A stretch of 64,000 nucleotides of DNA from an uncultured virus (IMG/VR IMGVR_UViG_3300015610_002171) (taxonomy: Duplodnaviria > Heunggongvirae > Uroviricota > Caudoviricetes). The DNA is taken from the IMG/VR virus record IMGVR_UViG_3300015610_002171. One strand, written 5' to 3'. The translations under genes were made by a program, and so were the position numbers. The first letter of the stretch is position 1. Each line of letters opens with the position of its first letter. The notes below the pieces were generated by a model. That model was not told where the DNA came from. It did not search any database and worked only from the letters and a program-made list of their open reading frames with translations. Positions 1 to 64,000 of this stretch are shown here, one piece after another.

Positions 1-136
1 CTTGGATTATAAAAACTTTAAAAACACCCTTTGGTTCCCTTGGATTATAAAAACTTTAAAAACTTTAAAAACTTTAAAAACTTTAAAAACTTTAAAAACT
101 TTAAAAACTTTAAAAACTTTAAAAACACCCTTTGGT
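1..136. repeat. Tandem 9-mer (AAAAACTTT)x8 inside a duplicated CTTGGATTAT...CACCCTTTGGTT unit
   Basis: Unit at 1-36 recurs from 39 with the internal 9-mer expanded to 8 copies (49-120). Confidence 0.9.
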
Positions 137-439
137 TTGATACATTTTCACTCTTTTTATTTTTTTTAACCCAATTTTTCCTTCCCAAACCTTTCGTTTA
201 ATTTCTTTTCATTTAATTTTTTTGGTTCCGACACAACACGCGGTCAAATCCCTTGACGAATTCTCCTGTGGTTTCGATATGTTAGGAGCGAGGCATTGTG
301 AAAATAATTTGGGATANNGGAGAGTGTGCGGTGCAAGAGAGGCAGGGGAAGAAAGGGGAATAAACTAGAATTAAACGAGGATGGAGTGGGAGGGATTGCG
401 GTCGCGGGGCAGGGTGGTTATGGTGAAAAGTGGTGATAA

Positions 440-1007
440 ATGCAGCATAAAGGGAAATATTGGAAAGTAAAAGAAATTGGGAGGGAAAGAAAAACAAAAG
501 TTGTTAAGAAGGTAATCCAATTATATCTATCGGATAAAGATTATATGGGAAACTATACGGGAAAGGTGTATGTTTTCAGGGGAAGTTATGATAAAACGGT
601 TCATATAGCTATGTGTGAATACAGGAATGGTCTTATTCACCATGACAGTAGACCAGCGCTTAGGTATTTAAATGGATCTTTCTTTTGGTACAAAGAAGNN
701 NNNNNNNNNNNNNNNNNNNGCGGTTGAATATCCAAATGGAGGCAAACAATGGTGGATTAATGGAGAGTTGCACCGAGAAGACGGTCCTGCTGTTGAATAT
801 TCAGATGGAACAAAAGAATGGTGGGTTGATGGGGTTCGATATTATCAAAATATTGATATAACGGATAAAATCTTTCTTGGGAAGGAGAGGGGGAAGTATG
901 GTATTGAGTGGGTGAGGTTTTTGGATAAAGAAAGAATTAAAGAGTATCCTATACTTCCTGGGTTGGAGTATGTGTACTGTACAAAGAACATTGAGGATTT
1001 GGTTTAG
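440..1007 (+). CDS. HRxDGPA-repeat family protein (one gene spanning the N gap)
   Basis: ORFs 440..727 and 672..1007 join across the N-run at ~699-719; HREDGPAVE repeats and C-terminal FLGKERGKYGIEW...YPILPG. Confidence 0.7.
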
Positions 1008-1168
1008 GGTGCGGGGTTTGTTTTCTTGTTGCCGCAGAATTTCCGCAATCAATTAACTGTCTTCGTATAAGGTTCAGCAGGGCATTAAAATCGAAAAAAC
1101 GGGTTATGTGTCGTTAAAAATAAAAGGGCATTAAAATCGATTTTAAAAAGGAATGACAGGCAAGCAAA

Positions 1169-1594
1169 ATGAATATAATAAAAGTTCAATACGGTGCAGA
1201 CATTCCTGATAATTTTACAGGAATTGTTGAATATGAAGATGGAGATAAAAAAGAGTGGTATAAAGAAGGAAAATATCACCGAGAAGATGGCCCTGCTATT
1301 GAACATGAAAATGGATCAAAAGAATGGTGGTTTGAAGATAAAATACATCGCATAGATGGACCTGCGGTTGAATATTCAGATGGAACAAAAGAATGGTGGA
1401 TTGATGGAATTCAATATGCTGAACGTAACTTAGAATACTTTTGTAAAAATTGTATTTTTCTTGGAAAAGAAAAAGGAAAACATGGATTGGTTTGGTTAAA
1501 GTTTTTGGATGAAGATGAAATTGAAGAATTTCCTATTATTCCTGGAATGGATATTTCTTCACTGCAAAGAATGGAAAGTAAAAATGGAATATAA
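1169..1594 (+). CDS. HRxDGPA-repeat family protein
   Basis: IPDNFTGIVE N-terminus, 2 repeats, GKEKGKHGLVWLKFL C-terminal domain. Confidence 0.85.
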   Translation: MNIIKVQYGADIPDNFTGIVEYEDGDKKEWYKEGKYHREDGPAIEHENGSKEWWFEDKIHRIDGPAVEYSDGTKEWWIDGIQYAERNLEYFCKNCIFLGKEKGKHGLVWLKFLDEDEIEEFPIIPGMDISSLQRMESKNGI

Positions 1595-2090
1595 GATGGA
1601 ACAGATCGAAGTTTGGGATAGGAATGATATTCCAGAAAAGTATACTGGAGTAGCACTGTCACTCGCCACCGAGAGTACAATGTATTATAAAGAAGGAAAA
1701 CTCCACCGAGAAGATGGACCTGCAATAGAGTTTCCAGATGGAGGAAAACATTGGTTTAAAGATGGAAATCACCATCGGGTAAATGGACCAGCAGTTGAAT
1801 ATTCAAGTGGTTGTAAAGAATGGTGGGTTGATGATTTTTTATATATGGCAATTAGACCACATGACACCTGTGTAGATTTTTATTTTGAGTTACAAGACTG
1901 TATTTTTCTTGAAAGTTGGGTTGGAAACTATGGACTTAAATGGATGAAACTTCTAACAGAAGATGAGGTTATTGAGTTACCGTTAATTTCTGAAATGAGA
2001 TTTTCGCAACAGCAATTAGATTTTTTTATAAAGAATAAGGTTTTGGATGGTAGTGAAGTGAATGATTTTGTGTATGCCCCGAAAACTTGA
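1584..2090 (+). CDS. HRxDGPA-repeat family protein
   Basis: HREDGPAIE/HRVNGPAVE repeats; start moved to internal Met. Confidence 0.8.
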   Translation: MEYKMEQIEVWDRNDIPEKYTGVALSLATESTMYYKEGKLHREDGPAIEFPDGGKHWFKDGNHHRVNGPAVEYSSGCKEWWVDDFLYMAIRPHDTCVDFYFELQDCIFLESWVGNYGLKWMKLLTEDEVIELPLISEMRFSQQQLDFFIKNKVLDGSEVNDFVYAPKT

Positions 2091-2445
2091 TTTATTCACC
2101 AAAAATAAAGCCAAATATTGAAAGAAATTTTTCCATTTCCCCGAGGGCCATATATAATTTCTTTAGGGAAATTCCACAAAATGCCCAACTTGATTTTATG
2201 TGTTTCAGAATTCCAGGGTTTTTAATATGTTTTTTGGCAATATTTTGGTATAAAGTTTATCACAGTAAAATAAAGTAATAATATGTGGAAATTTCACTTG
2301 AATATTTCACCAAAAAAGAAGCCAAATATTGAAAGAAATTTTTTTATCACCCTCGGTATAGGGATAAAGAAAGTTCTAGAATGCAGGGAATGTTAAAATT
2401 TGATCAACTTGATTTTGTGTGTTTCAAAATTCCAGGGTTTTTGAT

Positions 2446-2871
2446 ATGAAAACAATAAAAGTAAAACTATATCTAGATGTTCCAAATGATTTCACAGGAA
2501 TTGCGGAATTTGCAAATGGAGACAAGTATTGGTACAAAGAAGGAAAATATCATCGAGAAGACGGTCCTGCTGTGGAATGGGCAAATGGAAATAAAGAATG
2601 GTGGTTTGAAGGAGAACTTCATCGACTTGATGGACCAGCGTTTGAACATCCAAATGGAACAAAAGAATGGTTGATTGAAGGAAAACAGATTCCTACAGAA
2701 ATTAATATTACAAACAAACTCTTTCTTGGAAAAGAAAAAGGAAAATATGGCCTTGAATGGTTAAAGTTTCTAGCAGAAGAAGGCATTGAAGAATTCCCTA
2801 TTATTCCAGGAATTGAATATAAAATTACAAAAAACTATTCGCTTGATAGTTTTCTAGAAAGTCATAAATAA
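2446..2871 (+). CDS. HRxDGPA-repeat family protein
   Basis: MKTIKV...VPNDFTGIAE start typical of the family; 2 repeats. Confidence 0.85.
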   Translation: MKTIKVKLYLDVPNDFTGIAEFANGDKYWYKEGKYHREDGPAVEWANGNKEWWFEGELHRLDGPAFEHPNGTKEWLIEGKQIPTEINITNKLFLGKEKGKYGLEWLKFLAEEGIEEFPIIPGIEYKITKNYSLDSFLESHK

Positions 2872-3269
2872 TGAAAATAGATTTGGAAGTAAAATTATCT
2901 AGCAAAATTCCATATGGATTTACTGGGGTTGTGCATATCGTCGCCGAGTGTCGCTGTTGTGATAGAATCATTTTTCTTAAAAACGGAGAGTATCACCGAG
3001 AAGATGGTCCTGCTATTGAATGTTTAGATGGTGCTAAATATTGGTTTAAAGAAGGAGAAAGGCATAGGATAGATGGCCCTGCTAACGAACACATGAGCGG
3101 AGCGAAAGGGTGGTATGTTAATAGAATAGAATATTCCTTTTTTAAATTAAAAAATAGTATTGTTCTTGACTATTTCAAGGGGGCCCACAATATTATGTGG
3201 TATAAGATTTTAACAGAAGATGGAATCACAGAATATCCTGATATACCAGGATTAATAGATAAAGGATAA
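2871..3269 (+). CDS. HRxDGPA-repeat family protein
   Basis: 2 repeats, C-terminal LTEDGITEYPDIPG. Confidence 0.85.
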   Translation: MKIDLEVKLSSKIPYGFTGVVHIVAECRCCDRIIFLKNGEYHREDGPAIECLDGAKYWFKEGERHRIDGPANEHMSGAKGWYVNRIEYSFFKLKNSIVLDYFKGAHNIMWYKILTEDGITEYPDIPGLIDKG

Positions 3270-3274
3270 AGTAA

Positions 3275-3691
3275 ATGACAAAAACAAATAAACTATATAA
3301 AAACACAGAAAAATACTTTAGTGATTTAATAATGTCTTCAGGTTGGACACTTGCAGATAAAGAAAACTATAGCTCCTACCACAAAAAAGATGATACGATT
3401 CCACTTGGAAACATGAAGTTTTCTTTAACAAATATTGTTATTGCCGATGAATATATCGATATTGCGTTTAGAATAACAGAAGACTTTTTAACTGAATCTG
3501 AAATTCAAACTAAAAACATGGTTCATGTGTGGAGATCTATAAAAATCAGTTATACTACCGAGACTAATAAAGTTAGGGTAACAAACAATAATTCTTGGGG
3601 TTCAAAAAAGTTTATGTTGGATGATAAGGCCAAAGAAAAACTTGCGGCAGGATTTAAAAAATTTATAGAAACCTTTTCTTTTAAAGATTAA
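3275..3691 (+). CDS. hypothetical protein
   Basis: 138-aa ORF packed in operon. Confidence 0.6.
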   Translation: MTKTNKLYKNTEKYFSDLIMSSGWTLADKENYSSYHKKDDTIPLGNMKFSLTNIVIADEYIDIAFRITEDFLTESEIQTKNMVHVWRSIKISYTTETNKVRVTNNNSWGSKKFMLDDKAKEKLAAGFKKFIETFSFKD

Positions 3692-4622
3692 AATTCTTTA
3701 GTTCTTCGATTGAAGAGGTAAGTTCCCTAACAACCTGATCTTTAAATCTCTTATTTTTTTCCGATTCTTTCATTGAAGAAAAATAAGAACAATTAGCTTC
3801 TAGGAATTTAATACGTTCTTTGATAAGAAGATTCCAGCTAAAAACAAAATTTTCTTTATAGGAAATATTATAAGCAATATTAATGAAATCTTTTAGAGAT
3901 ATTTTTAAAGTTCCTTGTTTGAGACCAACTGGTATTTTTGACAATAAAATAGATTTTGGAGTATAAGGGAAATTTGAAAGATTCACCGTAACATTTAAAA
4001 AACCTTGTTTTTGTTTGTTTGATACAGAATTTAGACCATTTAGTTTTGCCCAATAAATTAATTCTTTTTTGTCTATTAATGGTGAATTTCCATGAAAAAT
4101 AAAATTAACTTTATCAAAACACTTTAGACTAAACGGTTTATTTTGAAACACCTCTAAAAAAATAAAATAACCATTTTTTGCATTGAAAACATCTTGCATC
4201 GTTATCTTTTCTTCATAAGAATAAAGTTCTCCTTGGTATGAAGAATTGAATCCGATTTTATCAACAATTTGATTTTCTAAAAATGCTTTATAAGGTTTTC
4301 CAAATTCATTATAGAATATCATAAACTCTTCTCCAACTTTTAGTGGAGCTTTTGAAAGAGAGTATGGGTTTTTATTCCAATAATAAAGGTTGTTATTTCT
4401 TTTTCTTGCGGGCAAGAATGTTCTGATTACAGATTTATTTTTTTCTAAGTTCAATAAAGAATAGATGGTAAAATGGCCAAACTCTCTAGAGTAATCAGAA
4501 AAGCGATTATTATCTTCTAAAGATAACTTAAGGTCATTTAAACTTTCTTTTGTTAATAAATCTATTTGTTTAAAATATTCATTATCAAATTCAAGATTTG
4601 CCAAAAACTCTGATAGGGACAT
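3681..4622 (-). CDS. hypothetical protein
   Basis: 313-aa ORF. Confidence 0.7.
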   Translation of the reverse strand: MSLSEFLANLEFDNEYFKQIDLLTKESLNDLKLSLEDNNRFSDYSREFGHFTIYSLLNLEKNKSVIRTFLPARKRNNNLYYWNKNPYSLSKAPLKVGEEFMIFYNEFGKPYKAFLENQIVDKIGFNSSYQGELYSYEEKITMQDVFNAKNGYFIFLEVFQNKPFSLKCFDKVNFIFHGNSPLIDKKELIYWAKLNGLNSVSNKQKQGFLNVTVNLSNFPYTPKSILLSKIPVGLKQGTLKISLKDFINIAYNISYKENFVFSWNLLIKERIKFLEANCSYFSSMKESEKNKRFKDQVVRELTSSIEELKNFNL

Positions 4623-4635
4623 TCTATCAAGTTAA

Positions 4636-5238
4636 TCATGGTTTATTATTTTGCAAGTAGACAAAACGTTTTATGAACTCTTCTTTTGCTTTTTTAGGGT
4701 CCATTGCTTTTATATTATATGTAAAAGGCTTTTGAGTAACCCTAATGTCTGTTTCAGGAAGTTCATACTTTGGTTTTGCCATAAAATCTCTCATTTCTTG
4801 GGCTCTAACGTATGTATCTGCCCTTTTAACGGCACTAGAGTGTAAACTATCGAGTCCAAATCTTTGGGCAATTACATTAGAAATTCTATCTTCTAAATCA
4901 GTTAAAGCTTTAAGTTCTTTCCATTTTTTTAAAGGTGTTCTAATGTCTACTGTATAAACTTCTGCCGCATCGTGCAGCAAGCCTCGCATTTGTTCTGCCC
5001 AAACAGCTTTCTTATCGGTTTTATCCAAGTAAAGATCTTGGCCCGCATAGTGCGAAACATAAATAGAATGTTGAGCATTTGTGTATAGTTTTTTAACATG
5101 TCCGCCAGCAAAACATGTATGAGCAAGAGATGTAGCTATATCGTAAATATTTACATCTTCTACGCGTAGGTTAAGAACGTCTACCAATAATCCACTTGCA
5201 GTCATAATTTCAGCTTTTATATTTTCTTCATTTTCCAT
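4636..5238 (-). CDS. HD-domain phosphohydrolase (YfbR-like 5'-deoxynucleotidase)
   Basis: DIATSLAH..GGH..YTNAQHS..GLLHDAAEVY..D..TPLK..AD motifs. Confidence 0.85.
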   Translation of the reverse strand: MENEENIKAEIMTASGLLVDVLNLRVEDVNIYDIATSLAHTCFAGGHVKKLYTNAQHSIYVSHYAGQDLYLDKTDKKAVWAEQMRGLLHDAAEVYTVDIRTPLKKWKELKALTDLEDRISNVIAQRFGLDSLHSSAVKRADTYVRAQEMRDFMAKPKYELPETDIRVTQKPFTYNIKAMDPKKAKEEFIKRFVYLQNNKP

Positions 5239-5339
5239 TTTTTTACCTCAGAGTCCACAAAAGAGAAGAGGGACCACTTATCTCTAAGTTAGTCCCTCTT
5301 ATTAGTTCAAGCAATGCTCGAAAATATTCGTTATGCTTA

Positions 5340-5606
5340 TTACGCGGGCCAAGAACCAGCAACGCCGCTGTTTTGTAGCGCACTTGAAAGCGCGGCTGTT
5401 AAAACAGGGATAATTGATGTACTTGTTAGTTTCAACACAACGTCTGGATTTTCTGTGTTACCCATACGGAATTGCATTCCTTTTTGAGCAACAGTTGTGG
5501 CGCGCAACCAAACATAAGTAGAAACTGTACCGTTTTCATCGGCAACGTTTTGAACGCTGACAGATGATGTAACGTTAAAGTTTAGTGGCAAATATGGTGT
5601 AGGCAT
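5340..5606 (-). CDS. hypothetical protein
   Basis: 88-aa ORF with GAGG RBS, followed by hairpin at ~5266-5300. Confidence 0.6.
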   Translation of the reverse strand: MPTPYLPLNFNVTSSVSVQNVADENGTVSTYVWLRATTVAQKGMQFRMGNTENPDVVLKLTSTSIIPVLTAALSSALQNSGVAGSWPA

Positions 5607-5655
5607 TTATATATTTTTTAACCTCAGAAATAAATATTGAGGTTAAAGAGAAATC

Positions 5656-6936
5656 TTAAGAAGCAATTCCTTTTCTGTCATTTGATAGAACTTCTTTTGC
5701 TCTATTCCGCAATACATCGTTATAAAATTTTGAAAGAATAGAATTCTCTGAATTTTTTGGCTTTATTTCAGTATCATTTCTCATTTTTAATGTGCTTTGT
5801 GCGATAGGTACAACTAATTCGTTTGGAATATTACTAAAGAAATCAAAAAGATTTCTCGCATACTCGTCATTCTCAACAAGCCAAATTTCATTTCTTGCAT
5901 CCAAAGATGCTTGAACTTTGTGACACAATTCGTAGATGACTTTTAATTTCTTATCGGAGTGTTTTGTGCTTTTATCAATTTTTGATAAAACACCTTTCCA
6001 GTTTTCAAATATGTCTTTCACGCCAAAGAAAAGAATATTTTCTTTGCAGTATTCTGCAAATTTAAATCCTTCGATTGGCCCTATTATGGAAGACACAAGC
6101 ATTTTAAATTTAGAAACAGAATCTACCATTTCTTCAAGTTTGTTTTCTTGGCTTAACCTTGTCATTAAGCGACCAACTTTTGTCCAAGCTCTAGGATCTG
6201 GAGATTTGGTATTGCTTGCAAATTTTTTATCATCTGTATAAAGAGCAGTCGGTTCTTTTAGAATATAACTTTTCACGAGTTCGTGAATGTCTTTTCTATT
6301 AGAAGCCCAACGCGACCATGCTTCTGAGTCGTATTGTGCTCCAATGACTGCATATCTAGAAAATTCGGCAACATCAAAATCGTCTGTTTGGTACATGGCA
6401 CCAATGTTTGCCGCAACAAACACTCTAGTGTTTGGATGCAGTTTGTTTCCCAAGAAAATCTTGCTATCGGCAATTTGAAATGTTGCTTGCCTTAAACTTG
6501 GAAATGCTCGATTTAATTCATCAAAAAATAAAACAACAGGAAATTTATAAGTAATTGCCATAAAATCCATTTGAGTAAATTTAGTTGTTTCACGGTCAAG
6601 CGATTCATTTTCGACAATACGAGGGACACCAGTCAACTCTCCTTCTGACATTTGAGACAAACGTCTTTCAATTACTGGGATACCTAATTCATAGGACCAC
6701 ACTCCGCCGTTTTCAGCAACAATGTCGCCCATTTTTCCTTCATTTTTCAAAATATTTCCGACTGCCGCACAAGTTTCTTTGTTTTTATAAACGTCATCTC
6801 TCAACGAGGCAGCAATTTGATAAACGATTTCAGATTTCCCAACTCCGTGTGGGCCAACAAACAAAACAGCTTGGTTAACATCCTGCTGCGATGCTATTTG
6901 CTTTGCTGTTTCTATGTCACAGGTGATATATGTCAT
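5656..6936 (-). CDS. MoxR-like AAA+ ATPase
   Basis: Walker A GPHGVGKS, Walker B LFFDELNRA, sensor AAN, PDPRAW; start reassigned to MTYIT. Confidence 0.85.
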   Translation of the reverse strand: MTYITCDIETAKQIASQQDVNQAVLFVGPHGVGKSEIVYQIAASLRDDVYKNKETCAAVGNILKNEGKMGDIVAENGGVWSYELGIPVIERRLSQMSEGELTGVPRIVENESLDRETTKFTQMDFMAITYKFPVVLFFDELNRAFPSLRQATFQIADSKIFLGNKLHPNTRVFVAANIGAMYQTDDFDVAEFSRYAVIGAQYDSEAWSRWASNRKDIHELVKSYILKEPTALYTDDKKFASNTKSPDPRAWTKVGRLMTRLSQENKLEEMVDSVSKFKMLVSSIIGPIEGFKFAEYCKENILFFGVKDIFENWKGVLSKIDKSTKHSDKKLKVIYELCHKVQASLDARNEIWLVENDEYARNLFDFFSNIPNELVVPIAQSTLKMRNDTEIKPKNSENSILSKFYNDVLRNRAKEVLSNDRKGIAS

Positions 6937-6961
6937 TTTTGTTTTTGAACCTTGGGCAAGC

Positions 6962-7030
6962 AATATAGCCACGCTGGGCACCGCGTCAAGTCCCCGCACC
7001 CTTGACAATTTGCCCGTGCGTGAGCAGACT
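6962..7030. promoter_or_regulatory. Divergent sigma70-type promoters
   Basis: + TTGACA-17-CAGACT (7002-7030); - TTGACG-16-TATATT (6989-6962). Confidence 0.6.
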
Positions 7031-7066
7031 TCTCGCCCAAGCGTCTAATTTTACGGACACAAAAAC

Positions 7067-8566
7067 ATGACAAAAAAATCGAACGAGCACACACACGAAG
7101 AGCAAACAGCAGACGTAAAAGAATACAAGAGAGATCCCAACAAAGATTACTCTTACATAAAAAAACTTGTTACGGTTTTCTTTGCACAAGAAACTTTTTA
7201 TGGAAGAATATTATGCAGATTTATAATCAAAGAAGATTGGGAATGTAATTCTGCTTACGTTAAATTTGATTATCCATTCTACCTAGAAACGGGTAGAATA
7301 ACATATTTAATGGGATTTAATCCTGAGTTTATTGACTCAGAACTTTGCAGAAAATATGAAAAAAATAATCTAATTTCAATTAGTCACCATGATGATGCGT
7401 ACAAAGAAGCCGCATTTGTTTTCGTGCACGAGGTGCTGCATACTATATTAGGCCATCTTACAGACAGAACAATTATTTCTAAAGATAAAACAGAAATGGA
7501 AGTTGCAAACATTGCAATGGATCTTGCGATCAATTCCTTGATTTTAAAATCAAGAGATGAAGTTGAAACAAAAACAAGAGAGATATCACTGATTCCCCCG
7601 AAACTTGGATTTTATCCAGGTAAAAGACCACAGATCAAAAACCAAGAGTTCGCAAGTTTTATTGAAACATTGCCCGCTCTTCAAACCACCACGTTTTATT
7701 TTAATAAAATAAAAGAATATATGGAAAAAGAAGCTGAAAAGAAGGGTGATGAAAAAGGGCAGTCTGGCGAGACAAATAAAGTTAAAGTTTTCTTAAATGG
7801 TCTTCAACAATCGGACGGCTCTTCTGAATCAATTGGATTTGACTCCCACAACGGGTGGTCAAATCTTCCAAAAGAAATCAGAGAAGAAATTAAATCTAAT
7901 ATGAGAAATCAAATTAAAGAAGCTTTAAACGAAGCCCGCAAATCAAACCGCTGGGGAACTGTAAGCTCTTCAATGCAAGAATTAATGGGCAGACTTGTAG
8001 CAGAAAGTCCAGTTGATTGGAAAACCTTAATCGAAAATGTAGTTGGACAGTGCCGTGTTCAAGAACACGAAGGAACATATAAAAAATTATCTAAAAAACT
8101 TCCAATGTTATTACCTGGAGAAAAGAAAAAAACATCAATGCCAATTGCTTTTTTTATTGATCAGTCTGGCTCGATGTCAAACGAAGATGTCCAATTAGCA
8201 TTTGCTCAAGCTGCTAACTGTGCTGCTATGATTGAAATTGATGTTTATAACTTTGATACAGAAGTTGACGAAAAATCTCACGTTGTGTGGAAAAATAAAT
8301 TTTCATATACATGGAAAAGAACGAGAGATGGCGGAACTGACTTTAATGCAATTAAAAGATTTATAGAGAATCCATCGTTTAGGAAACGAAACTGGAAATG
8401 GATTGTTATTTTAACTGACGGTTATGCTCCGAGCCTAGATCCGCTTCCTGCGAAAGTTTTGTGGTTAATAACTCCAGGCGGCAAAGAACCTGAAAACTTA
8501 CGACCACAAGATTTGGTTGCAAAAATGAAACATCCAAAAGATTATGACACAACCGATGTTATTTAA
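7067..8566 (+). CDS. HEXXH metallopeptidase + VWA domain protein (DUF2201-like MoxR partner)
   Basis: HEVLH, NIAMDLAIN, MIDAS DQSGSM, GGTDF, ILTDGY. Confidence 0.85.
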   Translation: MTKKSNEHTHEEQTADVKEYKRDPNKDYSYIKKLVTVFFAQETFYGRILCRFIIKEDWECNSAYVKFDYPFYLETGRITYLMGFNPEFIDSELCRKYEKNNLISISHHDDAYKEAAFVFVHEVLHTILGHLTDRTIISKDKTEMEVANIAMDLAINSLILKSRDEVETKTREISLIPPKLGFYPGKRPQIKNQEFASFIETLPALQTTTFYFNKIKEYMEKEAEKKGDEKGQSGETNKVKVFLNGLQQSDGSSESIGFDSHNGWSNLPKEIREEIKSNMRNQIKEALNEARKSNRWGTVSSSMQELMGRLVAESPVDWKTLIENVVGQCRVQEHEGTYKKLSKKLPMLLPGEKKKTSMPIAFFIDQSGSMSNEDVQLAFAQAANCAAMIEIDVYNFDTEVDEKSHVVWKNKFSYTWKRTRDGGTDFNAIKRFIENPSFRKRNWKWIVILTDGYAPSLDPLPAKVLWLITPGGKEPENLRPQDLVAKMKHPKDYDTTDVI

Positions 8567-9042
8567 CATATTATGAGTGATATTACTAAATCAAGTCTTA
8601 TAAAAGAAATCATGGATTTACCGCTTATCAAAGAAATAAAAACTTCGTTTCCACAAGAAGAGTCCGAAATAGATAGTTTAATTTTAGCGATTGTATCCTC
8701 TGTGACAGAGGGATCTAAACCAGACAGTCAATCGATTAGTTCTAATGAACAGATAGAGAACTAACCCTTCTCTCCCAAACCCTCTTAGTGTAGTGACCCG
8801 CATCCGAAAAAATAATGATTATCTCTTCTTTAATAGAAAAGAACTAATCTAGCAAGCGGCGACAAAAGGGGATTATTAACAAATAAACTTCGAGGGCCTG
8901 CTCGAAGTGATATTTAGTTTTCTTATACCCATTTCTAAATTAAACCTACGTTGGGTGTGTGGACTTTTCGATCAAGGTATCCTTGGAATTTTAGAAATGA
9001 TTTTATGGAGATATTTTCAACCAAATGGCAATAGGATAATTC

Positions 9043-9474
9043 ATGAAAATAATAAAAGTAGAATGTGCAGGGGAAATTCCAGATGATTTCACAGGAATTG
9101 CAGAATATTCAAATGGAAACAGGGAATGGTATAAGGAAGGAAAACTTCATCGAGAGGGCGGCCCAGCAGTTGAATATCCAATTGGAACCAAGCTTTGGTT
9201 TAAAGAAGGAAAAAGGCATCGACTTGACGGACCAGCGATTGAATATTCGCATGGAGACAAAGAGTATTGGGTTAACGGAGAGACATTACAAACAAACATT
9301 TTTATTTATGGTAAAATCTTTCTTGGAAAAGAAAAAGGAAAATATGGCCTTGAGTGGTTAAGGTTTCTAACCGAAGATAAAATTGAGGAATACCCTATTG
9401 TCCCTGGACACGAATATGAATTTATAGAAATAAAGTACTTTACATTAGAAGAATTCCTTAACAGAAAAGTGTAG
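9043..9474 (+). CDS. HRxDGPA-repeat family protein
   Basis: 2 repeats plus family C-terminal domain. Confidence 0.85.
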   Translation: MKIIKVECAGEIPDDFTGIAEYSNGNREWYKEGKLHREGGPAVEYPIGTKLWFKEGKRHRLDGPAIEYSHGDKEYWVNGETLQTNIFIYGKIFLGKEKGKYGLEWLRFLTEDKIEEYPIVPGHEYEFIEIKYFTLEEFLNRKV

Positions 9475-9517
9475 AGCGCGGGTTGCGCTGCGGATAATGC
9501 CTGATTAAAATTGACTC

Positions 9518-9955
9518 ATGGATATAGTAGTAAAAAAACGTGGCAGACCGCCTGGAAGTAAAAACAAGAAAAAAGGCGGGGAAGAAAAGCCAGTACCAGC
9601 GGCAACGAATTCAGAATTAATTCCAAAAAAGCGCGGCAGACCGCCAAAGAACCCTCAACCAGTCGCGGCACCAAAACCAGAATTAATTCAAGAGAATCCA
9701 AAACCTGTTTCTGTACCAACAACCTCGACCGAAGTTTCACCCAAAACAGAGGCGACTTCAAACTTTAGACAATTTGAAGTTCGGGACAGAGTAAAAAAAA
9801 CAACAAATGGACAAATAGGATATGTTAAAATACACAAGCCAGGTTCCAGGTATGTTTACATTGATTGGGGTGGTGATTATATGGATTTTGTTGCGGTTGA
9901 TTTATTAGAACTTGTAAACCCAGTTCCATCAAAAAGAACAAAAAAAGAAGCGTAA
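9518..9955 (+). CDS. AT-hook protein with C-terminal small beta-barrel-like domain
   Basis: Two KKRGRPP AT-hooks; C-terminal FEVRDRVK..GYVK..YVYIDW. Confidence 0.7.
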   Translation: MDIVVKKRGRPPGSKNKKKGGEEKPVPAATNSELIPKKRGRPPKNPQPVAAPKPELIQENPKPVSVPTTSTEVSPKTEATSNFRQFEVRDRVKKTTNGQIGYVKIHKPGSRYVYIDWGGDYMDFVAVDLLELVNPVPSKRTKKEA

Positions 9956-9961
9956 TGTAAA

Positions 9962-10645
9962 ATGGAAAAGCTTATGGTGACAGACTTAAGAGATGTTTCA
10001 AAAGATTTCACAGGGATTGCGGAATATCCAAACAGAGACAAGTATTGGTACAAAGAAGGTTTCCATCATCGAGAAGATGGACCAGCTGTTGAATTGGCAG
10101 ATGGAACCAAATATTGGTATAAAGAAGGAAAACGACATAGAATAGATGGTCCCGCTGTTGAACGTTCAGACGGAACCAAATATTGGTGTAAAGAAGGACG
10201 ATTTCATCGTATAGATGGGCCAGCGGTCGAACATGTGAATGGAACCATATCTTGGTTTGTTGAAGGAAAACTTCATCGAGAAAATAATCCAGCTATGGAA
10301 TATGCAGATGGGTCAAAATATTGGTACAAAGAAGGGTATTTGCATAGATTGGACGGTCCTGCTGTTGAATTGGCGGACGGAACCAAATCTTGGTGGATTG
10401 AAGGTGCCTGCCACCGAGAAGACGGTCCCGCGTACGAAGACGCAGATGGAACCAAATTTTGGTATATCCATGGGAAATTAATGGATACCGACAATGAAAT
10501 AGAAATTGTAAATTTTCTCGGAATAGAAAAAATGTTTGGGTTTGAATGGATGAGGTTTCAAACTGAAAAAAAAGAAATTAAAAGAATTCCAATTGTTTCA
10601 AAACTAAAATATGCGTTACTAATATCAACAAAAAAAGAAGCGTAA
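9962..10645 (+). CDS. HRxDGPA-repeat family protein (6 repeats)
   Basis: Six consecutive repeats. Confidence 0.85.
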   Translation: MEKLMVTDLRDVSKDFTGIAEYPNRDKYWYKEGFHHREDGPAVELADGTKYWYKEGKRHRIDGPAVERSDGTKYWCKEGRFHRIDGPAVEHVNGTISWFVEGKLHRENNPAMEYADGSKYWYKEGYLHRLDGPAVELADGTKSWWIEGACHREDGPAYEDADGTKFWYIHGKLMDTDNEIEIVNFLGIEKMFGFEWMRFQTEKKEIKRIPIVSKLKYALLISTKKEA

Positions 10646-10651
10646 TATAAA

Positions 10652-11146
10652 ATGGAAAAACTTGTGGCAGCAGACTCAAGGGATATTCCAAAAGACTTCA
10701 CAGGTATTGCAGAATTTTCAAATAAATTAAAACATTGGTACAAAGAAGGAAAACTGCATCGAGAAGATGGTCCCGCTTGTGAATATCCAAACGGAGATAA
10801 ATATTGGTATAAAGAAGGATCTATTCACAGAGAAGACGGCCCAGCAGTTGAGCACGAGGATGGAAGAAAAGAATGGTGGGTTTGTAACCATCGCCATAGA
10901 TTAGACGGACCTGCGATTATTAATCCCTATGGAATAAAAGAATTTTGGATTGATGGAGTTCGATATTATGAAATAATTGATATTACAAACAAACTCTTTC
11001 TTGGAAAAGAAAAAGGGAAATATGATCTTGATTGGCTAAAGTTTCTAACCGAACAAGGAATTAAAGAATATCCTATTATTTCTGGAATGAAATATGAATT
11101 TAGTAAAAAATATACCCTTGAAGAGTTAATTTCTACAGAAAAGTAA
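10652..11146 (+). CDS. HRxDGPA-repeat family protein (3 repeats)
   Basis: Family motifs. Confidence 0.85.
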   Translation: MEKLVAADSRDIPKDFTGIAEFSNKLKHWYKEGKLHREDGPACEYPNGDKYWYKEGSIHREDGPAVEHEDGRKEWWVCNHRHRLDGPAIINPYGIKEFWIDGVRYYEIIDITNKLFLGKEKGKYDLDWLKFLTEQGIKEYPIISGMKYEFSKKYTLEELISTEK

Positions 11147-11150
11147 AGAA

Positions 11151-11579
11151 ATGAAACCAGATAAGGTAATAAAAATAAACAACTATTTAGAAGTTCCTAA
11201 TGATTTCACAGGAATTGCAGAATATTCAAACAAATTAAAACAATGGTATAAAGAAGGAAAACTGCATCGAGAAAATGGTCCAGCTGTTGAATTAGAAAGA
11301 GGACAAAAAGAATGGTGGATCGAAGGAAAAAGGCACAGAACAGATGGTCCTGCAAGAGAATATTCAAATGGAGAAAAAGAGTGGTGGGTTGATGGGAAAA
11401 AATTTTTTGAAGAGATTGATATTACAAACAAACTTTCTCTTAAAAAAGAAAAGGGTAAATATGGTCTTGAGTGGATAAAGTTTTTAACAGAAGAAGGTAT
11501 TGAAGAATTTCCAATTATTTCTGGAATGAATTATAGGTTAATACGAATTTATTCTGTAAACGAATACTTTTCTTTATGA
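11151..11579 (+). CDS. HRxDGPA-repeat family protein
   Basis: Family motifs. Confidence 0.85.
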   Translation: MKPDKVIKINNYLEVPNDFTGIAEYSNKLKQWYKEGKLHRENGPAVELERGQKEWWIEGKRHRTDGPAREYSNGEKEWWVDGKKFFEEIDITNKLSLKKEKGKYGLEWIKFLTEEGIEEFPIISGMNYRLIRIYSVNEYFSL

Positions 11580-11591
11580 AAAGAAAATAAG

Positions 11592-12041
11592 ATGATGAAA
11601 ACAATAACGTTAAGCAATAGTATTCAACTTCCATATAATTTTACAGGAAGTGTTGAGTATTTAAATATTTCCAAATGTTGGTATAAAAAAGGAAAACTAC
11701 ATCGAGAAGATGGTCCCGCTGTTGAATTGGTAAGAGGGCAAAAAGAATGGTATAAAGAAGGAAAACTCCATAGAATTGATGGTCCCGCTGTTGAGTGGGG
11801 ACTTGTAACCGCCGAATGGTGGATCGACGGGGAACAGTTAGTTTCGACAATTGATATAACAGGAAAACTCTTTCTTGGAAAAGAAAAAGGTAAATATGGT
11901 CTTGAATGGTTAAGGTTTTTAACAGATCAAGGTATTGAAGAGGTTCCAATTGTTCCTGGTTTTAAACAAACTTTAGTTCAATATTCTTCAATAGAAGAAT
12001 ATGTTTCACATAACAAAAGGATAAAAAATGAAAATGAATAA
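11592..12041 (+). CDS. HRxDGPA-repeat family protein
   Basis: Family motifs. Confidence 0.85.
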   Translation: MMKTITLSNSIQLPYNFTGSVEYLNISKCWYKKGKLHREDGPAVELVRGQKEWYKEGKLHRIDGPAVEWGLVTAEWWIDGEQLVSTIDITGKLFLGKEKGKYGLEWLRFLTDQGIEEVPIVPGFKQTLVQYSSIEEYVSHNKRIKNENE

Positions 12042-12627
12042 AAACTTAACAGCAATAAGTTCTATTATTATTTATCTAGCCGCTTGTAGTTCGCCCCAAA
12101 GGCCACAAGCAAGTTTACTAGACTATCCACAAATTTCCGTACCAGAAACCCACGAACAACAATACCAATCTGTATTAGATTCATCTTATAATACAGATGC
12201 ATCCATAAACGACGGAAGACTCTTCAACCTTCCAGAAGGTAGTAGAATAATTCCAATCAGAGAAGGGGGAACTTCTCCAGTCACAGGAGTTGTTTTCAAT
12301 ACAGTTGCGGCAGCAGGACTTGAAGTTGAAATAAGAGCACAACAGCGAGTTTGTGAAGTTAATTCTTTATATGAAAGACAGCAACTTGCGGCAGCAGCAA
12401 TTAGAGATATTGAATCACTAAGGAATAGTATCTCAACACAACAACGTTCTTATATGCTTTTAATAGAAAATCGAAATAGAACAATAAGAGAATATGAAAA
12501 TTATTCCATGTCACTTAGAAGGCAAACGGATGGAGAAATAGGAAGGGTTGTTGGATTTACAATCGGAGGGATTGCGGTCGGGGCAATCACAACAGGATTA
12601 ATTCTTGGATTCATTCCAAGGAACTAG
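12028..12627 (+). CDS. Putative lipoprotein with coiled coil and C-terminal TM helix
   Basis: Lipobox LAAC; hydrophobic C-terminus; architecture reminiscent of unimolecular spanins (inference). Confidence 0.55.
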   Translation: MKMNKNLTAISSIIIYLAACSSPQRPQASLLDYPQISVPETHEQQYQSVLDSSYNTDASINDGRLFNLPEGSRIIPIREGGTSPVTGVVFNTVAAAGLEVEIRAQQRVCEVNSLYERQQLAAAAIRDIESLRNSISTQQRSYMLLIENRNRTIREYENYSMSLRRQTDGEIGRVVGFTIGGIAVGAITTGLILGFIPRN

Positions 12628-12667
12628 TTTTTCAAAACTAATTAATTTTGAATTAAAAGAGGTTATT

Positions 12668-12979
12668 ATGGACGAAGAAACAAAATCCCCAGCGGTCGAA
12701 AAAAAAGAAGATATAAAACCATTAAAAGGTATTCCAGTACCGTTACTTAGACAATCAAATGGAAAACCATCAGCATCATTTACTATAATGTTTTTTACAT
12801 TTAATGTGTGTTTGTTATGGCTTTTATTGTCAATAGTAGAAGGTTTTGCACAAATTAAAATAAGACAGTTTGATTTTAGTGGAGTTTCTTTACTTTTAGG
12901 TTTAGTTTTTGGCTTGTATTTTTCAAGAAGATTGACAGATGCAAAAGGTGAAGCAATTCCTGTTGACGAAGATAAATGA
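12668..12979 (+). CDS. Small two-TM membrane protein (holin-like topology)
   Basis: Two hydrophobic segments, GAGG RBS. Confidence 0.55.
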   Translation: MDEETKSPAVEKKEDIKPLKGIPVPLLRQSNGKPSASFTIMFFTFNVCLLWLLLSIVEGFAQIKIRQFDFSGVSLLLGLVFGLYFSRRLTDAKGEAIPVDEDK

Positions 12980-13033
12980 ATAAAAAGTTACTACATATTA
13001 GAAGAGAGATAAATTTATAACGGAAATAAAAAA

Positions 13034-14692
13034 ATGGCTAAAATAAAATTAAACACAAAAGAAGAATTTTTTGCCTATGCGAAAAAAGTTCTTAAAGAAG
13101 AAATACTTCGTTTGCAAGAAGCGAAAGCTGAAGAGACAATAAAAGCTAAAAGACTTCCATCAGATGACACAACACCAGAGTCTGTAATGAAGAAAATCGA
13201 AGCGAAGAAAAAGAAAGAAGATGTTCGCAACGAACTTGAATCTGGAGAAGCTTATTGGACAACAGCTGGTTTTCAAAAAAGAAAACCAACTCCTCCAACA
13301 GGAAAGTTTGACAGAAAACTTGATAAATTTCCACCTGGAGTACCGAAATACGATCCTGCAATACATAATTTTCCTGATCCGCATACTCTAACAAGAGATG
13401 TTTCGGTTCATATGAAAGATGAGCCTGTCGAAGATGAAGATAAACCAAATTTGGGCATTGAAAAGCGCGGCGATCTTGAAGGCTTTGATAGAACAGCGGC
13501 GGAAAGGAAAGCAGAACGTCTTGCTGTTGATGTTTCTGGAGCATCTGATTATACAGAAGAACGCGGACTTAGAAACTTAAAAGATTACAAAAATTATCTT
13601 GCAAGAATGCTTTTAATTCCAAGCGTCGGTTTTGAAAAGAAAAACCACAGAATGCTCGTTTCTGCAACAAACACAGAAACAGGAGAAACAGAAGATGCAA
13701 TGTTGGAAGATTTAAGCCCAGAAGCGCTTATTGATCTTGCAATACAACAACCATCGTTGCTTAATCCAAAAATTGGATCATTTGAATCATTCTTTAGAGA
13801 TGTAAGAGGAGATACTCCAATTGCAGATATGTACGATCCAGAAATGGATAAAGACAAGTTCACATTTGAACTCGGAGATATAGTTCCAGGAGTTTCTAAA
13901 AAGAAAGAAAAAGATGGCTACTACGGAAAAGAACAAGATCGTCTTGATATGTCTCAAGAAGATGTTGCCGCTTATTTTGGTGAACCAAAATCTCAAGGTC
14001 AAGGTGTCGCTAAACCAGAAATTAGTGCACTTGTGAAATATGGTAACCTTTACAATAAATCATTTATGAAGGCTGCTGAAATTCAATCAGCAAAACTTGC
14101 TGACTTAACAACAGACTTTTTAATGGAATTTGAAGACCAAGTCGTTTCTGGCGACGAAGCTCAATATGAACTTGCATTTAGTGAATTCCTTCGTCTTTTA
14201 ATTGAAAAAGGTTTGGTTGGTCAATACATTGGACCACTGGTTTCTGGAGGTAAAGTTGGTGGTGTGAAATTTACACCAGCACTCATTTCTCAACTCTATA
14301 CAAGAATTGATGAAATTGCTGCTAGGGTTGTTGAACTTTCAGATAATCCAAAGCAGGCAAAAACAGCGGAAGATAAACTTCTTCTTTCGTTTGCTCAAAA
14401 GCCAATTGCTCTCGAACTTATGGTTGAAGAACGAGACGGTATCATGGATCTATTCGAACATGCGACAGAACTTTTTATGGATGAAGAAATGGACGAAGAA
14501 ACACTTCGTGAAAAACTAACAAAATATATTTCAACTGAAGCGGCTGGTCTTTATGGACACAGAGAAAAAGTTTCTGCTGCGGCAAGTCCAAAACTAAGAA
14601 CATCACCTGAACTAGAAAAAGATATTCAGTCAAGATTAAGAGCAAGACAAAAAGATCAAGAAAAAAAACAAAAGCTTAAAGCTGCGAAATAA
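13034..14692 (+). CDS. hypothetical protein
   Basis: 552-aa charged ORF. Confidence 0.75.
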   Translation: MAKIKLNTKEEFFAYAKKVLKEEILRLQEAKAEETIKAKRLPSDDTTPESVMKKIEAKKKKEDVRNELESGEAYWTTAGFQKRKPTPPTGKFDRKLDKFPPGVPKYDPAIHNFPDPHTLTRDVSVHMKDEPVEDEDKPNLGIEKRGDLEGFDRTAAERKAERLAVDVSGASDYTEERGLRNLKDYKNYLARMLLIPSVGFEKKNHRMLVSATNTETGETEDAMLEDLSPEALIDLAIQQPSLLNPKIGSFESFFRDVRGDTPIADMYDPEMDKDKFTFELGDIVPGVSKKKEKDGYYGKEQDRLDMSQEDVAAYFGEPKSQGQGVAKPEISALVKYGNLYNKSFMKAAEIQSAKLADLTTDFLMEFEDQVVSGDEAQYELAFSEFLRLLIEKGLVGQYIGPLVSGGKVGGVKFTPALISQLYTRIDEIAARVVELSDNPKQAKTAEDKLLLSFAQKPIALELMVEERDGIMDLFEHATELFMDEEMDEETLREKLTKYISTEAAGLYGHREKVSAAASPKLRTSPELEKDIQSRLRARQKDQEKKQKLKAAK

Positions 14693-14948
14693 GATTCTTG
14701 ATCAACAAATAGTAAAGTTACAATGAACACCAAATCCATCGCGGAACTAAAATTTAACTCTCAAGAAGATAAAGAAAGTTTCGTTGTTGGATTTTTGTCT
14801 TTATCTCATGACAAATCATGTTGTCTTGAGTTAGTCAACAAATCCAACATAAAACTAGAAATTTATATTTTCGGTTCCATAGATAAGAATTTAATCAAAG
14901 ATATAGAAGAATTATATGGTTCCACTCTAATAATTAGAGTGGACAACA

Positions 14949-15755
14949 ATGCCAATTAACATATCTAATCTTCAAAAACTATTTGAACTTGCTGCACAAG
15001 AGGCTGCCCCCCAAACTCCTCCTGCTGCAAACAGTTCTCCTGCGCCCGTTCCTGCGGAATCAACTCCACAAGCACAACAACCTGCGCAAGTTAATCAACA
15101 AAGCCAAACAAGCGGTCAAGCTATTTCTGTTGAAAAGATTGTTGATCATTTAAATGGAATTCGAAGCGGCAAAAGCTTTAACGATCCTCTTGTTTTTACC
15201 GCAATTACAAATATTTTTAATGGTTTATCAGCGGCAGAAAAAGCTGTTCTTGATAAAGCCTTAAGTCAACTTGATAGATCAATTGAACAAATAACAAAAC
15301 AACAATCTCCTCCAAATCCAAATAATCAAGAAGTAAAGGGACCATCAGTTCAACCACAATTTGGAAATCAAACGGTTGCTTCCGCGGCAACACCATTACA
15401 AGGTCCACAACAAGCCCAACAAATGATGTCAAACTCTCCAGTTTCAGGAATGATGAGTGGATTAATGGCAGAAAACTCTTTAAAGTCTCTTCACGAATCA
15501 GTTAATAAACCAAAAACAACCATTTTTGTTAATGGAGAAGAAGTCCCATTTGGCTCTGAAAAACATAGAGGGCAACTAACAATAGTTCTTCAAGGTTTAG
15601 AAGATCTTAAAAATTGTTACAGAAAAGGTTCCAGTGTTCGCTACACCCTTGCGGGTGCGTGCCAGAAAGTCAGAAAAATTCTAAAAGACACAACCGACAG
15701 AGCCGAGGTTGAGCCTGCCGCACCCGACACTCTCAATTCAGAAATGGGCGTGTGA
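14949..15755 (+). CDS. hypothetical Pro/Gln-rich protein
   Basis: 268-aa ORF. Confidence 0.7.
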   Translation: MPINISNLQKLFELAAQEAAPQTPPAANSSPAPVPAESTPQAQQPAQVNQQSQTSGQAISVEKIVDHLNGIRSGKSFNDPLVFTAITNIFNGLSAAEKAVLDKALSQLDRSIEQITKQQSPPNPNNQEVKGPSVQPQFGNQTVASAATPLQGPQQAQQMMSNSPVSGMMSGLMAENSLKSLHESVNKPKTTIFVNGEEVPFGSEKHRGQLTIVLQGLEDLKNCYRKGSSVRYTLAGACQKVRKILKDTTDRAEVEPAAPDTLNSEMGV

Positions 15756-15859
15756 CCACCAAGCCAGCTTTATTCTGTACCCTGTCACCCTTGACTAACC
15801 TTCGTTGCGGTTGTACACTAACCAACACTAAGAAAGTAACAAGGGTTTTTAAAATACAA

Positions 15860-16474
15860 ATGGATAAATCACAAATGCGAGAGGCTCTAAAAGCCATTAA
15901 AGATTCTTTACCAAAAGACATTACAGTAATAATCAAATCTGAGAAAGATTCATCACCAAAAACAATAACTTCTGTTATTAAAGAAATAACAGTTGGAAAA
16001 GGTTATAAAGGATCTTATACCGCCAAACTTGAGACTGGAGATATTATCACTTCAATGGCAAGTGAACAAGTCATTTCTATGACAATAGACGGCACAACAT
16101 TTGACAAAGAACAAGAAAAAAAGGTATATAATCAAAAACCTGCCGTAGATGAAAACGCGGCAAAAACATTGTTCACGCAGTTCTCTGCTTTATCGAAAGA
16201 TGATATAATCAAAATTACCTCAACTGAAAATAGATTTAATCAAACGTTTAAAGTATTAAATACTGAAATAGTCCATGCACCATTTAAACAGTGCAAAATT
16301 ACAGTTCAAAAAGCTGATGGAAATGGACCAGTAGCCCATTTCTTGTCCAGAAGAGATTCTGGAATTATATCAAAATGTGAAGTCCAAAATATGGAAGAGG
16401 AAGAAATCTTTGAAGAAGAAGTCGAGACTTCAACAATAGTTTCAGAACCTGAAGAAACAGAAATTAACCTTTAA
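15860..16474 (+). CDS. hypothetical protein with acidic tail
   Basis: Start reassigned downstream of promoter TTGACT-17-TACACT (15791-15819). Confidence 0.65.
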   Translation: MDKSQMREALKAIKDSLPKDITVIIKSEKDSSPKTITSVIKEITVGKGYKGSYTAKLETGDIITSMASEQVISMTIDGTTFDKEQEKKVYNQKPAVDENAAKTLFTQFSALSKDDIIKITSTENRFNQTFKVLNTEIVHAPFKQCKITVQKADGNGPVAHFLSRRDSGIISKCEVQNMEEEEIFEEEVETSTIVSEPEETEINL

Positions 16475-17555
16475 GAAATTTTGAACCAACAGGTGGAAGG
16501 TTTGGCCTTCCGTTTGGTTGAATTGGTCTTTGTTGTGGTCTAATTTGGTCATTTATAAAATTTCGCGAACTGAAATTGTTGTTTTGAACGGCTTGTTGTT
16601 TTTCTACAACAAATGACTGTCCCCTTGAGTCAACGACTTCAAGAACTTCTTTTATAAACTGAGGATTGTTATTTATGACTCCAACGTCTATTCTGGCTTG
16701 TTCATTTTGAACAATAAAAGTTTTAAATGAACGGCCAGTTAGTGTCAACATTCCGTGGTTGACTGCACTGTATTGGATAATAGGGCGTGCCAAAGAACAC
16801 GGTAGTGGCATACCAGTTGTATCCAATATCTTATACACAATCGAGCCTTCCCTGACAGCAGTAACTTGATTCTGTTGTTGGGAGTATTGTATTGGGTTTG
16901 CTTCTGTTAAAAGTTGCCTTTTTTGTTCTCCTTGTGGATTATGCAAAAATTTGGTTTGACCAGAAGCTAAACCGTTTACCATCTCACCAACAACTCGTTG
17001 TTGTTGATGATTTAAATTATGCATTAATGCATCTGCTGAATCTGGTTGTCCCCATTTTCTTGCAATGTGTTCGCCAATTTGTCTTGTTTGTTCTCGATAA
17101 GAGTTACCTGCTTCATCGCCCAAATCCACCATAGAAGCATATTTTTTAACTTCTTTTGATGGAGCCCATTCGTTAATACCGTACATTTGCAAGTGTGCTG
17201 GAACTCCTTGCTTATAGTGTCGAAGAACTTCTTTGTGATAAGTTTTAGCAGCCCTAATAGCTTCTGGTGTGTTTTCCATACCAAGTTTTGCTGCGAGTCT
17301 TGCATTTTTTATACTTTCAAGTTCTTCAACAGATTGTCCGTTTATTGTTAAAGGATTTCCATGACGATCAAATGTCATCTTGGTATCCAATTCTGGATCG
17401 AATTTTGGCCCTCTGTTGTTTTGTTGTGGGGTATTGTAATATTGAACTTGAGGACGAGACTGTTCAAACAGCATCTCTTGTTTTCTTTTTTCAATAAGTT
17501 GTCTGTATGCTAAGTCTGGATTAAATTGTGTTATTTCTTCTTCTTTGTTTGACAT
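16464..17555 (-). CDS. hypothetical Gln-rich protein
   Basis: 363-aa ORF. Confidence 0.7.
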   Translation of the reverse strand: MSNKEEEITQFNPDLAYRQLIEKRKQEMLFEQSRPQVQYYNTPQQNNRGPKFDPELDTKMTFDRHGNPLTINGQSVEELESIKNARLAAKLGMENTPEAIRAAKTYHKEVLRHYKQGVPAHLQMYGINEWAPSKEVKKYASMVDLGDEAGNSYREQTRQIGEHIARKWGQPDSADALMHNLNHQQQRVVGEMVNGLASGQTKFLHNPQGEQKRQLLTEANPIQYSQQQNQVTAVREGSIVYKILDTTGMPLPCSLARPIIQYSAVNHGMLTLTGRSFKTFIVQNEQARIDVGVINNNPQFIKEVLEVVDSRGQSFVVEKQQAVQNNNFSSRNFINDQIRPQQRPIQPNGRPNLPPVGSKFLKG

Positions 17556-17607
17556 ATTACTTTTACGTTTAAAACTAATTATAGTTTTAAATTAATAAAA
17601 TGTTGAG

Positions 17608-18543
17608 TTAATTATTGGCCAAAAAATGTTTGATTCTTGTTAACTCATTCGCGGCAACATCAATAAAATGTCTCCATGGTCCTTTTTTATAAACTGTTCC
17701 AAGTTTAACAGGTAAAGCTTTTTCGAACTCTTCGTCTGATAAAGAAGTTATTTCTGCTTCAATTTTATTTGCTTCATCAACAAACTGAGCAATTTTTATC
17801 TTTCTTCTTTCTTGTATTTTAATATCGTTTTTCTGAATTTCATCAAGTGCTTGTTCAAGTCCCTCTTTAATGTTTCTTAACCTAGACAACAGAGTATTAC
17901 GTTTTCTTTCGGTAGAAGCTTTGTAGGATTCGACCTCTCCTGTTTCTGGATTTATTTTCTCTTTCCCGCCGTCGGAGGTTGCGATAACCCTACCTGGGTA
18001 GTGTCTGCGTTTATGTCTATAATCGTCAATTCCTAGTGCGCGCTCGGCTGCGTCTACGCCCGCGTCATACTTGGCTTTGAAGGCAGGCAGAACTTGCACA
18101 AAATAATTCAGTTTTTCCTTGGCCCCTGGGAGGACGTGCGGGGCCATGTTTTTAATATCCTGAGCGTACAACATATTAAAGACTTTCATTTCTCGATACT
18201 TCATTATCTCTTTTTCTGTCATTACTCGATTATTAACCATCCACTCTTCTTGGATAGTTAAAGGTTCTCTCATTGCTTTAATAAAAACTTTAAACTTAGG
18301 ATCGATGTTCGGATCTATATAAGACGACAACTCTCCATAAGTTTCTCCAGTAAGTCCTTGCCAAAAAGCTTTAAAGTAGTCACCAATACCTTCGTCTATA
18401 GATTCATCAAAAATCATAGCAGATAACTTAGGTTTGTCTTCGGAATCTTTATCACTTTTGTCAAGATAAATATTTTTAATTCGTTTAGAATCTGAAGGTT
18501 TGTGCGGGCCTTTTTTTATTAGTTCTTTTTCGTTTGACATCAC
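17608..18543 (-). CDS. hypothetical protein
   Basis: 311-aa ORF. Confidence 0.7.
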   Translation of the reverse strand: MMSNEKELIKKGPHKPSDSKRIKNIYLDKSDKDSEDKPKLSAMIFDESIDEGIGDYFKAFWQGLTGETYGELSSYIDPNIDPKFKVFIKAMREPLTIQEEWMVNNRVMTEKEIMKYREMKVFNMLYAQDIKNMAPHVLPGAKEKLNYFVQVLPAFKAKYDAGVDAAERALGIDDYRHKRRHYPGRVIATSDGGKEKINPETGEVESYKASTERKRNTLLSRLRNIKEGLEQALDEIQKNDIKIQERRKIKIAQFVDEANKIEAEITSLSDEEFEKALPVKLGTVYKKGPWRHFIDVAANELTRIKHFLANN

Positions 18544-18946
18544 TTTTCAACACTAAATAGAATAGTGTCATGTCAATTTGTTTAAAAAAGAACCAAGTGA
18601 TAAAACCAAAATATAAGTCATATACTTATACAATTCAAGCTTTTGATGCGGTAGAAGAATTAACAACTGTTGAGTCAAATGACGACGACGAAGATGGATT
18701 AAATCCTTTTTATGGGTTTTATGCTTCGACCTACTACACCGAAAATAAGAAGGAGTTACAAAAAATAAAAAAAGAAGGCAAACCTTTTTGGCTTACCTTC
18801 TTTGTTGGAGAAGAAGTTGAACTTTTGTTATTGGAAGAAGATAGAAAATTTGAGTCTTGGAGAATTCTTGTTACAAAAGCAAAAAACTCAAAACCTGTTT
18901 CAAGTTTTGAGTGCTACCTTAAGACTTCTATTTTGAAGGATTTGAT

Positions 18947-20350
18947 TTAATCCATGTCTTCGTCAAAAGATATGTTCGCAGATTTCATAATTTTCTTTCT
19001 TTGAGAAATTGCGGCCAAAACTTTTTCAATGTCTTTTTCTTCTACTAGGTAGAATTCAACCCATTCTTTGATATATGCTTGAGTCATGCCTTTGACAGCT
19101 TTTGCAAGTTTTTCAATATGTTCTTGATTTGGATTTGGTACGTCAAGTTTTTCGGTCAAAAGTCTTCGAATAAAGTCAAGACGTTGTAATTCATCTGGTT
19201 CTTTGAATTGAATAATTTCGTCAACTCTTCCTGGGCGCAACATTGCGGCATTTAGCTTTTTAATATCGTTAACAGTCATCATAACTGTGGTTTTGTGCTC
19301 CATTGTCTTTAATGATTCTAAGATATAAAGAAAGGTTTGGTTTTGATCTAGTCCTGACACAAAGTGATCTACGTCGTCGAGCACAATTAAATCTGCTCCA
19401 ATTTTTAAACAAAACTGTTTAAGCATTTTGTTTTCGTTAAATTGTTTAATAAAGCTACTGTCAATTTTTAAAACTCTTCCGCTTGTTCTATTTGCTAATG
19501 TTAGCACAAACAAACTTTTACCTGTTCCTGGCGGCCCCCATAACATAATTGTCCGCTGCATCTTTTTATCTTTAAATTTCTTAATTCTTCCTTCGAGATC
19601 TGAAGTAAAAGCTTCGTCCACTAAATAATGGTGTTGGTCATAGCCCTGTGCTACAGGAGATATTTGCAAGTTACCACTACTGTCTGCAAACAAGTGAAGT
19701 TTGTTACTTACCTTGTCAAATAAAACATTGATGATACTATAAAAATCATCGCCTTTTTTGTAAGCGAAAACATCTTCAAATGCGCCGCGAGAGATAGAGG
19801 ATTTTCCTCCGCTTGGCTGTTTTCCGCTCGCAAGAGTTTCTTGATTTGATATTGCGATAATCGGAATTTCTACTCCTTTTACAAGAAAGGTGTATTGCAC
19901 AACATATTCATTTTTATTTAGCGTACCTAATACTTTAACTGAATCGGCAAAATTAGCAACAGTTGGTAAATAAGCAGAAGTAAATTCATCATCTACATGA
20001 ACAACAAAATCTGGTTTCTTGTCTTCAATTAAAGATTTAAAATCCCAATGTGGATCTTCGATTTTATTGTTCATTGAATCTAAAATTCGATTAAAAAGAC
20101 CGTTTGCCTTTGTCGCAATTTGAATTGGAGTATCTAGCGCATTTGGAGTAAATTCTGAAACCTCTTCCACTGTTTCAATAGCTTGCTTGAATTTGTACTT
20201 TTGAAGTCTAAATCTCTTGGGTAAAAATTTAGTTGTTAACAAGTACAGTCCAGAAATTATTCCAAAAATTGCCAACTGTGCTAAAATCTTAACCCACACA
20301 GATTTAAAATACGCGTAGATTTCCTTGAGTATCCATTTTATCAGTTGCAT
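18947..20350 (-). CDS. Membrane-anchored AAA ATPase
   Basis: N-terminal TM; GPPGTGKS, LIVLDDVD, second region of homology LRPGRVD. Confidence 0.85.
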   Translation of the reverse strand: MQLIKWILKEIYAYFKSVWVKILAQLAIFGIISGLYLLTTKFLPKRFRLQKYKFKQAIETVEEVSEFTPNALDTPIQIATKANGLFNRILDSMNNKIEDPHWDFKSLIEDKKPDFVVHVDDEFTSAYLPTVANFADSVKVLGTLNKNEYVVQYTFLVKGVEIPIIAISNQETLASGKQPSGGKSSISRGAFEDVFAYKKGDDFYSIINVLFDKVSNKLHLFADSSGNLQISPVAQGYDQHHYLVDEAFTSDLEGRIKKFKDKKMQRTIMLWGPPGTGKSLFVLTLANRTSGRVLKIDSSFIKQFNENKMLKQFCLKIGADLIVLDDVDHFVSGLDQNQTFLYILESLKTMEHKTTVMMTVNDIKKLNAAMLRPGRVDEIIQFKEPDELQRLDFIRRLLTEKLDVPNPNQEHIEKLAKAVKGMTQAYIKEWVEFYLVEEKDIEKVLAAISQRKKIMKSANISFDEDMD

Positions 20351-21058
20351 AGTGTTGTATGATAACCCCGCACGACGAGAACGTCAAGTCCTAATTTGAA
20401 ATTATTTTTTTCTTTAAGATTTAAGGAAAAAATTTTTTTATGAAATCTATATACAAATTATAATGTTATTTCAGCTATTTGAAAGATCTCCTGAATTTAT
20501 AGAAAAGAAACAAGCAAAAAACCAACAATTAGAGCTAAAAAAATATATGTTGGTTTATTCTGAAGATATTAATGAATTTCAAATGTCTGTAAAAAGATTA
20601 AAAAAAGCAGACCCAGGATTAAAAGAATTAACAAAAGTAACTTTGTCTAAACCAAACCTAGTAAAATCCTCAGAAATTGACTTTTTACCATGTACTGACA
20701 AAGATAAAATTAGTCTTATGAAAAGTTGATAAGAGACTTGACATTTCAGTATCGAAAATTATAGTAAAAGTATGAAACAATTTAACGAAGAGCAAGAAAG
20801 CACAAGCACTTACGTTTTAAAAGCCGCTTCAATAAAAGAGGCAAATAAAATAAACAAAAAGCAAAATAAAAACAAAAAGCATATTTTCATTGAAAAATAT
20901 GCAGAACTTTTTAATGGGTCGCTCGTAAAAATAACTCATGAATTTGAAAATGGAATGCTGATAGGGGATGTTTTGTCGGAGTATAGCGAAAAAATAATAG
21001 GGTCGTTATACTTCCCTGTATCCTATGTCAAATCTTTTGAAGAAATTAGTGTAAAATA

Positions 21059-21964
21059 ATGCAACACCAAGCTAAAGAAAATATAAAGCCGCAAAAAAAA
21101 CAAAAGGCAATCAATTTGTCTTATGGAGGAACTGAAGATGAAAAGTTATTTTTGGAATATCACCAAAGTAAAAAATACGATAAATCAGGCATTTTAATTT
21201 CTAGCAATGAAGCGCTAAGAAATCAACTCACGATAAGAAATCAAAAATTAATCAATACATTTATTTCATTAATTGGAAATAAAAACAGAGTCCTTATAAA
21301 AAAGCACAAGGAAGATTTATTTCAAGAAGGTTTAATTGGACTATCAAAGGCAGTAGAACACTTTGATCCAACAAGAGGAATAAGATTTTCAACTTATGCA
21401 GGGCATTGGGTACTCCAAGCAATAACTTCGTATATATCAAAACAACAGTCGGTTGTTGCAGTACCAACACAGCTTAGATTAGCAACAAATAAAATTGTTT
21501 CTTTTATGAAATCAAACGAGATTACATCGGTTGATAAAATTTCGTCAGAAGATAAAGAAGTGTTAAAAACAACACACAAAATTCCAGAGAAGATTTTTGT
21601 TGACGCAATAAAAGAAATAAAATCTGGATTCAATATATCAAATGTTTATAACATGATGGATAAACGCATTGTTTATCTTGAACAACCAATATCAACAATC
21701 GCTTCGTCGTCATCGCAAACAGAATCTTCTTTTACTTACGAAAGATTTTTACAAGATTCGGATGCAAATGTTTCTTATAATGAACCTATAGCACTTCTAA
21801 ATGAAACTCAAAGTTTAATATCGACAAATGAAGATGTTGTGTCTGCGGTTCACAAATCTCTTCTGGAACTTGAACCACTTAAAAGACTTATATTGATTTT
21901 AAGATTTATGGGAGTTAAAAACCTAGAAGGAGATGCTGATGGAAACGAAGCTAAAACAGTATGA
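21059..21964 (+). CDS. Phage sigma70-family RNA polymerase sigma factor (region 2 to 4.1)
   Basis: EDLFQEGLIGLSKAVEHFDPTRGIRFSTYAGHWVLQAI; ends after LEPLKRLILILRFMG. Confidence 0.85.
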   Translation: MQHQAKENIKPQKKQKAINLSYGGTEDEKLFLEYHQSKKYDKSGILISSNEALRNQLTIRNQKLINTFISLIGNKNRVLIKKHKEDLFQEGLIGLSKAVEHFDPTRGIRFSTYAGHWVLQAITSYISKQQSVVAVPTQLRLATNKIVSFMKSNEITSVDKISSEDKEVLKTTHKIPEKIFVDAIKEIKSGFNISNVYNMMDKRIVYLEQPISTIASSSSQTESSFTYERFLQDSDANVSYNEPIALLNETQSLISTNEDVVSAVHKSLLELEPLKRLILILRFMGVKNLEGDADGNEAKTV

Positions 21965-22259
21965 AAAATATGTTACTGTTACAGAAGGAATGGACTATAG
22001 AACAATTTCAAAAGAACTAGCAAAAATTGGAGTTAATCTAAAACATGCAACAGTTAGAAACATAACTGAGAAAACTATGCCTGTTTTTTTGGAAAACTTT
22101 ATCGAAAATGCAGGTTTTGACACGAAAAAAATTGATAAAGATTCTGTACTTAAAACAGTTCAGTTTTATGATACTTTAATTGAAATTATAAACAAGGTAA
22201 TGATGAAAAACCCAAATTTACTAAAATCAACGATCGAGGAAATACAAAAAACAAAATGA
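21939..22259 (+). CDS. HTH protein, candidate detached sigma region 4.2
   Basis: GMDYRTISKEL..LKHATVRNI; own AGGAG RBS; overlaps the end of the sigma gene. Confidence 0.6.
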   Translation: METKLKQYEKYVTVTEGMDYRTISKELAKIGVNLKHATVRNITEKTMPVFLENFIENAGFDTKKIDKDSVLKTVQFYDTLIEIINKVMMKNPNLLKSTIEEIQKTK

Positions 22260-22562
22260 AGAATGTATCTTTTGGTAGAAAATATGATAAACGAGACACG
22301 AAAGAAGGTATGCCCCTAGAAAGATTTCTTGAGAGAAGAAAACTTGACCTTGTTTCTTGGTTAATGGATAATAAGATTAAATCCGTGGTAGACGCAGAAG
22401 AAAAAGTAAAGACTCTTGGTATTTGCATTACAGCAAAAAGTTTGCAGGATATAATTGATTATTTTGAAAAACCAATTCAGCCTGATGTTGTTGCGGTTCT
22501 AGAAATAGAGGCTGAGTCTTCAACAGAAGAGCCGCAAGAAAAACAGAAAAGAAAAAAACAAA

Positions 22563-22919
22563 CTACTGGACAGCATCCAAATACTCTTTAAGAAGTTCCG
22601 TTTCAATCATCCCAGGAATAATTGGGAACTCTTTAATTCCTTGGTCTGTTAAGAACAATAACCATTCAAGGTTGTAGTTTCCATTTTCTTTCTTTCCAAG
22701 GTATATTGAGGTTTCAATTAAAGATTCAAGCTGAGTTAGGGAATAAGATTTATCGTCGATCCACCATTGTTTGCATCCATTGAATAATTCAATAGCTGGT
22801 CCATCTTCTCGACCAAATTTTCCTTTTTTATACCAAAATTTATCCCCATTTGGATATTCTGCAATTCCTGTAAAATCTTTAGGAACTTCAAGCCATATTT
22901 TTACTTTTATGGTTTTCAT
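22563..22919 (-). CDS. HRxDGPA-repeat family protein (1 repeat)
   Basis: Family N- and C-terminal motifs. Confidence 0.85.
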   Translation of the reverse strand: MKTIKVKIWLEVPKDFTGIAEYPNGDKFWYKKGKFGREDGPAIELFNGCKQWWIDDKSYSLTQLESLIETSIYLGKKENGNYNLEWLLFLTDQGIKEFPIIPGMIETELLKEYLDAVQ

Positions 22920-23584
22920 TATTTGATTACAGGCAAAGATTTTCTTTTTGCTCCGTGGGCTTCAAATCCAATGACTGCATTTAAAGATTTGAGTTTTTTA
23001 TCATTCCAACATAATTTACATTTTTCACATGTTATATTTTCGTGGGTTTGATTTGGACATGGAATTAATTTAAATCCGTGAAATTCATATGCTTTTTTGG
23101 ATAAAAAATTTCGAACAACAATTGCAGGAGCGTATCCTTTTCTTCTTGCAAGTTTCAATTCGTTTACGTTATCAACCGAAGCTAAAACAGATACCGTTCC
23201 CCAACTAGATCTTGCTACAGTTTTCCAGGCATGAGTATAAGACCATACTTTATGTCCCCATTCTTTTGTTGCATTAGAAACCATTTTAGCTGCTTCATTT
23301 GTGCGACAATCTCCAGCAACGTGGATTCTTAAAGGTTTCGTATTTTTTTCTTCTTTAATTGCTTTTTTAATTAACTTTGCTTCCTCTGAGGCAACTTGTT
23401 TCGGGGTGGCTTTCTTTTTATTTAATTTCGAAGTGTGAATCCCAACAAATCCCATCTGAGCATAACAACCATTGTCTTTTAAAGAACAGTCTGTTGGACA
23501 ACTTGATTCTATTGATGAATAAGTTGCGGCAACATTACCAAGTTTTGAATTTGATGTTTTTAAAACTAAAATCGCATTTGTCAT
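22919..23584 (-). CDS. Gp88-like Cys-rich (Fe-S) phage protein
   Basis: SNSKLG, CPxxCxxxxxxCYA, RIHVAGD, YTH, CP..CxxCxxC. Confidence 0.65.
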   Translation of the reverse strand: MTNAILVLKTSNSKLGNVAATYSSIESSCPTDCSLKDNGCYAQMGFVGIHTSKLNKKKATPKQVASEEAKLIKKAIKEEKNTKPLRIHVAGDCRTNEAAKMVSNATKEWGHKVWSYTHAWKTVARSSWGTVSVLASVDNVNELKLARRKGYAPAIVVRNFLSKKAYEFHGFKLIPCPNQTHENITCEKCKLCWNDKKLKSLNAVIGFEAHGAKRKSLPVIK

Positions 23585-23643
23585 TTTTTATTTGTGTTAT
23601 TCTCCTTGTTTATTTTCCATGAAGTCGGCACCATTCTTTATAG

Positions 23644-23867
23644 TGAATTCTCCACGATCAGAAAACTTATATGGGATGAATACGATTCATTTTTTTGTAA
23701 CATTCCTTAAACCGAAGTAGTATAATGTTTAATATCAAAGTTTAAGAAACTAAGATTTCTTAAATTCATCTCCAAACTTAGGGGCAGGGTGCCGTCAATC
23801 ACCCAAACGCGAACAATAAGAAATTATTATTTGCAAGCTCATAACATAAAAGCTTTGAGTAGTTGAC
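23644..23867 (+). mobile_element. Non-autonomous IS200/IS605-type element, family A copy 1
   Basis: LE-like GAATTCTCCA..GGGATGAAT, RE-like CAAGC..GAGTAGTTGAC; inverted homologue at 63136-63345. Confidence 0.7.
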
Positions 23868-23996
23868 AGTGAGACTTTTCGATTAACTGAATCTTACCTT
23901 TAGTTTCTTTTGATAATAAAAGTTTATATCCTTCAAATACATTTTTTGCTTGAAGCTGAGAGTCCAGTTTGTCGTTTATAACAACGATGAATGTCT

Positions 23997-24362
23997 TCAT
24001 TCTGTTATTCCAAGGTTATTGAGAAGAGCTTGAAAAAACGAACCGTCAGAAGTCATTCCTGGAATAATAGGAAATTCTTCAATGCTTTCTTCGGTTAAAA
24101 ACCTTAACCAATCAAGGTCATATTTGCCTTTCTGTTTTCCAATATAAATTGCTCTAACTGTTAACCGAAACAGTTCGTATTTTTGCAAATATTTTCCTTC
24201 AATATACCAAAGATTGCTTCCATCACGGCATTCAATTGCAGGACCGTCTGTTCTGTGTATTATTCCTTCGAATAACCATTTTTTTGTTCCAGATGGAAAT
24301 TCAACAATTCCTGTGAAACCATTTGGAATTTCGTGATGTAAATTTATTTTTATTGTTTTCAT
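23997..24362 (-). CDS. HRxDGPA-repeat family protein
   Basis: Family motifs. Confidence 0.85.
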   Translation of the reverse strand: MKTIKINLHHEIPNGFTGIVEFPSGTKKWLFEGIIHRTDGPAIECRDGSNLWYIEGKYLQKYELFRLTVRAIYIGKQKGKYDLDWLRFLTEESIEEFPIIPGMTSDGSFFQALLNNLGITE

Positions 24363-24418
24363 GGTTTCATTTCTAAATGAGATAAGAATATTAATATCAT
24401 TTTAATAAATTAATTTGA

Positions 24419-24757
24419 TTAATTGACAGTCCATTCTTCTCTGTAAGGCCGTCCTTCTTTATACCATACTCTTGATCCATTTGGATATTCTACAACTGGA
24501 CCATCTTCTCGGTGAAGTTTTCCATCAATAAAATAAAATTTGGTTCCATCAGCGCATTCAATTGCAGGACCGTTCAATCGATGATGTTTTCCTTCTTTGT
24601 ACCAGTTTTTTGTTCCATTTGCAGCTTCAACTGCTGGGCCGTCTTCTCGGTGAAGTTTCCCTTCTTTATACCAACGTCTTTCTCCGTCGATAAATTTAAC
24701 AATTCCTGTGAAGTCTTTTGGAATTTCCGAGATGTGATTTATATCGAGTGTTTTCAT
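24419..24757 (-). CDS. HRxDGPA-repeat family protein lacking the C-terminal domain
   Basis: Repeats only. Confidence 0.8.
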   Translation of the reverse strand: MKTLDINHISEIPKDFTGIVKFIDGERRWYKEGKLHREDGPAVEAANGTKNWYKEGKHHRLNGPAIECADGTKFYFIDGKLHREDGPVVEYPNGSRVWYKEGRPYREEWTVN

Positions 24758-24853
24758 TTTGATTTCATTCCTTTGGTTGACTTGTTGGTTTAGTCCTTTT
24801 GATATCTTAACGAGGCGACTCTAATCAGCCCAGCAGAGTTGATTTTATTGTTT

Positions 24854-25216
24854 TCATCGATTTGTTCTAAGTTTTTCAAATAAGAGTTTGAAGTTTTTAT
24901 CTAATTCCATTCCAGGAATAATAGGAAATTTTTCAATACCTTGAGGTGTTAAGAACGTTAACCATTCAAGATTATGTTTGCCTTTTTCTTTTCCAAGATA
25001 AATTGATGTTTTAACTAAAACATCAATTTTAATAAACAAATACCACCGATCATCAACCCACCATTCTTTTTTTCCATTTACTTTTTCAACTGCTGGGCCA
25101 CCTTCTCGGTGAAGTTTTCCTTCTTTAAACCAATGTTTATTTCCATTTGGATATTCTGCGATTCCTGTGAAGTTATCAGGAACGTCACCCCATGATATTA
25201 CTTTGATTGTTTCCAT
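24854..25216 (-). CDS. HRxDGPA-repeat family protein
   Basis: Family motifs; start at METIKV. Confidence 0.8.
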   Translation of the reverse strand: METIKVISWGDVPDNFTGIAEYPNGNKHWFKEGKLHREGGPAVEKVNGKKEWWVDDRWYLFIKIDVLVKTSIYLGKEKGKHNLEWLTFLTPQGIEKFPIIPGMELDKNFKLLFEKLRTNR

Positions 25217-25220
25217 GGGT

Positions 25221-25727
25221 TTATTCTTCCTGAACAAATTTACCACATCGAAGGCATTCTTTAAATAAGACCAAATCGTAGTCATCTGTTATAGTTCTAT
25301 ACTTGCAACCAATATTTGAGCAAATGAATTTATATTTTATATGATTATATTCTAAATTTCTTATTTCAGAAATTCTATAAACATACCTAATTTCTGCTTC
25401 GTGTTCATCATCAATATTATTTGATGATAATTTAATATCGTCAGCTTTATATTCAAATTTTATAAATTTATATTTTTCTTCTCTTCCATTAAATTTAAAC
25501 AATTGAATAAACTGTGATTTCTCAAACTTTTTTGCAAACTCCCTTTTACAAATTTCACAGTTTTGAAAACTAAAAATAGTTTTTTGGTCTTGGTTTTCTA
25601 AAATATAAATTCCATTTGGAATTGTTTGTTTGCTAATTCTACAGCCAAACCATCTACAGAAAAAATTGGTTGATTCTGTAGATCTTGAAACAATAGATAA
25701 TTCATTTTTTCTATATGGAGTTTGCAT
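25221..25727 (-). CDS. hypothetical protein with FCRWFG motif
   Basis: Motif shared with the ORFs at 47487 and 47983. Confidence 0.6.
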   Translation of the reverse strand: MQTPYRKNELSIVSRSTESTNFFCRWFGCRISKQTIPNGIYILENQDQKTIFSFQNCEICKREFAKKFEKSQFIQLFKFNGREEKYKFIKFEYKADDIKLSSNNIDDEHEAEIRYVYRISEIRNLEYNHIKYKFICSNIGCKYRTITDDYDLVLFKECLRCGKFVQEE

Positions 25728-26261
25728 GATTTTTTCTCCAAAGCAAAAAAGCCAACCAACATCAAGTCAGTCAGCCTTTTATTTTATTTCGAAATTAGGA
25801 CTTGTAATCTTGTTACTTGGAATGAGACTCCAAGTAGTTTCGAATCACTTGTTTGACAGGATTTGGAATTTGATCCTGTCCCTTTTCCCGAACCGTGTTC
25901 TGGAGCATATGTCTCGCAATATCAAGGTGTGCCATTTTCATGTCTGACACTTCGCATTCGAAACAATGCTTCCCGCTCTTCAACCGACCTTCGGCAATTT
26001 CCTTGCCGAGATTCTTGTTGTAAAGATCGGTGGGAGAATCTTTCGTGTGTGCTGTCGCTACGCGGTTAGCAGAAAACGCGTACTGAAATTTGTTTCCTTC
26101 ACCTACTCTTCGGTAGGTGACTGTTACAGTGCGCTTACCGTCGCGCATGTAGAAACGACGAAGTTGAGTTTGCGTTGTGTTCTGTGTTGTTTGCATTTTT
26201 TTTGTTTCCTTTACGACTACGAGCAAAAGCCCTCTTTTTTTAGAGAGATGAATGTTACCTA

Positions 26262-26531
26262 ATTTATTTTCTTACTTGTAAGAAAAAACGAATTTACAAT
26301 TGTTTAACATGCAAGCGGGAAATATCACGAAGTTCTATTTATTGTAAAAGTTGTGTTCCTAAAAAAACTAAAATCAATTGGCCTTCTAAAGAAGAACTTC
26401 AAAAATTGGTTTGGAATTCTCCAATAGAGAATCTTGCGAAAAATTTAGGTGTTTCGTCCCGCGCAATTCATAAAAAATGTAAAAAGTTACATATTGACAA
26501 ACCAAATCAAGGCTATTGGTTAAAACATTAA
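26262..26531 (+). pseudogene. Start-less zinc-ribbon + HTH fragment (HNH homing endonuclease C-terminus-like)
   Basis: Open frame CLTC..CKSC..WPSKEELQKLVW..LAKNLGVSSRAIHKKCKK..GYW; no ATG/GTG/TTG at its 5' end. Confidence 0.6.
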
Positions 26532-26671
26532 TTTAATAATTTTGTTTTTTTGAAGAATCCTTGTCTTAGAATTTAGACTCGAACTGTTCAAATTTAGGTT
26601 TGTGTTGCTCGGTCTCCGAGCTAAGCGGGAAGTGCCAGCAGTGTAGCCACGCCACAACCGCCGTCAACAGC

Positions 26672-27616
26672 TTATTTCTTCTCTATTAAACTGGAGATAA
26701 TTGCCTTTCCGCGTCTTTCAAGTTGCTTAAACTTAATCTTAAAAGATTCAGACTCGAAACCTCCAAACATTTTACTGTTTGCATAAATTTCAGCTAATCC
26801 TACAATCAAATGAGTTATGCAGTTTTTATTTTTTGAAAAATTCTCGACGCCAACATCTTTTAGAGTATGAATGATCATATCATTCCGAATCAATTCAGCT
26901 ACTTCTTTTTCATTTGGGAAAAGTTCTAAATATTTCTGAAAAGAATACTCTGCATGATTTGGAAAATGAGGTTTTCCTTCTTCGTCGGTTTCAAAACAAA
27001 ACGGCTTTCCAATATCATGAAAGACCGTATATTTTGTTAGTTTATATTCAGATGGCAACTTGCTTAAAATAAATTCTTTGTTCGGTTCGAACCAAGAAGG
27101 TAAAGGGAAGTTTTCTTTTACTGGTTTATTTTTAAGTTTTGGAATTACATAGCTGAATAAGTTATGGTGAACTTGTAATCCATGATCTAAAACAGAAACT
27201 CCTTTTGTTTGTTCAGTTGAAATCATTTTATCAACTGCGTCAAAAATAAGTTTGAGATTTAAAGGTTCTTTTGATAGTTTACCTGCTAGCGGCAAACCAG
27301 AACAAAGTCTCTTTGAGTTATCCGTTGGGATTAATGCAATGGCAGTCAAACTGTAACCGATATCAGGTTCAACAAATTCTACAAACTTATGATTTTCTTT
27401 TTGAAGTTTTTCTTTAAACTCAAATAGTTTTTCTTCGTTTTTTACGGCAACGACAACCAAAGAATTTGATCCCCATTTATTCCATTCTTCAAATTCTTTT
27501 TTATATTCTGAAGCAAACTCTGCAACAACGTGCGCTACTTGTGGGATTTGGTATTGAATACCTAAATCCTCTCTTGTGATGACATATAGTTTGTTTTGAT
27601 TATGGTTCTACAACAT
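26672..27616 (-). CDS. PTH2-type peptidyl-tRNA hydrolase + HD domain fusion, in-frame TAG at codon 3
   Basis: AGGA RBS, ATG TTG TAG, then KLYVITREDL..QVAHVVAEF..W..SLVVVAV..EPDIG..LTAIA (PTH2); C-terminal DHG..FHDIGK..HF..HA (HD). Confidence 0.8.
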
Positions 27617-28298
27617 TTTTTTGTTTCCTTTTTTTATTTTATGTTCTTTCTTATTCGATTGTCAGTTCTTTTACTGAAACCGAAAGATTTGATCCTTTTG
27701 CGATAAAAACTGTTCCATCAAATAATTCATATTTTGCCTTTTCTAGCGCCATTGTTTTATCGATAGCATAAACATCAATCATTTGTCGTTTTTTTGTAGA
27801 TTTCTCTGTGAAAACTACACGATAAAGTGTCTCTTTTTGCTTTTCTTTTGATTCCATTGCTATTTTATCACTTTTATTAAATCAGAATCTGACTCTTTTA
27901 TTCTTATTGTTTTTTTTATTTCTTTTTCTTTTGATAAAGAAATAAAATTTCCATTTTGGTCTTCTATTATTGATAGAACTTCTGTTTCCAATATAGTTTG
28001 GATTTTATATTCAAAATATATATCATTTTTGGCAAATGGATTTTTTAGTTTTTGGTCAGTTTCCAATACGATAACAGAGTTATCTGTCTCATCTAATTTC
28101 CAATATTTTGGTAGGTTTTTTACTTTAATTTTTTTCATCTTGTTTCTTTTTCATAAAATAAAACAATCATTTCAAAAATAATAAGCGCAACAAAAGAATT
28201 TATTATATCGAATTGAAAATATATTTTTCCAAAAAAAGCAAGAAGCAAGTTAAATAAGTTTATTATGCAAAATAGAATTATGAATTTAAGTAAATTTA

Positions 28299-28739
28299 TC
28301 ATCTTTGGAAATAAGTAATTTCCTTTTTCATTTCTAGCGCAACCTCAACCGTTGTTCTTGTTCCACTTTTGCCATCTTTTATAAGATAAGCATATAAACC
28401 ATCGCAGTTTTCAACAAGCCATTTATCTCGTTTAAAATATTTCCATTTTTCATAACCACCCTCAGAGACAATAACGATTTGTTGGGCTTGTTGTTTTAAC
28501 AGATTAAAAATCTCATTATTTTTCAAATGATCCTTAAATGGCAAAGCGGCAATATACGGTATATTTTGTGTTAAACAAATTTCGGCAGTTAACAGGTCAA
28601 ATCCGATAGCCATCCCAGTATTAACACTAATTTCGCCGTGCTCTTCTTTTTTTTGAACTAAATATTCAATAAACTGTTTTTTAATTTCATCTTCTGAATG
28701 AAGAAGTTCTCTGTGACCTGTAACAGATATTCTATACAT
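28299..28739 (-). CDS. SLOG-superfamily (YspA/DUF1273-like) protein
   Basis: ISVTGHR, TGMAIGFD, RDKWLVE, SGTRTTV. Confidence 0.8.
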   Translation of the reverse strand: MYRISVTGHRELLHSEDEIKKQFIEYLVQKKEEHGEISVNTGMAIGFDLLTAEICLTQNIPYIAALPFKDHLKNNEIFNLLKQQAQQIVIVSEGGYEKWKYFKRDKWLVENCDGLYAYLIKDGKSGTRTTVEVALEMKKEITYFQR

Positions 28740-28887
28740 GGTGTTAGTATCCAAACACAGCACGAAGTAGTTTAACAAAAATATAGAATACACAAAGAAT
28801 TCCTATTGCTATAGAACCAGTCATTAGACCAATAACAACCTCAGAAATTGATTTTGGTGACTTTTCGTATCTTTCTGTATTCATTTG

Positions 28888-29466
28888 TTATTCCTTTTCG
28901 ATTACAGAGAAAGCGAACCCAGCGTATTGTTTTCCAGACCGATGAAACAAAATCGGGGCAGTCTTATACAAAAATCCAAACAAATAAAACAATTCGCTTT
29001 GTCTTTGTTTAAAAATATCCATTCCGTCATCTTTAAAAACAACACGTTTATGTGGAAGAACTTCTGTTACTTCTAATGATCCTAAAATTGTAAAAATAGG
29101 AAAAGGAATAACTCCTGCGAAACATTCTAATTGATATTCAGTTATCCATAGTTTTATTGGTTTTTTTGTAAAAGGATCTTGACACTCAATTTGAATATTG
29201 TTATTAGCAGATTTTCTTATATGTCTTCTTTTAACATCTGCAAATCCTTGTTTTACAACAGTTTCGAACTCTGACATTATGAATGTGAATTCAATATAAC
29301 CGTTATCTGGTCGCAAAACAGCCAAAATAAATTCAACATCTGGAGCTGTTTCAAACAAGCCTTTCATATAATTTTGAATCGCTGTTTTGCCATAGTTTTT
29401 AATATCAAGAATTGATAAATTTAACTGTTGTTCGATTTCAGTAGAGAATTGAACATTCGATATCAT
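28888..29466 (-). CDS. hypothetical protein (paralogue triplet)
   Basis: Shares DGxDxF C-terminal motif with neighbours. Confidence 0.65.
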   Translation of the reverse strand: MISNVQFSTEIEQQLNLSILDIKNYGKTAIQNYMKGLFETAPDVEFILAVLRPDNGYIEFTFIMSEFETVVKQGFADVKRRHIRKSANNNIQIECQDPFTKKPIKLWITEYQLECFAGVIPFPIFTILGSLEVTEVLPHKRVVFKDDGMDIFKQRQSELFYLFGFLYKTAPILFHRSGKQYAGFAFSVIEKE

Positions 29467-29470
29467 AGAA

Positions 29471-30073
29471 CTATGAAACTACCTCGCATAATATTTTTTT
29501 ATTAACTTTATTAAGATTACGGTCAAAAATTATTCGGCCATCTATTCCTGCAAATTTTAAAATTTGCAATAAATCATTGTGACCATGAGCAAACAAATCA
29601 AAACCATCACCCTTAAGTTTTAAGTTACGACTCCCAGGAGAAATAATTTTACTCCCTAATAACTGAAAATCTAAATAACATTTATCTCCTACTTGGAGAC
29701 TTGTTGAGTCTTTGTCAAATTTGTTAATGTGACCAAAATATCTTTCAAAGAAAATATCTTTGGTAACTCGTGGATCAATCACTTTAATTTTATGCAAAGC
29801 TTGTGTTTGAAGCGGTCCCCACCAGTGTTCGGCAGGTTTTGTTTCTGGATAGCGATCCAAAATTTCATCATAAGATGAACTTGATGTATCTATTTTTATT
29901 AGATAAGCCGAGGCTGAATTAACAAATGAAACAAAATTGATGTTTGGACTTTTGTCGAAAAGAATTTTTAAGGAAGAAAATATAATTTTCTCAGCATTCG
30001 TTTTTAATAAATCAATCTGATTTGCGACTTCTTTTTCTTCAAGAGAAAGTTTCTCTAAAATTTCTTGTTTCAT
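29471..30073 (-). CDS. hypothetical protein (paralogue triplet)
   Basis: DGFDLF motif. Confidence 0.65.
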   Translation of the reverse strand: MKQEILEKLSLEEKEVANQIDLLKTNAEKIIFSSLKILFDKSPNINFVSFVNSASAYLIKIDTSSSSYDEILDRYPETKPAEHWWGPLQTQALHKIKVIDPRVTKDIFFERYFGHINKFDKDSTSLQVGDKCYLDFQLLGSKIISPGSRNLKLKGDGFDLFAHGHNDLLQILKFAGIDGRIIFDRNLNKVNKKILCEVVS

Positions 30074-30671
30074 TTTTTAACCTCAAATTCAATGCCGTGG
30101 TATACTTCACCGCTATTTGTAAAAATCATTCCGTTGTCAGTAAAACCACTAATTAAATCTTGTTCTTCTTTAAAGACATCTAAACCATCGAGTGAAGGTT
30201 CCCATCTTTTATATGGAGAGATAGCTTTTCTGCATTCTTTGAACTTATATTCGAGAAAATAATGCCAAGTAAGAAAAGAAAAGTGTTTTTTATCATTAAA
30301 TACATTAACAACGTAACTGCTACGGCGAGTTATATTTTTATTCGATAAACAGGCAATTTTTTGCCCATTTAATTGGTTAAAAAGTTCAATATCAAAGGTT
30401 CGCTGTAGCTATATTTTTCTAAGTATTCAACTAACGATTTAATATATTCATGGTACATGTCTTCAAATGAATTGTTAAAAAAATGAAGTTTAATATTATG
30501 TTTTGGATTGTTGTGCTCGACTAGTACAAACTTATATTTGGAATTATATCGAAAATATTCTGTAAAATATTCTTTAATAAAGAAATTAGCTTCTTCTCTT
30601 TTTGAGGAAAGAAAAGTTTTTAACTTTTCTTCATATTCTATTTTTCGGTTTCCGTTTTCAGTTATTAGCAT
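30070..30671 (-). pseudogene. Frameshifted third paralogue
   Basis: ORF 30369..30671 continues in another frame (…DGLDVFKEEQDL…EVKK*) to 30070. Confidence 0.55.
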
Positions 30672-30749
30672 AAGTTTTCTTTTTCTCTAGAATGACCATT
30701 GTTCCTAGTATCGAAAAACTACAACAGAGGAAAATATCAAAAATATTAA

Positions 30750-31667
30750 TCACTTGACTAATCCTATTAGGGGTTTTATTTCTCTATTGTAAGAGATTCT
30801 TCTGTGTTTTTTATCTTTTGATAAAATGTAACATCCATATAAGCCCGCAGCAATTGCTGCAACTGTATCTGTATCTCCGCCTAAAAGAATGCACTGTCTA
30901 ACTAACTCATGTAATCCAAGAGAAAGATCAAATTCACTAAACAGTTTTAAGGTCGAAATTGCAGTTAGTAACCCTAAATGATTTGTTCCTTCAACTCGAC
31001 TTAGTGAAGTTACAATGTCTGGAACATACGAAGAATGTTTAATTGTCCATTTAAAAACATCTAATTTGTTGTTGGAGAGCAACATCTCTTTTTGTTTGTA
31101 TTTTATTCCAAATGCAGCAACGGCAATTAATTCTGCTGCATCCACTCCTGTTCCCGAGTGTGTTACTTCGGCTTGAAATCTTGAAAACTTTTTAACCATA
31201 TCAAGGTTCGGAAGTAAACCAATTGGAACTGCTCTCATACACCCGCCATTCTTTGTTGATTTTCCAAAGGCGGCAACCTGCTCTAAAAATTCATTTGCTG
31301 TTCTTGAAGTAGATAAAACTTTATATAGTCCAGTAGAATATCCTTGTCTTGGATTTGACCTAAATTCCATTAAAAAATACCTGCCAACAACTCGGTCATC
31401 AAACCATTCAGATATCTGCTCTTCTTTCATTAATTTAATAAGAGCAAGACTCATTTGTGAGTCATCAGTGTACATTCCAGGTTTGAGATTAGACCAATAA
31501 GGATGTTGAATAAATCTTGGTGTTTCTCCTTCTTTCCAAATATTATCTTTAATAAATTTATTGGAAGTATATTCAAATCCCATCCCAAGAGCATCCCCAA
31601 TTTTAATATAATCAATTAGTTTAGAAAAAGGAAGAAAGTTTATATGAAGCTCTTCTTTTGTTTTCAT
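30750..31667 (-). CDS. ADP-ribosylglycohydrolase (ARH/DraG family)
   Basis: GDALG, YTDDSQM, NGGCMR, VTH, GGDTDTVAAIA. Confidence 0.9.
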   Translation of the reverse strand: MKTKEELHINFLPFSKLIDYIKIGDALGMGFEYTSNKFIKDNIWKEGETPRFIQHPYWSNLKPGMYTDDSQMSLALIKLMKEEQISEWFDDRVVGRYFLMEFRSNPRQGYSTGLYKVLSTSRTANEFLEQVAAFGKSTKNGGCMRAVPIGLLPNLDMVKKFSRFQAEVTHSGTGVDAAELIAVAAFGIKYKQKEMLLSNNKLDVFKWTIKHSSYVPDIVTSLSRVEGTNHLGLLTAISTLKLFSEFDLSLGLHELVRQCILLGGDTDTVAAIAAGLYGCYILSKDKKHRRISYNREIKPLIGLVK

Positions 31668-31698
31668 AGTTTTCCTTTTTCCTTTTTCTTATATTTTT

Positions 31699-32121
31699 TT
31701 AGTCGATCTCACAAATCTTAATATATTCCAGCGGAGACTCTTCAAGAACTTTTAAAACGTCTTCTTTTTTGAGCCCACCAATACCACAGCCAATCCAAGG
31801 CAAAGCAATCGAGCGATAACCAGCTTCATTGAGTTTTTCCAAACCTTCCTTTATCCATTCGATTCGAGCATGAGGACCAGGATAATCCTGGGAAGCAATG
31901 TTTAGAATTGTTGTTCCGTTTTCTTCGACAACGAGAACTCCACCAGGAGCAAGTGTTTTATCAATACAAGCTTCAAGATAGAAAACATAGTTCTCTTTAT
32001 ATAGCTTGCGGAATACAGCAGCAATTCCTGCCCCCATTTTTCCTTTAGTGTTAACGCCGTGTCCAATTATTTTATTGGATCCATCAAACAGATCTTGTTT
32101 TATGATTTCAACTTTTGCCAT
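31699..32121 (-). CDS. Macro-domain protein
   Basis: HGVN..GKMGAGIA, ALPWIGCGIGGL. Confidence 0.9.
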   Translation of the reverse strand: MAKVEIIKQDLFDGSNKIIGHGVNTKGKMGAGIAAVFRKLYKENYVFYLEACIDKTLAPGGVLVVEENGTTILNIASQDYPGPHARIEWIKEGLEKLNEAGYRSIALPWIGCGIGGLKKEDVLKVLEESPLEYIKICEID

Positions 32122-32793
32122 TTTTATCTTATCTTTTCTTTTAAAACTTCTTTTGGTTGAATTGGTGCGGCAATTAATTCCCAAGCCTGAATCAGCCTTT
32201 CAACAATAAGTTTCCAGTGCTCAGATGCACTTTTAATTGGAATAAAAGTGGCGGCAACAACCTCTTTTCCGAGCATGTGTTCTCCAAGAATAGGTTTACC
32301 TTCAACCACAAAAGCAATGTGTTGTTGATTGTGGTCAATATCAACTTGAAGTTTTAAAGTGGCGGCATGACCAGAAAGAGAACTATTAAAGGTTTTACTT
32401 CTTAACAAATCAAGATCATAACTGTCAGTATTCGGACCCCTTGGATCAACTTTTACGAGAGAAGAGGTGTCAAGCATTTCGATGCTCCTTTTTTGAATGA
32501 GTTTGCAATCCCCAAAATACGATCTTCAAGAAGATTTTGATCTTCAATACGAAAACTTTCCCCCGTTAAAGTATTAACGAGAATCCAGCCCATTCCCGTA
32601 TCAATAGTTGTACAAATTAATTTTTCGTCAAGCAAAACGTTGTATTGTTCAAGACAAGGAGTCTTTGACTCCCTAAGATCAGGAACCAAAACAAATTCTA
32701 GATCGTGGAGTTCTAGGTTTTGCATGGTAGCAAGATAACCAGCCCCAATTAGCTCGTAAAGCTGAAAGGCAAAATATAGTAAATTAAATTTTT

Positions 32794-33366
32794 TTAATCT
32801 AAAATATGGATCTGTTTTTCGTATAGCATCAAAGTATGCTCTGCGTCCCATTTTGCATCGTGGTGTCCTTCGACATTTAAATCGGGAAAGAAATATTTGA
32901 GTTGAGTTACTAATGAGGAATTTAAATCTTCTGGAAGGATTCCCAATGATTTAAGAAAAATGCCTTGAACTTTAGTGTCTTTTGTTTCTCTTGAGAAGTA
33001 AAAACTAAATTCTTCATCGGCCAACAAGAAGTTTTTAACTCTTGGGATATCAAACTCTAAAACATTTTGCCCAATTATGTCCATTTTTCTTGTATGGTTT
33101 GGAACATGTTTTGAAAGAAACTCTTTTAGTTTCTTTGCTCCAATTTCATAAGTATCCGCTATCTTAGAATGGTGTTCTAAATTAATTCTATTGATCTCAA
33201 GCGCTCGCCCTTCAACCAAAAACACACCATCAGAAGGTTTTAATTTCAAATCTATAGTATCTATAGGTTTTAGATTTTCATCTGCTATTATGCCGTATAA
33301 AGTCAAGAGACTTGCTTTCTCTGAAAGTCCCCCTGTTTCCGTGTCAAAACAAAAGTATTTTTTCAT
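32794..33366 (-). CDS. DEDDh 3'-5' exonuclease
   Basis: FDTETGG, GQNV..FD, HDAKWD. Confidence 0.85.
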   Translation of the reverse strand: MKKYFCFDTETGGLSEKASLLTLYGIIADENLKPIDTIDLKLKPSDGVFLVEGRALEINRINLEHHSKIADTYEIGAKKLKEFLSKHVPNHTRKMDIIGQNVLEFDIPRVKNFLLADEEFSFYFSRETKDTKVQGIFLKSLGILPEDLNSSLVTQLKYFFPDLNVEGHHDAKWDAEHTLMLYEKQIHILD

Positions 33367-33896
33367 TATTTTGTATTTTCCTTTTTATTTACTAAATTCA
33401 ACGATATATCCGAGTTTTATAAAAGTTGCGAGTGTAATAGTTCCCAAAATTAAAGCTATAAATGATATTATTTTTTGGGCTCTTAGCTGAATAATTTCTT
33501 CATTGTTTTTTGTTGTTTCTAATTGTTTAATTAAAAACTTATAGTCTGCATATATTGCATCGAGTACAAACAATAAAAAAATGCTACCTAAAAAAAGAAA
33601 GATTTTGTTGATTATCATTGTTTTTTTGAGCCTTTCTCTTTTAGTTTGAGAGCAAGTAAAAACATCCCAATTATAATACTGACACAAACCATATACCAGA
33701 ATAAAACTAGCTGTTGCACCTGCTTAACTGAACCACTAAATTTGTTTCTGTCAAGCCCCGCACGCGCACCAGAGCCTCTATTGCCCGCGCGCGTGAGCGC
33801 GTATCCTCGTCCCGCGTTCCGATTGTCGGCAACAGAACCGCCCGACTTGTCAACCGTCCGATTAATTTTTCGATTGTCCCGAGCTAACATCGCGGA

Positions 33897-33925
33897 TTGA
33901 CACGGGATTTTGCGGGGGCTAGACT
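33897..33925 (+). promoter_or_regulatory. sigma70-type promoter in GC-rich divergent junction
   Basis: TTGACA-17-TAGACT at the minus/plus strand switch. Confidence 0.65.
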
Positions 33926-35175
33926 GTGGGGACAGGAGGCGCGACTTTTGATAAAAAACGCGATAATCACAGCTCTAAAACAAATTGGTGTCCATTATTT
34001 CTTTCACATGGTTGGTGTGGTTATTGGTTTAACGATGTCGATAGCGGTAATCTACATAGGTTTTCTATATCTGGTCTATTTTTGTCGGTAAACAAAAACA
34101 GGAGAGCAAATATGGATCTAGACGTAGATAGCATTTTGGAAAGATTCAAAAAATGGGTTAAGTATTTGGTAGTAGGAATATGGACTTTAATTATTTTTGG
34201 TATAACTGGGTTTTCGCTGTTAATATATTTTGCTTTCCAAAACTTAGAACATTTAAAAATTCAAAGTCAAGAGTCCCTTTCAGGAGTTCAAAAACTAAAT
34301 GGAAAAAATCAACGATAACTTTATTCTAGACCTTTCCTCAAAAGAGGAATCGAACGTTGGAGTTAAACTATCAAAAGAAGTTAGTAAATTTAATAAGTTA
34401 ATAGAAAAAGGACTTAATTCTGGAAAATACATTAGGATAAATCCCCAAGTTGGTGGATTTATTTTTATTGTAGAAAAACAAAAACCTGGGACGGACTATG
34501 ATTTTCAAACACTATGTTCTTCTCATACTTTTACAAATCCTAAAATTATAATAGATTATCTTTTTGGTGTAGTTGAAATAACAGATATTTCACCAGAAAC
34601 TGTTTTGCAGTTTTTTATTGCAAAACACGGAACTGTAAAAAAGGCAATTAAAGAAATAAATTTAACTCTGAATCAAAAATCTAACTAATAAACAAGGCAG
34701 GAATCAAAAACATAAAATGAGTATATCAATTCGAAGTGCGAAAGAAGTTCTTTCGGTCCTAAAAAAGAAAACACAGTTTAATGTTAAATTTACTAATGAA
34801 ACAAAGGAAGTTTGTTTAACCAAAAAATATTCTTTAATTGGAAAAGGTAGGTTTGGAGGTACCGATATTGTTTTTGAAGGTTCAGATGGTAACAAATATT
34901 TTATTAAAGACATGCAATCAACAGTAAAAAATGTTGGACCAAATACTCCAAGTGAAGGAATAAATAAAATCTTTTCCATTACAAAGATATCATCTTCGGG
35001 GGAAGAAGAAAGAGAAGTCTTTTTCTCTACAAAAAGAGAGCCGAAAAAACACGAATTGTCTGTTTATGTTACTCCGTTAAAAGTTGCAAAAGAAATCTCG
35101 CAAGCAGTTAAGATTCTTAAAAGAACTGACAACTGGAAAGAAATCGTCCCTAGTATTTGAAAAAAAGGCAACCAG

Positions 35176-36045
35176 ATGAAATATCTCCATATAACAGACA
35201 CACATTTTGATCACTTGTTTTCTCCCGCTTTCTTTGACACACAAGAGGCAATGATACAAGATCATTTTAAAAAACTTGATTCGTTTATTAACTCTATTAA
35301 TTCTGGAAAGGAGAAAAACATTTTTTTAACTGGAGATATTTCATCTGGTAGGTTTATTAAAACTCACTTAGAATATCTCGGGAAAAAGTTAACCAACAAG
35401 AAATTGTTTTTTGTTTTAGGAAATCATGATTTTTATCACTCTTCTTTTGAAACAGTCAACGAAGAAGTGAAAGATCTTCTTTCTTTGGAAGAATATAAAG
35501 ATAAACTAATTTATTTGGAAAATCAATCTTATTATGATAATCTTTCTCAAGTTTTAATAGTTGGAGCAAATGGTTGGTATGATGGAGAATATTCTCCATT
35601 TGTTTCATCAACTGTTAAAATGAATGATTATTATATTATAAAAGAACTTAATTCTATAAGAATAAAATCAGTTCCTGCATTAAGAGAGGAATGTAAACGA
35701 CTGTCAACAGTTGCGGCAACCAAAATTAAAACCGACATAGAGAATGGAATTAAACAATATTCTCCAAAAAAAGTTGTTATATTAACACACGTGCCTCCAT
35801 TTAAGGAGTTGTCGACTTATAAAGGAAAAATCTCAAACGACGAATGGTTGCCTTGTTTTAGTTCAAAATTTTTTGGTGATACTGTGCTGGAAACAGTTTC
35901 CAATTATAAAGAAATTCAGTTTTGTTTATTCTGCGGCCACTCACACGACGAAGCATACTTTAATCCGTGTGAGAATCTCCAGTGCCGAACGGGCAAATCT
36001 GAATACGGAAGCCCAGAGAAGTCTATATTCCGAAGTAAGTTTTAA
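35176..36045 (+). CDS. Calcineurin-like metallophosphoesterase
   Basis: DTH, GD, GNHD, THVPP, GHSH. Confidence 0.9.
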   Translation: MKYLHITDTHFDHLFSPAFFDTQEAMIQDHFKKLDSFINSINSGKEKNIFLTGDISSGRFIKTHLEYLGKKLTNKKLFFVLGNHDFYHSSFETVNEEVKDLLSLEEYKDKLIYLENQSYYDNLSQVLIVGANGWYDGEYSPFVSSTVKMNDYYIIKELNSIRIKSVPALREECKRLSTVAATKIKTDIENGIKQYSPKKVVILTHVPPFKELSTYKGKISNDEWLPCFSSKFFGDTVLETVSNYKEIQFCLFCGHSHDEAYFNPCENLQCRTGKSEYGSPEKSIFRSKF

Positions 36046-36473
36046 AGTTTTGGGTGTTTCACTTTGTAGGTTGACACGTCTCTCTCGCGTGGTCATCTTT
36101 ATCCTGTTTCGGGCAATCCATCAAAAAATAGGAAAAAACCATGAAAGACATAGCATACAACAAGGAAACATTGCCCGTCGAACTTCAAACAGATGATCAA
36201 GTGAAAGCATTAATTCTTTTTCTTGTTAAAGAAATTTATGGTTCGTTTGCATTCGACGCAAATCTTGTAAAAGATGTGGACGGAATGTGGATTTTGTTCC
36301 TTCCAAGTCGAAAGACAACACTTTACTACGAAACATCTTTGAAAAAGATGTATGATGTTTTAATGGAAGAATACGAAGGTTATATTTTATATTCGACGGC
36401 GACAAGTGAATATAGTCAATTCAAAAATATTTTTAACAACTCGTTAAATTAACCTTAACAAAAGACAAATTCA

Positions 36474-39065
36474 ATGAAAACAAAAAAAGTGGCAACCGCC
36501 AAAGGTACACCTGGGTTTTCTTTATTAGATGCGTTTTTAAAAACGATAAAACTCGACAAAGACGAGACAGCGATAGACATTACACAAAATCCAGAAAAAC
36601 TTGTTGGTTTCACTGGATGGAAGAAAATAAAATTAGTTAATAATCCAGAAAAAGAAGCTTATTTCTATTTCAAAAAAGGCATACCGTCAGCGCCATTAGA
36701 TTCTTTTACAAAAGAGTTTGCCAAAAATTTGTCAAACTTGGTTGACAAGAATAAGTTTAAAAAAAACTTATCAGCTTTTCTTTGCCTAGATAATTGTGAA
36801 GTTTTGTTTTCAGACGAATCAACAGAAATAATAGTTAACACACTAACTTCGAATGAAAACATCCGCGAAATTTCTTTTACAAAAGACGGTAAAATAGCAT
36901 TTTATGCAGATGAATATGCAAATTATAGTGGCAAAAAATTTCTCGCTGACAAAGCTGACTCAACCTTCGAGTTCATCGAAAAACTCTTTAAAAAAGAGAA
37001 AGCCGAAAAAATTGAAAAAGAAACTAAAGGAAAAATTGTTGAAGTAAACAGTTATGATGAATTAAGTGTAAAAAGTAATTTTACAGGGGTTTTAAAACTA
37101 CCCATAGGAAAAAGTTGGAACTATTCTGGTTACAAAGAACTTCATTATAAAAATGGAGATTATCACCGTTTAAATGGTCCTGCAATAGAATTATACGATG
37201 GGACCAAAGAATGGTATAAAGAAGGACAAAGACATAGAACAGATGGTCCTGCAATTGAGCGCACAAACGGAAGAAAAGAATGGTGGGCCGAAGGAAACCG
37301 TCATAGACTAGATGGTCCTGCAATTGAGTGGTCAAACGGGGGCAAAGAATGGTATATTGAAGGTAAATTCTTTTCGCAAGAAAAAGAATTTAAGGCTGCT
37401 GTAAAGAAGTATCTTGAACTCGAAAAACTGGTAAAAGAAACCAAGGCAAAATTAAGTTCTAAGCTTAGTTCATCAAAGGATACAAAACTAATTTCTGAAA
37501 AAAACACAAACTTGAAAGAAGTCGTAAAAGAAAACTCGCCAAAAGACTTGGCAATAACTGCCAACTTTCCAAGTTTAAAAGAAGTTGAGCCTAATTTTTC
37601 TGGCAAAGCCACTGTTGGGGGCGTTCCTTGTCATTTCACAAACGGATTGCTTCACAATGAAATTGGACCTGCGGTCGAATCTGAACTTGTAGAAAGAAAT
37701 TACGCAATCAATGGAATTGTAATGACAAAAGCTGAGTTCTTAAACTTTAAGAGTTTTGAAACTCGATTTAGAGGAGAAACCCCAGAATTTCTTTTAAATA
37801 CTTTAAAAGCAACTAAATCTGTAGAAAAAATTAAACTTAACGGACTTCCTGAATTTGAAGTCGATATATATTCTGTTGGTAACAAAGATTGGTGCTTTTC
37901 GCCTCAATTGATCAATGGGAAATTTTCTGACAGAAAAATACTTACATCGATAGAACTGTATGACAAAGATGGACTTTCGCACTCTAGACAAGCGCCTGCA
38001 ATCATAGACCGTTTTAAAGGATACATGTATTGTGTACATGGAATGATGTACCCATCATCAGAAGAATGGTCTAAAGCCATTAATGGAGAGTTTAAAGAAC
38101 TTAAAAAACTTTACAGAGAAGCGATTGTTTTTGAAGATTTGATAAAGTCGTTAGAACATGTTAAGGAATACTCAGAAAATGAGTTCTTTAAAAATAAAGT
38201 TGGTACTGGGTATGTTTTACGAACCAAAACAATTGATTCTAAAAAACTCGACCAAGTTATTATTTTAAAAGATGGCAACTATCTAGCAAGATTTGTATTT
38301 GTCGATGGTGTTTTAGAAGCTTTTGTTAGATTTAACGGCTCCGCGTTATATCATGCTGATAACGGACCTGCTATCATGGATAATATTTCGGGAACATATG
38401 ATATGGAATTATTTCCAGGTTTTTATGTTGATGGCAAATATTTGAGTATTGATGAATATGAAAAGAAATATAGATTCGATCATCCTAGCAAGATAATAAA
38501 AGATCTTTTATCTGAAATTAACATTGTTCCAAAAAAAGAAGTAGAAGAAACTACTATAACAGAAGAAGTGGTAGAAAAAACCGCAATAAAAACGGTAATA
38601 AACACGATAAAATCAGACTCCAGGGAAGTTGCAAAAAGGCTTGCCGCAAAGAAGATTTCTGATTTCTCTCAAAACATGTTGATAACCATATTGGAAACAG
38701 CTGCGGCAAAAAATAAAAACTTCGAAAAACTCAAAGATTTTTTGAAGTCTTCAAAAGGTAATATTTTGATCAAATTCTTTTCTGGGATTTCAATAGACTT
38801 GTTAAAAGATAAACTTGATCCAAAATATAAAGATCTTTTATTGGAAATAGCATCTGAATTCAGAATTCAATCTGAGACAGATTTGTCGATTGAAATAATT
38901 GATCTTGTTCAAGGGTTGGTGTCTAATATAGACATTCTTTCAAATCTTTCTTCTTTTGAAGAAAAAATCAGAGTTCAAGTTTCAAACTTTGAAACATTAC
39001 CAACTCCAACTCAAGAATTAGAAATAGAATCCAACAACATACCTTCCGCGAAATATGTAAATTAA
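36474..39065 (+). CDS. Large multidomain protein with HRxDGPA repeats
   Basis: Three intact and several degenerate repeats within 863 aa. Confidence 0.8.
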   Translation: MKTKKVATAKGTPGFSLLDAFLKTIKLDKDETAIDITQNPEKLVGFTGWKKIKLVNNPEKEAYFYFKKGIPSAPLDSFTKEFAKNLSNLVDKNKFKKNLSAFLCLDNCEVLFSDESTEIIVNTLTSNENIREISFTKDGKIAFYADEYANYSGKKFLADKADSTFEFIEKLFKKEKAEKIEKETKGKIVEVNSYDELSVKSNFTGVLKLPIGKSWNYSGYKELHYKNGDYHRLNGPAIELYDGTKEWYKEGQRHRTDGPAIERTNGRKEWWAEGNRHRLDGPAIEWSNGGKEWYIEGKFFSQEKEFKAAVKKYLELEKLVKETKAKLSSKLSSSKDTKLISEKNTNLKEVVKENSPKDLAITANFPSLKEVEPNFSGKATVGGVPCHFTNGLLHNEIGPAVESELVERNYAINGIVMTKAEFLNFKSFETRFRGETPEFLLNTLKATKSVEKIKLNGLPEFEVDIYSVGNKDWCFSPQLINGKFSDRKILTSIELYDKDGLSHSRQAPAIIDRFKGYMYCVHGMMYPSSEEWSKAINGEFKELKKLYREAIVFEDLIKSLEHVKEYSENEFFKNKVGTGYVLRTKTIDSKKLDQVIILKDGNYLARFVFVDGVLEAFVRFNGSALYHADNGPAIMDNISGTYDMELFPGFYVDGKYLSIDEYEKKYRFDHPSKIIKDLLSEINIVPKKEVEETTITEEVVEKTAIKTVINTIKSDSREVAKRLAAKKISDFSQNMLITILETAAAKNKNFEKLKDFLKSSKGNILIKFFSGISIDLLKDKLDPKYKDLLLEIASEFRIQSETDLSIEIIDLVQGLVSNIDILSNLSSFEEKIRVQVSNFETLPTPTQELEIESNNIPSAKYVN

Positions 39066-39378
39066 AATTGCCCTTGACGCGAGCCTGTGCCAGTGTTACA
39101 GTCCGTCGCTATGGAAAAACTCAAATTGCTTTTTCAAAAAATAAAAGACTTCGTTGCAAACAACAAAGTTTATTTAGTTTCAATTTTTACAGCGATGATT
39201 CTTCTCGTTGTGTTAGTTATGGCCGCTTCTAAATGTGAAGTAGCACAACAGCCAACGTTTACCAACCATTTGTATTTGAGGGATGCATTTGTAACAGAAA
39301 TATCTGTGGATGCATCAACTTTGGATTCTGCATTATTTGACAGATAAAATAACAAAACCACATATAAAGGAAAAGAAA

Positions 39379-41466
39379 ATGGACAGACAAAAACTTCTTT
39401 CTTTGGTTAAAGAAACCAAAAGAATCCCAACTGATTTTGATAAAGGAATAGATTCCACTAAGCCAATCAAACAGATTGAATCTGTTGTTCAATTGGACAA
39501 TAAATTAATGACGTTGGGTTATCGTCTGTCTCCTGAATTGTTTTTTTGGGCAGAGAGCCTATCAAAAGACAATCTGCAAAAACTCAACAGATTAATTGAA
39601 ATCTCTCTTGCTTCAATATTGGGAACTGATTTAAAATATTTTCCATTCTTTGCAAACTTTGGTAAAGATAATTTTAATTTAACAGAAAGAAACATTTATG
39701 ACTTATTTGTGAGTTATGGAAAGTACACTCATTCTTATGAAGAATATTGCAAAGACAAGGAAGCGTTCAAAGAAAATTCTTTGAGGAATTTCTCTGTTTT
39801 TAACTTAGGAAAATCTTTTATCGAAGAAGTTGAACTACAAGTTAAAAGACTTGTTGAATCTTCAATTCCTTTATCAGAAAATAGCTTAATATTCATCAAA
39901 ACATTTGGTGCTGAACTTTCAAATGAAAGTTTGGAGAAATTTAATCCATCTATTAAAGAAAACGCGGCACTCTTAAACAAAATAAAATACGAGCGAGGAC
40001 TTTCTTCTATTACATGCGCAACAACAACAGATCTCTTGAGATTTATTGTTGCCATAAATGATGGCGATGTAACTCTTACAAAACCAACAAAGTTTAAAAA
40101 CTTTCCACGAAAGTTTAGAAGAACTATTTTTGGGTTAATTGAGAAATTGTCAAAGACCAATAAATCTTATGTTGCGGATGCTATTTCTTATTCCGAGGAA
40201 TGGAAACGTATTGGAGAAAAAATTCACCCACATGAATCTAAATTTGATTCTGTAAAACATTTCTTCTCTGAAACAAGAGGAGACACAAATACAGAATATA
40301 CAGTCAATTCACTTTTAGAAAAAGCCTTGTCTTCTGGAAACAAATCTTCTGTTTTGGAATTTTTCCAAACATACCCATCTCTTTTGGGCCGCAACCTAGA
40401 CAGAGTATTAAGATCATATTCAGATATTGCTCCGTCCGAAATCAAAAAACACTATAAAACTTTTTCTAGCAAGGTTATAATTTCATTAATTCAACACTTG
40501 AAAAATAGAAATTCAAGTGAAAGAATGTTCACAAACAAAAAAGGTGAGATTTTCTTTACGAAAAACACAAACAAAGAGCTAGACTCTTCTAGAGTAGACG
40601 AAGTTCTTTCTGATCTTAAAGGTGAGTTAAAATCTAGAATTAAATCATATAAAGAAATTACTGTGTCGAAGGACTTGGAAACTGTAGCTATTCCAACATC
40701 AGATAAACTAAAACCAAGAGGAATTGGAATTCTTCCAATTGGTTCAGAGACAAAACTGTCTGATGTTGACACGCTTAGATTTTTTATCTACTGGCACCAA
40801 TCATCTTCTAGAACAGACTATGATTTGTCTACAATATTCCTAGACAAAAATTTTAAACTTGCTTCACAAGTATCTTATACCAGATTAGGAAATGATTTTG
40901 CTCGTCATAGTGGAGACATAACATCTGCTCCAAACGGGGCATCTGAATTTATTGACATTAAATTAGCAAAAGTAAACAGTAATATAAAATACATTATTCC
41001 GCAAGTAAACGTTTTTGCAGGCGAAAAATTTAACTCTGTCAAAGAAGTTTTCTTTGGATTCATGGAAAGAAATGAATCTGAAAAAGGTTTAGCTTTTGAA
41101 CCAAAAACAGTGAAGTTTAAATCTGAACTTCAAGGAGAGTACCAGTTGGCATTACCAGTCATTTTCATTAGAGAAGATGACGGTTCTTGGACAGCTAAAT
41201 GGATGCACCTTGGATTGGGTTCACATACTTCTTTTATGGGACAAGTTGAAAAAAATTCCAAAAACACATCCTTGCTTGTGAAGGCTATTGTGAATAAAAA
41301 CTTCTTTAAAGTTGGAGAACTTGTTGATCTATACAAAGAAAAACAAGACAAAGAAGCTAAACAAGATTTGTTTGTTTATTCAGAGTTAATTGAAACAGAA
41401 TTGGCACCAGGAACTAAGTTTATTGGACAAGCAAACTTGCAAGATTTAATTCCAGAAAAGGAATAA
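39379..41466 (+). CDS. Large helical protein with C-terminal TerD-like domain
   Basis: LRFFIYW..RTDYDLS..HSGDITSAPNGASEFIDI (TerD/TerZ motifs). Confidence 0.8.
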   Translation: MDRQKLLSLVKETKRIPTDFDKGIDSTKPIKQIESVVQLDNKLMTLGYRLSPELFFWAESLSKDNLQKLNRLIEISLASILGTDLKYFPFFANFGKDNFNLTERNIYDLFVSYGKYTHSYEEYCKDKEAFKENSLRNFSVFNLGKSFIEEVELQVKRLVESSIPLSENSLIFIKTFGAELSNESLEKFNPSIKENAALLNKIKYERGLSSITCATTTDLLRFIVAINDGDVTLTKPTKFKNFPRKFRRTIFGLIEKLSKTNKSYVADAISYSEEWKRIGEKIHPHESKFDSVKHFFSETRGDTNTEYTVNSLLEKALSSGNKSSVLEFFQTYPSLLGRNLDRVLRSYSDIAPSEIKKHYKTFSSKVIISLIQHLKNRNSSERMFTNKKGEIFFTKNTNKELDSSRVDEVLSDLKGELKSRIKSYKEITVSKDLETVAIPTSDKLKPRGIGILPIGSETKLSDVDTLRFFIYWHQSSSRTDYDLSTIFLDKNFKLASQVSYTRLGNDFARHSGDITSAPNGASEFIDIKLAKVNSNIKYIIPQVNVFAGEKFNSVKEVFFGFMERNESEKGLAFEPKTVKFKSELQGEYQLALPVIFIREDDGSWTAKWMHLGLGSHTSFMGQVEKNSKNTSLLVKAIVNKNFFKVGELVDLYKEKQDKEAKQDLFVYSELIETELAPGTKFIGQANLQDLIPEKE

Positions 41467-41478
41467 TCAAAACAGAAA

Positions 41479-42147
41479 ATGAATATAAACACCAAAGAAA
41501 AAGTTGTAAGAAGCTATTCGGCCATTTTACCAAATGGTAAAGAAATTACGGCAAACTCAGAAAAAACTCTTAAAGAGAAATTTGATAAAGAAATTAAACA
41601 AATTGAATTAGAAGCTAAGATTGACCCTTTTATAAAAATGTTGGATGAGTATTATCCGAATGTTCTTCTTGGAGAAGAATTAGATTTTGATTCACAACAT
41701 GAATTTTGTGATGTTATGGGAATTCCTATTAATTTACTTCGAGTTCTAGAAAGTTCAGTTTATGACATTAGCATTGGTTACGATTTTGAATTTGGACGAT
41801 CGGACGATCCAGATTCTGTTGATGGTGAGGCAATTATATGGTTTACGAAATATACACCAAAAGAGAAAATTTTTGATGAATTCTGCAAGAAGTTTGCCAA
41901 AGAATATTCTGGTCTTGATTTTAAAGATGAAAACGGAAAATTTAGGATAAAGATGTCTGGCGACGACAGTAGTCGATTCAGTAAAAAATATGCAAAAGAT
42001 AATCCTGTCGAATACAAAATGTATTGTGAGCTTGACAAATGGTTTAAAACAGATTTTCCTAAAAAAATAGAAGAAACATTTCTTTCGCGCAAAACAGAAA
42101 AATTTAAATCTCCTGAACAAAAGAAATCTTCAAAAAAAAGAAGATAG
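41479..42147 (+). CDS. hypothetical protein
   Basis: 222-aa ORF. Confidence 0.65.
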   Translation: MNINTKEKVVRSYSAILPNGKEITANSEKTLKEKFDKEIKQIELEAKIDPFIKMLDEYYPNVLLGEELDFDSQHEFCDVMGIPINLLRVLESSVYDISIGYDFEFGRSDDPDSVDGEAIIWFTKYTPKEKIFDEFCKKFAKEYSGLDFKDENGKFRIKMSGDDSSRFSKKYAKDNPVEYKMYCELDKWFKTDFPKKIEETFLSRKTEKFKSPEQKKSSKKRR

Positions 42148-42181
42148 GTTCCATAAAACACTAAGAAAGAAACCAAAAAAA

Positions 42182-43126
42182 ATGTCAACCGAAGTTCATG
42201 TGATGCCTCCTGTTGTTGGTGCGTTAAAATCGGCAATTGAATTTGAAAATCAAGCAAGAACTCCCTGGAGAGGGATTATTCCTGCCCAAAAAGAGTTTTT
42301 AACAGAAACATATTTTCCTTACATGGAAAAAAAGTTTTTGTCTTTGTTTTCTCCCGACGAAATGAAATATATTGCCTCCTTTTCGGCAGATGAAATAAAT
42401 AAGTTTCTAGAAGAGAACAAGTTTTCAATTCGACTTGATCCATTTACTTCCGAAACAGATTTTGGGGCAGCTTCGGTAATGGATATATCTGTCAAATGGG
42501 TTGAAGAAGCCGAACGAACAACAATGTTCGTAGATAAAAATGGCAAAGAAACAAACTATCCAGCGATCAAAATTAAAGACTATTTTGAAACTTTTATGAT
42601 TGACGGAATTCAGTTTGCAGAGATTCATTTAAAATACGAATCAAAAGATCGAATGATTTTGGCGAAAGGACCATTTAACAGCCAAACGGCTAAGAATCCG
42701 CTAAAACTGTATTCAAAAACATTAGTAACAAACAAAGATAAGAAAACGAGAAATGGATTTTCTTCTCTTGTAATTCCAAAAATTAATCTTGACTGTGAAT
42801 CTGACTTATCATTCCTTTTAGGAATGCAGTTCGATGGAGTGGTTTCTTCAACACAAGAACCTGCGACGTTTTGTGTCTCTCAAGCCCTCCAACAAACAAA
42901 GTTTAAATTAAATGAGTTTGGCGCAAGAGCAAGGTCTGCGGCTGCGGTTGCAGTATTACGCTGCGCAACAGTTCGCAAAGAAATGGTTCCCCCATTAGTG
43001 TTTGATGAACCATTTATGTTATGGTTGATAAGAACAGATGAGAAAACAGGGGACGAGGTTGTTTATTTTGCCTCTTATCTTGATATTGATGTTTGGAAAG
43101 AGTCTGGTTCTCTAGACGATATGTGA
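42182..43126 (+). CDS. Serpin-like protein
   Basis: IPKINL, QQTKFKLNEFGARARSAAAVAV hinge/RCL, FDEPFMLWL serpin signature. Confidence 0.7.
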   Translation: MSTEVHVMPPVVGALKSAIEFENQARTPWRGIIPAQKEFLTETYFPYMEKKFLSLFSPDEMKYIASFSADEINKFLEENKFSIRLDPFTSETDFGAASVMDISVKWVEEAERTTMFVDKNGKETNYPAIKIKDYFETFMIDGIQFAEIHLKYESKDRMILAKGPFNSQTAKNPLKLYSKTLVTNKDKKTRNGFSSLVIPKINLDCESDLSFLLGMQFDGVVSSTQEPATFCVSQALQQTKFKLNEFGARARSAAAVAVLRCATVRKEMVPPLVFDEPFMLWLIRTDEKTGDEVVYFASYLDIDVWKESGSLDDM

Positions 43127-43218
43127 AACACATAGTTTAATTTAATATGTATTGCCGCTTTACAGATTAAAGCGGCTGCGCTACGATAGGTGTAGTTGAG
43201 TAGGATAAACCCCAAGAT

Positions 43219-45474
43219 ATGAAGATTTCTGAGTCTAAAGATCACAACCTGGAAAGTTCAGGCATAAAAAAAGAAGAAAAGTTCGACATTGGAGACGTAG
43301 GATTCGTCTTGACTCTTTTAAGAGGCCAACTATATTCCAATATTATAAGAACAATTACTCAGGAATATATGTCCAATGCCCGTGACGCGCATAGAGAAGC
43401 GAATTGTCCCGATAAGCAGATAATGGTTTCTCTTCCGCATGTATATGACCTGCATTGGAAGTGCAGAGATTATGGTCCAGGTATTTCTCCAGAAAGAATG
43501 ACAAATGTTTTTATCCAGTACGGAAACTCCACAAAACGTGGATCAAACGTTGAAACTGGTGGTTTCGGACTAGGAGCAAAATCAGCATTTGGTTATTCAG
43601 ATTCGTTCATTATTAATACTTTCATAGATAAAGTTAAACGAAGTTATTGTGCAATTATTGATGAAACTGAACGCGGCATTTTGCAATTAATGTCGGAACA
43701 ACCCACAACAGAAGAAAATGGAACAGAAATAATTGTTCCTGTGAAAACAAAAGATATATCTCAGTTCTCACAAGAAACTGTATCGGTAACAAGACATTGG
43801 AAGAATAAACCGATACTAAAGAATTTACACCCTTCATTCTCTTACAAGCAAGTAGAAACTAAACCAATTATTTCTGGAACAAGGTGGTTTGTCGAAGCCC
43901 ATAACCGAAAAGCTCTTTATGCAGTATTAGATGAAATTGAATATAGTATTCCAGATACTATGGTAAATTATGATACTGTTAAAATTGGAAATTCCAAATT
44001 GTTTATGGAGTTTAAAACTGGAGAGCTTGAGGTTGCTCCAAACAGAGAAACTTTAAAACAAAGTGATTCAAACAAGAAGAAAATTGCAGCAATTATCAAA
44101 ACTTTTGAGGACGAGATAAGAACAAATCTTCAAAAAGATATTGACAAGCAACCATCATTTGCTGCTGCAATTTTAAACTTTGATACTATCAGAAACAAAC
44201 TAAATGTTCATTTAGACAAAGATCTTTTTTCGTGGAATGGCTCTCAATTAATTGACCAGTATGTTAAATTAAATCACCTTAATGGATATTGTTGTTATTA
44301 TGGTACAGAAGGCTTATACAAATATTCAAAGGGCAACGAAGGCGGATTTAAAATAGATCCTAATACTATTTATGTTGAAACTCAAAAAGAGTTCAACAAA
44401 ACAGTTGAAAAAGCATTAGGTGTAATGATTGAAAAACTTAATGTAGACAAGAGTAAGTTTCCGAAAATCTGCCTGATTAATACAAAATCAGTTCCGCCAG
44501 ATAAAAAAGATGAGTTTCATTTAAAGAAACTAGGGGCTTATGTTTTAGAGGACTATTACAAGTTTTTGGATGCAAAAGAACGAAAGCAGGCGTTAACAAA
44601 AACACTGTTTTTTAAACTAGATTCTTCGGTATATTATTCACCAGATACTTGTGATTGGGTTGGATTTTATGAACCTACCAAAGTTTTTGGTAGGTCATCT
44701 TTAGCTGTTTTCGATGAAGATAAATCAAAGAAAGCTTTCATTTTTTTAGATGAAGAAAAGCATCCTCGAATAGAAAATAAAGAAGAGTTTAATTACGGAA
44801 CCACAGAATTAGAACTGTTAAAAGTTTTAAGTGGATATTCTATCTATGGATTTAAATTAAATCAAGTCGATAGAAAAAAAATAGAAGAACTTATGGTAGA
44901 CGAAGGTGTTGTTCATGTGGAAACTTTGTTTCAAAAAGAGTTTAAAAAACACTCCGTTAAAGAATGGAATACCATTGTTATGACATATATTGCGGCGAAA
45001 TCTTCGTATTACGGAGATAAAGTTTCAAGCATGAAACTTTTACCAGAATTTCTTTCTTCCTCATATTCATACAATATGTCTAGAGCAAAAATTGACTTTC
45101 TTGTCAACGAAGAAATTCAAAATCTATACTTAAAAGATTCTCCATCTTTTGTACCTGAATATTTTCAAAAACTTTTTGAGTTGAAACTCAAAGAAACTGA
45201 GCTTTCTAAAAAGGCAAGGCTTGCGCATGTCCTTAGAAAACAAAACATTGTAACCTCGGTTGACACAAAAGATGATGAATTTATGAAGCCAATTCTTGAG
45301 ATTCAAGAACTGAAACGAAAGTTTGATGAATACTATAACGTCAGTAATGTAATTAATACTTATAATAACCATAGAAGCCTACCTGAGTTTTTTGAAATGA
45401 TTTTATTTATTGACCATTTGAAAAAGAATGGATATAATGCTCCTAAACGGCCTAAAATTCTAGAGAAAATGTAA
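43219..45474 (+). CDS. rIIA: RIIA-like protein
   Basis: GHKL ATPase motifs LYS..E..SNARDAH, RDYGPGIS, STK, GGFGLGAKS, APNRE; directly upstream of rIIB. Confidence 0.85.
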   Translation: MKISESKDHNLESSGIKKEEKFDIGDVGFVLTLLRGQLYSNIIRTITQEYMSNARDAHREANCPDKQIMVSLPHVYDLHWKCRDYGPGISPERMTNVFIQYGNSTKRGSNVETGGFGLGAKSAFGYSDSFIINTFIDKVKRSYCAIIDETERGILQLMSEQPTTEENGTEIIVPVKTKDISQFSQETVSVTRHWKNKPILKNLHPSFSYKQVETKPIISGTRWFVEAHNRKALYAVLDEIEYSIPDTMVNYDTVKIGNSKLFMEFKTGELEVAPNRETLKQSDSNKKKIAAIIKTFEDEIRTNLQKDIDKQPSFAAAILNFDTIRNKLNVHLDKDLFSWNGSQLIDQYVKLNHLNGYCCYYGTEGLYKYSKGNEGGFKIDPNTIYVETQKEFNKTVEKALGVMIEKLNVDKSKFPKICLINTKSVPPDKKDEFHLKKLGAYVLEDYYKFLDAKERKQALTKTLFFKLDSSVYYSPDTCDWVGFYEPTKVFGRSSLAVFDEDKSKKAFIFLDEEKHPRIENKEEFNYGTTELELLKVLSGYSIYGFKLNQVDRKKIEELMVDEGVVHVETLFQKEFKKHSVKEWNTIVMTYIAAKSSYYGDKVSSMKLLPEFLSSSYSYNMSRAKIDFLVNEEIQNLYLKDSPSFVPEYFQKLFELKLKETELSKKARLAHVLRKQNIVTSVDTKDDEFMKPILEIQELKRKFDEYYNVSNVINTYNNHRSLPEFFEMILFIDHLKKNGYNAPKRPKILEKM

Positions 45475-45475
45475 C

Positions 45476-46420
45476 ATGAACATAACATACACAAAATCAA
45501 AAAGTTCTATCAACGTCAACATAGACGGAGAATCTTTTATTATCTTAAATTCTGACGGAATGTATTCTGCTTTGGCAGAGGCTATTAAAAACCAAGATAT
45601 GGAAGCTATAAAGAATGCAACAAGCATTGCTCACTTTATGAAAACCAAAAGTGAAGGAATGTTGGATCTTATAGATGGAGAAGTTTTTTTGGATGGAAAA
45701 CCAATCCACGGATCTTTGGGACAAAGATTTGTTGAATTTATCAACGCTCAAATTGAAATAACTCCTCTTATTAACTTTTGCCGCAAATTAAGAAAAAATC
45801 CATCTGTTTCCTCAATTGACCAACTCTTCGGTTTTTTGGATGCGAACAAGCACCCAATTACAAAAGATGGTAATTTCATTGCTTATAAAAAAATAAGAAA
45901 CGATTTTAAAGACTTCCACAGCGGGACATTTGATAATAGTCCTGGCAAAGTATTAGAAATGCCAAGAAGTCTCGTTAACGAAGATCCAACTCAAACGTGT
46001 TCTACTGGATTACACGTTGCAAACTGGAGCTACGCATTTAACTCTTTTCATGGCGGCTCTGGAATAATGGTCGAAGTAGAAGTTGATCCCGCAGACGTGG
46101 TTGCCGTTCCAATTGATTACAATCAAGGCAAAATGAGAACCTGTCGTTATAAGGTTGTAAAAGTTATCAACACCCCACGACAAGAAAAACTTGTTGTTGA
46201 CGGAGAAAGAATTATGGCATCGGGTCCAGAAGAAAAAGAAGAAACACAACAAGAATATTGCCCAAGCTGTGATGGAATTTTTGATGTTGATCCTGTTTCT
46301 GGAGAACTTTTATGTGACTGTGACGAAGAAGAATATGATGAAGACGAAGAAGATTGTGACGAATGTCCAGAATGCGGCGAAGAAGGCTGCGACGGAGAGT
46401 GTGAAGACGAAAATTATTAA
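45476..46420 (+). CDS. rIIB: RIIB-like protein
   Basis: NPS..QLFGFL..PIT.DGNFIAYK..D.HSG..CSTGLHV..VAVPIDY..KMRTCRY. Confidence 0.9.
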   Translation: MNITYTKSKSSINVNIDGESFIILNSDGMYSALAEAIKNQDMEAIKNATSIAHFMKTKSEGMLDLIDGEVFLDGKPIHGSLGQRFVEFINAQIEITPLINFCRKLRKNPSVSSIDQLFGFLDANKHPITKDGNFIAYKKIRNDFKDFHSGTFDNSPGKVLEMPRSLVNEDPTQTCSTGLHVANWSYAFNSFHGGSGIMVEVEVDPADVVAVPIDYNQGKMRTCRYKVVKVINTPRQEKLVVDGERIMASGPEEKEETQQEYCPSCDGIFDVDPVSGELLCDCDEEEYDEDEEDCDECPECGEEGCDGECEDENY

Positions 46421-46696
46421 GTTTTTGGCAAGAAACTTGCCAACTATAATTTAAATAAATTCATTGTTAATAGTTTTTCTGTAACATTCCTTAAGCTGAA
46501 GTTATATTATGTTTAATATAAAACCACGAAGCAAGGGTTAAAGATTGCTTCATCGGCGGGAACCGCCGATTACGAACGTGGAGAGGATATAAAACTAAAG
46601 CTTTCGAAAGAAAGAAATGTTGTTCTTGAAGAAGCGTTTAAAATTCAAGAAAGAAATTTCTTGAGGCTTATGAATTTTAGTTCGCAAGTAGTTCAC
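46418..46696 (+). mobile_element. Non-autonomous IS200/IS605-type element with TnpB reRNA-like right end, family B copy 1
   Basis: CGGGAACCGCCGATTACGAACGTGGAGAG..GAAGCG..GTAGTTCAC; inverted homologue at 50403-50680. Confidence 0.75.
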
Positions 46697-46715
46697 ATTT
46701 TAAACAAAAGAAATT

Positions 46716-46736
46716 GCCACCTTTCGGTGGTTTTTT
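46716..46736 (+). terminator. Intrinsic terminator
   Basis: GCCACC-TTTC-GGTGGT followed by a T-run. Confidence 0.75.
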
Positions 46737-47076
46737 CGTTTCTGGCAACCAAAAAATAAAAAGAGGAAAAAATGGCAACGAAAACACAGCACGTTTGCGA
46801 CAAGTGTGGGACAAATATCGATTCAGATAACGGGTTTATTGAGCTTCAAATCCAAGCAATGAATTTAAATATTCTAAAACAGGATGTGTGCAAACCATGC
46901 TTGCTCAAAATATTAAAAATAGAACCAGAAACAAGAACAGAATATATTTATGAGTCTTCCGATAAGCACGGCGGACCGACAGGGCCGATGCCCCCGCCAG
47001 AATTGGAGAATAATTCTGATTCATCTTTCGAGCCTCTGCGCGGTCCTGCCGTCGCCGCAAAACTGGCAAACCTCCG

Positions 47077-47490
47077 ATGAACGAAATCTTTGAAGTTAAT
47101 TTAAAAGAATTTGTTCCATTAAACAAACTTATTCAAGTTTTAACTCTGATTAAATCAAGATACTATAATGAAGAAGTTTATTTGGTTGGAAGTATTTTAA
47201 CTTCTCCATCTCCAAGGGATATTGATGTTGTTATTGCAATAGAAGATAGATTGTTCGAGGCAATGTATGGAAGTTCACTTTCAAAAAACGAAACCGTTGA
47301 CACTTGGATTGCGGCAATAAAAGGCTGGAATAAAAATCTTTCCCCTGTCATGGTGTCTTATTGGCAAAAAGATATTGCGAAACAAGGAAAGGAATTAACT
47401 ATGATGTGCGGTTTGCAAGTGGACTTCAAAACTCAACCAGTTAAACTTTTCAACTCCATTCCTCTAGAAAAACATAGGCTTGAGATATGA
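47077..47490 (+). CDS. Minimal nucleotidyltransferase (Pol-beta family)
   Basis: YLVGS..PRDIDVV..VDF. Confidence 0.75.
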   Translation: MNEIFEVNLKEFVPLNKLIQVLTLIKSRYYNEEVYLVGSILTSPSPRDIDVVIAIEDRLFEAMYGSSLSKNETVDTWIAAIKGWNKNLSPVMVSYWQKDIAKQGKELTMMCGLQVDFKTQPVKLFNSIPLEKHRLEI

Positions 47491-47990
47491 CCTATAGAGA
47501 AAACATGAATACTGAATTAGTTTTGAAAACTCCAAAGTTTAATATTTTTTGTAAATTATTTGGACATAAACCAAAAATAACACATGATGAAACTGCCAAC
47601 ATATATTGGCTTGATACTTGTTGCGTGGTTTATGATTGTGTAGACGAAGCATATTATAAAATTGCTGAAAAAACCACATGTTTACGTTGTAACCAAATTT
47701 ATTATACTGCTCACTTTGAACGTCTCGTTTACTATAAAAAAACAAATAAATTTGGATATCGCGTCTTTTATTCTCTTTCCAAAGAAGATGAGCAGATACT
47801 CTATAACAACTCTGTTGAATTAACTTCCTTTTCTGAAATTAAAGAATTTTTAGAAACCAACGGATTTCAAAAAAAGAAAAGACCGTGGAGAAGCTATGAT
47901 ATAATTTATGTTATGTTAAAAAACAAAGAACATTTTAAAATTTGTAAAAATACCTTTCTCTTAAAAAAGAGGTCAGATTTTAATGTATAG
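47487..47990 (+). CDS. hypothetical protein with CKLFGHK motif
   Basis: CxLFGHK..CxRC. Confidence 0.6.
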   Translation: MTYRENMNTELVLKTPKFNIFCKLFGHKPKITHDETANIYWLDTCCVVYDCVDEAYYKIAEKTTCLRCNQIYYTAHFERLVYYKKTNKFGYRVFYSLSKEDEQILYNNSVELTSFSEIKEFLETNGFQKKKRPWRSYDIIYVMLKNKEHFKICKNTFLLKKRSDFNV

Positions 47991-48582
47991 AGAAACACCG
48001 ACGAAGGACTTGGTTCCAGTGTCCAAAAAACAAAAAGAAAAAATAAGTTTTATGTGTCGTTTGTTTGGACACAAACCAGCTTGGGAAATGCCTGTTAGTG
48101 TTTACTTGTTAAAAATCCATCAAAACAATTCATGGAAATATAGAATAGATACACATTATACACTTGAGGTTGATAATAAACCTATTACAAGGTATGTCTC
48201 ACCAGGAATTTCATCTTTTTGCGGAAGGTGTGATAGAGTTGTTTTTATTCCTATCACAGAATTAACTTATGTTGACTTTGAAATAGGGAAACACGGAGAA
48301 ATGTGGAGGTTGATGAAATCAGACCATACTTTATGGTTTGGTCTTAAAGACTATCAAGAAAATCTTACCAGAATTTATGTTAGAGATTACATTAATATAA
48401 AGGAAAATATTCTCCTCTCCGTAGAGGAGTGTCAAGCGCTAATTCCAAAGCCAGTTGCCCGTCAGTGGTTTGGTGGTAAACAATATGTTTTAGTTGAAGA
48501 AAGTATTTCTCATGAAGAAGATCTTTTCTTTAATTTAAAAACTTTGCAGTTTAAAAGAATAAACAAAAAACCCGCAACCTGA
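47983..48582 (+). CDS. hypothetical protein with CRLFGHK motif
   Basis: CxLFGHK..CxRC. Confidence 0.6.
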   Translation: MYRETPTKDLVPVSKKQKEKISFMCRLFGHKPAWEMPVSVYLLKIHQNNSWKYRIDTHYTLEVDNKPITRYVSPGISSFCGRCDRVVFIPITELTYVDFEIGKHGEMWRLMKSDHTLWFGLKDYQENLTRIYVRDYINIKENILLSVEECQALIPKPVARQWFGGKQYVLVEESISHEEDLFFNLKTLQFKRINKKPAT

Positions 48583-48602
48583 AACAAAAGGAAACAATAA
48601 AA

Positions 48603-50081
48603 ATGTCAACAAGACCAGTCCAAAAAATAAAATACTATCGAAGAGGATTTGCAACAAACAGTTCAAGCTCTCATTCTGTTTTATTATTTGAAGAAGATAT
48701 TAAGTCTTTGATTCAAGACTATGACCCTTGCAACGGTGAATATGGCTGGGGAGACTTCTCTCTTGTTTCCAAAGAATCGAAGATTAAATACCTAAAAGCG
48801 CAGATTGCTTCAGTATGGAGAAATACCACAAAACTACCAGAAGATTATGCAGACTATTATGTTGACCACCAATCTATTTGGGGTATTCTACCTGTTCCAA
48901 ATGAACTAGGAACAGAACCGCATCCAAAGTGGTTTAAAATATACGAAGATTGGATTTCTAATGATAAAATTGTTGTTTATGGCGGCAATGATAATGAAGA
49001 GCCATCTTTAACGCCGCCAACAAATACTAACTACAATCCAGTTTGTGCACCAAATTCGAAATCAAGAAGTAACTATGCCCCGTACAATCAGCCTGTTAAT
49101 TATATTGGACGACATGTAGAAGATGGAGATTATTTTTTAATGTTCGATACCATATCAGGTACAAAACTTAAAGTGAAGTTCTCCGAAGGGGAACTTCCGA
49201 ATAGTTCAGAGTATCCTGAACTTGTTGATTTAAAAATCACAGACTATTGCCCTTTTAATTGTGAATACTGTTATCAAGGGTCAACAACAAAAGGCAAGCA
49301 CGCCAAACTTGAAGCCATCAAAAAAACAATCGATATTTTAGCGGAGGCAAAGACACTGGAAATTGCAATCGGTGGTGGAGAACCAACACTCCATCCTGAT
49401 TTTCTTGAGATATTAAGATACGCAAAACAAAAAGGTGTTGTTCCAAACTTTACATCCAAAAACTATAAGATTTTAACAAACAGAGAAGCAGTTGAGACAA
49501 TTTTAGAATGCTGTGGTGCATTTGCATTTTCTGTTGATTCGGCAGAAGATGTAAAACAGATTTCATATTATCAAATGTATGCATCAAATATGTGTGACAT
49601 TAAACTAGAGCGAATTACACAAAAAACTGTAATTCAACATCCAGTAGGATCTTGTTCGAAAGAAGAATTTAAAAAAATCCTTACTCAAATTGGTTCACTA
49701 GAAGTGTCAAATGTTTTAACTTTACTTGGACACAAGACAACAGGTAGAGGAAATAAATCTTTGGTAAAAGCATCAAACGAAGATGTTTTACTTGCAGTAA
49801 GACTTCATAAAGTAAAAAACGCACGAGACCAACTGTTTATTAATGTTGATACATCGTTTGTAAAAGATCAAGAAAGAGAAATACGGACAATTCTTGGAAA
49901 TAATGTTTATGAAGCTACGATGTCTTCAAAAGATGGATTAACAAGTGTTTATGTTGATGCAGTAGAAGAAACTATTTCTGCTAGTTCTTACGAGCCTGAA
50001 CGCGGCCACCATAACATGAAACCTCTATATGGAAACCTTGAGGAGTTCCTTTCAACATGGAAGACTATACAAAAAAGCTAA
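48603..50081 (+). CDS. Radical SAM enzyme with N-terminal RxGFxTNSSS domain
   Basis: CPFNCEYC, GGGEPTLH; N-terminal RRGFATNSSSSHS. Confidence 0.9.
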   Translation: MSTRPVQKIKYYRRGFATNSSSSHSVLLFEEDIKSLIQDYDPCNGEYGWGDFSLVSKESKIKYLKAQIASVWRNTTKLPEDYADYYVDHQSIWGILPVPNELGTEPHPKWFKIYEDWISNDKIVVYGGNDNEEPSLTPPTNTNYNPVCAPNSKSRSNYAPYNQPVNYIGRHVEDGDYFLMFDTISGTKLKVKFSEGELPNSSEYPELVDLKITDYCPFNCEYCYQGSTTKGKHAKLEAIKKTIDILAEAKTLEIAIGGGEPTLHPDFLEILRYAKQKGVVPNFTSKNYKILTNREAVETILECCGAFAFSVDSAEDVKQISYYQMYASNMCDIKLERITQKTVIQHPVGSCSKEEFKKILTQIGSLEVSNVLTLLGHKTTGRGNKSLVKASNEDVLLAVRLHKVKNARDQLFINVDTSFVKDQEREIRTILGNNVYEATMSSKDGLTSVYVDAVEETISASSYEPERGHHNMKPLYGNLEEFLSTWKTIQKS

Positions 50082-50402
50082 ACAAAGCTAAAGAGATAGC
50101 GGCCAAAGGTTCAATAGATTTAAAAATTACCGAGGCAATACTAAAAAAGTTTTACTTGGTTGGAAGGTCTTTGTTTGATTACGATAATCTAAACTACATC
50201 ACAGGTGCTAAACCCATATACGGAATTTCTTCATCAAGTTTGTTAGACCTAAAAACTCAATATCAACCTTCTTCTAAAATACCTTATCACTCTCTAATTT
50301 TAGAATCTCAATTTTTAGACGAAGAAATATTAGAACTTAAACTCTTAACAGAAGATGGTATTATATATATGGCTTTATCGGTCGACAAAATATTTTACTT
50401 TA

Positions 50403-50680
50403 GTGAACTACTCGTGAACTACTCATAAACTTTAGTTCATGAGCCTCAAGAAATTTCTTTCTTGAATTTTAAACGCTTCTTCGAGAATAACATTTCCAAT
50501 TTAATGGTTTTAGATTTATAAACTCTCCACGTTCGTAATCGGCGGTTCCCGCCGATGAAGCAATCTTTAACCCTTGCTTCGTGGGTTTATATTAAACATT
50601 ATACTACTTCGGTTTAAGGAATGTTATGAAAAAATTATTAATATTTAATTATGGTTGGCGAGTTTTTTGTCAAAAACTTA
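50403..50680 (-). mobile_element. Non-autonomous IS200/IS605-type element, family B copy 2
   Basis: Reverse-complement homologue of 46418-46696; terminal GAGTAGTTCAC tandemly duplicated. Confidence 0.75.
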
Positions 50681-50897
50681 GTAAGAAATTATTTCATATC
50701 ATATTATTTCGAAAACAAACGAGTGAAAAAAAGTTGTTGACAGCCCCGCGGGGCGACTTAAACTGTAGGGACAAGAGACGCGGAGACAAACTCTCTCAAA
50801 GTAAAAAAGGAAATCAAAATGAAAGTTAACGGCTATAAACTAAGTTATTTCAATAGTTTAGTGTCGACCTGACATATACTCTTAATAAGAGTATTTA

Positions 50898-51983
50898 TTA
50901 TGATACCCTTGCTTTTAAGGGTAGATTTAATCGGGGTGCCAGAGTGTAGAAAACACTTTCTCCCGTCTTGAGAACCTTATCATTCTTCTCAAGATTGGAA
51001 CTTGGTACAATACTAAAACATTCTTTTAAAGAAATGTTAAAAGCAGCATTGGCATCAGAATGTTCCAAATGCCCGCAAGAGCATTTATAAATTTTTCCTT
51101 TTCGGTTTTCTTTGTTTATTTGTTTACATTGAAAACAAGATTGAGATGTGAAAGCAGGATCAACTATTTCAAGTTTAACACCAAGCAAAAGACTTTTGTA
51201 TTTTAACAGCCTTCTAATTTCATAAAAGGGCCAAGAGTTCAAGGTGTGATTGCTTTCTGATTTATATTTTTTTAAATTATGTTTAGATATTCCTTTAAGA
51301 TTTTCAATTTTTAACCCACAATTTGTTTTAACTGCTTCTTTTACAATTTTTGTTGTAATTTTTTGAAGAATATCTTTTGTTTTATTTCTTTCTTTTTTTG
51401 ATTGTTTTGCAATGAGTTTTAAATTACCATTTATTTGATTTTTTCTCCTTAAATTTTTATATTTCTTTTTCAAGAACGGAATTTCTTTTCCATATTTTTT
51501 AACATTTCCCGTTAAAGAATTTGCAGTCACAATTGTATTTGAAGTAGAATTTAAATCAATTCCAATCCATGATTTAGGTTTTTACTCTGCTTTGTTTGTG
51601 CAAGTTGCTGTAATGTATGCGTATTTTTTATCAAGTTCAATTTGATTTATTTTCTCAACCTTTGAGAGATCAAACCAAAGATTTTTTATCTCAATTTTTA
51701 AAGGTACTATTTTTATCAATTTCTTTTTTTTATCGAACTTAATATCTTGACCAGGGACGGTCAATTTGACTTTGTTTGTGTTAATAGATTTTAATTTTTT
51801 TTGTGAATGATATTTTCGAAGAATTTGATTTGAAATTACAGACTTTAATTTAAATTCTTTTACATCTTTAGAAGTTGGAAGTTTTTTGTTTCGGCAAGAT
51901 ATTGCGTATATGGCTACTTTAATAGCCTTCTCTAATTCAAGATCTAATTTTGCGAAATGTTTGATTTTAAATGTTAAAATCAT
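50898..51983 (-). pseudogene. tnpB: TnpB (IS200/IS605 OrfB) split by one in-frame TAA
   Basis: ..KAE*KPKSWIGIDLN.. is in frame; RuvC D/E/D and zinc finger retained. Confidence 0.85.
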
Positions 51984-52774
51984 TTAATGGTAACAGTATA
52001 TTGCAAATGACAAATAAATGTTAGCCAAAAAAAATCGTACAAATAAGATCAATCAAACCCTCCACCTCAATCTCAATCTGTTGGGGCACTAAAAAACCAA
52101 GAATGGACTAGAAACCATTTAAAAAACTATAGAACTCTATGTGGTTTAACGGCAAAACATACCCAAATCCTCGGTTCAAGTCCGAGGCATAGAGCCAAAT
52201 GCCTGATTCAAAAAGACAAAAGAGAAAACTCAAGGGCGACTTTCTTAAAACAAAAGAAAGAAACAAAACCAAACAAAGAACTTTCGATAAAGTCAAAAAG
52301 GCGCAAGAAGAACTAAAAACAAAACCAACAACAACCCTCTGGTTCCAAGGATACTTACTAGAGGTTGAAGCTCACGATAAAAATTGGTTCCCCGACCATA
52401 ACAATATCTTTATTGGAAGAACCAAACGCGGATACAAACTTCTCCAGACTTTGTATTCTTCAAGCGGATTAATTGCCTTTCCTTATGAATTTGGACCAGT
52501 CGCAAACACCTTCTCTCCAAAGAGCGATATTGTTGTTCTAAAAGTTAAAAACATATTAAAAGAAAAAACTTTAAGAAAAAAGTAAAGTATACTACTATTT
52601 AACTTCTACCCTCTCACAAAAAATAATCAAGCAAGTTGACAGACGAGCAAGACGAGTTAAAGTGAAGGGGCAACAAGAAAACAATCCGAAAAATGTTCGG
52701 AAAGGGTCTTTGACAACATTAAGTGAAACTTATGGCTGCGGCAAGTGCGATACTTGCCGCAGCCAAACATATAA

Positions 52775-52847
52775 AGGTTCTTAACTCAGTTGGTAGAGTA
52801 GCTGGCTTTTAACTAGTTAGTCGTGAGTTCAAATCTCACAGAACCTA
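52775..52847 (+). tRNA. tRNA-Lys(UUU)
   Basis: Full cloverleaf, loop CTTTTAA. Confidence 0.9.
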
Positions 52848-52857
52848 TAAAATCAAA

Positions 52858-52929
52858 GGAGTATTAGTCAAGTGGTTATGACACTGGCTTGTCACGCCAG
52901 AATCACGAGTTCAATTCTCGTATACTCCG
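52858..52929 (+). tRNA. tRNA-Asp(GUC)
   Basis: Full cloverleaf, loop TTGTCAC. Confidence 0.9.
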
Positions 52930-53030
52930 ATACCTTTCATAAACTTTCAGGAGGCTAGTAGATGAAAAAAATGACAATAAACATGTCGGAAAAAGGAATA
53001 TTTTCTTGTTCTGAGTGGTAAACACCACAT

Positions 53031-53102
53031 GATCCTTTAGTTTAAGTAGAACCTGATCTGTCCAAGATCAAAGTTTTGGTGCAAATCCAAAAGGGATCAC
53101 CA
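53031..53102 (+). tRNA. Atypical tRNA, anticodon UCC (Gly) with G33
   Basis: GATCCTT/AGGGATC-A-CCA; loop TGTCCAA. Confidence 0.55.
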
Positions 53103-53136
53103 AGTTGGTTAACGAATTGATTTGTTAATCAAGTAA

Positions 53137-53211
53137 CGCAGAATAGAGAAGTGGAAACTCATTTGGTTCATGCCCAAAAGATCGCAAGTTCGAATCTTGC
53201 TTCTGCTACCA
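53137..53211 (+). tRNA. tRNA-Met(CAU), initiator-like
   Basis: C1:U72 mismatch, loop TTCATGC, encoded CCA. Confidence 0.85.
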
Positions 53212-53327
53212 AATCTTGAAACCTAGCAGGTTGGGTTTCAAGTGTCTCTAATAACCTGTAAGGTCTGGGATTTAACCGCGGATATAAACCTTGGCTGCCG
53301 TAGTGGCAGTTAAATTATATCCAAAAT

Positions 53328-53397
53328 AAAAGTGGGCCATAATCAAACTTACTTCTAAAGTACATCTTCACAACTAGTTTGATTGCTTTCCCATTTT
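53328..53397 (+). ncRNA. GGCCAT/GCTTTCC hairpin RNA, copy 1
   Basis: Conserved motif with covarying stems, 3 copies in window. Confidence 0.7.
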
Positions 53398-53425
53398 GCC
53401 GCATTTATGCGGCTTTGAAGAGTTA

Positions 53426-53513
53426 GCGGAAATAAGGAAACTTTCTGTTTGCTGCGAAAACGCAGCTTTAAAGAAACTGAGTGTTACGGGTTCGAGTCCC
53501 GTTTTCCGCTCCA
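53426..53513 (+). ncRNA. tRNA-like RNA: Gly-type acceptor and T-arm, D/anticodon arms replaced
   Basis: GCGGAAA/TTTCCGC-T-CCA; ACGGG-TTCGAGT-CCCGT. Confidence 0.65.
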
Positions 53514-53585
53514 TACAAGGCCATGAAGAAACTTACTTCTAAAAATTCAAAGGGTGAAAAACTAGTTTCTTCGCTTTCCTTGTAT
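53513..53585 (+). ncRNA. GGCCAT/GCTTTCC hairpin RNA, copy 2
   Basis: Same motif as copy 1. Confidence 0.7.
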
Positions 53586-53601
53586 AATCTTTCATTTTAT
53601 T

Positions 53602-53720
53602 GTGTATATGGCTAAAATTGGAATAAGCAAGAGAATGGGCCTTGAACCTAAAAAGGTGGGCAAGAGCGACTAAATTCCATCAACTCTGTCGCCATAACAG
53701 TTCGAATCTGTTTATACACA
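53602..53720 (+). ncRNA. tRNA-like RNA with ~50-nt insert in the anticodon arm
   Basis: GTGTATA/TATACAC acceptor, D-arm, AACAG-TTCGAAT-CTGTT T-arm. Confidence 0.65.
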
Positions 53721-53806
53721 AACGATATTTGCAACTAAACCTAGTTGCAAGTTCTGATTAACTTCGTCAAGGTTAATACGTCGCGGGGACCGTATTCCGC
53801 TCCAAT

Positions 53807-53878
53807 GCGAAGATAGCTCAACGGCAGAGCACGCCCAATAAGGTAGGTATGGTTGTTCAATTCAACCTCTTTGCGCCA
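53807..53878 (+). tRNA. tRNA-like gene with shortened anticodon arm (isotype undetermined)
   Basis: Good acceptor, D- and T-arms and CCA; anticodon arm incomplete. Confidence 0.6.
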
Positions 53879-53951
53879 GAGTCGATCTTCTAGAAGTTAG
53901 GAAATGGTTTCGAGGACCATAACGTAGGTGCAAATCCTGCTCGATTCACCA
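53879..53951 (+). tRNA. Atypical tRNA, CGA anticodon on a short-variable-loop body
   Basis: ATGGT-TTCGAGG-ACCAT; encoded CCA. Confidence 0.6.
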
Positions 53952-54100
53952 CCAGTTCTGACGCTGCCCTTAGCTAGAGAACATAAATGGGAATAAGGGT
54001 AAAACGACCAGGGGTTTCTGTTTCTTTAACGTCTGGGTGAAAATCGGGAACTCTTTCTTCTTTGAAGGAAAGAAAAGATCCTCGTGAGAGAAACAAGCTA

Positions 54101-54176
54101 GGGCTATGGGACTGCATAGGGTGGTCGCCTGTTTTGCACACAGGACAGCAGTTTGGAGCATTACCAAAATAGTCCA
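54101..54176 (+). tRNA. tRNA-Ala(UGC)
   Basis: G3:U70, loop TTTGCAC; atypical T-loop. Confidence 0.8.
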
Positions 54177-54300
54177 TTTTATTCTCAACAACGCAAATTT
54201 TACGTCAAGAGATAACCCTTCGTTCGCCAACCAGGAAACCTTTTACGGTTTGAGAAAATCACTGATAATACGAAGTTAAATAACACAGAAGGCGGCCAAA

Positions 54301-54373
54301 CTGAGAAGGAGGCGTTAGAGTAGCCGATACGCTTTGGATGCGTATAGTTTGAGTTCAATTCTCAATTCTCAGA
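54301..54373 (+). tRNA. tRNA-Pro(UGG)
   Basis: CTGAGAA/TTCTCAG, loop TTTGGAT. Confidence 0.75.
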
Positions 54374-54430
54374 TCAACAGTCGAGGTTTTTTTGAAGGAA
54401 AGAAAAGATCCTCGCGAGAGAAACAAATAT

Positions 54431-54504
54431 GGTTCCTTAGCTCAATTGGTTAGAGCGCTTGTTTGTTAAACAAGGGGTTTTCGGTTCAAGTCCGAAAGGT
54501 TCCG
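54431..54504 (+). tRNA. tRNA-Asn(GUU)
   Basis: Cloverleaf, loop TTGTTAA; two U-U mismatches in acceptor. Confidence 0.8.
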
Positions 54505-56508
54505 CTATATGAAATAAAAAAATCAAGTTGAGAAAACAATGAGACTATACCTTGCAACTTTTATTATGGTTGACAGCAAAATCAAACCAGAGATTTGCCC
54601 AGAAGACAATGTTAAACTTTATGGTATTTTTGAAAAAGAGGCAACAGCTATAGAAGTAATTGTTGAAGATATTCTTCAAGATAGGCTTGTAAAAAAAGCC
54701 ATTACCGAACCAATTGAAACCCAATTAAAAAACATTGGGAGCTTTAAAGAGCTTTTGGCTTTTATGAAACAACATGATTGCTTTGAGCATCTGATGCCAG
54801 ATCCATTTAGAGAAATTTATGGTGGATTTAATGTTAAAGAAATTGAGCTGGGCGAAATACTCGATGAATCTTTTGTTAAGTTTGGAAATTGAGATTAAAT
54901 AAAATAAATGATCGGAATCAATAAAATGGAAAATGATTTATACACATTGCACTACACTTCTTCTTTTGATAGGGCCGTTTATCTTGGAACATTTTCTTCT
55001 GAATTAATCGCTCTTGATGTAGTCAAGGAATGCATTGAAAATGACCTTATTTTTTTTACTGCCAGAAATCTTAGATTAAGAGATACATATCTTTCTACCA
55101 ATATTGGGAATCTTTCCGTTTTAGAAAAGGCAGACCTTATGCTTAAGGATCTAAAACAAGAGTTTAAAAAAACACTCCCTTCACTTGAAAGCTATAATTT
55201 ATTGTTAAAAAATAAAGATTATTTGTCTTTGTTAAATCAGCAAAAAAAGTTTGTCATAACAAGACATAAGATTAATGAAATTATAAGTGAGTTTAAAACA
55301 TCAGGAGAAGAGTTTGGGTACGGTTCCGCTAATTCAATAACAAGAAGGAGTTTGAATAATGTATAATGGTATAATACCACCACCACCAGGATTAGAATGG
55401 CAAGAAGATAAAACAGCAGCAACAATTGGATTTGTGGTTTGTGCTGAGCAATTTTTAATGCAAAATCCAAAGTTTGAGTATGCTTCTGAACTTGAAAAGT
55501 TCATTAGCGAATTAAAGGTAGGAAAACAAGTTCTAACAAAATGGTTTACGATTCAGGATTTTATTAATACGTTTAAAACGTATATTGTATTTTCAAGTGC
55601 CCCAGGTGTTGGTAATTTTCCTTTAGCAGTGTTTAAAACTTTAGAAAAGGCAAAGACTTTCACAGGAGGAGATTGCTACTTTCAAATTGGGGAAGTTGTT
55701 TGGGATGGAGAGGGTAGGATTCCATTAGTTCGAGATTGCAAGATAATTTAATAGAAGCATTCGATTAAAAATTTGGAGGTTGACAACTTGCGCTGCGAGT
55801 TTTACACTCTGTCCCCGAAAAGAGATAGCCGTGTACAATAGAATCCTCGCCAAAAAAATCTTTGAGACTGAACGTAAAAAAGATCTTGATGAATTGGTGA
55901 GAGATTGGTCAAACTGTTGTTTTTCTAATAGTTCAAACAAAGACCAGGAAATTTTATCAGAAGAAGAAAAAATCGAGAGAGAAATCTCTCTCTCAATGGA
56001 AGAGGGTTTGATTAAGGCAATTAAAGAAAAAACGGCAGTTGTATACTGTTTATTTCTCGAAGAAAATAACAAACATGTTTTTAATATGGCTGTTGAAAGT
56101 GTCGAGCGTGCTAGAGAATTGGTAAATCAAAATTCCTTTTTGTCGATCGGTATATTGTTTGTTGATAAAATTAAACCAATGCAACCACCACAAGCACAAG
56201 ATTGTTTCTTTTGTAATGGAGAACCGATGGTTAAAACTTTGCCAAATGATTTTAAATCACAGGTAATGGATTGGACAGATTATGATGTTGCCGAATTTTT
56301 TCTTGGAATCTCATTGGGTATATTTGAACCTAATGTAGATTTTTTGGATTGTAAAGATGTTATATGGTCCAACACTCCCATAGGAAACCTTTTGTGTGAT
56401 ATTATAAATTGCATGGTAAAAGAAGGCGTTCTTCTAAAAGAAGAAGGCAAAATTATGTGGGGTCTTCAAAAGTGAAATAAGACGAATAAAAAAAGAATAC
56501 GATGTTTT

Positions 56509-56585
56509 GGTCCCATCGTCTAAATGGCAAAGGACACATCCCTTTCAAGGATGAAATGCGAGTTCAATCCTCGCTGGGATCACCA
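56509..56585 (+). tRNA. tRNA-Glu(UUC)
   Basis: Cloverleaf, loop CTTTCAA, CCA. Confidence 0.9.
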
Positions 56586-56617
56586 TTATGGTTAAGCAAA
56601 ACAACCATAATACAACA

Positions 56618-56688
56618 AAACAGGCCATAAAGAAACTTACTTCTAAAAATTCAAGGTATGATAATCTAGTTTCTTTGCTTTCCTGTTT
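56618..56688 (+). ncRNA. GGCCAT/GCTTTCC hairpin RNA, copy 3
   Basis: Same motif as copy 1. Confidence 0.7.
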
Positions 56689-56842
56689 CTTCTCAACCTT
56701 CAAACCGAAGAAAAAATTTTAGTCTTAGCAATTAATCTATTCTCTCGAATTCTTGTCTAATACTAGTGAAAGACAATGGATGCACAAGGTGCAAATCCTT
56801 GGTTCGGGACCATTCAAAGGTATGCCTTTGAAAACATAAAAT

Positions 56843-56955
56843 GGGCAGATAGTTTAAGCGGGCAATCGCGTAGATAAAACATCTCCACCGTTTTGAGATC
56901 GTATCAACAGCAAACGTCCGAGAAGTTGAAGATGCGAATACTTCTCTGCTCACCA
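56843..56955 (+). ncRNA. tRNA-like RNA with expanded D-loop and anticodon region
   Basis: GGGCAGA/TCTGCTC-A-CCA, GTTT/AAAC D-stem, imperfect T-arm. Confidence 0.6.
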
Positions 56956-57224
56956 AAAGGTAAAAATGAACATACTTGGAATAAAAACACTTTTCTATAA
57001 AGGGAAAGAGTGGAAATTTGAATGGGGCTGCGGGGCCGACAACATACAAAACATTGAGTTAAAAGAATTAGAGTTTTGTCCAGATAAAATTGTTAAAGCA
57101 GAATGCTCGCAGTCGTATGGTTGCACAGGACAACCTCCATGTTTGCATAAAGGAATTATTGCAAAAAGAAGATCTGACAATAAAATGTTTTTAATTTGTG
57201 TTGAATAATAAACTATTTATCTTT

Positions 57225-57842
57225 ATGAAAATAAAGAATTTAATTTATGGGTCAGACTTAGACGAAGGAATCATAGCAAATTTATCAAACAAAATAAAAC
57301 AATCGTTCGGGTCGTCTGATAGTTCTTCTGAAAAACTAGTTACAGATCAAAACGGAGCAAAAGTTTTCGTAAAAGGAAAAAAGATTCACAGAGAAGGCGG
57401 TCCCGCAGTATTAGAAACAGATGGAACTCTTAAATGGATGGTAAATGGAAAATACCACAGAGAGGATGGCCCAGCAATTATTAGTCCAGACGGAACTGCA
57501 CATTGGATGATTAATGGAAAACACCATCGTGAGAATGGTCCAGCCTATGTTGGTTTTATTTCTGGTAGAAATTGGGAACTTAAATGGATTAAAAATGGAG
57601 TATTAAATAGATATCCAGAACCAGCGGTTGTAAGTTACGCAGATACTCCAGTTTTTTATTATAATGGTAAACGAGTTTCAAATTTAGAAGGTTTAAGAAC
57701 ATTAGAAAAAACTGGAGTAAAATGGGAAGCTGATGAAGATTATAAAAATTATGGACCTGGCGTAACAAAAAATTTATGGAATCAAGAATACGAAAATCAT
57801 AAAAGAGATTTTAGTGTTAAAGCTAGCAGTCCTTATAGATAA
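57225..57842 (+). CDS. HRxDGPA-repeat protein with different N- and C-termini
   Basis: HREGGPA/HREDGPA/HRENGPA repeats. Confidence 0.8.
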   Translation: MKIKNLIYGSDLDEGIIANLSNKIKQSFGSSDSSSEKLVTDQNGAKVFVKGKKIHREGGPAVLETDGTLKWMVNGKYHREDGPAIISPDGTAHWMINGKHHRENGPAYVGFISGRNWELKWIKNGVLNRYPEPAVVSYADTPVFYYNGKRVSNLEGLRTLEKTGVKWEADEDYKNYGPGVTKNLWNQEYENHKRDFSVKASSPYR

Positions 57843-57859
57843 ACTATATATTTAAAGTT

Positions 57860-58339
57860 ATGAATTTAAAAAAATACATCTTTGAAGATTGCCCCACGCC
57901 AGAATCTCCATACCAACAATTAAATCAGATGATTACATCGACAGCACAAAGCTTACCTCAAACCGATTACGGCAAATTTGAACTATATTGTTATGGTTTT
58001 GATAAAAAAGCTAATGTCCATAAATTTGATATAAGAACTGGAGCGAACGATACGGCAGGAAAAAATCCTTCTGCTGTTTTGTCGGTAGGAATAAAGCAAG
58101 AACAAGATAAAACTTATACTGTGAGTGCGACAGGTTATACTGTTTTGGGTGCCGCAGGCAACCATGCTCAAGGTAAACGAGTTCAAAAAATTACAAAAAA
58201 CAAAATTCAATTTAGTGAATTAGATTCTTCAATTCATGAACTATCGTTTAAAACAGCCAATGAACTGGTGGCCTTATTGCCAAAAGTCGGACTTGTTCAG
58301 AAAACAGTAAATGCGGTAAAAAATTTTATGAAAAAATAA
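57860..58339 (+). CDS. hypothetical protein
   Basis: 159-aa ORF. Confidence 0.65.
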   Translation: MNLKKYIFEDCPTPESPYQQLNQMITSTAQSLPQTDYGKFELYCYGFDKKANVHKFDIRTGANDTAGKNPSAVLSVGIKQEQDKTYTVSATGYTVLGAAGNHAQGKRVQKITKNKIQFSELDSSIHELSFKTANELVALLPKVGLVQKTVNAVKNFMKK

Positions 58340-58578
58340 TAAGATTTTATTTAGTTTGTGTTAAATACTTAAAGAGTAACTATATGAAACCATAACCAAG
58401 AGGTTTTAGTTGAAAATCTATAACAATATATAATGAAAGTTTGCTGCTAACAACACGCAAGCTATAAAAACCAAACTATCTGAAAGGGATAGTAAGGGCA
58501 ACAAGCAAGTAGTTATATAAAAGTATAGACAAGTAAACTAGAATAGTAATGGTTATCAAACTAGTATAGTGAAAATTT

Positions 58579-58664
58579 ACTTATGTAGTGTAACGGGAGC
58601 ACAGCGGAAAAAGCATTGCGCGTTAGGGAACCCGCCAGTAAAGGTTCGAATCCTTTCATAAGTA
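58579..58664 (+). ncRNA. tRNA-like RNA with ~24-nt anticodon loop
   Basis: ACTTATG/CATAAGT, GTGT/GCAC D-stem, GCGG/CCGC stem, canonical T-arm. Confidence 0.7.
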
Positions 58665-58670
58665 AAGTTT

Positions 58671-58741
58671 GCCCTTTTAGTTCAACGGTAGAACGCTAGT
58701 TTCTAAAACTGGATGAATAGGTTCAATTCCTATAAAGGGCG
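58671..58741 (+). tRNA. Amber suppressor tRNA (CUA), tRNA-Trp-like body
   Basis: CTAGT-TTCTAAA-ACTGG, anticodon CTA at 58703-58705; G73. Confidence 0.8.
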
Positions 58742-59172
58742 CAAAATCAATGAAGTTTCAAGAATATGTGAAATACTCTAATTGGTTCTCAGGAAAGGCT
58801 GACTCTGATTTTGAGTTAAAATTTAAAATAAAAGAAATAAGCAACCTTTCTGCAGAAAAAGCATTTTTTAAAATTGACACACTTGGAGAAACACCAGAAA
58901 TTTCAAGTGCTGAAAAACAAAGTTTACTTTCGGCTTTAAAAGGTAAAGCTGCTTTTAACTTATGTATCAAACAAGTTTCTGAGCAAATTAAAATTGCTCA
59001 TAAAGAAAAATGGATTTGGATATTAGGAAACATTTCATTTGATGAAAAAATTAAAGATCTTATCTTGTATCAAGAAGTAATACAGAATTTATTAAATTGT
59101 GATAATCGACAACTTTTTTTGACAGCTTGGAAACAATCAAGAGTCGAAAATAATTTAAAGTAAAATAACAAA

Positions 59173-59197
59173 TGGAAGTGTGGCCGAGTGGTCTAAA
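59173..59197 (+). pseudogene. 5' fragment of a Ser/Leu-type tRNA abutting tnpB
   Basis: GGAAGTG-TG-GCCGAGTGGTCTAAAG matches a tRNA acceptor 5' strand and D-arm. Confidence 0.6.
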
Positions 59198-59204
59198 GTA
59201 ATAA

Positions 59205-60374
59205 ATGATAATTAAATCTTTCAAATATAGATTATATCCAACAATCGAACAACAAAAAGTTTTTGAAGAATGGATTTTACAGTTGAAAAATTTGTGGAAC
59301 ATAGCAAACAAACAAAGATTTTGGATGCTAAGTAAAATTCCAATCCAAAAAAGTTCAAGAACGGGTTTTGAAATTTGGCCGTCAAATAGAAATCAAATAT
59401 GTAAAAGAACAGGAAATAAAATTTATGGTCAAGAATACGAGGCGCAAGAATTAGCAAGGTTAGATCCAAATGGAATAGGTATTTTACCAGCTAAAATAAG
59501 AAATTCTTGTCTAGAACAATTAGATAAATCCTGGAAAAGGTTTTATAAAAACGTATCCAAAAAACCAAAGTTTAAAACAAAAAAAGATAAAATTTCGTTT
59601 ACAATAAAAAGTAATTGCAATTCTTTGTTGAAAAACATTAATAATGGGAAAATTCAAATTATTAAACTTGGATTTGTTAAAGTCAAAATACATAGAAAAT
59701 TAGAAGGAAGACCATTATATTTTACAATTACAAAAGATTCAATAGGTGAATGGTATGTTTCTATTACTTGTGAAATAATAAATTTCATAAAAAAAGAATC
59801 TAATCAAATAATTGGAATTGATAGAGGTGTTAAAAACATTGTTGCAGATTCAAATGGAAAAATAATACCAAGTATTAAAATACTAGAAAAAAGTAAGTTA
59901 AAACTTAACAAATTGAGAAGAAAATTTTCAAAGCAGAAAAAAGGATCAGAAAATTCTAAAAAAACATTATTAAAAATAAATAAGTTAAACATTAAGCAAA
60001 TTAATAGAAGAAATGATTTTTATCATAAAATAACCAGTTATTATTCAAATAATAATTCAACTATTGTTCTTGAAGAATTGAAAATTAAAGAAATGACAAA
60101 AAAAGGTTCTAAAAAAACAAAACTTAATTCTTTAATAAGATCTTCTGCATGGAAATTATTAGAAAATCAATTTAAGTATAAGTTGAATTGGTATCAAAAA
60201 AATGGAAAATTAATATTAATTAAACCATATAATACTTCAAGAATTTGTTTTAAATGCAAATATTGCGAAAAAACTAATAGAAAAGAAGACGTTTTTAAAT
60301 GTTTAAAATGTGGGCATGAAGATCATGCCGATATAAATGCCGCAAAAAACATTTTGTTTTTTGGGACTAAATGA
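59205..60374 (+). CDS. tnpB: TnpB RNA-guided nuclease (IS1341-like, no tnpA in window)
   Basis: KSFKYRLYPT N-terminus, IGIDRG, IVLEEL, CxxC..CxxC, HADINAAKNI; catalytic D/E/D intact. Confidence 0.9.
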   Translation: MIIKSFKYRLYPTIEQQKVFEEWILQLKNLWNIANKQRFWMLSKIPIQKSSRTGFEIWPSNRNQICKRTGNKIYGQEYEAQELARLDPNGIGILPAKIRNSCLEQLDKSWKRFYKNVSKKPKFKTKKDKISFTIKSNCNSLLKNINNGKIQIIKLGFVKVKIHRKLEGRPLYFTITKDSIGEWYVSITCEIINFIKKESNQIIGIDRGVKNIVADSNGKIIPSIKILEKSKLKLNKLRRKFSKQKKGSENSKKTLLKINKLNIKQINRRNDFYHKITSYYSNNNSTIVLEELKIKEMTKKGSKKTKLNSLIRSSAWKLLENQFKYKLNWYQKNGKLILIKPYNTSRICFKCKYCEKTNRKEDVFKCLKCGHEDHADINAAKNILFFGTK

Positions 60375-60540
60375 ATACCGTTGGTTTAACGGAGAAACCT
60401 ACAATATGCTGTAGGAACTGAAAAGTTTTTCAAAAGAAATGCTATGTCTGTGGAGATTTTTGATAAAAAATCAATGAAACAGAAAGAAGAATTAGTAATA
60501 ATCTTCCTTTAAATCAATGTTCGTTGATTTAAACATAAAA
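60375..60540 (+). ncRNA. Putative TnpB reRNA / right end
   Basis: TACCGTTGG..ACGGA..CTGTGGAGA..TCAATGAAACAG pattern and terminal hairpin. Confidence 0.55.
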
Positions 60541-61699
60541 CACGAATCTTTCTGATTCCGCTAAGAAAAGAAAACAAATATGATGATAGCATTTGATATA
60601 CTCAAACTAGATAGACTAACCGATGCTCAATTATTTGAATTTTGTATGGCAGTTGGGGCAGACCTTGAGAATCTCTGCTCTTATGTGAAATTGTTAAAAT
60701 CTAACATTGGAGAAGGGGAGGCATCTTTTGAAGGGTGCTGGGGAACTTATAATTCCAATGAAATGGAAAAGTTTAAAGATTTGGTTGAGTATCCAACAGC
60801 GATATCTAAACTTCAACAAATATTAAAAGAAAATCCGAAAAAACATTTTGTTTCTATTGCCGTTTCTCCAAGTGAAGTTTCTTATCAGATTTTCAACAGA
60901 GAAGATGGAATCAAACATTTAATAAAACATTTTGGAGTTTAAAATGACAACAGCAGAAACATCTCTTTTTAAAGAAAAAGCACTTAAAGATTTAAACATT
61001 CAAGAGCAAGCTTGGGAAGAAACTTGTGGCGTTGTTAGGGGCAGTTATAACGGAGGCATTCGTTATGCTTGCACAAGGTGTGAAATATTGGTAGAAATGG
61101 CCACAGACGAAATTAAAACTGAAATGGGAGAAGAATTGTACAATAAACATGAAACGATAAAAGATCCCATTACAGAAAAAGGATGGATTCCTGCACAAGA
61201 AATGGTTGTTAGAAACAAGTTTCTGGAAAAGGCAAAAGAACATAATTGCGGTCATTTTGAGAAAAGGCTGGAGTACGCAAAAGATCCAAAAACTCATCAA
61301 ACATTTGGGATACTAGCTTTGATGAAAATGATAAAAAACAAATGAGACTCTATCAAATAAATCTAGTTCCAAGAGAATATTCAGAAGATCTAATTCACAC
61401 AATTGGTGTCTTTTCTTCTAAAACACTTGCTGTCGAAGGGCTCTCTTTATATCTCCAGGAACGTTTAGTATTTGATTTTAAAAAACAACCCTCTCTTGGT
61501 CTTTCTTATCTTAAGGGAAAAGACACAACTGTAGCAAGAGAAGAAGTTTTTAAAGCGTTACAATCTGTGTCTTCTTTTGAAGACATGAGACGTTTGTTCA
61601 CGTCGGGTTCTCTGTATTTTTTATTTTTAATGAGGGTTGTATTAGATGGTCACTATGCAGTTGTTGTCCCTTTGGAACTAGATGAACTAAAAGAGGCTG

Positions 61700-61903
61700 G
61701 TGTCTGTTTTGCTCGCCCTGGTCCTCGTCGGTTGCTCGCCGTGCACCCGCCCCGTAACTGTAAATTATTCTAGATGCTGCGACGGGACACCCGCAACCTG
61801 TACAGGTAGAGGATGTTGCTCGCACCACGGAGGAGTTTGTACATTTCAAAGAATTGAAGAACAACCTATTATGTGCCCCATAGATGCAAGTCAGGATCAA
61901 TGA
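61700..61903 (+). CDS. Small Cys-rich secreted/lipoprotein
   Basis: Signal LVGC; CCDG..RGCCSHHGGVC. Confidence 0.6.
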   Translation: MSVLLALVLVGCSPCTRPVTVNYSRCCDGTPATCTGRGCCSHHGGVCTFQRIEEQPIMCPIDASQDQ

Positions 61904-62262
61904 TAGAAAAGCTTACTGCGTTTAAAACTAGTCTAACTGAGATTCAACCCATGCTTGTTTCATTTGAAGCAAATTATCACCTTACCGCGGCAACGACAAA
62001 TCTTTCTAATGTAAAAGGTTTTCAAGATGAAACAGAACGGCAAAATCACCTGTTTCCAGTTGTTTTAAAAGCATTAAGATATGTTATGTGGCATGAAGTT
62101 AAAGAACTTAATAGCCAAACGAATCTTTCTTCAAAAGAAAACCACCAGGTTCTGTTAAAATTAAACAAACTTTTTTTAGACTTCAAAACCTTTGCAGAAG
62201 AAAATGGGTATAGCGAAATATAAAATAGCAAAACAAATTAAGAAAACAACAAAACAAGGGTC

Positions 62263-62291
62263 TTGACAGACCTCCTCGCGGTGGTTAGACT
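62263..62291 (+). promoter_or_regulatory. sigma70-type promoter
   Basis: TTGACA-17-TAGACT. Confidence 0.65.
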
Positions 62292-63135
62292 ATCTCAATC
62301 CTAAGAGGAAATAACCCAAACAGAAAGTTCTTCAAAATGGAAGAAGCCAGCCAAGGTTACAAAAAAGCTTGTGAGGTTGCTTCATTTCTTGCTTCTGATA
62401 AAGAACTGTCAGAAAAAGCGCATGGAATTTTAACCTCCGCAGATCTTGACGAAAAAAGTTTTATTGAACTTTTGTTTGAAACAGAAGAGGTAAAGGAGTC
62501 TTGTTCTCTTCAAGACGGAGACTATATTGACGGGGTTCTTATCAGAACCAGAGTTTTTGAATTGGCCTTTCCTTTGTAAAACAAAGGACCTATAAATGGA
62601 AAATCAGACAAACAAGAAACTCCCTGTGGTTGACCTTAGTGATGTTAAATGTAAAACTTGTCAATATAAAAAAGAAACCAATTTTTGGTCATCAGACGGA
62701 TTTGATAGAATGTGCGATTGGGTTTGTTCTGCCCATAATAATGATACTATTGCTAAATCACTTGAATGGCACGAAGAATCTAGAGTTCAATTACCAACAT
62801 GGTGCCCAAGAATAAAAGTTTCTGCGACAGAAAAAGAATTGGTATATGTTGTTACTATTAACAAGGTTTCAAAACCATTTTCCAGTGAATCGTTTGCTTT
62901 TGATGCGGTAGTTGATTTCCTAAGACAACATTTTGAGTCATCAAAAAACGACTACCTTCTCAATCAATTGAATGAAATTGTTTCATTTAAAGAGCTCCTT
63001 TCTTTCGTTAAAAAGGAAAGGTATCCGTTAAATTGTAAGGTGGTGTGTTGTTATCTAAACAATGGATTTAAATATTCGGCAATAGGTTTGCCAATAGATG
63101 AAGAATATAATTCAGTCATATTCAGCACTTGAGGT

Positions 63136-63345
63136 ATCAACTGCTTATAGCATAAGCTTGCAAATAATAATTTCTTATTATTCACGTTTGGGGGATTGAC
63201 GGCACCCTGCCCCAAATACTAAGTTTGGGGATGAGTTTAAGAAACTAAGATTTCTTAAACTTTGATATTAAGTATTATATTATTTCGGTTCAAGGAATGT
63301 TACAAAAAAATGAATCGCACTCGCTTTCTGAGCATGGAGAATTCA
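63136..63345 (-). mobile_element. Non-autonomous IS200/IS605-type element, family A copy 2
   Basis: Reverse-complement homologue of 23644-23867. Confidence 0.7.
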
Positions 63346-63354
63346 AATAAAAAA

Positions 63355-63741
63355 ATGGCAACAAGATCAAGAATAGGCATACTAAACAAAGACGGAACGG
63401 TAGAATCAGTTTACTGTCATTGGGATGGTTATCCTGATAATAACGGAAAAATATTATTAGAGTCTTATCAAACAAGAGAAAAAGTACAAGAATTGTTTGT
63501 AAAGGGAGACATGTCTTCTCTTCACTATCCTGTTTCCAATTGTAAATATTATGCTGATAGAGGAGAAACAGATGTTTCTTCCAGACTAGATCTAACATTA
63601 GATCAATATCGTTCAATTAGAGAAGAATATCAATATTATATAGACCAAAATAACCAATGGTGGTATAATCATTTGGGATGTAATTTCACTCCTCTTGAAG
63701 ATTACTTCAAAAACAAAAATATTGACGAAGACGAAAAATAA
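63355..63741 (+). CDS. Conserved phage protein (MxTRSRIG..YCHWDGYP family)
   Basis: Characteristic N-terminal motif. Confidence 0.75.
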   Translation: MATRSRIGILNKDGTVESVYCHWDGYPDNNGKILLESYQTREKVQELFVKGDMSSLHYPVSNCKYYADRGETDVSSRLDLTLDQYRSIREEYQYYIDQNNQWWYNHLGCNFTPLEDYFKNKNIDEDEK

Positions 63742-63767
63742 ATTCAACACAATAATTAACGAAACAA

Positions 63768-63830
63768 CGGAAATGGGTGCGTTAGAGCAGCACGCTCGTT
63801 TTGGGAACGAGAGGTTTCCTGTATTTCCGA
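63768..63830 (+). pseudogene. tRNA-Pro(UGG) lacking most of the T-arm
   Basis: Acceptor, D and anticodon arms intact; only TCCTGT of the T-arm remains. Confidence 0.7.
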
Positions 63831-63834
63831 CTAT

Positions 63835-63905
63835 TCGGGTATCATCTAACAGTAGGATGACAGACTTTGACTCTGTTCGTGAAAGTGCGAATCTTTCTAC
63901 TCGAA
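63835..63905 (+). tRNA. tRNA-Gln(UUG)
   Basis: Cloverleaf, loop CTTTGAC. Confidence 0.85.
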
Positions 63906-63914
63906 CTAATATAT

Positions 63915-63988
63915 GAAAACGTAGCTCGATTGGATACAGAGAAGCGGTTGTGAACCGCTATAAACGGGTTCAATTCCCGTACGTTCTA
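63915..63988 (+). tRNA. tRNA-His(GUG), imperfect acceptor stem
   Basis: AGCGG-TTGTGAA-CCGCT; canonical T-arm. Confidence 0.65.
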
Positions 63989-64000
63989 TAATCAATGAGC

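What the first reader, a model, noticed from the sequence alone, without database searches (positions are those of the whole stretch)
26672..27616. Peptidyl-tRNA hydrolase-HD fusion gated by an amber codon at position 3, with a CUA tRNA in the same genome
Seen: the ORF track starts this gene at 27460, but the frame continues upstream through the PTH2 N-terminus (NKLYVITREDL..QVAHVVAEF) to a clear RBS and ATG TTG TAG (ATG 27616-27614, TAG 27610-27608). There is no ATG between the TAG and the PTH2 N-terminal motifs, so a complete enzyme needs amber readthrough. The window also encodes a CUA-anticodon tRNA (58671-58741), while other genes are not fragmented by TAG. Established: ATG-x-stop minigenes cause peptidyl-tRNA drop-off, which is the substrate of Pth. 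Inference: this is a translational switch in which PTH2-HD is made only when the suppressor tRNA is present or RF1 termination fails, a phage translation-rescue circuit I do not know to be described.
Basis: partly seen in the sequence, partly recalled or inferred. Interest (0 to 1): 0.92.

Follow-up and report, generated by a model that had tools for sequence, protein, structure and literature searches.

The report
Suppressor-tRNA-gated phage PTH2-HD gene
A large wastewater phage begins the gene for a tRNA-end-cleaning enzyme with a two-codon mini-gene that ends in a UAG stop, so the enzyme can apparently be made only when the phage's own UAG-reading tRNA overrides that stop; the same design recurs in dozens of unrelated large phages and gives their puzzling 'suppressor' tRNAs a natural target.

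Summary
On the minus strand ATG TTG TAG (27616-27608) runs in frame into a 311-codon PTH2-like + HD gene. No ATG/GTG/TTG follows until TTG 27460, inside the PTH2 fold. A tRNA-CUA lies at 58671-58742. Contigs of three independent studies keep the TAG.

It is not a private mutation. A start codon, 0-3 sense codons and TAG precede this gene family in 15 of 17 other phage records (hosts in Bacteroidota, Proteobacteria, Actinobacteria). The same holds in 76 of 80 IMG/VR loci (55 of 59 distinct), there with mini-ORFs of 1-8 sense codons. All 10 gated genomes I scanned encode tRNA-CUA, often beside the gene and always on its strand.

The stop type covaries with the anticodon: one TAA gate with tRNA-UUA, a TGA gate with tRNA-UCA in Atu_ph07, and a TAG gate with tRNA-CUA in its sister Phosso. 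Separate HD genes carry their own TAG gate (12 of 14 contexts). Other genes do not exceed background.

Best reading (0.8): a dedicated suppressor-tRNA/stop-codon translational gate. Its purpose is inferred only.

Six literature searches found no description; the XacN1 paper says the targets of such tRNAs are unknown. This scan noted the same design earlier on another genome (e1-5680253).

The parts
26672..27616 (-). Whole gated gene: mini-ORF, amber codon, PTH2-like domain, HD domain, TAA stop
   Evidence: Sequence and translation. AlphaFold2 model of the 311 residues after the TAG has mean pLDDT 94.7.
27624..27630 (-). Purine-rich AAGGAAA stretch, Shine-Dalgarno-like, about 8 nt upstream of the mini-ORF ATG
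   Evidence: Read. Comparable GAGGA/AAGGAG/GGAGG motifs sit before the mini-ORF start in BF, Arash, XacN1, RsoM2USA, Myrna and Phosso. Function inferred.
27611..27616 (-). Mini-ORF sense codons ATG TTG (Met-Leu)
   Evidence: Mini-ORF peptides differ between relatives (MK, MT, MTH, ML and others), so the peptide itself is not conserved.
27608..27610 (-). In-frame amber codon TAG (the gate), followed by A (AAC)
   Evidence: Kept in independent contigs. Conserved in homologues. The base after TAG is A in 43, G in 10, C in 1 and T in 0 of 54 distinct loci.
27284..27607 (-). PTH2-like domain (residues 1-108 after the TAG)
   Evidence: Pfam PF01981 27.6 bits, residues 6-96. Foldseek matches 2zv3, 3erj, 1wn2, 1q7s and 1xty with TM(target) 0.66-0.73. 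VIA gives 1wn2 Z 14.2, rmsd 2.1 over 106 residues.
26675..27283 (-). HD-superfamily domain (residues 109-311), motifs FHDIGKP and HFPNHA
   Evidence: Pfam HD 16.8 bits, below the cut-off of 22. VIA gives 3wfo_A ('tRNA processing enzyme') Z 15.1, rmsd 3.3 over 168 residues (model 109-311), then HD hydrolases at Z 8-10.6. Motifs read.
27458..27460 (-). TTG that an ORF caller takes as start; it truncates the PTH2 fold
   Evidence: PHROG 14850 aligns only from residue 35 on, and the homologues' annotated CDSs are likewise truncated or missing.
58671..58742 (+). tRNA with CUA anticodon (amber suppressor), class I, elongator-type
   Evidence: ARAGORN. Rfam RF00005 68 bits. Structure G1:C72, with no three G:C pairs in the anticodon stem.

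Best explanation
The gene is a suppressor-tRNA-dependent translational gate. Ribosomes start at the ATG of a two-codon mini-ORF (Met-Leu) and meet UAG as the third codon. If release factor 1 acts, only a dipeptide is made. If the phage's own tRNA-CUA decodes the UAG, translation continues in frame into a 311-residue protein. That protein joins a PTH2-fold domain (peptidyl-/acyl-tRNA hydrolase-like) to an HD phosphohydrolase domain, whose closest structural match is the C-terminal region of a bacterial tRNA nucleotidyltransferase. The tRNA gene and the gated gene or genes form a conserved two-part module of large phages.

Shown by comparison: the gate is conserved, it is specific to PTH2-like and HD genes, it co-occurs with the cognate tRNA, and the stop type covaries with the anticodon.

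Inferred: read-through actually occurs and limits expression. The placement at codons 2-5 may make the inserted residue harmless and avoid truncated protein. Short nascent chains may also be poor release-factor substrates (recalled knowledge).

Inferred and weakest: the purpose. The gate probably ties production of a tRNA-3'-end hydrolase pair to the amount of functional, charged phage tRNA, as a timer or feedback.
For: (1) Anatomy.

(2) Conservation in 15 of 17 other phage records of the subfamily. These are pT24, Serratia BF, LR756500, LR756501, LR756504, Salmonella Arash, Myrna, HyRo; GAP32, LR745206, ME3, XacN1, RAS14, RsoM2USA; and LR756511.

(3) IMG/VR survey of 80 loci. The automated walk gave TAG 75, TAA 3, TGA 2. 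There are 59 distinct sequences, 54 with TAG, and all 54 have an ATG 1-8 sense codons upstream. In 53 of 54 there is no ATG/GTG/TTG before the domain. L151 proved TAG-gated on inspection.

(4) tRNA-CUA was found by ARAGORN in 10 of 10 gated genomes scanned: window, pT24, BF, Arash, Myrna, HyRo, ME3, GAP32, RAS14, LR756511. It is also reported for XacN1 and RsoM2USA (papers). It lies within 6 kb in 37 of 54 distinct IMG/VR loci, on the gene's strand in all 37. In 10 loci it sits 39-59 nt, and in 13 loci 39-191 nt, upstream of the mini-ORF.

(5) Covariation. L143 has ATG AAA GAA ACA TAA, and its 675-kb contig has tRNA-UUA and no CUA among 40 tRNAs; relatives L170/L172/L176 have the same mini-ORF with TAG, and L170/L172 carry tRNA-CUA in the locus. 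Atu_ph07 has a TGA gate and tRNA-UCA with no CUA. Its sister phage Phosso (PTH2 72% identical) has a TAG gate and two tRNA-CUA with no UCA.

(6) Extra in-frame stops inside gated PTH2 genes are all TAG: L004, L119, L146/L150, L151. The BF HD gene has one at codon 47.

(7) Specificity. Separate HD genes have their own gate in 12 of 14 distinct contexts. Gate-like patterns before other ORFs are at background: TAA 23 of 792, TGA 12 of 367, other TAG 16, against 49 PTH2 and 11 HD. Eight of 9 other PF01981 paralogues start ordinarily.

(8) The base after TAG is A in 43, G in 10, C in 1, T in 0. This matches the recalled context rule for efficient amber suppression.

(9) In the window no near-cognate start (NTG/ATN) lies in the 8 codons between the TAG and the first strand.
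Against: There is no protein, ribosome-profiling or reporter evidence, so read-through is inferred.

Thirty-nine of 54 distinct loci have ATT, ATA or ATC directly after the TAG, and mycobacteriophages have GTG there. Re-initiation at that codon after termination cannot be excluded for those loci.

The gate is dispensable. RaK2, Hallingskeid, L164, L190 and L191 have ordinary ATG starts, and L190 still has a tRNA-CUA nearby.

RaK2 and Hallingskeid have no tRNA-CUA by ARAGORN. Each does have one weak Rfam tRNA hit with an oversized anticodon loop that contains CTA, so that negative correlation is not clean.

HyRo's tRNA-CUA scores 26 bits, below Rfam's cut-off of 29.

Seventeen of 54 distinct gated loci show no tRNA-CUA within 6 kb. 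In the window the tRNA is 31 kb away on the other strand.

Loci are phylogenetically related: there are 35 clusters at 70% identity and 11 at 50%.

The amino acid carried by the tRNA is unknown.
Confidence: 0.8

Rival explanations
1. Termination-reinitiation. The mini-ORF is translated and terminated at TAG, and the same ribosome re-starts at the adjacent near-cognate codon (ATT, ATA or GTG). The suppressor tRNA is not needed and is linked for another reason.
For: The codon after TAG is ATT in 34, ATA in 4 and ATC in 1 of 54 distinct loci. GTG follows the TAG in Myrna and HyRo and is their annotated start. AUU is a known bacterial start codon in infC (recalled).
Against: The window has AAC after the TAG and no NTG/ATN codon before the first strand; Arash, BF and GAP32 have AAC or AAT. 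Re-initiation would work with any stop, yet TAG is used in 54 of 59 distinct loci from the AT-rich loci surveyed, where TAA precedes 792, TGA 367 and TAG 359 of the ORFs. The stop type also tracks the anticodon in three switches. Internal TAGs deep inside the PTH2 and HD genes cannot be bridged by re-initiation.
Confidence: 0.08
2. Leader-peptide type control. The mini-ORF is a separate regulatory leader whose translation or stalling modulates an independent downstream initiation site. It senses RF1 or peptidyl-tRNA drop-off rather than being read through.
For: Start-X-stop minigenes are known to cause peptidyl-tRNA drop-off, the substrate of Pth (recalled: lambda bar minigenes). The earlier scan note e1-5680253 compared the design with leader-peptide attenuators. 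A second ATG TTT TAG mini-ORF with a strong SD lies upstream of HyRo gene 146.
Against: No canonical start lies between the stop and the domain in 53 of 54 distinct loci. The stop is always in frame with, and contiguous to, the enzyme ORF. The anticodon covariation is not predicted by this model.
Confidence: 0.06
3. Genome-wide reassignment of TAG to a sense codon (code-15-like), as in crAss-like and Lak phages. The gene would then be merely one of many with in-frame TAG.
For: The phage encodes a tRNA-CUA. Some homologues have two TAGs in the gene. Recoded phages are documented (PMC9523058 and PMC10879173, abstracts in listings).
Against: In the window TAG ends 10 of 105 chosen ORFs. TAG-as-sense gives a smaller ORF gain than TGA or TAA. 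Read-through extensions of TAG-ended ORFs are short: median 12.5 codons, maximum 44, like TAA and TGA. No other long start-less ORF is gated. In 80 loci the other ORFs are at background. The XacN1 authors found nothing beyond 18 amber stops.
Confidence: 0.02
4. Broken gene or artefact: a private nonsense mutation, pseudogene or assembly error.
For: Annotators treated homologues as truncated or absent genes.
Against: The TAG is present in contigs of three independent studies. It is conserved across phages of three bacterial phyla while the mini-ORF sequence varies. The ORF after the TAG is intact and folds with pLDDT 94.7.
Confidence: 0.01

Closest known systems
Stop-codon recoding in crAss-like and Lak phages through phage suppressor tRNAs (Borges et al. 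2022, recalled and not seen here; PMC9523058 and PMC10879173, abstracts in search listings)
   Same: A phage-encoded suppressor tRNA decodes in-frame TAG in phage genes while the host uses the standard code. It has been proposed as a way to time expression.
   Different: There, TAG is reassigned across many (late) genes and is no longer a terminator. Here the genome keeps TAG as a stop. Only one small gene set (PTH2-like, HD) carries the codon, almost always at codons 2-5, and the tRNA often sits next to the gene.
prfB (RF2) autoregulation by an early in-frame UGA (recalled textbook case)
   Same: An early in-frame stop in a translation-factor gene makes synthesis depend on the outcome of a competition at the A site.
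   Different: prfB escapes by +1 frameshifting and senses its own product. Here escape is in frame and needs a dedicated tRNA. Whether the product feeds back is unknown.
Lambda bar minigenes and peptidyl-tRNA drop-off (recalled)
   Same: SD + ATG + one codon + stop; such minigenes release peptidyl-tRNA, the substrate of Pth.
   Different: bar minigenes stand alone and are toxic in Pth-deficient cells. Here the minigene is fused in frame to a PTH2-like enzyme and always ends in the stop matched by a phage tRNA. Drop-off was not tested.
Archaeal/eukaryotic Pth2 (PF01981; PDB 2zv3, 1wn2, 3erj, 1xty, 1q7s)
   Same: Same fold. A profile of the phage family hits Pth2 chains (2zv3 E 6e-11). The conserved His and Thr positions are kept.
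   Different: Weak sequence score (27.6 bits). The two-residue stretch that holds the GK lysine is absent, and Glu replaces the Asp in the alignment. Activity unknown.
C-terminal region of bacterial class II tRNA nucleotidyltransferase (3wfo) and HD phosphohydrolases; the E. coli Cca HD domain has 2',3'-cyclic phosphodiesterase and phosphatase activity (recalled)
   Same: Best structural match of residues 109-311 (Z 15.1). An HD motif is present. The context is tRNA 3' ends.
   Different: There is no nucleotidyltransferase head. Pfam HD is below its cut-off. The substrate is unknown.
   Same: It describes a UAG-containing tiny leader before a Pth2-like operon in a standard-code large phage, about thirty loci, with the phage tRNA as key.
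   Different: It is an AI note on other DNA. Here the design is tested independently, extended to PTH2-HD fusions, separate HD genes and a second PTH2 subfamily, and supported by anticodon/stop covariation.

Membership tests
PTH2 (PF01981, peptidyl-tRNA hydrolase 2) | Sequence match above Pfam's gathering score | tested here: met
   27.6 bits against a cut-off of 23, residues 6-96. The NCBIfam Pth2 equivalog scores only 23.8 against a cut-off of 126, so it is not an equivalog.
PTH2 (PF01981, peptidyl-tRNA hydrolase 2) | Pth2 alpha/beta fold | tested here: met
   Foldseek: 2zv3, 3erj, 1wn2, 1q7s and 1xty, TM(target) 0.66-0.73, rmsd 2.7-3.7. VIA: 1wn2 Z 14.2, rmsd 2.1, 106 residues aligned.
PTH2 (PF01981, peptidyl-tRNA hydrolase 2) | Catalytic Lys, Asp and Thr (residue roles recalled from work on S. 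solfataricus Pth2, not from a call) | tested here: inconclusive
   In the profile alignment to 2zv3, the GK stretch falls in a gap of the phage family, Glu80 aligns with the Asp, and Thr88 and His26 are kept.
PTH2 (PF01981, peptidyl-tRNA hydrolase 2) | Hydrolysis of peptidyl-tRNA | not testable with these tools
   Needs an enzyme assay.
HD phosphohydrolase superfamily (PF01966) | Sequence match above Pfam's gathering score | tested here: not met
   16.8 bits against a cut-off of 22.
HD phosphohydrolase superfamily (PF01966) | HD-domain helical fold with an H...HD...D metal site | tested here: met
   VIA: 3wfo Z 15.1, PhnZ 4n71 Z 10.6, and PgpH, YfbR, OxsA and others at Z 7.6-8.8 over model residues about 110-307. 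FHDIGKP and HFPNHA are read. Metal binding itself was not tested.
Programmed in-frame stop-codon read-through by a cognate suppressor tRNA | In-frame stop with a conserved coding frame on its 3' side and no alternative start | tested here: met
   In 53 of 54 distinct loci there is no ATG/GTG/TTG before the domain.
Programmed in-frame stop-codon read-through by a cognate suppressor tRNA | A cognate suppressor tRNA is encoded by the same genome | tested here: met
   Window. 10 of 10 gated genomes scanned.
Programmed in-frame stop-codon read-through by a cognate suppressor tRNA | Stop type and anticodon change together | tested here: met
   TAA/UUA; TGA/UCA against TAG/CUA in the sister phages Atu_ph07 and Phosso.
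Programmed in-frame stop-codon read-through by a cognate suppressor tRNA | Full-length protein with a residue at the stop position | not testable with these tools
   Needs proteomics or a reporter.
Genome-wide TAG reassignment (code 15-like) | TAG no longer ends genes and interrupts many genes | tested here: not met
Initiator-type tRNA-CUA starting at UAG | 1:72 mismatch and three G:C pairs at the base of the anticodon stem (features recalled) | tested here: not met
   The window tRNA has G1:C72 and anticodon stem C-G, U-G, A-U, G-C, U-A. An ATG lies upstream of the TAG in 54 of 54 distinct loci.

The most novel reading that the evidence does not exclude
The tRNA, the gate and the PTH2-like/HD enzymes form a self-contained feedback device. 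The enzymes act on the suppressor tRNA itself, or on the acyl-/peptidyl-tRNAs that suppression and early drop-off create. Suppressor activity would then set the level of its own antagonist or recycler. This would be a natural orthogonal tRNA/stop-codon switch that measures the state of the termination and tRNA-recycling machinery of the infected cell, and that has moved between phages of at least three bacterial phyla while swapping amber, ochre and opal versions.
Probability: 0.25. Interest if true: 0.95.

Novelty: new variant of a known kind. Interest (0 to 1): 0.86.

Why it matters
Suppressor tRNAs in standard-code jumbo phages have had no known target. The XacN1 paper states this outright (PMC5852040, passages), and the RsoM2USA and Atu_ph07 papers only guess. 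A conserved gate of one to a few codons before PTH2-like and HD genes supplies a target.

The gate explains systematic mis-annotation. The gene is missing in BF and RsoM2USA and truncated in pT24, Arash, Atu_ph07 and Phosso. PHROG 14850 begins at residue 35.

It is also a minimal natural example of a dedicated tRNA/stop-codon expression switch, with amber, ochre and opal versions. That is of interest for phage gene regulation, for translation quality control during infection, and as a template for orthogonal switches. Finally, it links a PTH2-fold hydrolase and an HD domain resembling that of tRNA nucleotidyltransferase, which suggests an undescribed tRNA 3'-end recycling or repair activity.

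Tried and rejected
No whole genome is held for the window. Megablast of 3 kb against the phage collection found nothing.

The search for related loci with the single protein found no relative in IMG/VR. The 15-sequence alignment A1 was too divergent for a scan, so the 5-sequence A2 was used. A4 gave one hit there, a 425,361-bp contig filed as a Pacearchaeota MAG.

Amino-acid identity of the tRNA-CUA: pairwise identities to other phage tRNAs were inconclusive. The window's tRNA is nearest a tRNA-Arg(UCU) of BF at 0.74, whereas those of pT24, Arash, BF, Myrna and HyRo are mostly nearest each other at 0.72-0.77.

I first thought the two ORFs upstream (27860-28138 and 27651-27857) were in frame across a TAG. 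They are 2 nt out of frame, and the extension is 14 codons. I also thought L112 had a TAG at the PTH2-HD junction. The frames differ, and the HD there is a separate overlapping ORF.

The GC-rich stretch after the gene folds only marginally better than shuffles (z -1.96), and no Rfam family other than tRNA reached threshold in the window.

The RNA-library run X16 holds a ~96% identical contig over the gene, but contigs cannot show transcription. Its differences beyond 27287 were not listed, so its TAG was not checked.

The search of earlier findings by sequence and by place gave nothing. HyRo's GC-rich genome gave too many spurious ORFs for the gate scan to be informative.

Literature: searches found no paper describing a stop-codon gate on phage PTH2 or HD genes. 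Subscription-only papers and supplements were not searched.
Full report
**1. The observation**

The minus strand reads ATG (27616-27614), TTG, TAG (27610-27608). It then continues for 311 sense codons to TAA at 26674-26672. The first ATG/GTG/TTG after the TAG is the TTG at 27460, 49 codons downstream.

Pfam PTH2 (PF01981) matches residues 6-96 counted from the codon after the TAG (27.6 bits, cut-off 23). HD (PF01966) matches residues 190-244 weakly (16.8 bits, cut-off 22). The ORF-caller start would therefore delete the first strand and two helices of the PTH2 fold (model). An AAGGAAA stretch lies about 8 nt before the ATG.

A tRNA with anticodon CUA lies at 58671-58742 on the plus strand and scores 68 bits in Rfam.

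The window is 33.6% GC and uses the standard code:
- TAG ends 10 of 105 greedily chosen ORFs.
- Reading TAG as sense lengthens ORFs less than doing so for TGA or TAA.
- Read-through extensions of TAG-ended ORFs are short, with a median of 12.5 and a maximum of 44 codons.
- Among 165 stop-to-stop ORFs of 80 codons or more, only this one combines an ATG-mini-ORF-TAG with a long stretch lacking a start.

Contigs from independent studies keep the sequence. X7 and X8 span 26400-27900 with four differences, none at 27608-27616. X12 covers 27298-27900 with none. These are contigs, not raw reads.

**2. It is not private**

tblastn against 50,697 phage records found the fused or split gene in jumbo and large phages. 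I read the upstream DNA of 17 records of this divergent PTH2-like subfamily. Fifteen carry a start codon, 0-3 sense codons and TAG, in frame and directly before the gene.

| Phage | Leader |
|---|---|
| pT24 | ATG AAA TAG |
| Serratia BF | ATG ACG CAC TAG |
| LR756500 | ATG AAG TAG |
| LR756501 | ATG TCG TAG |
| LR756504 | ATG ACA TAG |
| Salmonella Arash | ATG CTG TAG |
| Myrna | GTG TAG |
| HyRo | ATG TAG |
| GAP32 | ATG GCA CAA TAG |
| LR745206 | ATG AAC AAT TAG |
| Acinetobacter ME3 | ATG ACT TAG |
| XacN1 | ATG AAG TAG |
| RAS14 | ATG AAG TAG |
| RsoM2USA | ATG TTG TAG |
| LR756511 | ATG ACT CAC TAG |

In XacN1 and RAS14 the domain order is HD then PTH2, and the gate is still at codon 3 of the fused gene.

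Two records are exceptions. RaK2 has an ordinary ATG, and Hallingskeid has the domain at the C-terminus of a longer protein.

Annotators missed or truncated the gene in pT24, BF, Arash and RsoM2USA. PHROG 14850 aligns only from residue 35.

**3. Wider survey**

An alignment of five sequences (A2) retrieved 80 IMG/VR loci with 6-kb flanks. An automated walk upstream from each match gave TAG in 75, TAA in 3 and TGA in 2.

After removing identical sequences there are 59 distinct genes, and 54 of them have TAG:
- All 54 have an ATG 1-8 sense codons upstream. The lengths are 1 in one locus, 2 in 35, 3 in 12, 4 in three, 7 in two and 8 in one.
- In 53 of 54 there is no ATG/GTG/TTG between the TAG and the domain.
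- The mini-peptides vary (MK, MT, MKN, MTH, MSL, ML and others).

On inspection L151, counted as TAA, also has ATG AAT AAT TAG directly before the domain. That makes 55 of 59 distinct, or 76 of 80 loci. L143 has a TAA gate. L164, L190 and L191 start with ordinary ATGs.

Clustering gives 35 groups at 70% identity (30 with TAG) and 11 at 50% (7 with TAG), so the loci are related and not independent.

The window's closest relatives, L112/L113 (71% identical), have ATG ACT CAC TAG. The stop is kept while the mini-ORF differs.

**4. Link to the tRNA**

ARAGORN found a CUA tRNA in every gated genome whose tRNA regions I scanned, 10 of 10:
- the window;
- pT24, BF, Arash, Myrna and HyRo;
- ME3 (also annotated in the record);
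- GAP32, RAS14 and LR756511.

HyRo's scores only 26 bits in Rfam. XacN1 and RsoM2USA are reported to have CUA tRNAs (passages). I did not scan LR756500, LR756501, LR756504 or LR745206.

In Arash, Myrna, HyRo and ME3 the tRNA lies 130-460 nt from the gene.

In IMG/VR, 37 of 54 distinct gated loci have a tRNA-CUA within the 6-kb flanks. All 37 are on the gene's strand. In 10 loci the tRNA sits 39-59 nt, and in 13 loci 39-191 nt, upstream of the mini-ORF ATG; in one locus it sits 40 nt downstream of the gene's stop. Seventeen have none in the flanks. In the window the tRNA is 31 kb away on the other strand.

RaK2 and Hallingskeid, which lack the gate, have 8 and 7 tRNAs by ARAGORN and no CUA. Each has one weak Rfam hit with an oversized anticodon loop containing CTA, so this negative case is ambiguous.

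**5. Covariation**

Three changes of stop type are matched by the anticodon.

- **Ochre.** L143 reads ATG AAA GAA ACA TAA. Its 675,678-bp contig has 40 tRNAs by ARAGORN, with one UUA and no CUA. Relatives L170, L172 and L176 have the same mini-ORF ending in TAG, and L170 and L172 carry a tRNA-CUA.
- **Opal.** In Agrobacterium phage Atu_ph07 a second, more canonical PTH2 (Pfam 74 bits) is preceded by ATG ATT GGC GAA CAC TTT TGA, followed by 31 codons without a canonical start, 20 of them before the domain. Its annotated CDS begins at a Met inside the domain. Its 30 tRNAs include UCA and no CUA, as its paper says.
- **Amber in the sister phage.** Sinorhizobium phage Phosso has a PTH2 72% identical to Atu_ph07's. 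Its leader is ATG AAG TAT TAG, and it has two tRNA-CUA and no UCA among 58 tRNAs.

Additional in-frame stops inside gated genes are all TAG: LR756501, L119, L146/L150 and L151, and the BF HD gene at codon 47.

**6. Specificity**

Eight of nine other PF01981 matches in XacN1, Atu_ph07, LR756511, RaK2 and Hallingskeid have ordinary starts. The ninth is the Atu_ph07 opal case.

An HD-like gene occurs in 24 of 80 IMG/VR loci, always on the same strand. Four are fused behind the PTH2 gate. Of 14 distinct separate HD contexts, 12 have their own ATG + 1-7 codons + TAG.

Across distinct ORFs of 80 codons or more in the 80 loci, I counted the pattern 'ATG within four codons upstream of the stop and no start in the first five codons'.

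| Preceding stop | ORFs with that stop | ORFs showing the pattern |
|---|---|---|
| TAA | 792 | 23 others, plus L143 |
| TGA | 367 | 12 |
| TAG | 359 | 49 PTH2, 11 HD, 16 others |

One of the 16 other TAG cases is an HD fragment. The gate is therefore a property of the PTH2-like and HD genes.

**7. Mechanistic reading**

Initiation at the mini-ORF ATG is supported by Shine-Dalgarno-like motifs placed for that ATG in proteobacterial, actinobacterial and rhizobial phages.

The base after TAG is A in 43, G in 10, C in 1 and T in 0 of 54. This agrees with the context rule for efficient amber suppression as I recall it (purine, especially A, after UAG). That rule comes from memory, not from a call.

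The window's tRNA is elongator-like: G1:C72, with no run of three G:C pairs in the anticodon stem. This, together with the conserved ATG, argues against UAG-initiated translation.

The main rival is re-initiation at the codon after the stop, which is ATT, ATA or ATC in 39 of 54 loci and GTG in mycobacteriophages. It cannot be excluded for those loci. It explains neither the near-exclusive use of TAG in the AT-rich loci surveyed, nor the anticodon covariation, nor the internal TAGs, nor the window itself (AAC after the TAG, no near-cognate start before the first strand).

**8. The enzyme**

An AlphaFold2 model built on 62 natural sequences has mean pLDDT 94.7.

Residues 2-108 match archaeal and human Pth2. 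Foldseek gives 2zv3, 3erj, 1wn2, 1q7s and 1xty, and VIA gives 1wn2 at Z 14.2. A profile of the family hits Pth2 chains (2zv3 E 6e-11). However, the GK stretch of canonical Pth2 falls in a gap, and Glu80 aligns with the Asp. Peptidyl-tRNA hydrolase activity is therefore plausible but unproven.

Residues 109-311 best match the C-terminal region of a 'tRNA processing enzyme', 3wfo (Z 15.1). I recall this as a class II tRNA nucleotidyltransferase. Next come HD hydrolases and the HD-like domain of GlyRS beta. Together with the FHDIGKP motif, this suggests a pair of activities on tRNA 3' ends. That is inference.

**9. Purpose**

This part is inferred. The repeated loss of gate and tRNA together, and the tight linkage, suggest the tRNA exists mainly for this gate. 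The gate could work as a timer or as a feedback on suppressor or tRNA-recycling activity.

**10. Novelty**

Six full-text searches found no description of the gate.
- The XacN1 paper says in-silico read-through of 18 amber stops found no target (passages).
- The jumbo-phage overview PMC7824862 lists PTH2 under RNA repair and never mentions suppressors (passages).
- Borges et al. 2022 is recalled, not seen.
- Supplements and subscription journals were not searched.

This scan noted the same design earlier on another genome (e1-5680253). My tests are independent of that note. In 185,579 species genomes the only hit was a 425-kb contig that looks like a mis-binned phage.

Noticed in passing
window 26600-26671 (minus strand, just after the gene's TAA): A GC-rich ~70-nt stretch in a 33.6% GC window with a GCUCGG-AGA-CCGAGC hairpin but no U run. 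It folds only marginally better than shuffles (z -1.96). An 11-nt deletion at 26629 occurs in one marine-metagenome contig.
   Followed up: partly
window 58579-58664, 53807-53875, 53426-53510: Rfam finds three tRNA-like hits that ARAGORN did not list, one directly upstream of the tRNA-CUA.
   Followed up: no
window 317-318 and 699-719: Two runs of N.
   Followed up: no
L002 (Serratia phage BF) 1447-1449: The separate HD gene has an in-frame TAG at codon 47, so both genes of the pair need suppression there. The PTH2-like ORF is not annotated at all.
   Followed up: partly
RaK2 record 195541-195616; Hallingskeid record 49276-49358: The two phages whose PTH2-like gene has no gate lack a tRNA-CUA by ARAGORN. 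Each has a weak Rfam tRNA hit (30 and 37 bits) with an oversized anticodon loop containing CTA, possibly a decayed suppressor.
   Followed up: partly
HyRo record about 91244-91252: A second mini-ORF, ATG TTT TAG, with a strong GGGAGGTG Shine-Dalgarno lies in the leader of gene 146, just upstream of the gated PTH2 gene.
   Followed up: no
L247 (genome contigs) and L170 (IMG/VR): A 425,361-bp contig filed as a 'Candidatus Pacearchaeota' MAG has the same length as the IMG/VR huge-phage contig of L170 and carries the phage gene. It is probably a mis-binned phage.
   Followed up: no
L112/L113 6294-6897: In the closest relatives of the window (PTH2 71% identical) the HD part is a separate ORF. It overlaps the PTH2 3' end in another frame and is split by a frame change near its C-terminus.
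   Followed up: partly
L050 (XacN1), L055 (RAS14): The domain order is reversed (HD then PTH2) in Xanthomonas and Stenotrophomonas phages, and the TAG gate stays at codon 3 of the fused gene. The gate therefore belongs to the gene start, not to the PTH2 domain.
   Followed up: yes
RAS14 record 302428-302502; L159 7719-7813: ARAGORN calls odd tRNAs with a UUA anticodon (75 and 95 nt) in two TAG-gated phages. Their reality was not checked.
   Followed up: no
window 26400-27900 in public runs: Near-identical sequence occurs in wastewater, activated-sludge and bioreactor metagenomes of several studies, and at 0.87-0.91 word share in two marine-labelled runs. A ~96% identical variant is in a metatranscriptome library.
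   Followed up: partly

Follow-up and report, generated by a model that had tools for sequence, protein, structure and literature searches.

Two gene-less cassettes on opposite strands

The window, a 64,000-nucleotide stretch of an uncultured jumbo phage, carries two homologous cassettes on opposite strands, copy 1 at 46418..46696 (+, 279 bp) and copy 2 at 50414..50680 (–, 267 bp), which share one architecture and align at 83% identity over 283 columns (E ∼4e-81, search within the window). This bears out a preliminary description of the locus as a pair of inverted ∼280-bp elements; the span of copy 2 given there (50403-50680) holds as to homology and is too long in extent, as 50403-50413 lie beyond the right end of the element proper. 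Both copies terminate in GTAGTTCAC, and one frame in each of them reads KQGLKIASSAGTADYERG. The two ends of each element are unrelated, and we rejected an identity as MITEs because terminal inverted repeats are absent from both and the inverted repeat is that of copy 1 against copy 2.

The left-end region of copy 1 (46418..46473, +) abuts the upstream gene (45476-46420), whose stop codon is supplied by the first three bases of the cassette; 11 of 11 complete homologues of this gene stop at the same place. The region contains an 8-bp hairpin (46425-46443) that is unlike the right-end hairpin and is absent from copy 2. Unlike the related elements L052 and L067, neither copy was found to have a left-end palindrome that matches the hairpin of the right end, so that mobility of the two cassettes by TnpA is doubtful today. 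A promoter-like block of ∼50 nt follows (46474..46523, +), which is common to copies 1 and 2 and to two sister elements (c3 and c4, below) and occupies the position of the spacer between the left end and the tnpB start in related full-length elements; we infer that it has promoter activity. The –10-like core described earlier is indeed there (10 of 12 consensus matches in copy 2, 9 of 12 in copy 1), but such a match alone is a weak indication, since the scanned region holds 37 of them against 22.4 expected. Beyond a deletion junction at ∼46528 lies the tail of a tnpB gene (46529..46675, +), the predicted ω-RNA scaffold, which overlaps the right end (46664..46696, +). There a palindrome is followed by the cleavage motif, that is, a hairpin and then TAGTTCAC, the hairpin being well paired in copy 2 and imperfect (decayed) in copy 1.

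The sister elements are gene-less as well. The first, c3 (23642..23867, +), combines the same promoter block with a left-end hairpin that has collapsed and with a TnpB RNA scaffold of a different kind and ends in GTAGTTGAC, and c4 (63136..63346, –) is a more decayed copy of this type, 82% identical to c3 over 216 columns. TTTAT stands 5′ of both; their boundaries are deduced and their coordinates approximate. No empty site was seen for c3, its fold reaches a z-score of only –1.8, and the five matches returned by a scan for the c3-type scaffold were all chance.

The cassettes retain the 3′ end of a tnpB gene

An intact parent TnpB of 404 amino acids exists (P0002/P0004), and its last 49 residues (356-404) are 88% identical to the read-through of copy 1. 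Only these last 49 codons of the parent are left in either cassette, codons 1-355 being missing, which agrees with the earlier reading of the elements as protein-less TnpB reRNA ends; the C-terminal remnant noted there is real and longer than the part quoted. The open frame of copy 1 has no Pfam match. The parent protein exceeds the cut-off of NF038281 (434.8 bits for P0004, cut-off 425) and keeps its RuvC acidic motifs, and as P0004 stays below that of NF038280 (173.3 against 350) we rejected a derivation from IS607. Its public MAG/organism label and accession range are those found in close homologues of 6 of the 10 window proteins looked up. Loose contig ends read into tnpB codons exactly at the deletion junction in at least three of the four runs (X16, X9 and X18). 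Among related proteins, the tail of P0007 is a mosaic of copy 1-type and copy 2-type sequence, and P0013 is a small protein fused to a tnpB tail; as the small-protein part matches nothing in the window or in a complete relative, this fusion does not place the parent tnpB.

Two TnpBs encoded in the window had been candidates for the partner, and both were rejected: the intact one (59205-60374) shares 29% identity with the cognate protein and comes with a 3′ RNA of its own, and the other (50898-51983) is split and of another type. The preliminary description would have been undermined by guides that match only their own empty site in the lack of any cognate TnpB, and the 404-residue protein is such a cognate. 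A Y1 transposase was found neither among 95 window ORFs (17 plus 78 chosen from 185 stop-to-stop frames) nor in the complete relative, and a Y1 TnpA (NF033573) is encoded by L052, a related element on another phage contig.

The folds of copies 1 and 2 each beat 200 of 200 shuffles (z-scores of –4.40 and –4.45). When their scaffold is aligned with those of L052, L053 and L067, 13 of 38 pairs show changes in both partners, and pairing holds in 88.5% of cells, the structure having been drawn from this same alignment of five sequences from two lineages; helices 1 and 2 are paired in 100% of its cells. In the lowest-energy folds of the two copies, the strand that the long-range helix requires is paired with bases lying 5′ of the junction. 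A looser pattern search gave 32 matches, 24 of them tnpB-type ends, of which 21 terminate in TTCAC, and eight unrelated coding matches. Rfam at gathering thresholds returned only tRNAs over the window. The RNA-labelled runs report depth as one figure per contig, summed over copies and for assembled contigs only, and are neutral on transcription; extra depth over the elements is seen in a DNA run too, and the RNA-labelled run covers genes of both strands rather evenly.

Insertion sites and their distribution

Empty sites in relatives had been proposed as a check on mobility, and for copy 2 such a site is present on a 6,923-nt contig of run X18, where TTAT marks the point of insertion and the target is not duplicated. 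Together with the intact cognate TnpB, this favours the reading of the cassettes as mobile miniature elements. The motif 5′ of copy 2 (50681..50684, –) is TTAC in the window and TTAT in the empty allele. In the filled allele of run X16 a 2-base insertion sits exactly where a clean insertion after TTAT is predicted, and the X16 flank is deduced from it. TTAT likewise precedes copy 1 (46414..46417, +), in the place that the empty site of copy 2 indicates for it, as well as c3 and c4, and in five related ends (L051, L052, L067 and L068) it stands 11-13 nt before AAAA and the left-end hairpin. No empty allele of copy 1 was seen, both of its junctions being present in all four runs, and its boundary therefore rests on homology. 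In the sampled population copy 1 seems to be fixed; the hairpin at its right end is decaying.

The complete relative of 390,884 bp has no similar element, both copies being absent. Further end variants occur in the same metagenomes, and a different phage contig (L067, L068) also has gene-less versions. Searches of annotated phages, plasmids, viral contigs, metagenomes and genomes yielded no close DNA copy; two viral-contig matches were rejected as chance matches in coding regions.

Flanking DNA and the 11-nt duplication of copy 2

By analogy with the ISDra2 reRNA, the would-be guide of copy 1 is at 46697..46716 (+). The 19 nt (46697-46715) that separate the end of copy 1 from a terminator-like hairpin and T-run (46716..46741, +) had been pointed out as if designed. 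Gap and hairpin are both present, yet in L004, a relative without the element, the orthologous upstream gene is followed by its own hairpin and T-run, so copy 1 most likely landed between the gene end and a pre-existing terminator; judged from this comparison, the terminator most likely belongs to the upstream gene. TAM-adjacent matches of the copy 1 guide in other phages, as the preliminary description suggested looking for, did not emerge: among 2.9 million viral contigs there were two exact matches, and in the complete relative two with three mismatches (control: one), all of them lacking TTAT. In the empty strain the sequence that would serve copy 2 as guide is native coding flank, and it is not the same in all strains. 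A 12-nt match near 59156 to the flank beyond the copy 2 duplication lacks TTAT and was set aside as close to chance level in AT-rich DNA.

In the strain represented here the last 11 nt of the right end are present a second time (50403..50413, –), and this repeat forms the seed of the copy 2 guide. The duplication reported earlier is an exact 11-nt tandem (50403-50413 and 50414-50424) whose boundaries cannot be shifted. The unit begins directly behind the one TTAT that the final 30 nt of copy 2 contain and spans exactly from the internal TTTAT to the element end, for which reason the guide matches a single-unit allele of its own cassette behind TTTAT, an allele presumably carried by sibling strains. 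Against the duplicated allele behind its own TTTAT only 11 contiguous bases match the guide (12 of 20). Read from protein tails, the alleles on record comprise the duplicated form in 37 of 61 contigs, the commonest, and the single-unit form in six. It is conceivable, though we consider it unlikely, that copy 2 here is a second-order selfish allele, in which a transposase-made insertion at the TTTAT inside the right end of an earlier copy, followed by collapse, rewrote the guide against its predecessor. If true, an 11-bp change with TnpB in trans would drive itself through the jumbo-phage population by cutting its predecessor during co-infection. No description of a guide-rewriting duplication of this kind was found in the titles and abstracts of the literature searched.

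Identity, proposed mechanism and alternative readings

The tnpB parentage, the empty site of copy 2 with TTAT and no target duplication, and the relative lacking both copies together argue for PATE-type elements whose flanking DNA would serve as guides. That the two cassettes are PATE-type derivatives is highly probable in our judgement, and non-autonomous IS200/IS605 tnpB derivatives of this type in a jumbo phage are probably the best explanation overall; whether they still guide a TnpB stands at about even chances. An internal deletion would have removed codons 1-355 of the 404-codon tnpB and fused the left end and promoter block to the ω-RNA tail and right end, and a Y1 TnpA acting in trans may have placed the products. 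The RNA, if transcribed, would load the intact parent TnpB, whose gene lies elsewhere and probably in this same phage, with whatever follows TCAC as its guide. With such a guide the natural target would be the element-free allele of the cassette's own locus in a co-infecting relative, and repair of the cut allele would copy the cassette (homing). The TTAC, rather than TTAT, before copy 2 in the window speaks against this explanation, and so do the degenerate left ends, the failure to find a Y1 transposase in the window ORFs scanned or in the relative, and the presence of copy 1 in all four runs.

The same origin is compatible with inert remnants that are no longer transcribed or loaded, differing from the explanation above on function only, with presence and absence reflecting past transposition and ordinary recombination between phage strains. 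We regard this as a possible outcome, if a somewhat doubtful one. The degenerate left-end palindromes and the decayed right-end hairpin of copy 1 speak for it, the depth data contain no RNA-specific signal, the target of copy 1 seems to be absent from the sampled population, and the competing pairing across the junction in the lowest-energy folds points the same way. However, promoter block and full scaffold have both survived the deletion, and have done so twice; the helices of the scaffold still pair, and an intact cognate TnpB occurs together with the cassettes.

Were the cassettes domesticated, free-standing guide genes, directing a phage TnpB against the host or unrelated competing phages like a minimal phage CRISPR, this would account for a promoter block of their own in four cassettes, for the 19-nt gap to a terminator and for the presence of copy 1 in all sampled runs. 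We nevertheless think this very improbable, as the terminator is explained by the upstream gene, the copy 2 guide is ordinary coding flank that varies from strain to strain, and the matches to the copy 1 guide lack the TTAT. The preliminary description also had the pair bracketing a nucleotidyltransferase-to-radical-SAM block, and the copies might then delimit a composite or invertible unit on either side: the order of the block differs in the relative, with both breakpoints near copies 1 and 2, and one low-depth X9 contig joins 46524 to 50586 on opposite strands. Yet the strain without copy 2 keeps the window gene order on one contig, so the bracketing is incidental; moreover, in the relative the block has been permuted without a change of strand and is not inverted, and the X9 joint, whose shorter side measures only 73 letters, is just as compatible with a further mosaic copy. 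We give this reading next to no credence.

Relation to known systems

The ISDra2 reRNA is made from the tnpB 3′ end and the right end, with a ∼16-nt guide from the flank (PMC8612924). The scaffold of the two cassettes is composed in the same way and the flank would likewise be the guide, the differences being that ISDra2 has its proteins in cis and TTGAT as its motif, and that the present cassettes have lost the protein and go with TTAT. Stand-alone ω-RNAs of OMEGA systems are loci without effector or transposase, found beside effector-bearing loci, reported to be active in trans and stated to be of unknown role (PMC10691335). Our cassettes resemble them as mobilised RNA loci without effector or transposase and differ in that their guides trace to the insertion flank, and any action in trans is putative here. 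In homing, a co-infecting genome has its element-free allele cut by a nuclease and receives the element through repair, which has been demonstrated for IS605 in plasmids and is listed for phages in co-infection too (PMC13565253). The proposed cut-and-copy of an element-free allele parallels non-restorative transposon homing and phage intronless homing, but the nuclease would come from another locus, and the guide of copy 2 matches an earlier allele of the cassette and not the empty site. As phage strain mixing in co-infection supplies empty alleles, homing with a borrowed nuclease is a realistic route of spread.

TldR, the nuclease-dead TnpB repressors, also use TnpB-derived guide RNAs; unlike theirs, the cognate TnpB of our cassettes keeps the RuvC acidic motifs, and the guides change from one insertion site to the next. 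TldR loci are in some cases carried by phages. We see in the locus no sign of a new defence or regulatory system.

The closest counterparts are PATEs (as defined in PMC3119063), of which ω-RNA-encoding members of IS200/IS605 have been described in Geobacillus (Meers et al., bioRxiv 10.1101/2023.03.14.532601). Like these, copies 1 and 2 are without a protein gene, retain an IS605 right end and the ω-RNA, have no terminal inverted repeats and no target duplication (shown for copy 2), and would need TnpA and TnpB in trans; their motif pair TTTAT/TTCAC is that of ISGst2 (bioRxiv 10.1101/2023.03.14.532601). Unlike them, they reside in a jumbo phage and not in a chromosome, their left-end palindrome is degenerate, an extra hairpin precedes the right-end hairpin (as in L052-type parents), and two scaffold families share one promoter block in the window. 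Gene-less ω-RNA cassettes, known from bacterial chromosomes, thus also populate jumbo phages. The copy 2 locus offers a natural three-allele series (native end, single-unit and duplicated), which with an intact TnpB of predicted TTAT motif makes the role of stand-alone ω-RNAs testable. ω-RNA-bearing PATEs are already known, and copies 1 and 2 belong to that kind, to which the guide of copy 2 adds a peculiarity of its own.

Two gene-less elements and their parent TnpB

The two homologous elements of about 280 bp that the preliminary description placed on opposite strands, c1 (46418-46696, +) and c2 (50414-50680, -), align at 83% identity across 283 columns, and each runs from an AT-rich 5' part through a promoter-like block of ~50 nt and a structured core (folding z of -4.40 and -4.45, each against 200 shuffles) to a terminal GTAGTTCAC. 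The 19 nt described between c1 and a terminator-like hairpin are present, as is the duplication at the end of c2, whose final 11 nt are repeated exactly and directly 3' of it (50403-50413). Two further elements, c3 (about 23642-23867, +) and c4 (about 63136-63346, -), have the same promoter block with a different scaffold. Scaffold helices are kept relative to three related ends, with 13 of 38 pairs altered on both sides among five sequences of two lineages. All four metagenome runs are contig assemblies; depth over the elements is raised in the DNA run as well, which reflects summed copies.

Degenerate patterns built from the cassette core recovered 32 loci, of which 24 correspond to the 3' ends of tnpB genes of the IS605 type or to their remnants (21 with a TTCAC terminus) and eight are chance coding matches. 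A search of the c1 read-through against longer proteins reduced 18 candidates to three matches. The database proteins P0002 and P0004, members of one cluster, are 404 aa long, score above the NCBIfam cut-off for IS200/IS605 TnpB and retain the RuvC motifs; the read-through of 46529-46675 corresponds to their residues 356-404 at 88% identity, confirming the suspected remnant of a TnpB C-terminus. Contigs in three of the four runs (four studies) exit the cassette into tnpB codons at the point where this match begins. On sequence grounds, this TnpB is identified as the putative partner nuclease of c1 and c2. The parent tnpB is probably phage-borne, because P0004 shares its organism label and accession range with close homologues of six of the ten window proteins looked up, its contig count is similar to theirs, and the tail of one full-length TnpB variant combines features of c1 and c2; a location on a co-binned bacterial contig is a possible alternative.

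Phage setting and the tnpB genes of the window

The window looks like jumbo phage DNA, given its tRNA cluster and ~15 kb of synteny with a viral record of 390,884 bp that is complete and has terminal repeats (L004). This relative has one, unrelated, tnpB, and neither a Y1 transposase nor any sequence like c1, c2 or c3 was found in it. The gene set of window 46772-50428 is common to L004 8982-12139, permuted in order and unchanged in strand. The gene at 47487-47990 is absent from the strain of sequencing runs X16 and X18, with a joint from 47492 to 47986 at 10 letters of microhomology.

Both tnpB genes of the window were rejected as the parent. The gene at 59205-60374 (+) encodes an intact 389-aa TnpB that is 29% identical to the P0002/P0004-type protein and has its own 3' RNA, a region without the usual GTAGTTCAC end. 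Directly 5' of it, 59173-59197 resembles the 5' half of a tRNA, with no ARAGORN or Rfam tRNA match; the gene could be a solo tnpB of the homing type that has inserted into a tRNA gene. The gene at 50898-51983 (-) is of another type and is broken near 51582 by a stop together with a change of frame; this break is probably real, as the X16 and X18 contigs have no indel there. It occupies the position of a 196-aa gene of the relative (L004 12203-12793), whose first codons persist at about 50819, and a second tnpB related to it lies ~3 kb upstream of 45318 in X18 record 17.

Among at least 12 tRNA genes, that at 58671-58742 (+) has a CTA anticodon and is amber suppressor-like (ARAGORN label Pyl). 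A 63-nt repeat lies 3' of tRNA genes at 53518-53580 and 56622-56684 (89% identical), with several homologues in the relative's tRNA region; it could be a small RNA or act as a processing signal. Other features are a large paralogous family (672-12041, 22563-25285, 36474-39065, 57198-57842) with more than 15 copies of a 23-aa (69-nt) repeat bearing an HREDGPA-like motif, two scanned ORFs of which gave no Pfam match; a phage protein at 42182-43126 (+), conserved in the relative, that matches the serpin family weakly (PF00079, 28.8 bits against a cut-off of 27); and a tandem repeat of about eight 9-nt units at 39-137.

Insertion and mobility

The search for empty sites in relatives, proposed as a check, succeeded for c2, the one element with a demonstrated empty site: a 6,923-nt X18 contig jumps from 50403 to 50682 with 13 other letters between. 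In X16, of the same strain lineage, c2 is present with a 2-base insertion, deduced to lie exactly where 12 of the 13 empty-site letters fall if c2 follows TTAT without target duplication. The preliminary reading of mobile miniature elements thus holds in that c1 and c2 are real gene-less IS605 miniatures, one with an empty site. For c1, present in all four runs, no empty allele was seen, either in these runs or among homologues of the upstream gene, where all 11 complete ones stop at the identical place.

TTAT directly precedes c1, c3 and c4, and TTAC precedes c2 in the window. Two other phage contigs carry related full-length and gene-less elements, one of them autonomous with a divergent Y1 tnpA, in which TTAT lies 11-13 nt 5' of AAAA and a left-end hairpin. 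Loose contig ends in these metagenomes add three variants of the right end and one of the left end. A phage contig distinct from the window holds a gene-less element of the same IS605 group with its RNA scaffold cut at the 5' hairpin (L067 1408-1612) and a terminal-only element of <50 nt (L068, about 1485-1532). Current mobility of c1 and c2 is questionable, because neither shows a left-end palindrome matching its right end and no transposase turned up among the 95 window ORFs scanned.

Two proposals about the arrangement of the pair fared less well. In the relative, which lacks the element, the gene matching that upstream of c1 (81% identity) has its own hairpin and T-run directly 3', so the guide-sized segment and terminator ascribed to c1 are most simply explained by insertion between the gene end and a pre-existing terminator. 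The strain without c2 retains the window gene order; the pair therefore does not delimit cargo, and the suggestion that it brackets the NTase-to-radical-SAM block as a unit is not supported.

Guides and the c2 alleles

In ISDra2 the reRNA guide is described as flanking DNA (PMC8612924), and by analogy the guide of c1 and c2 would be the flank 3' of each element. The suggested comparison of the c1 guide with viral sequences gave no TTAT-adjacent match: the window has none of ≥7 nt, and TTAT is missing beside both perfect 20-nt hits in the viral collection and beside the two hits with three mismatches in the relative (one in the control).

Tails of the flanking protein divide the c2 alleles into a native end, empty or cleanly filled (18 contigs), a cassette with one 11-mer copy (six contigs; an allele deduced from protein sequence and not seen at the DNA level) and the duplicated form of the window (37 contigs). 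When one 11-nt unit is removed in silico, the translated tail agrees with the final 15 residues of the single-unit protein type. The window c2 guide matches this protein-inferred single-unit allele at all 24 bases tested, behind TTTAT, and the duplicated allele at just 11 contiguous bases behind TTTAT. Such a match follows from any duplication of this kind; the informative point is where the unit starts: right after the sole TTAT within the terminal 30 nt of c2, with its end at TCAC, boundaries that transposase chemistry would give. The single-unit allele could also have arisen in the reverse order, by collapse of the duplication.

Comparison with known elements

The kind of element is already known, as PATEs with omega-RNAs; the added interest, which is modest, lies in the phage setting and in an allele with a guide that appears to match its own earlier form. 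PMC3119063 defines PATEs as IS605 derivatives that carry no gene, have palindromes near their termini and lack both terminal inverted repeats and target duplication. In their other testable features c1 and c2 agree with this definition; at the left end the picture is mixed, with an 8-bp hairpin in c1 alone and in neither copy a palindrome matching the right end. According to Meers et al., PATEs often encode omega-RNAs that require TnpB in trans; PMC10691335 reports in-trans function of stand-alone omega-RNAs and gives their role as unknown, and PMC13565253 takes up homing from one co-infecting genome to another. The TTAT 5' of the left-end hairpin in the related elements fits the rule described for IS608 (PMC3201880), in which the target is chosen by a 4-nt guide lying 5' of the hairpin, and the TTTAT/TTCAC motif pair resembles that of ISGst2 as described by Meers et al.
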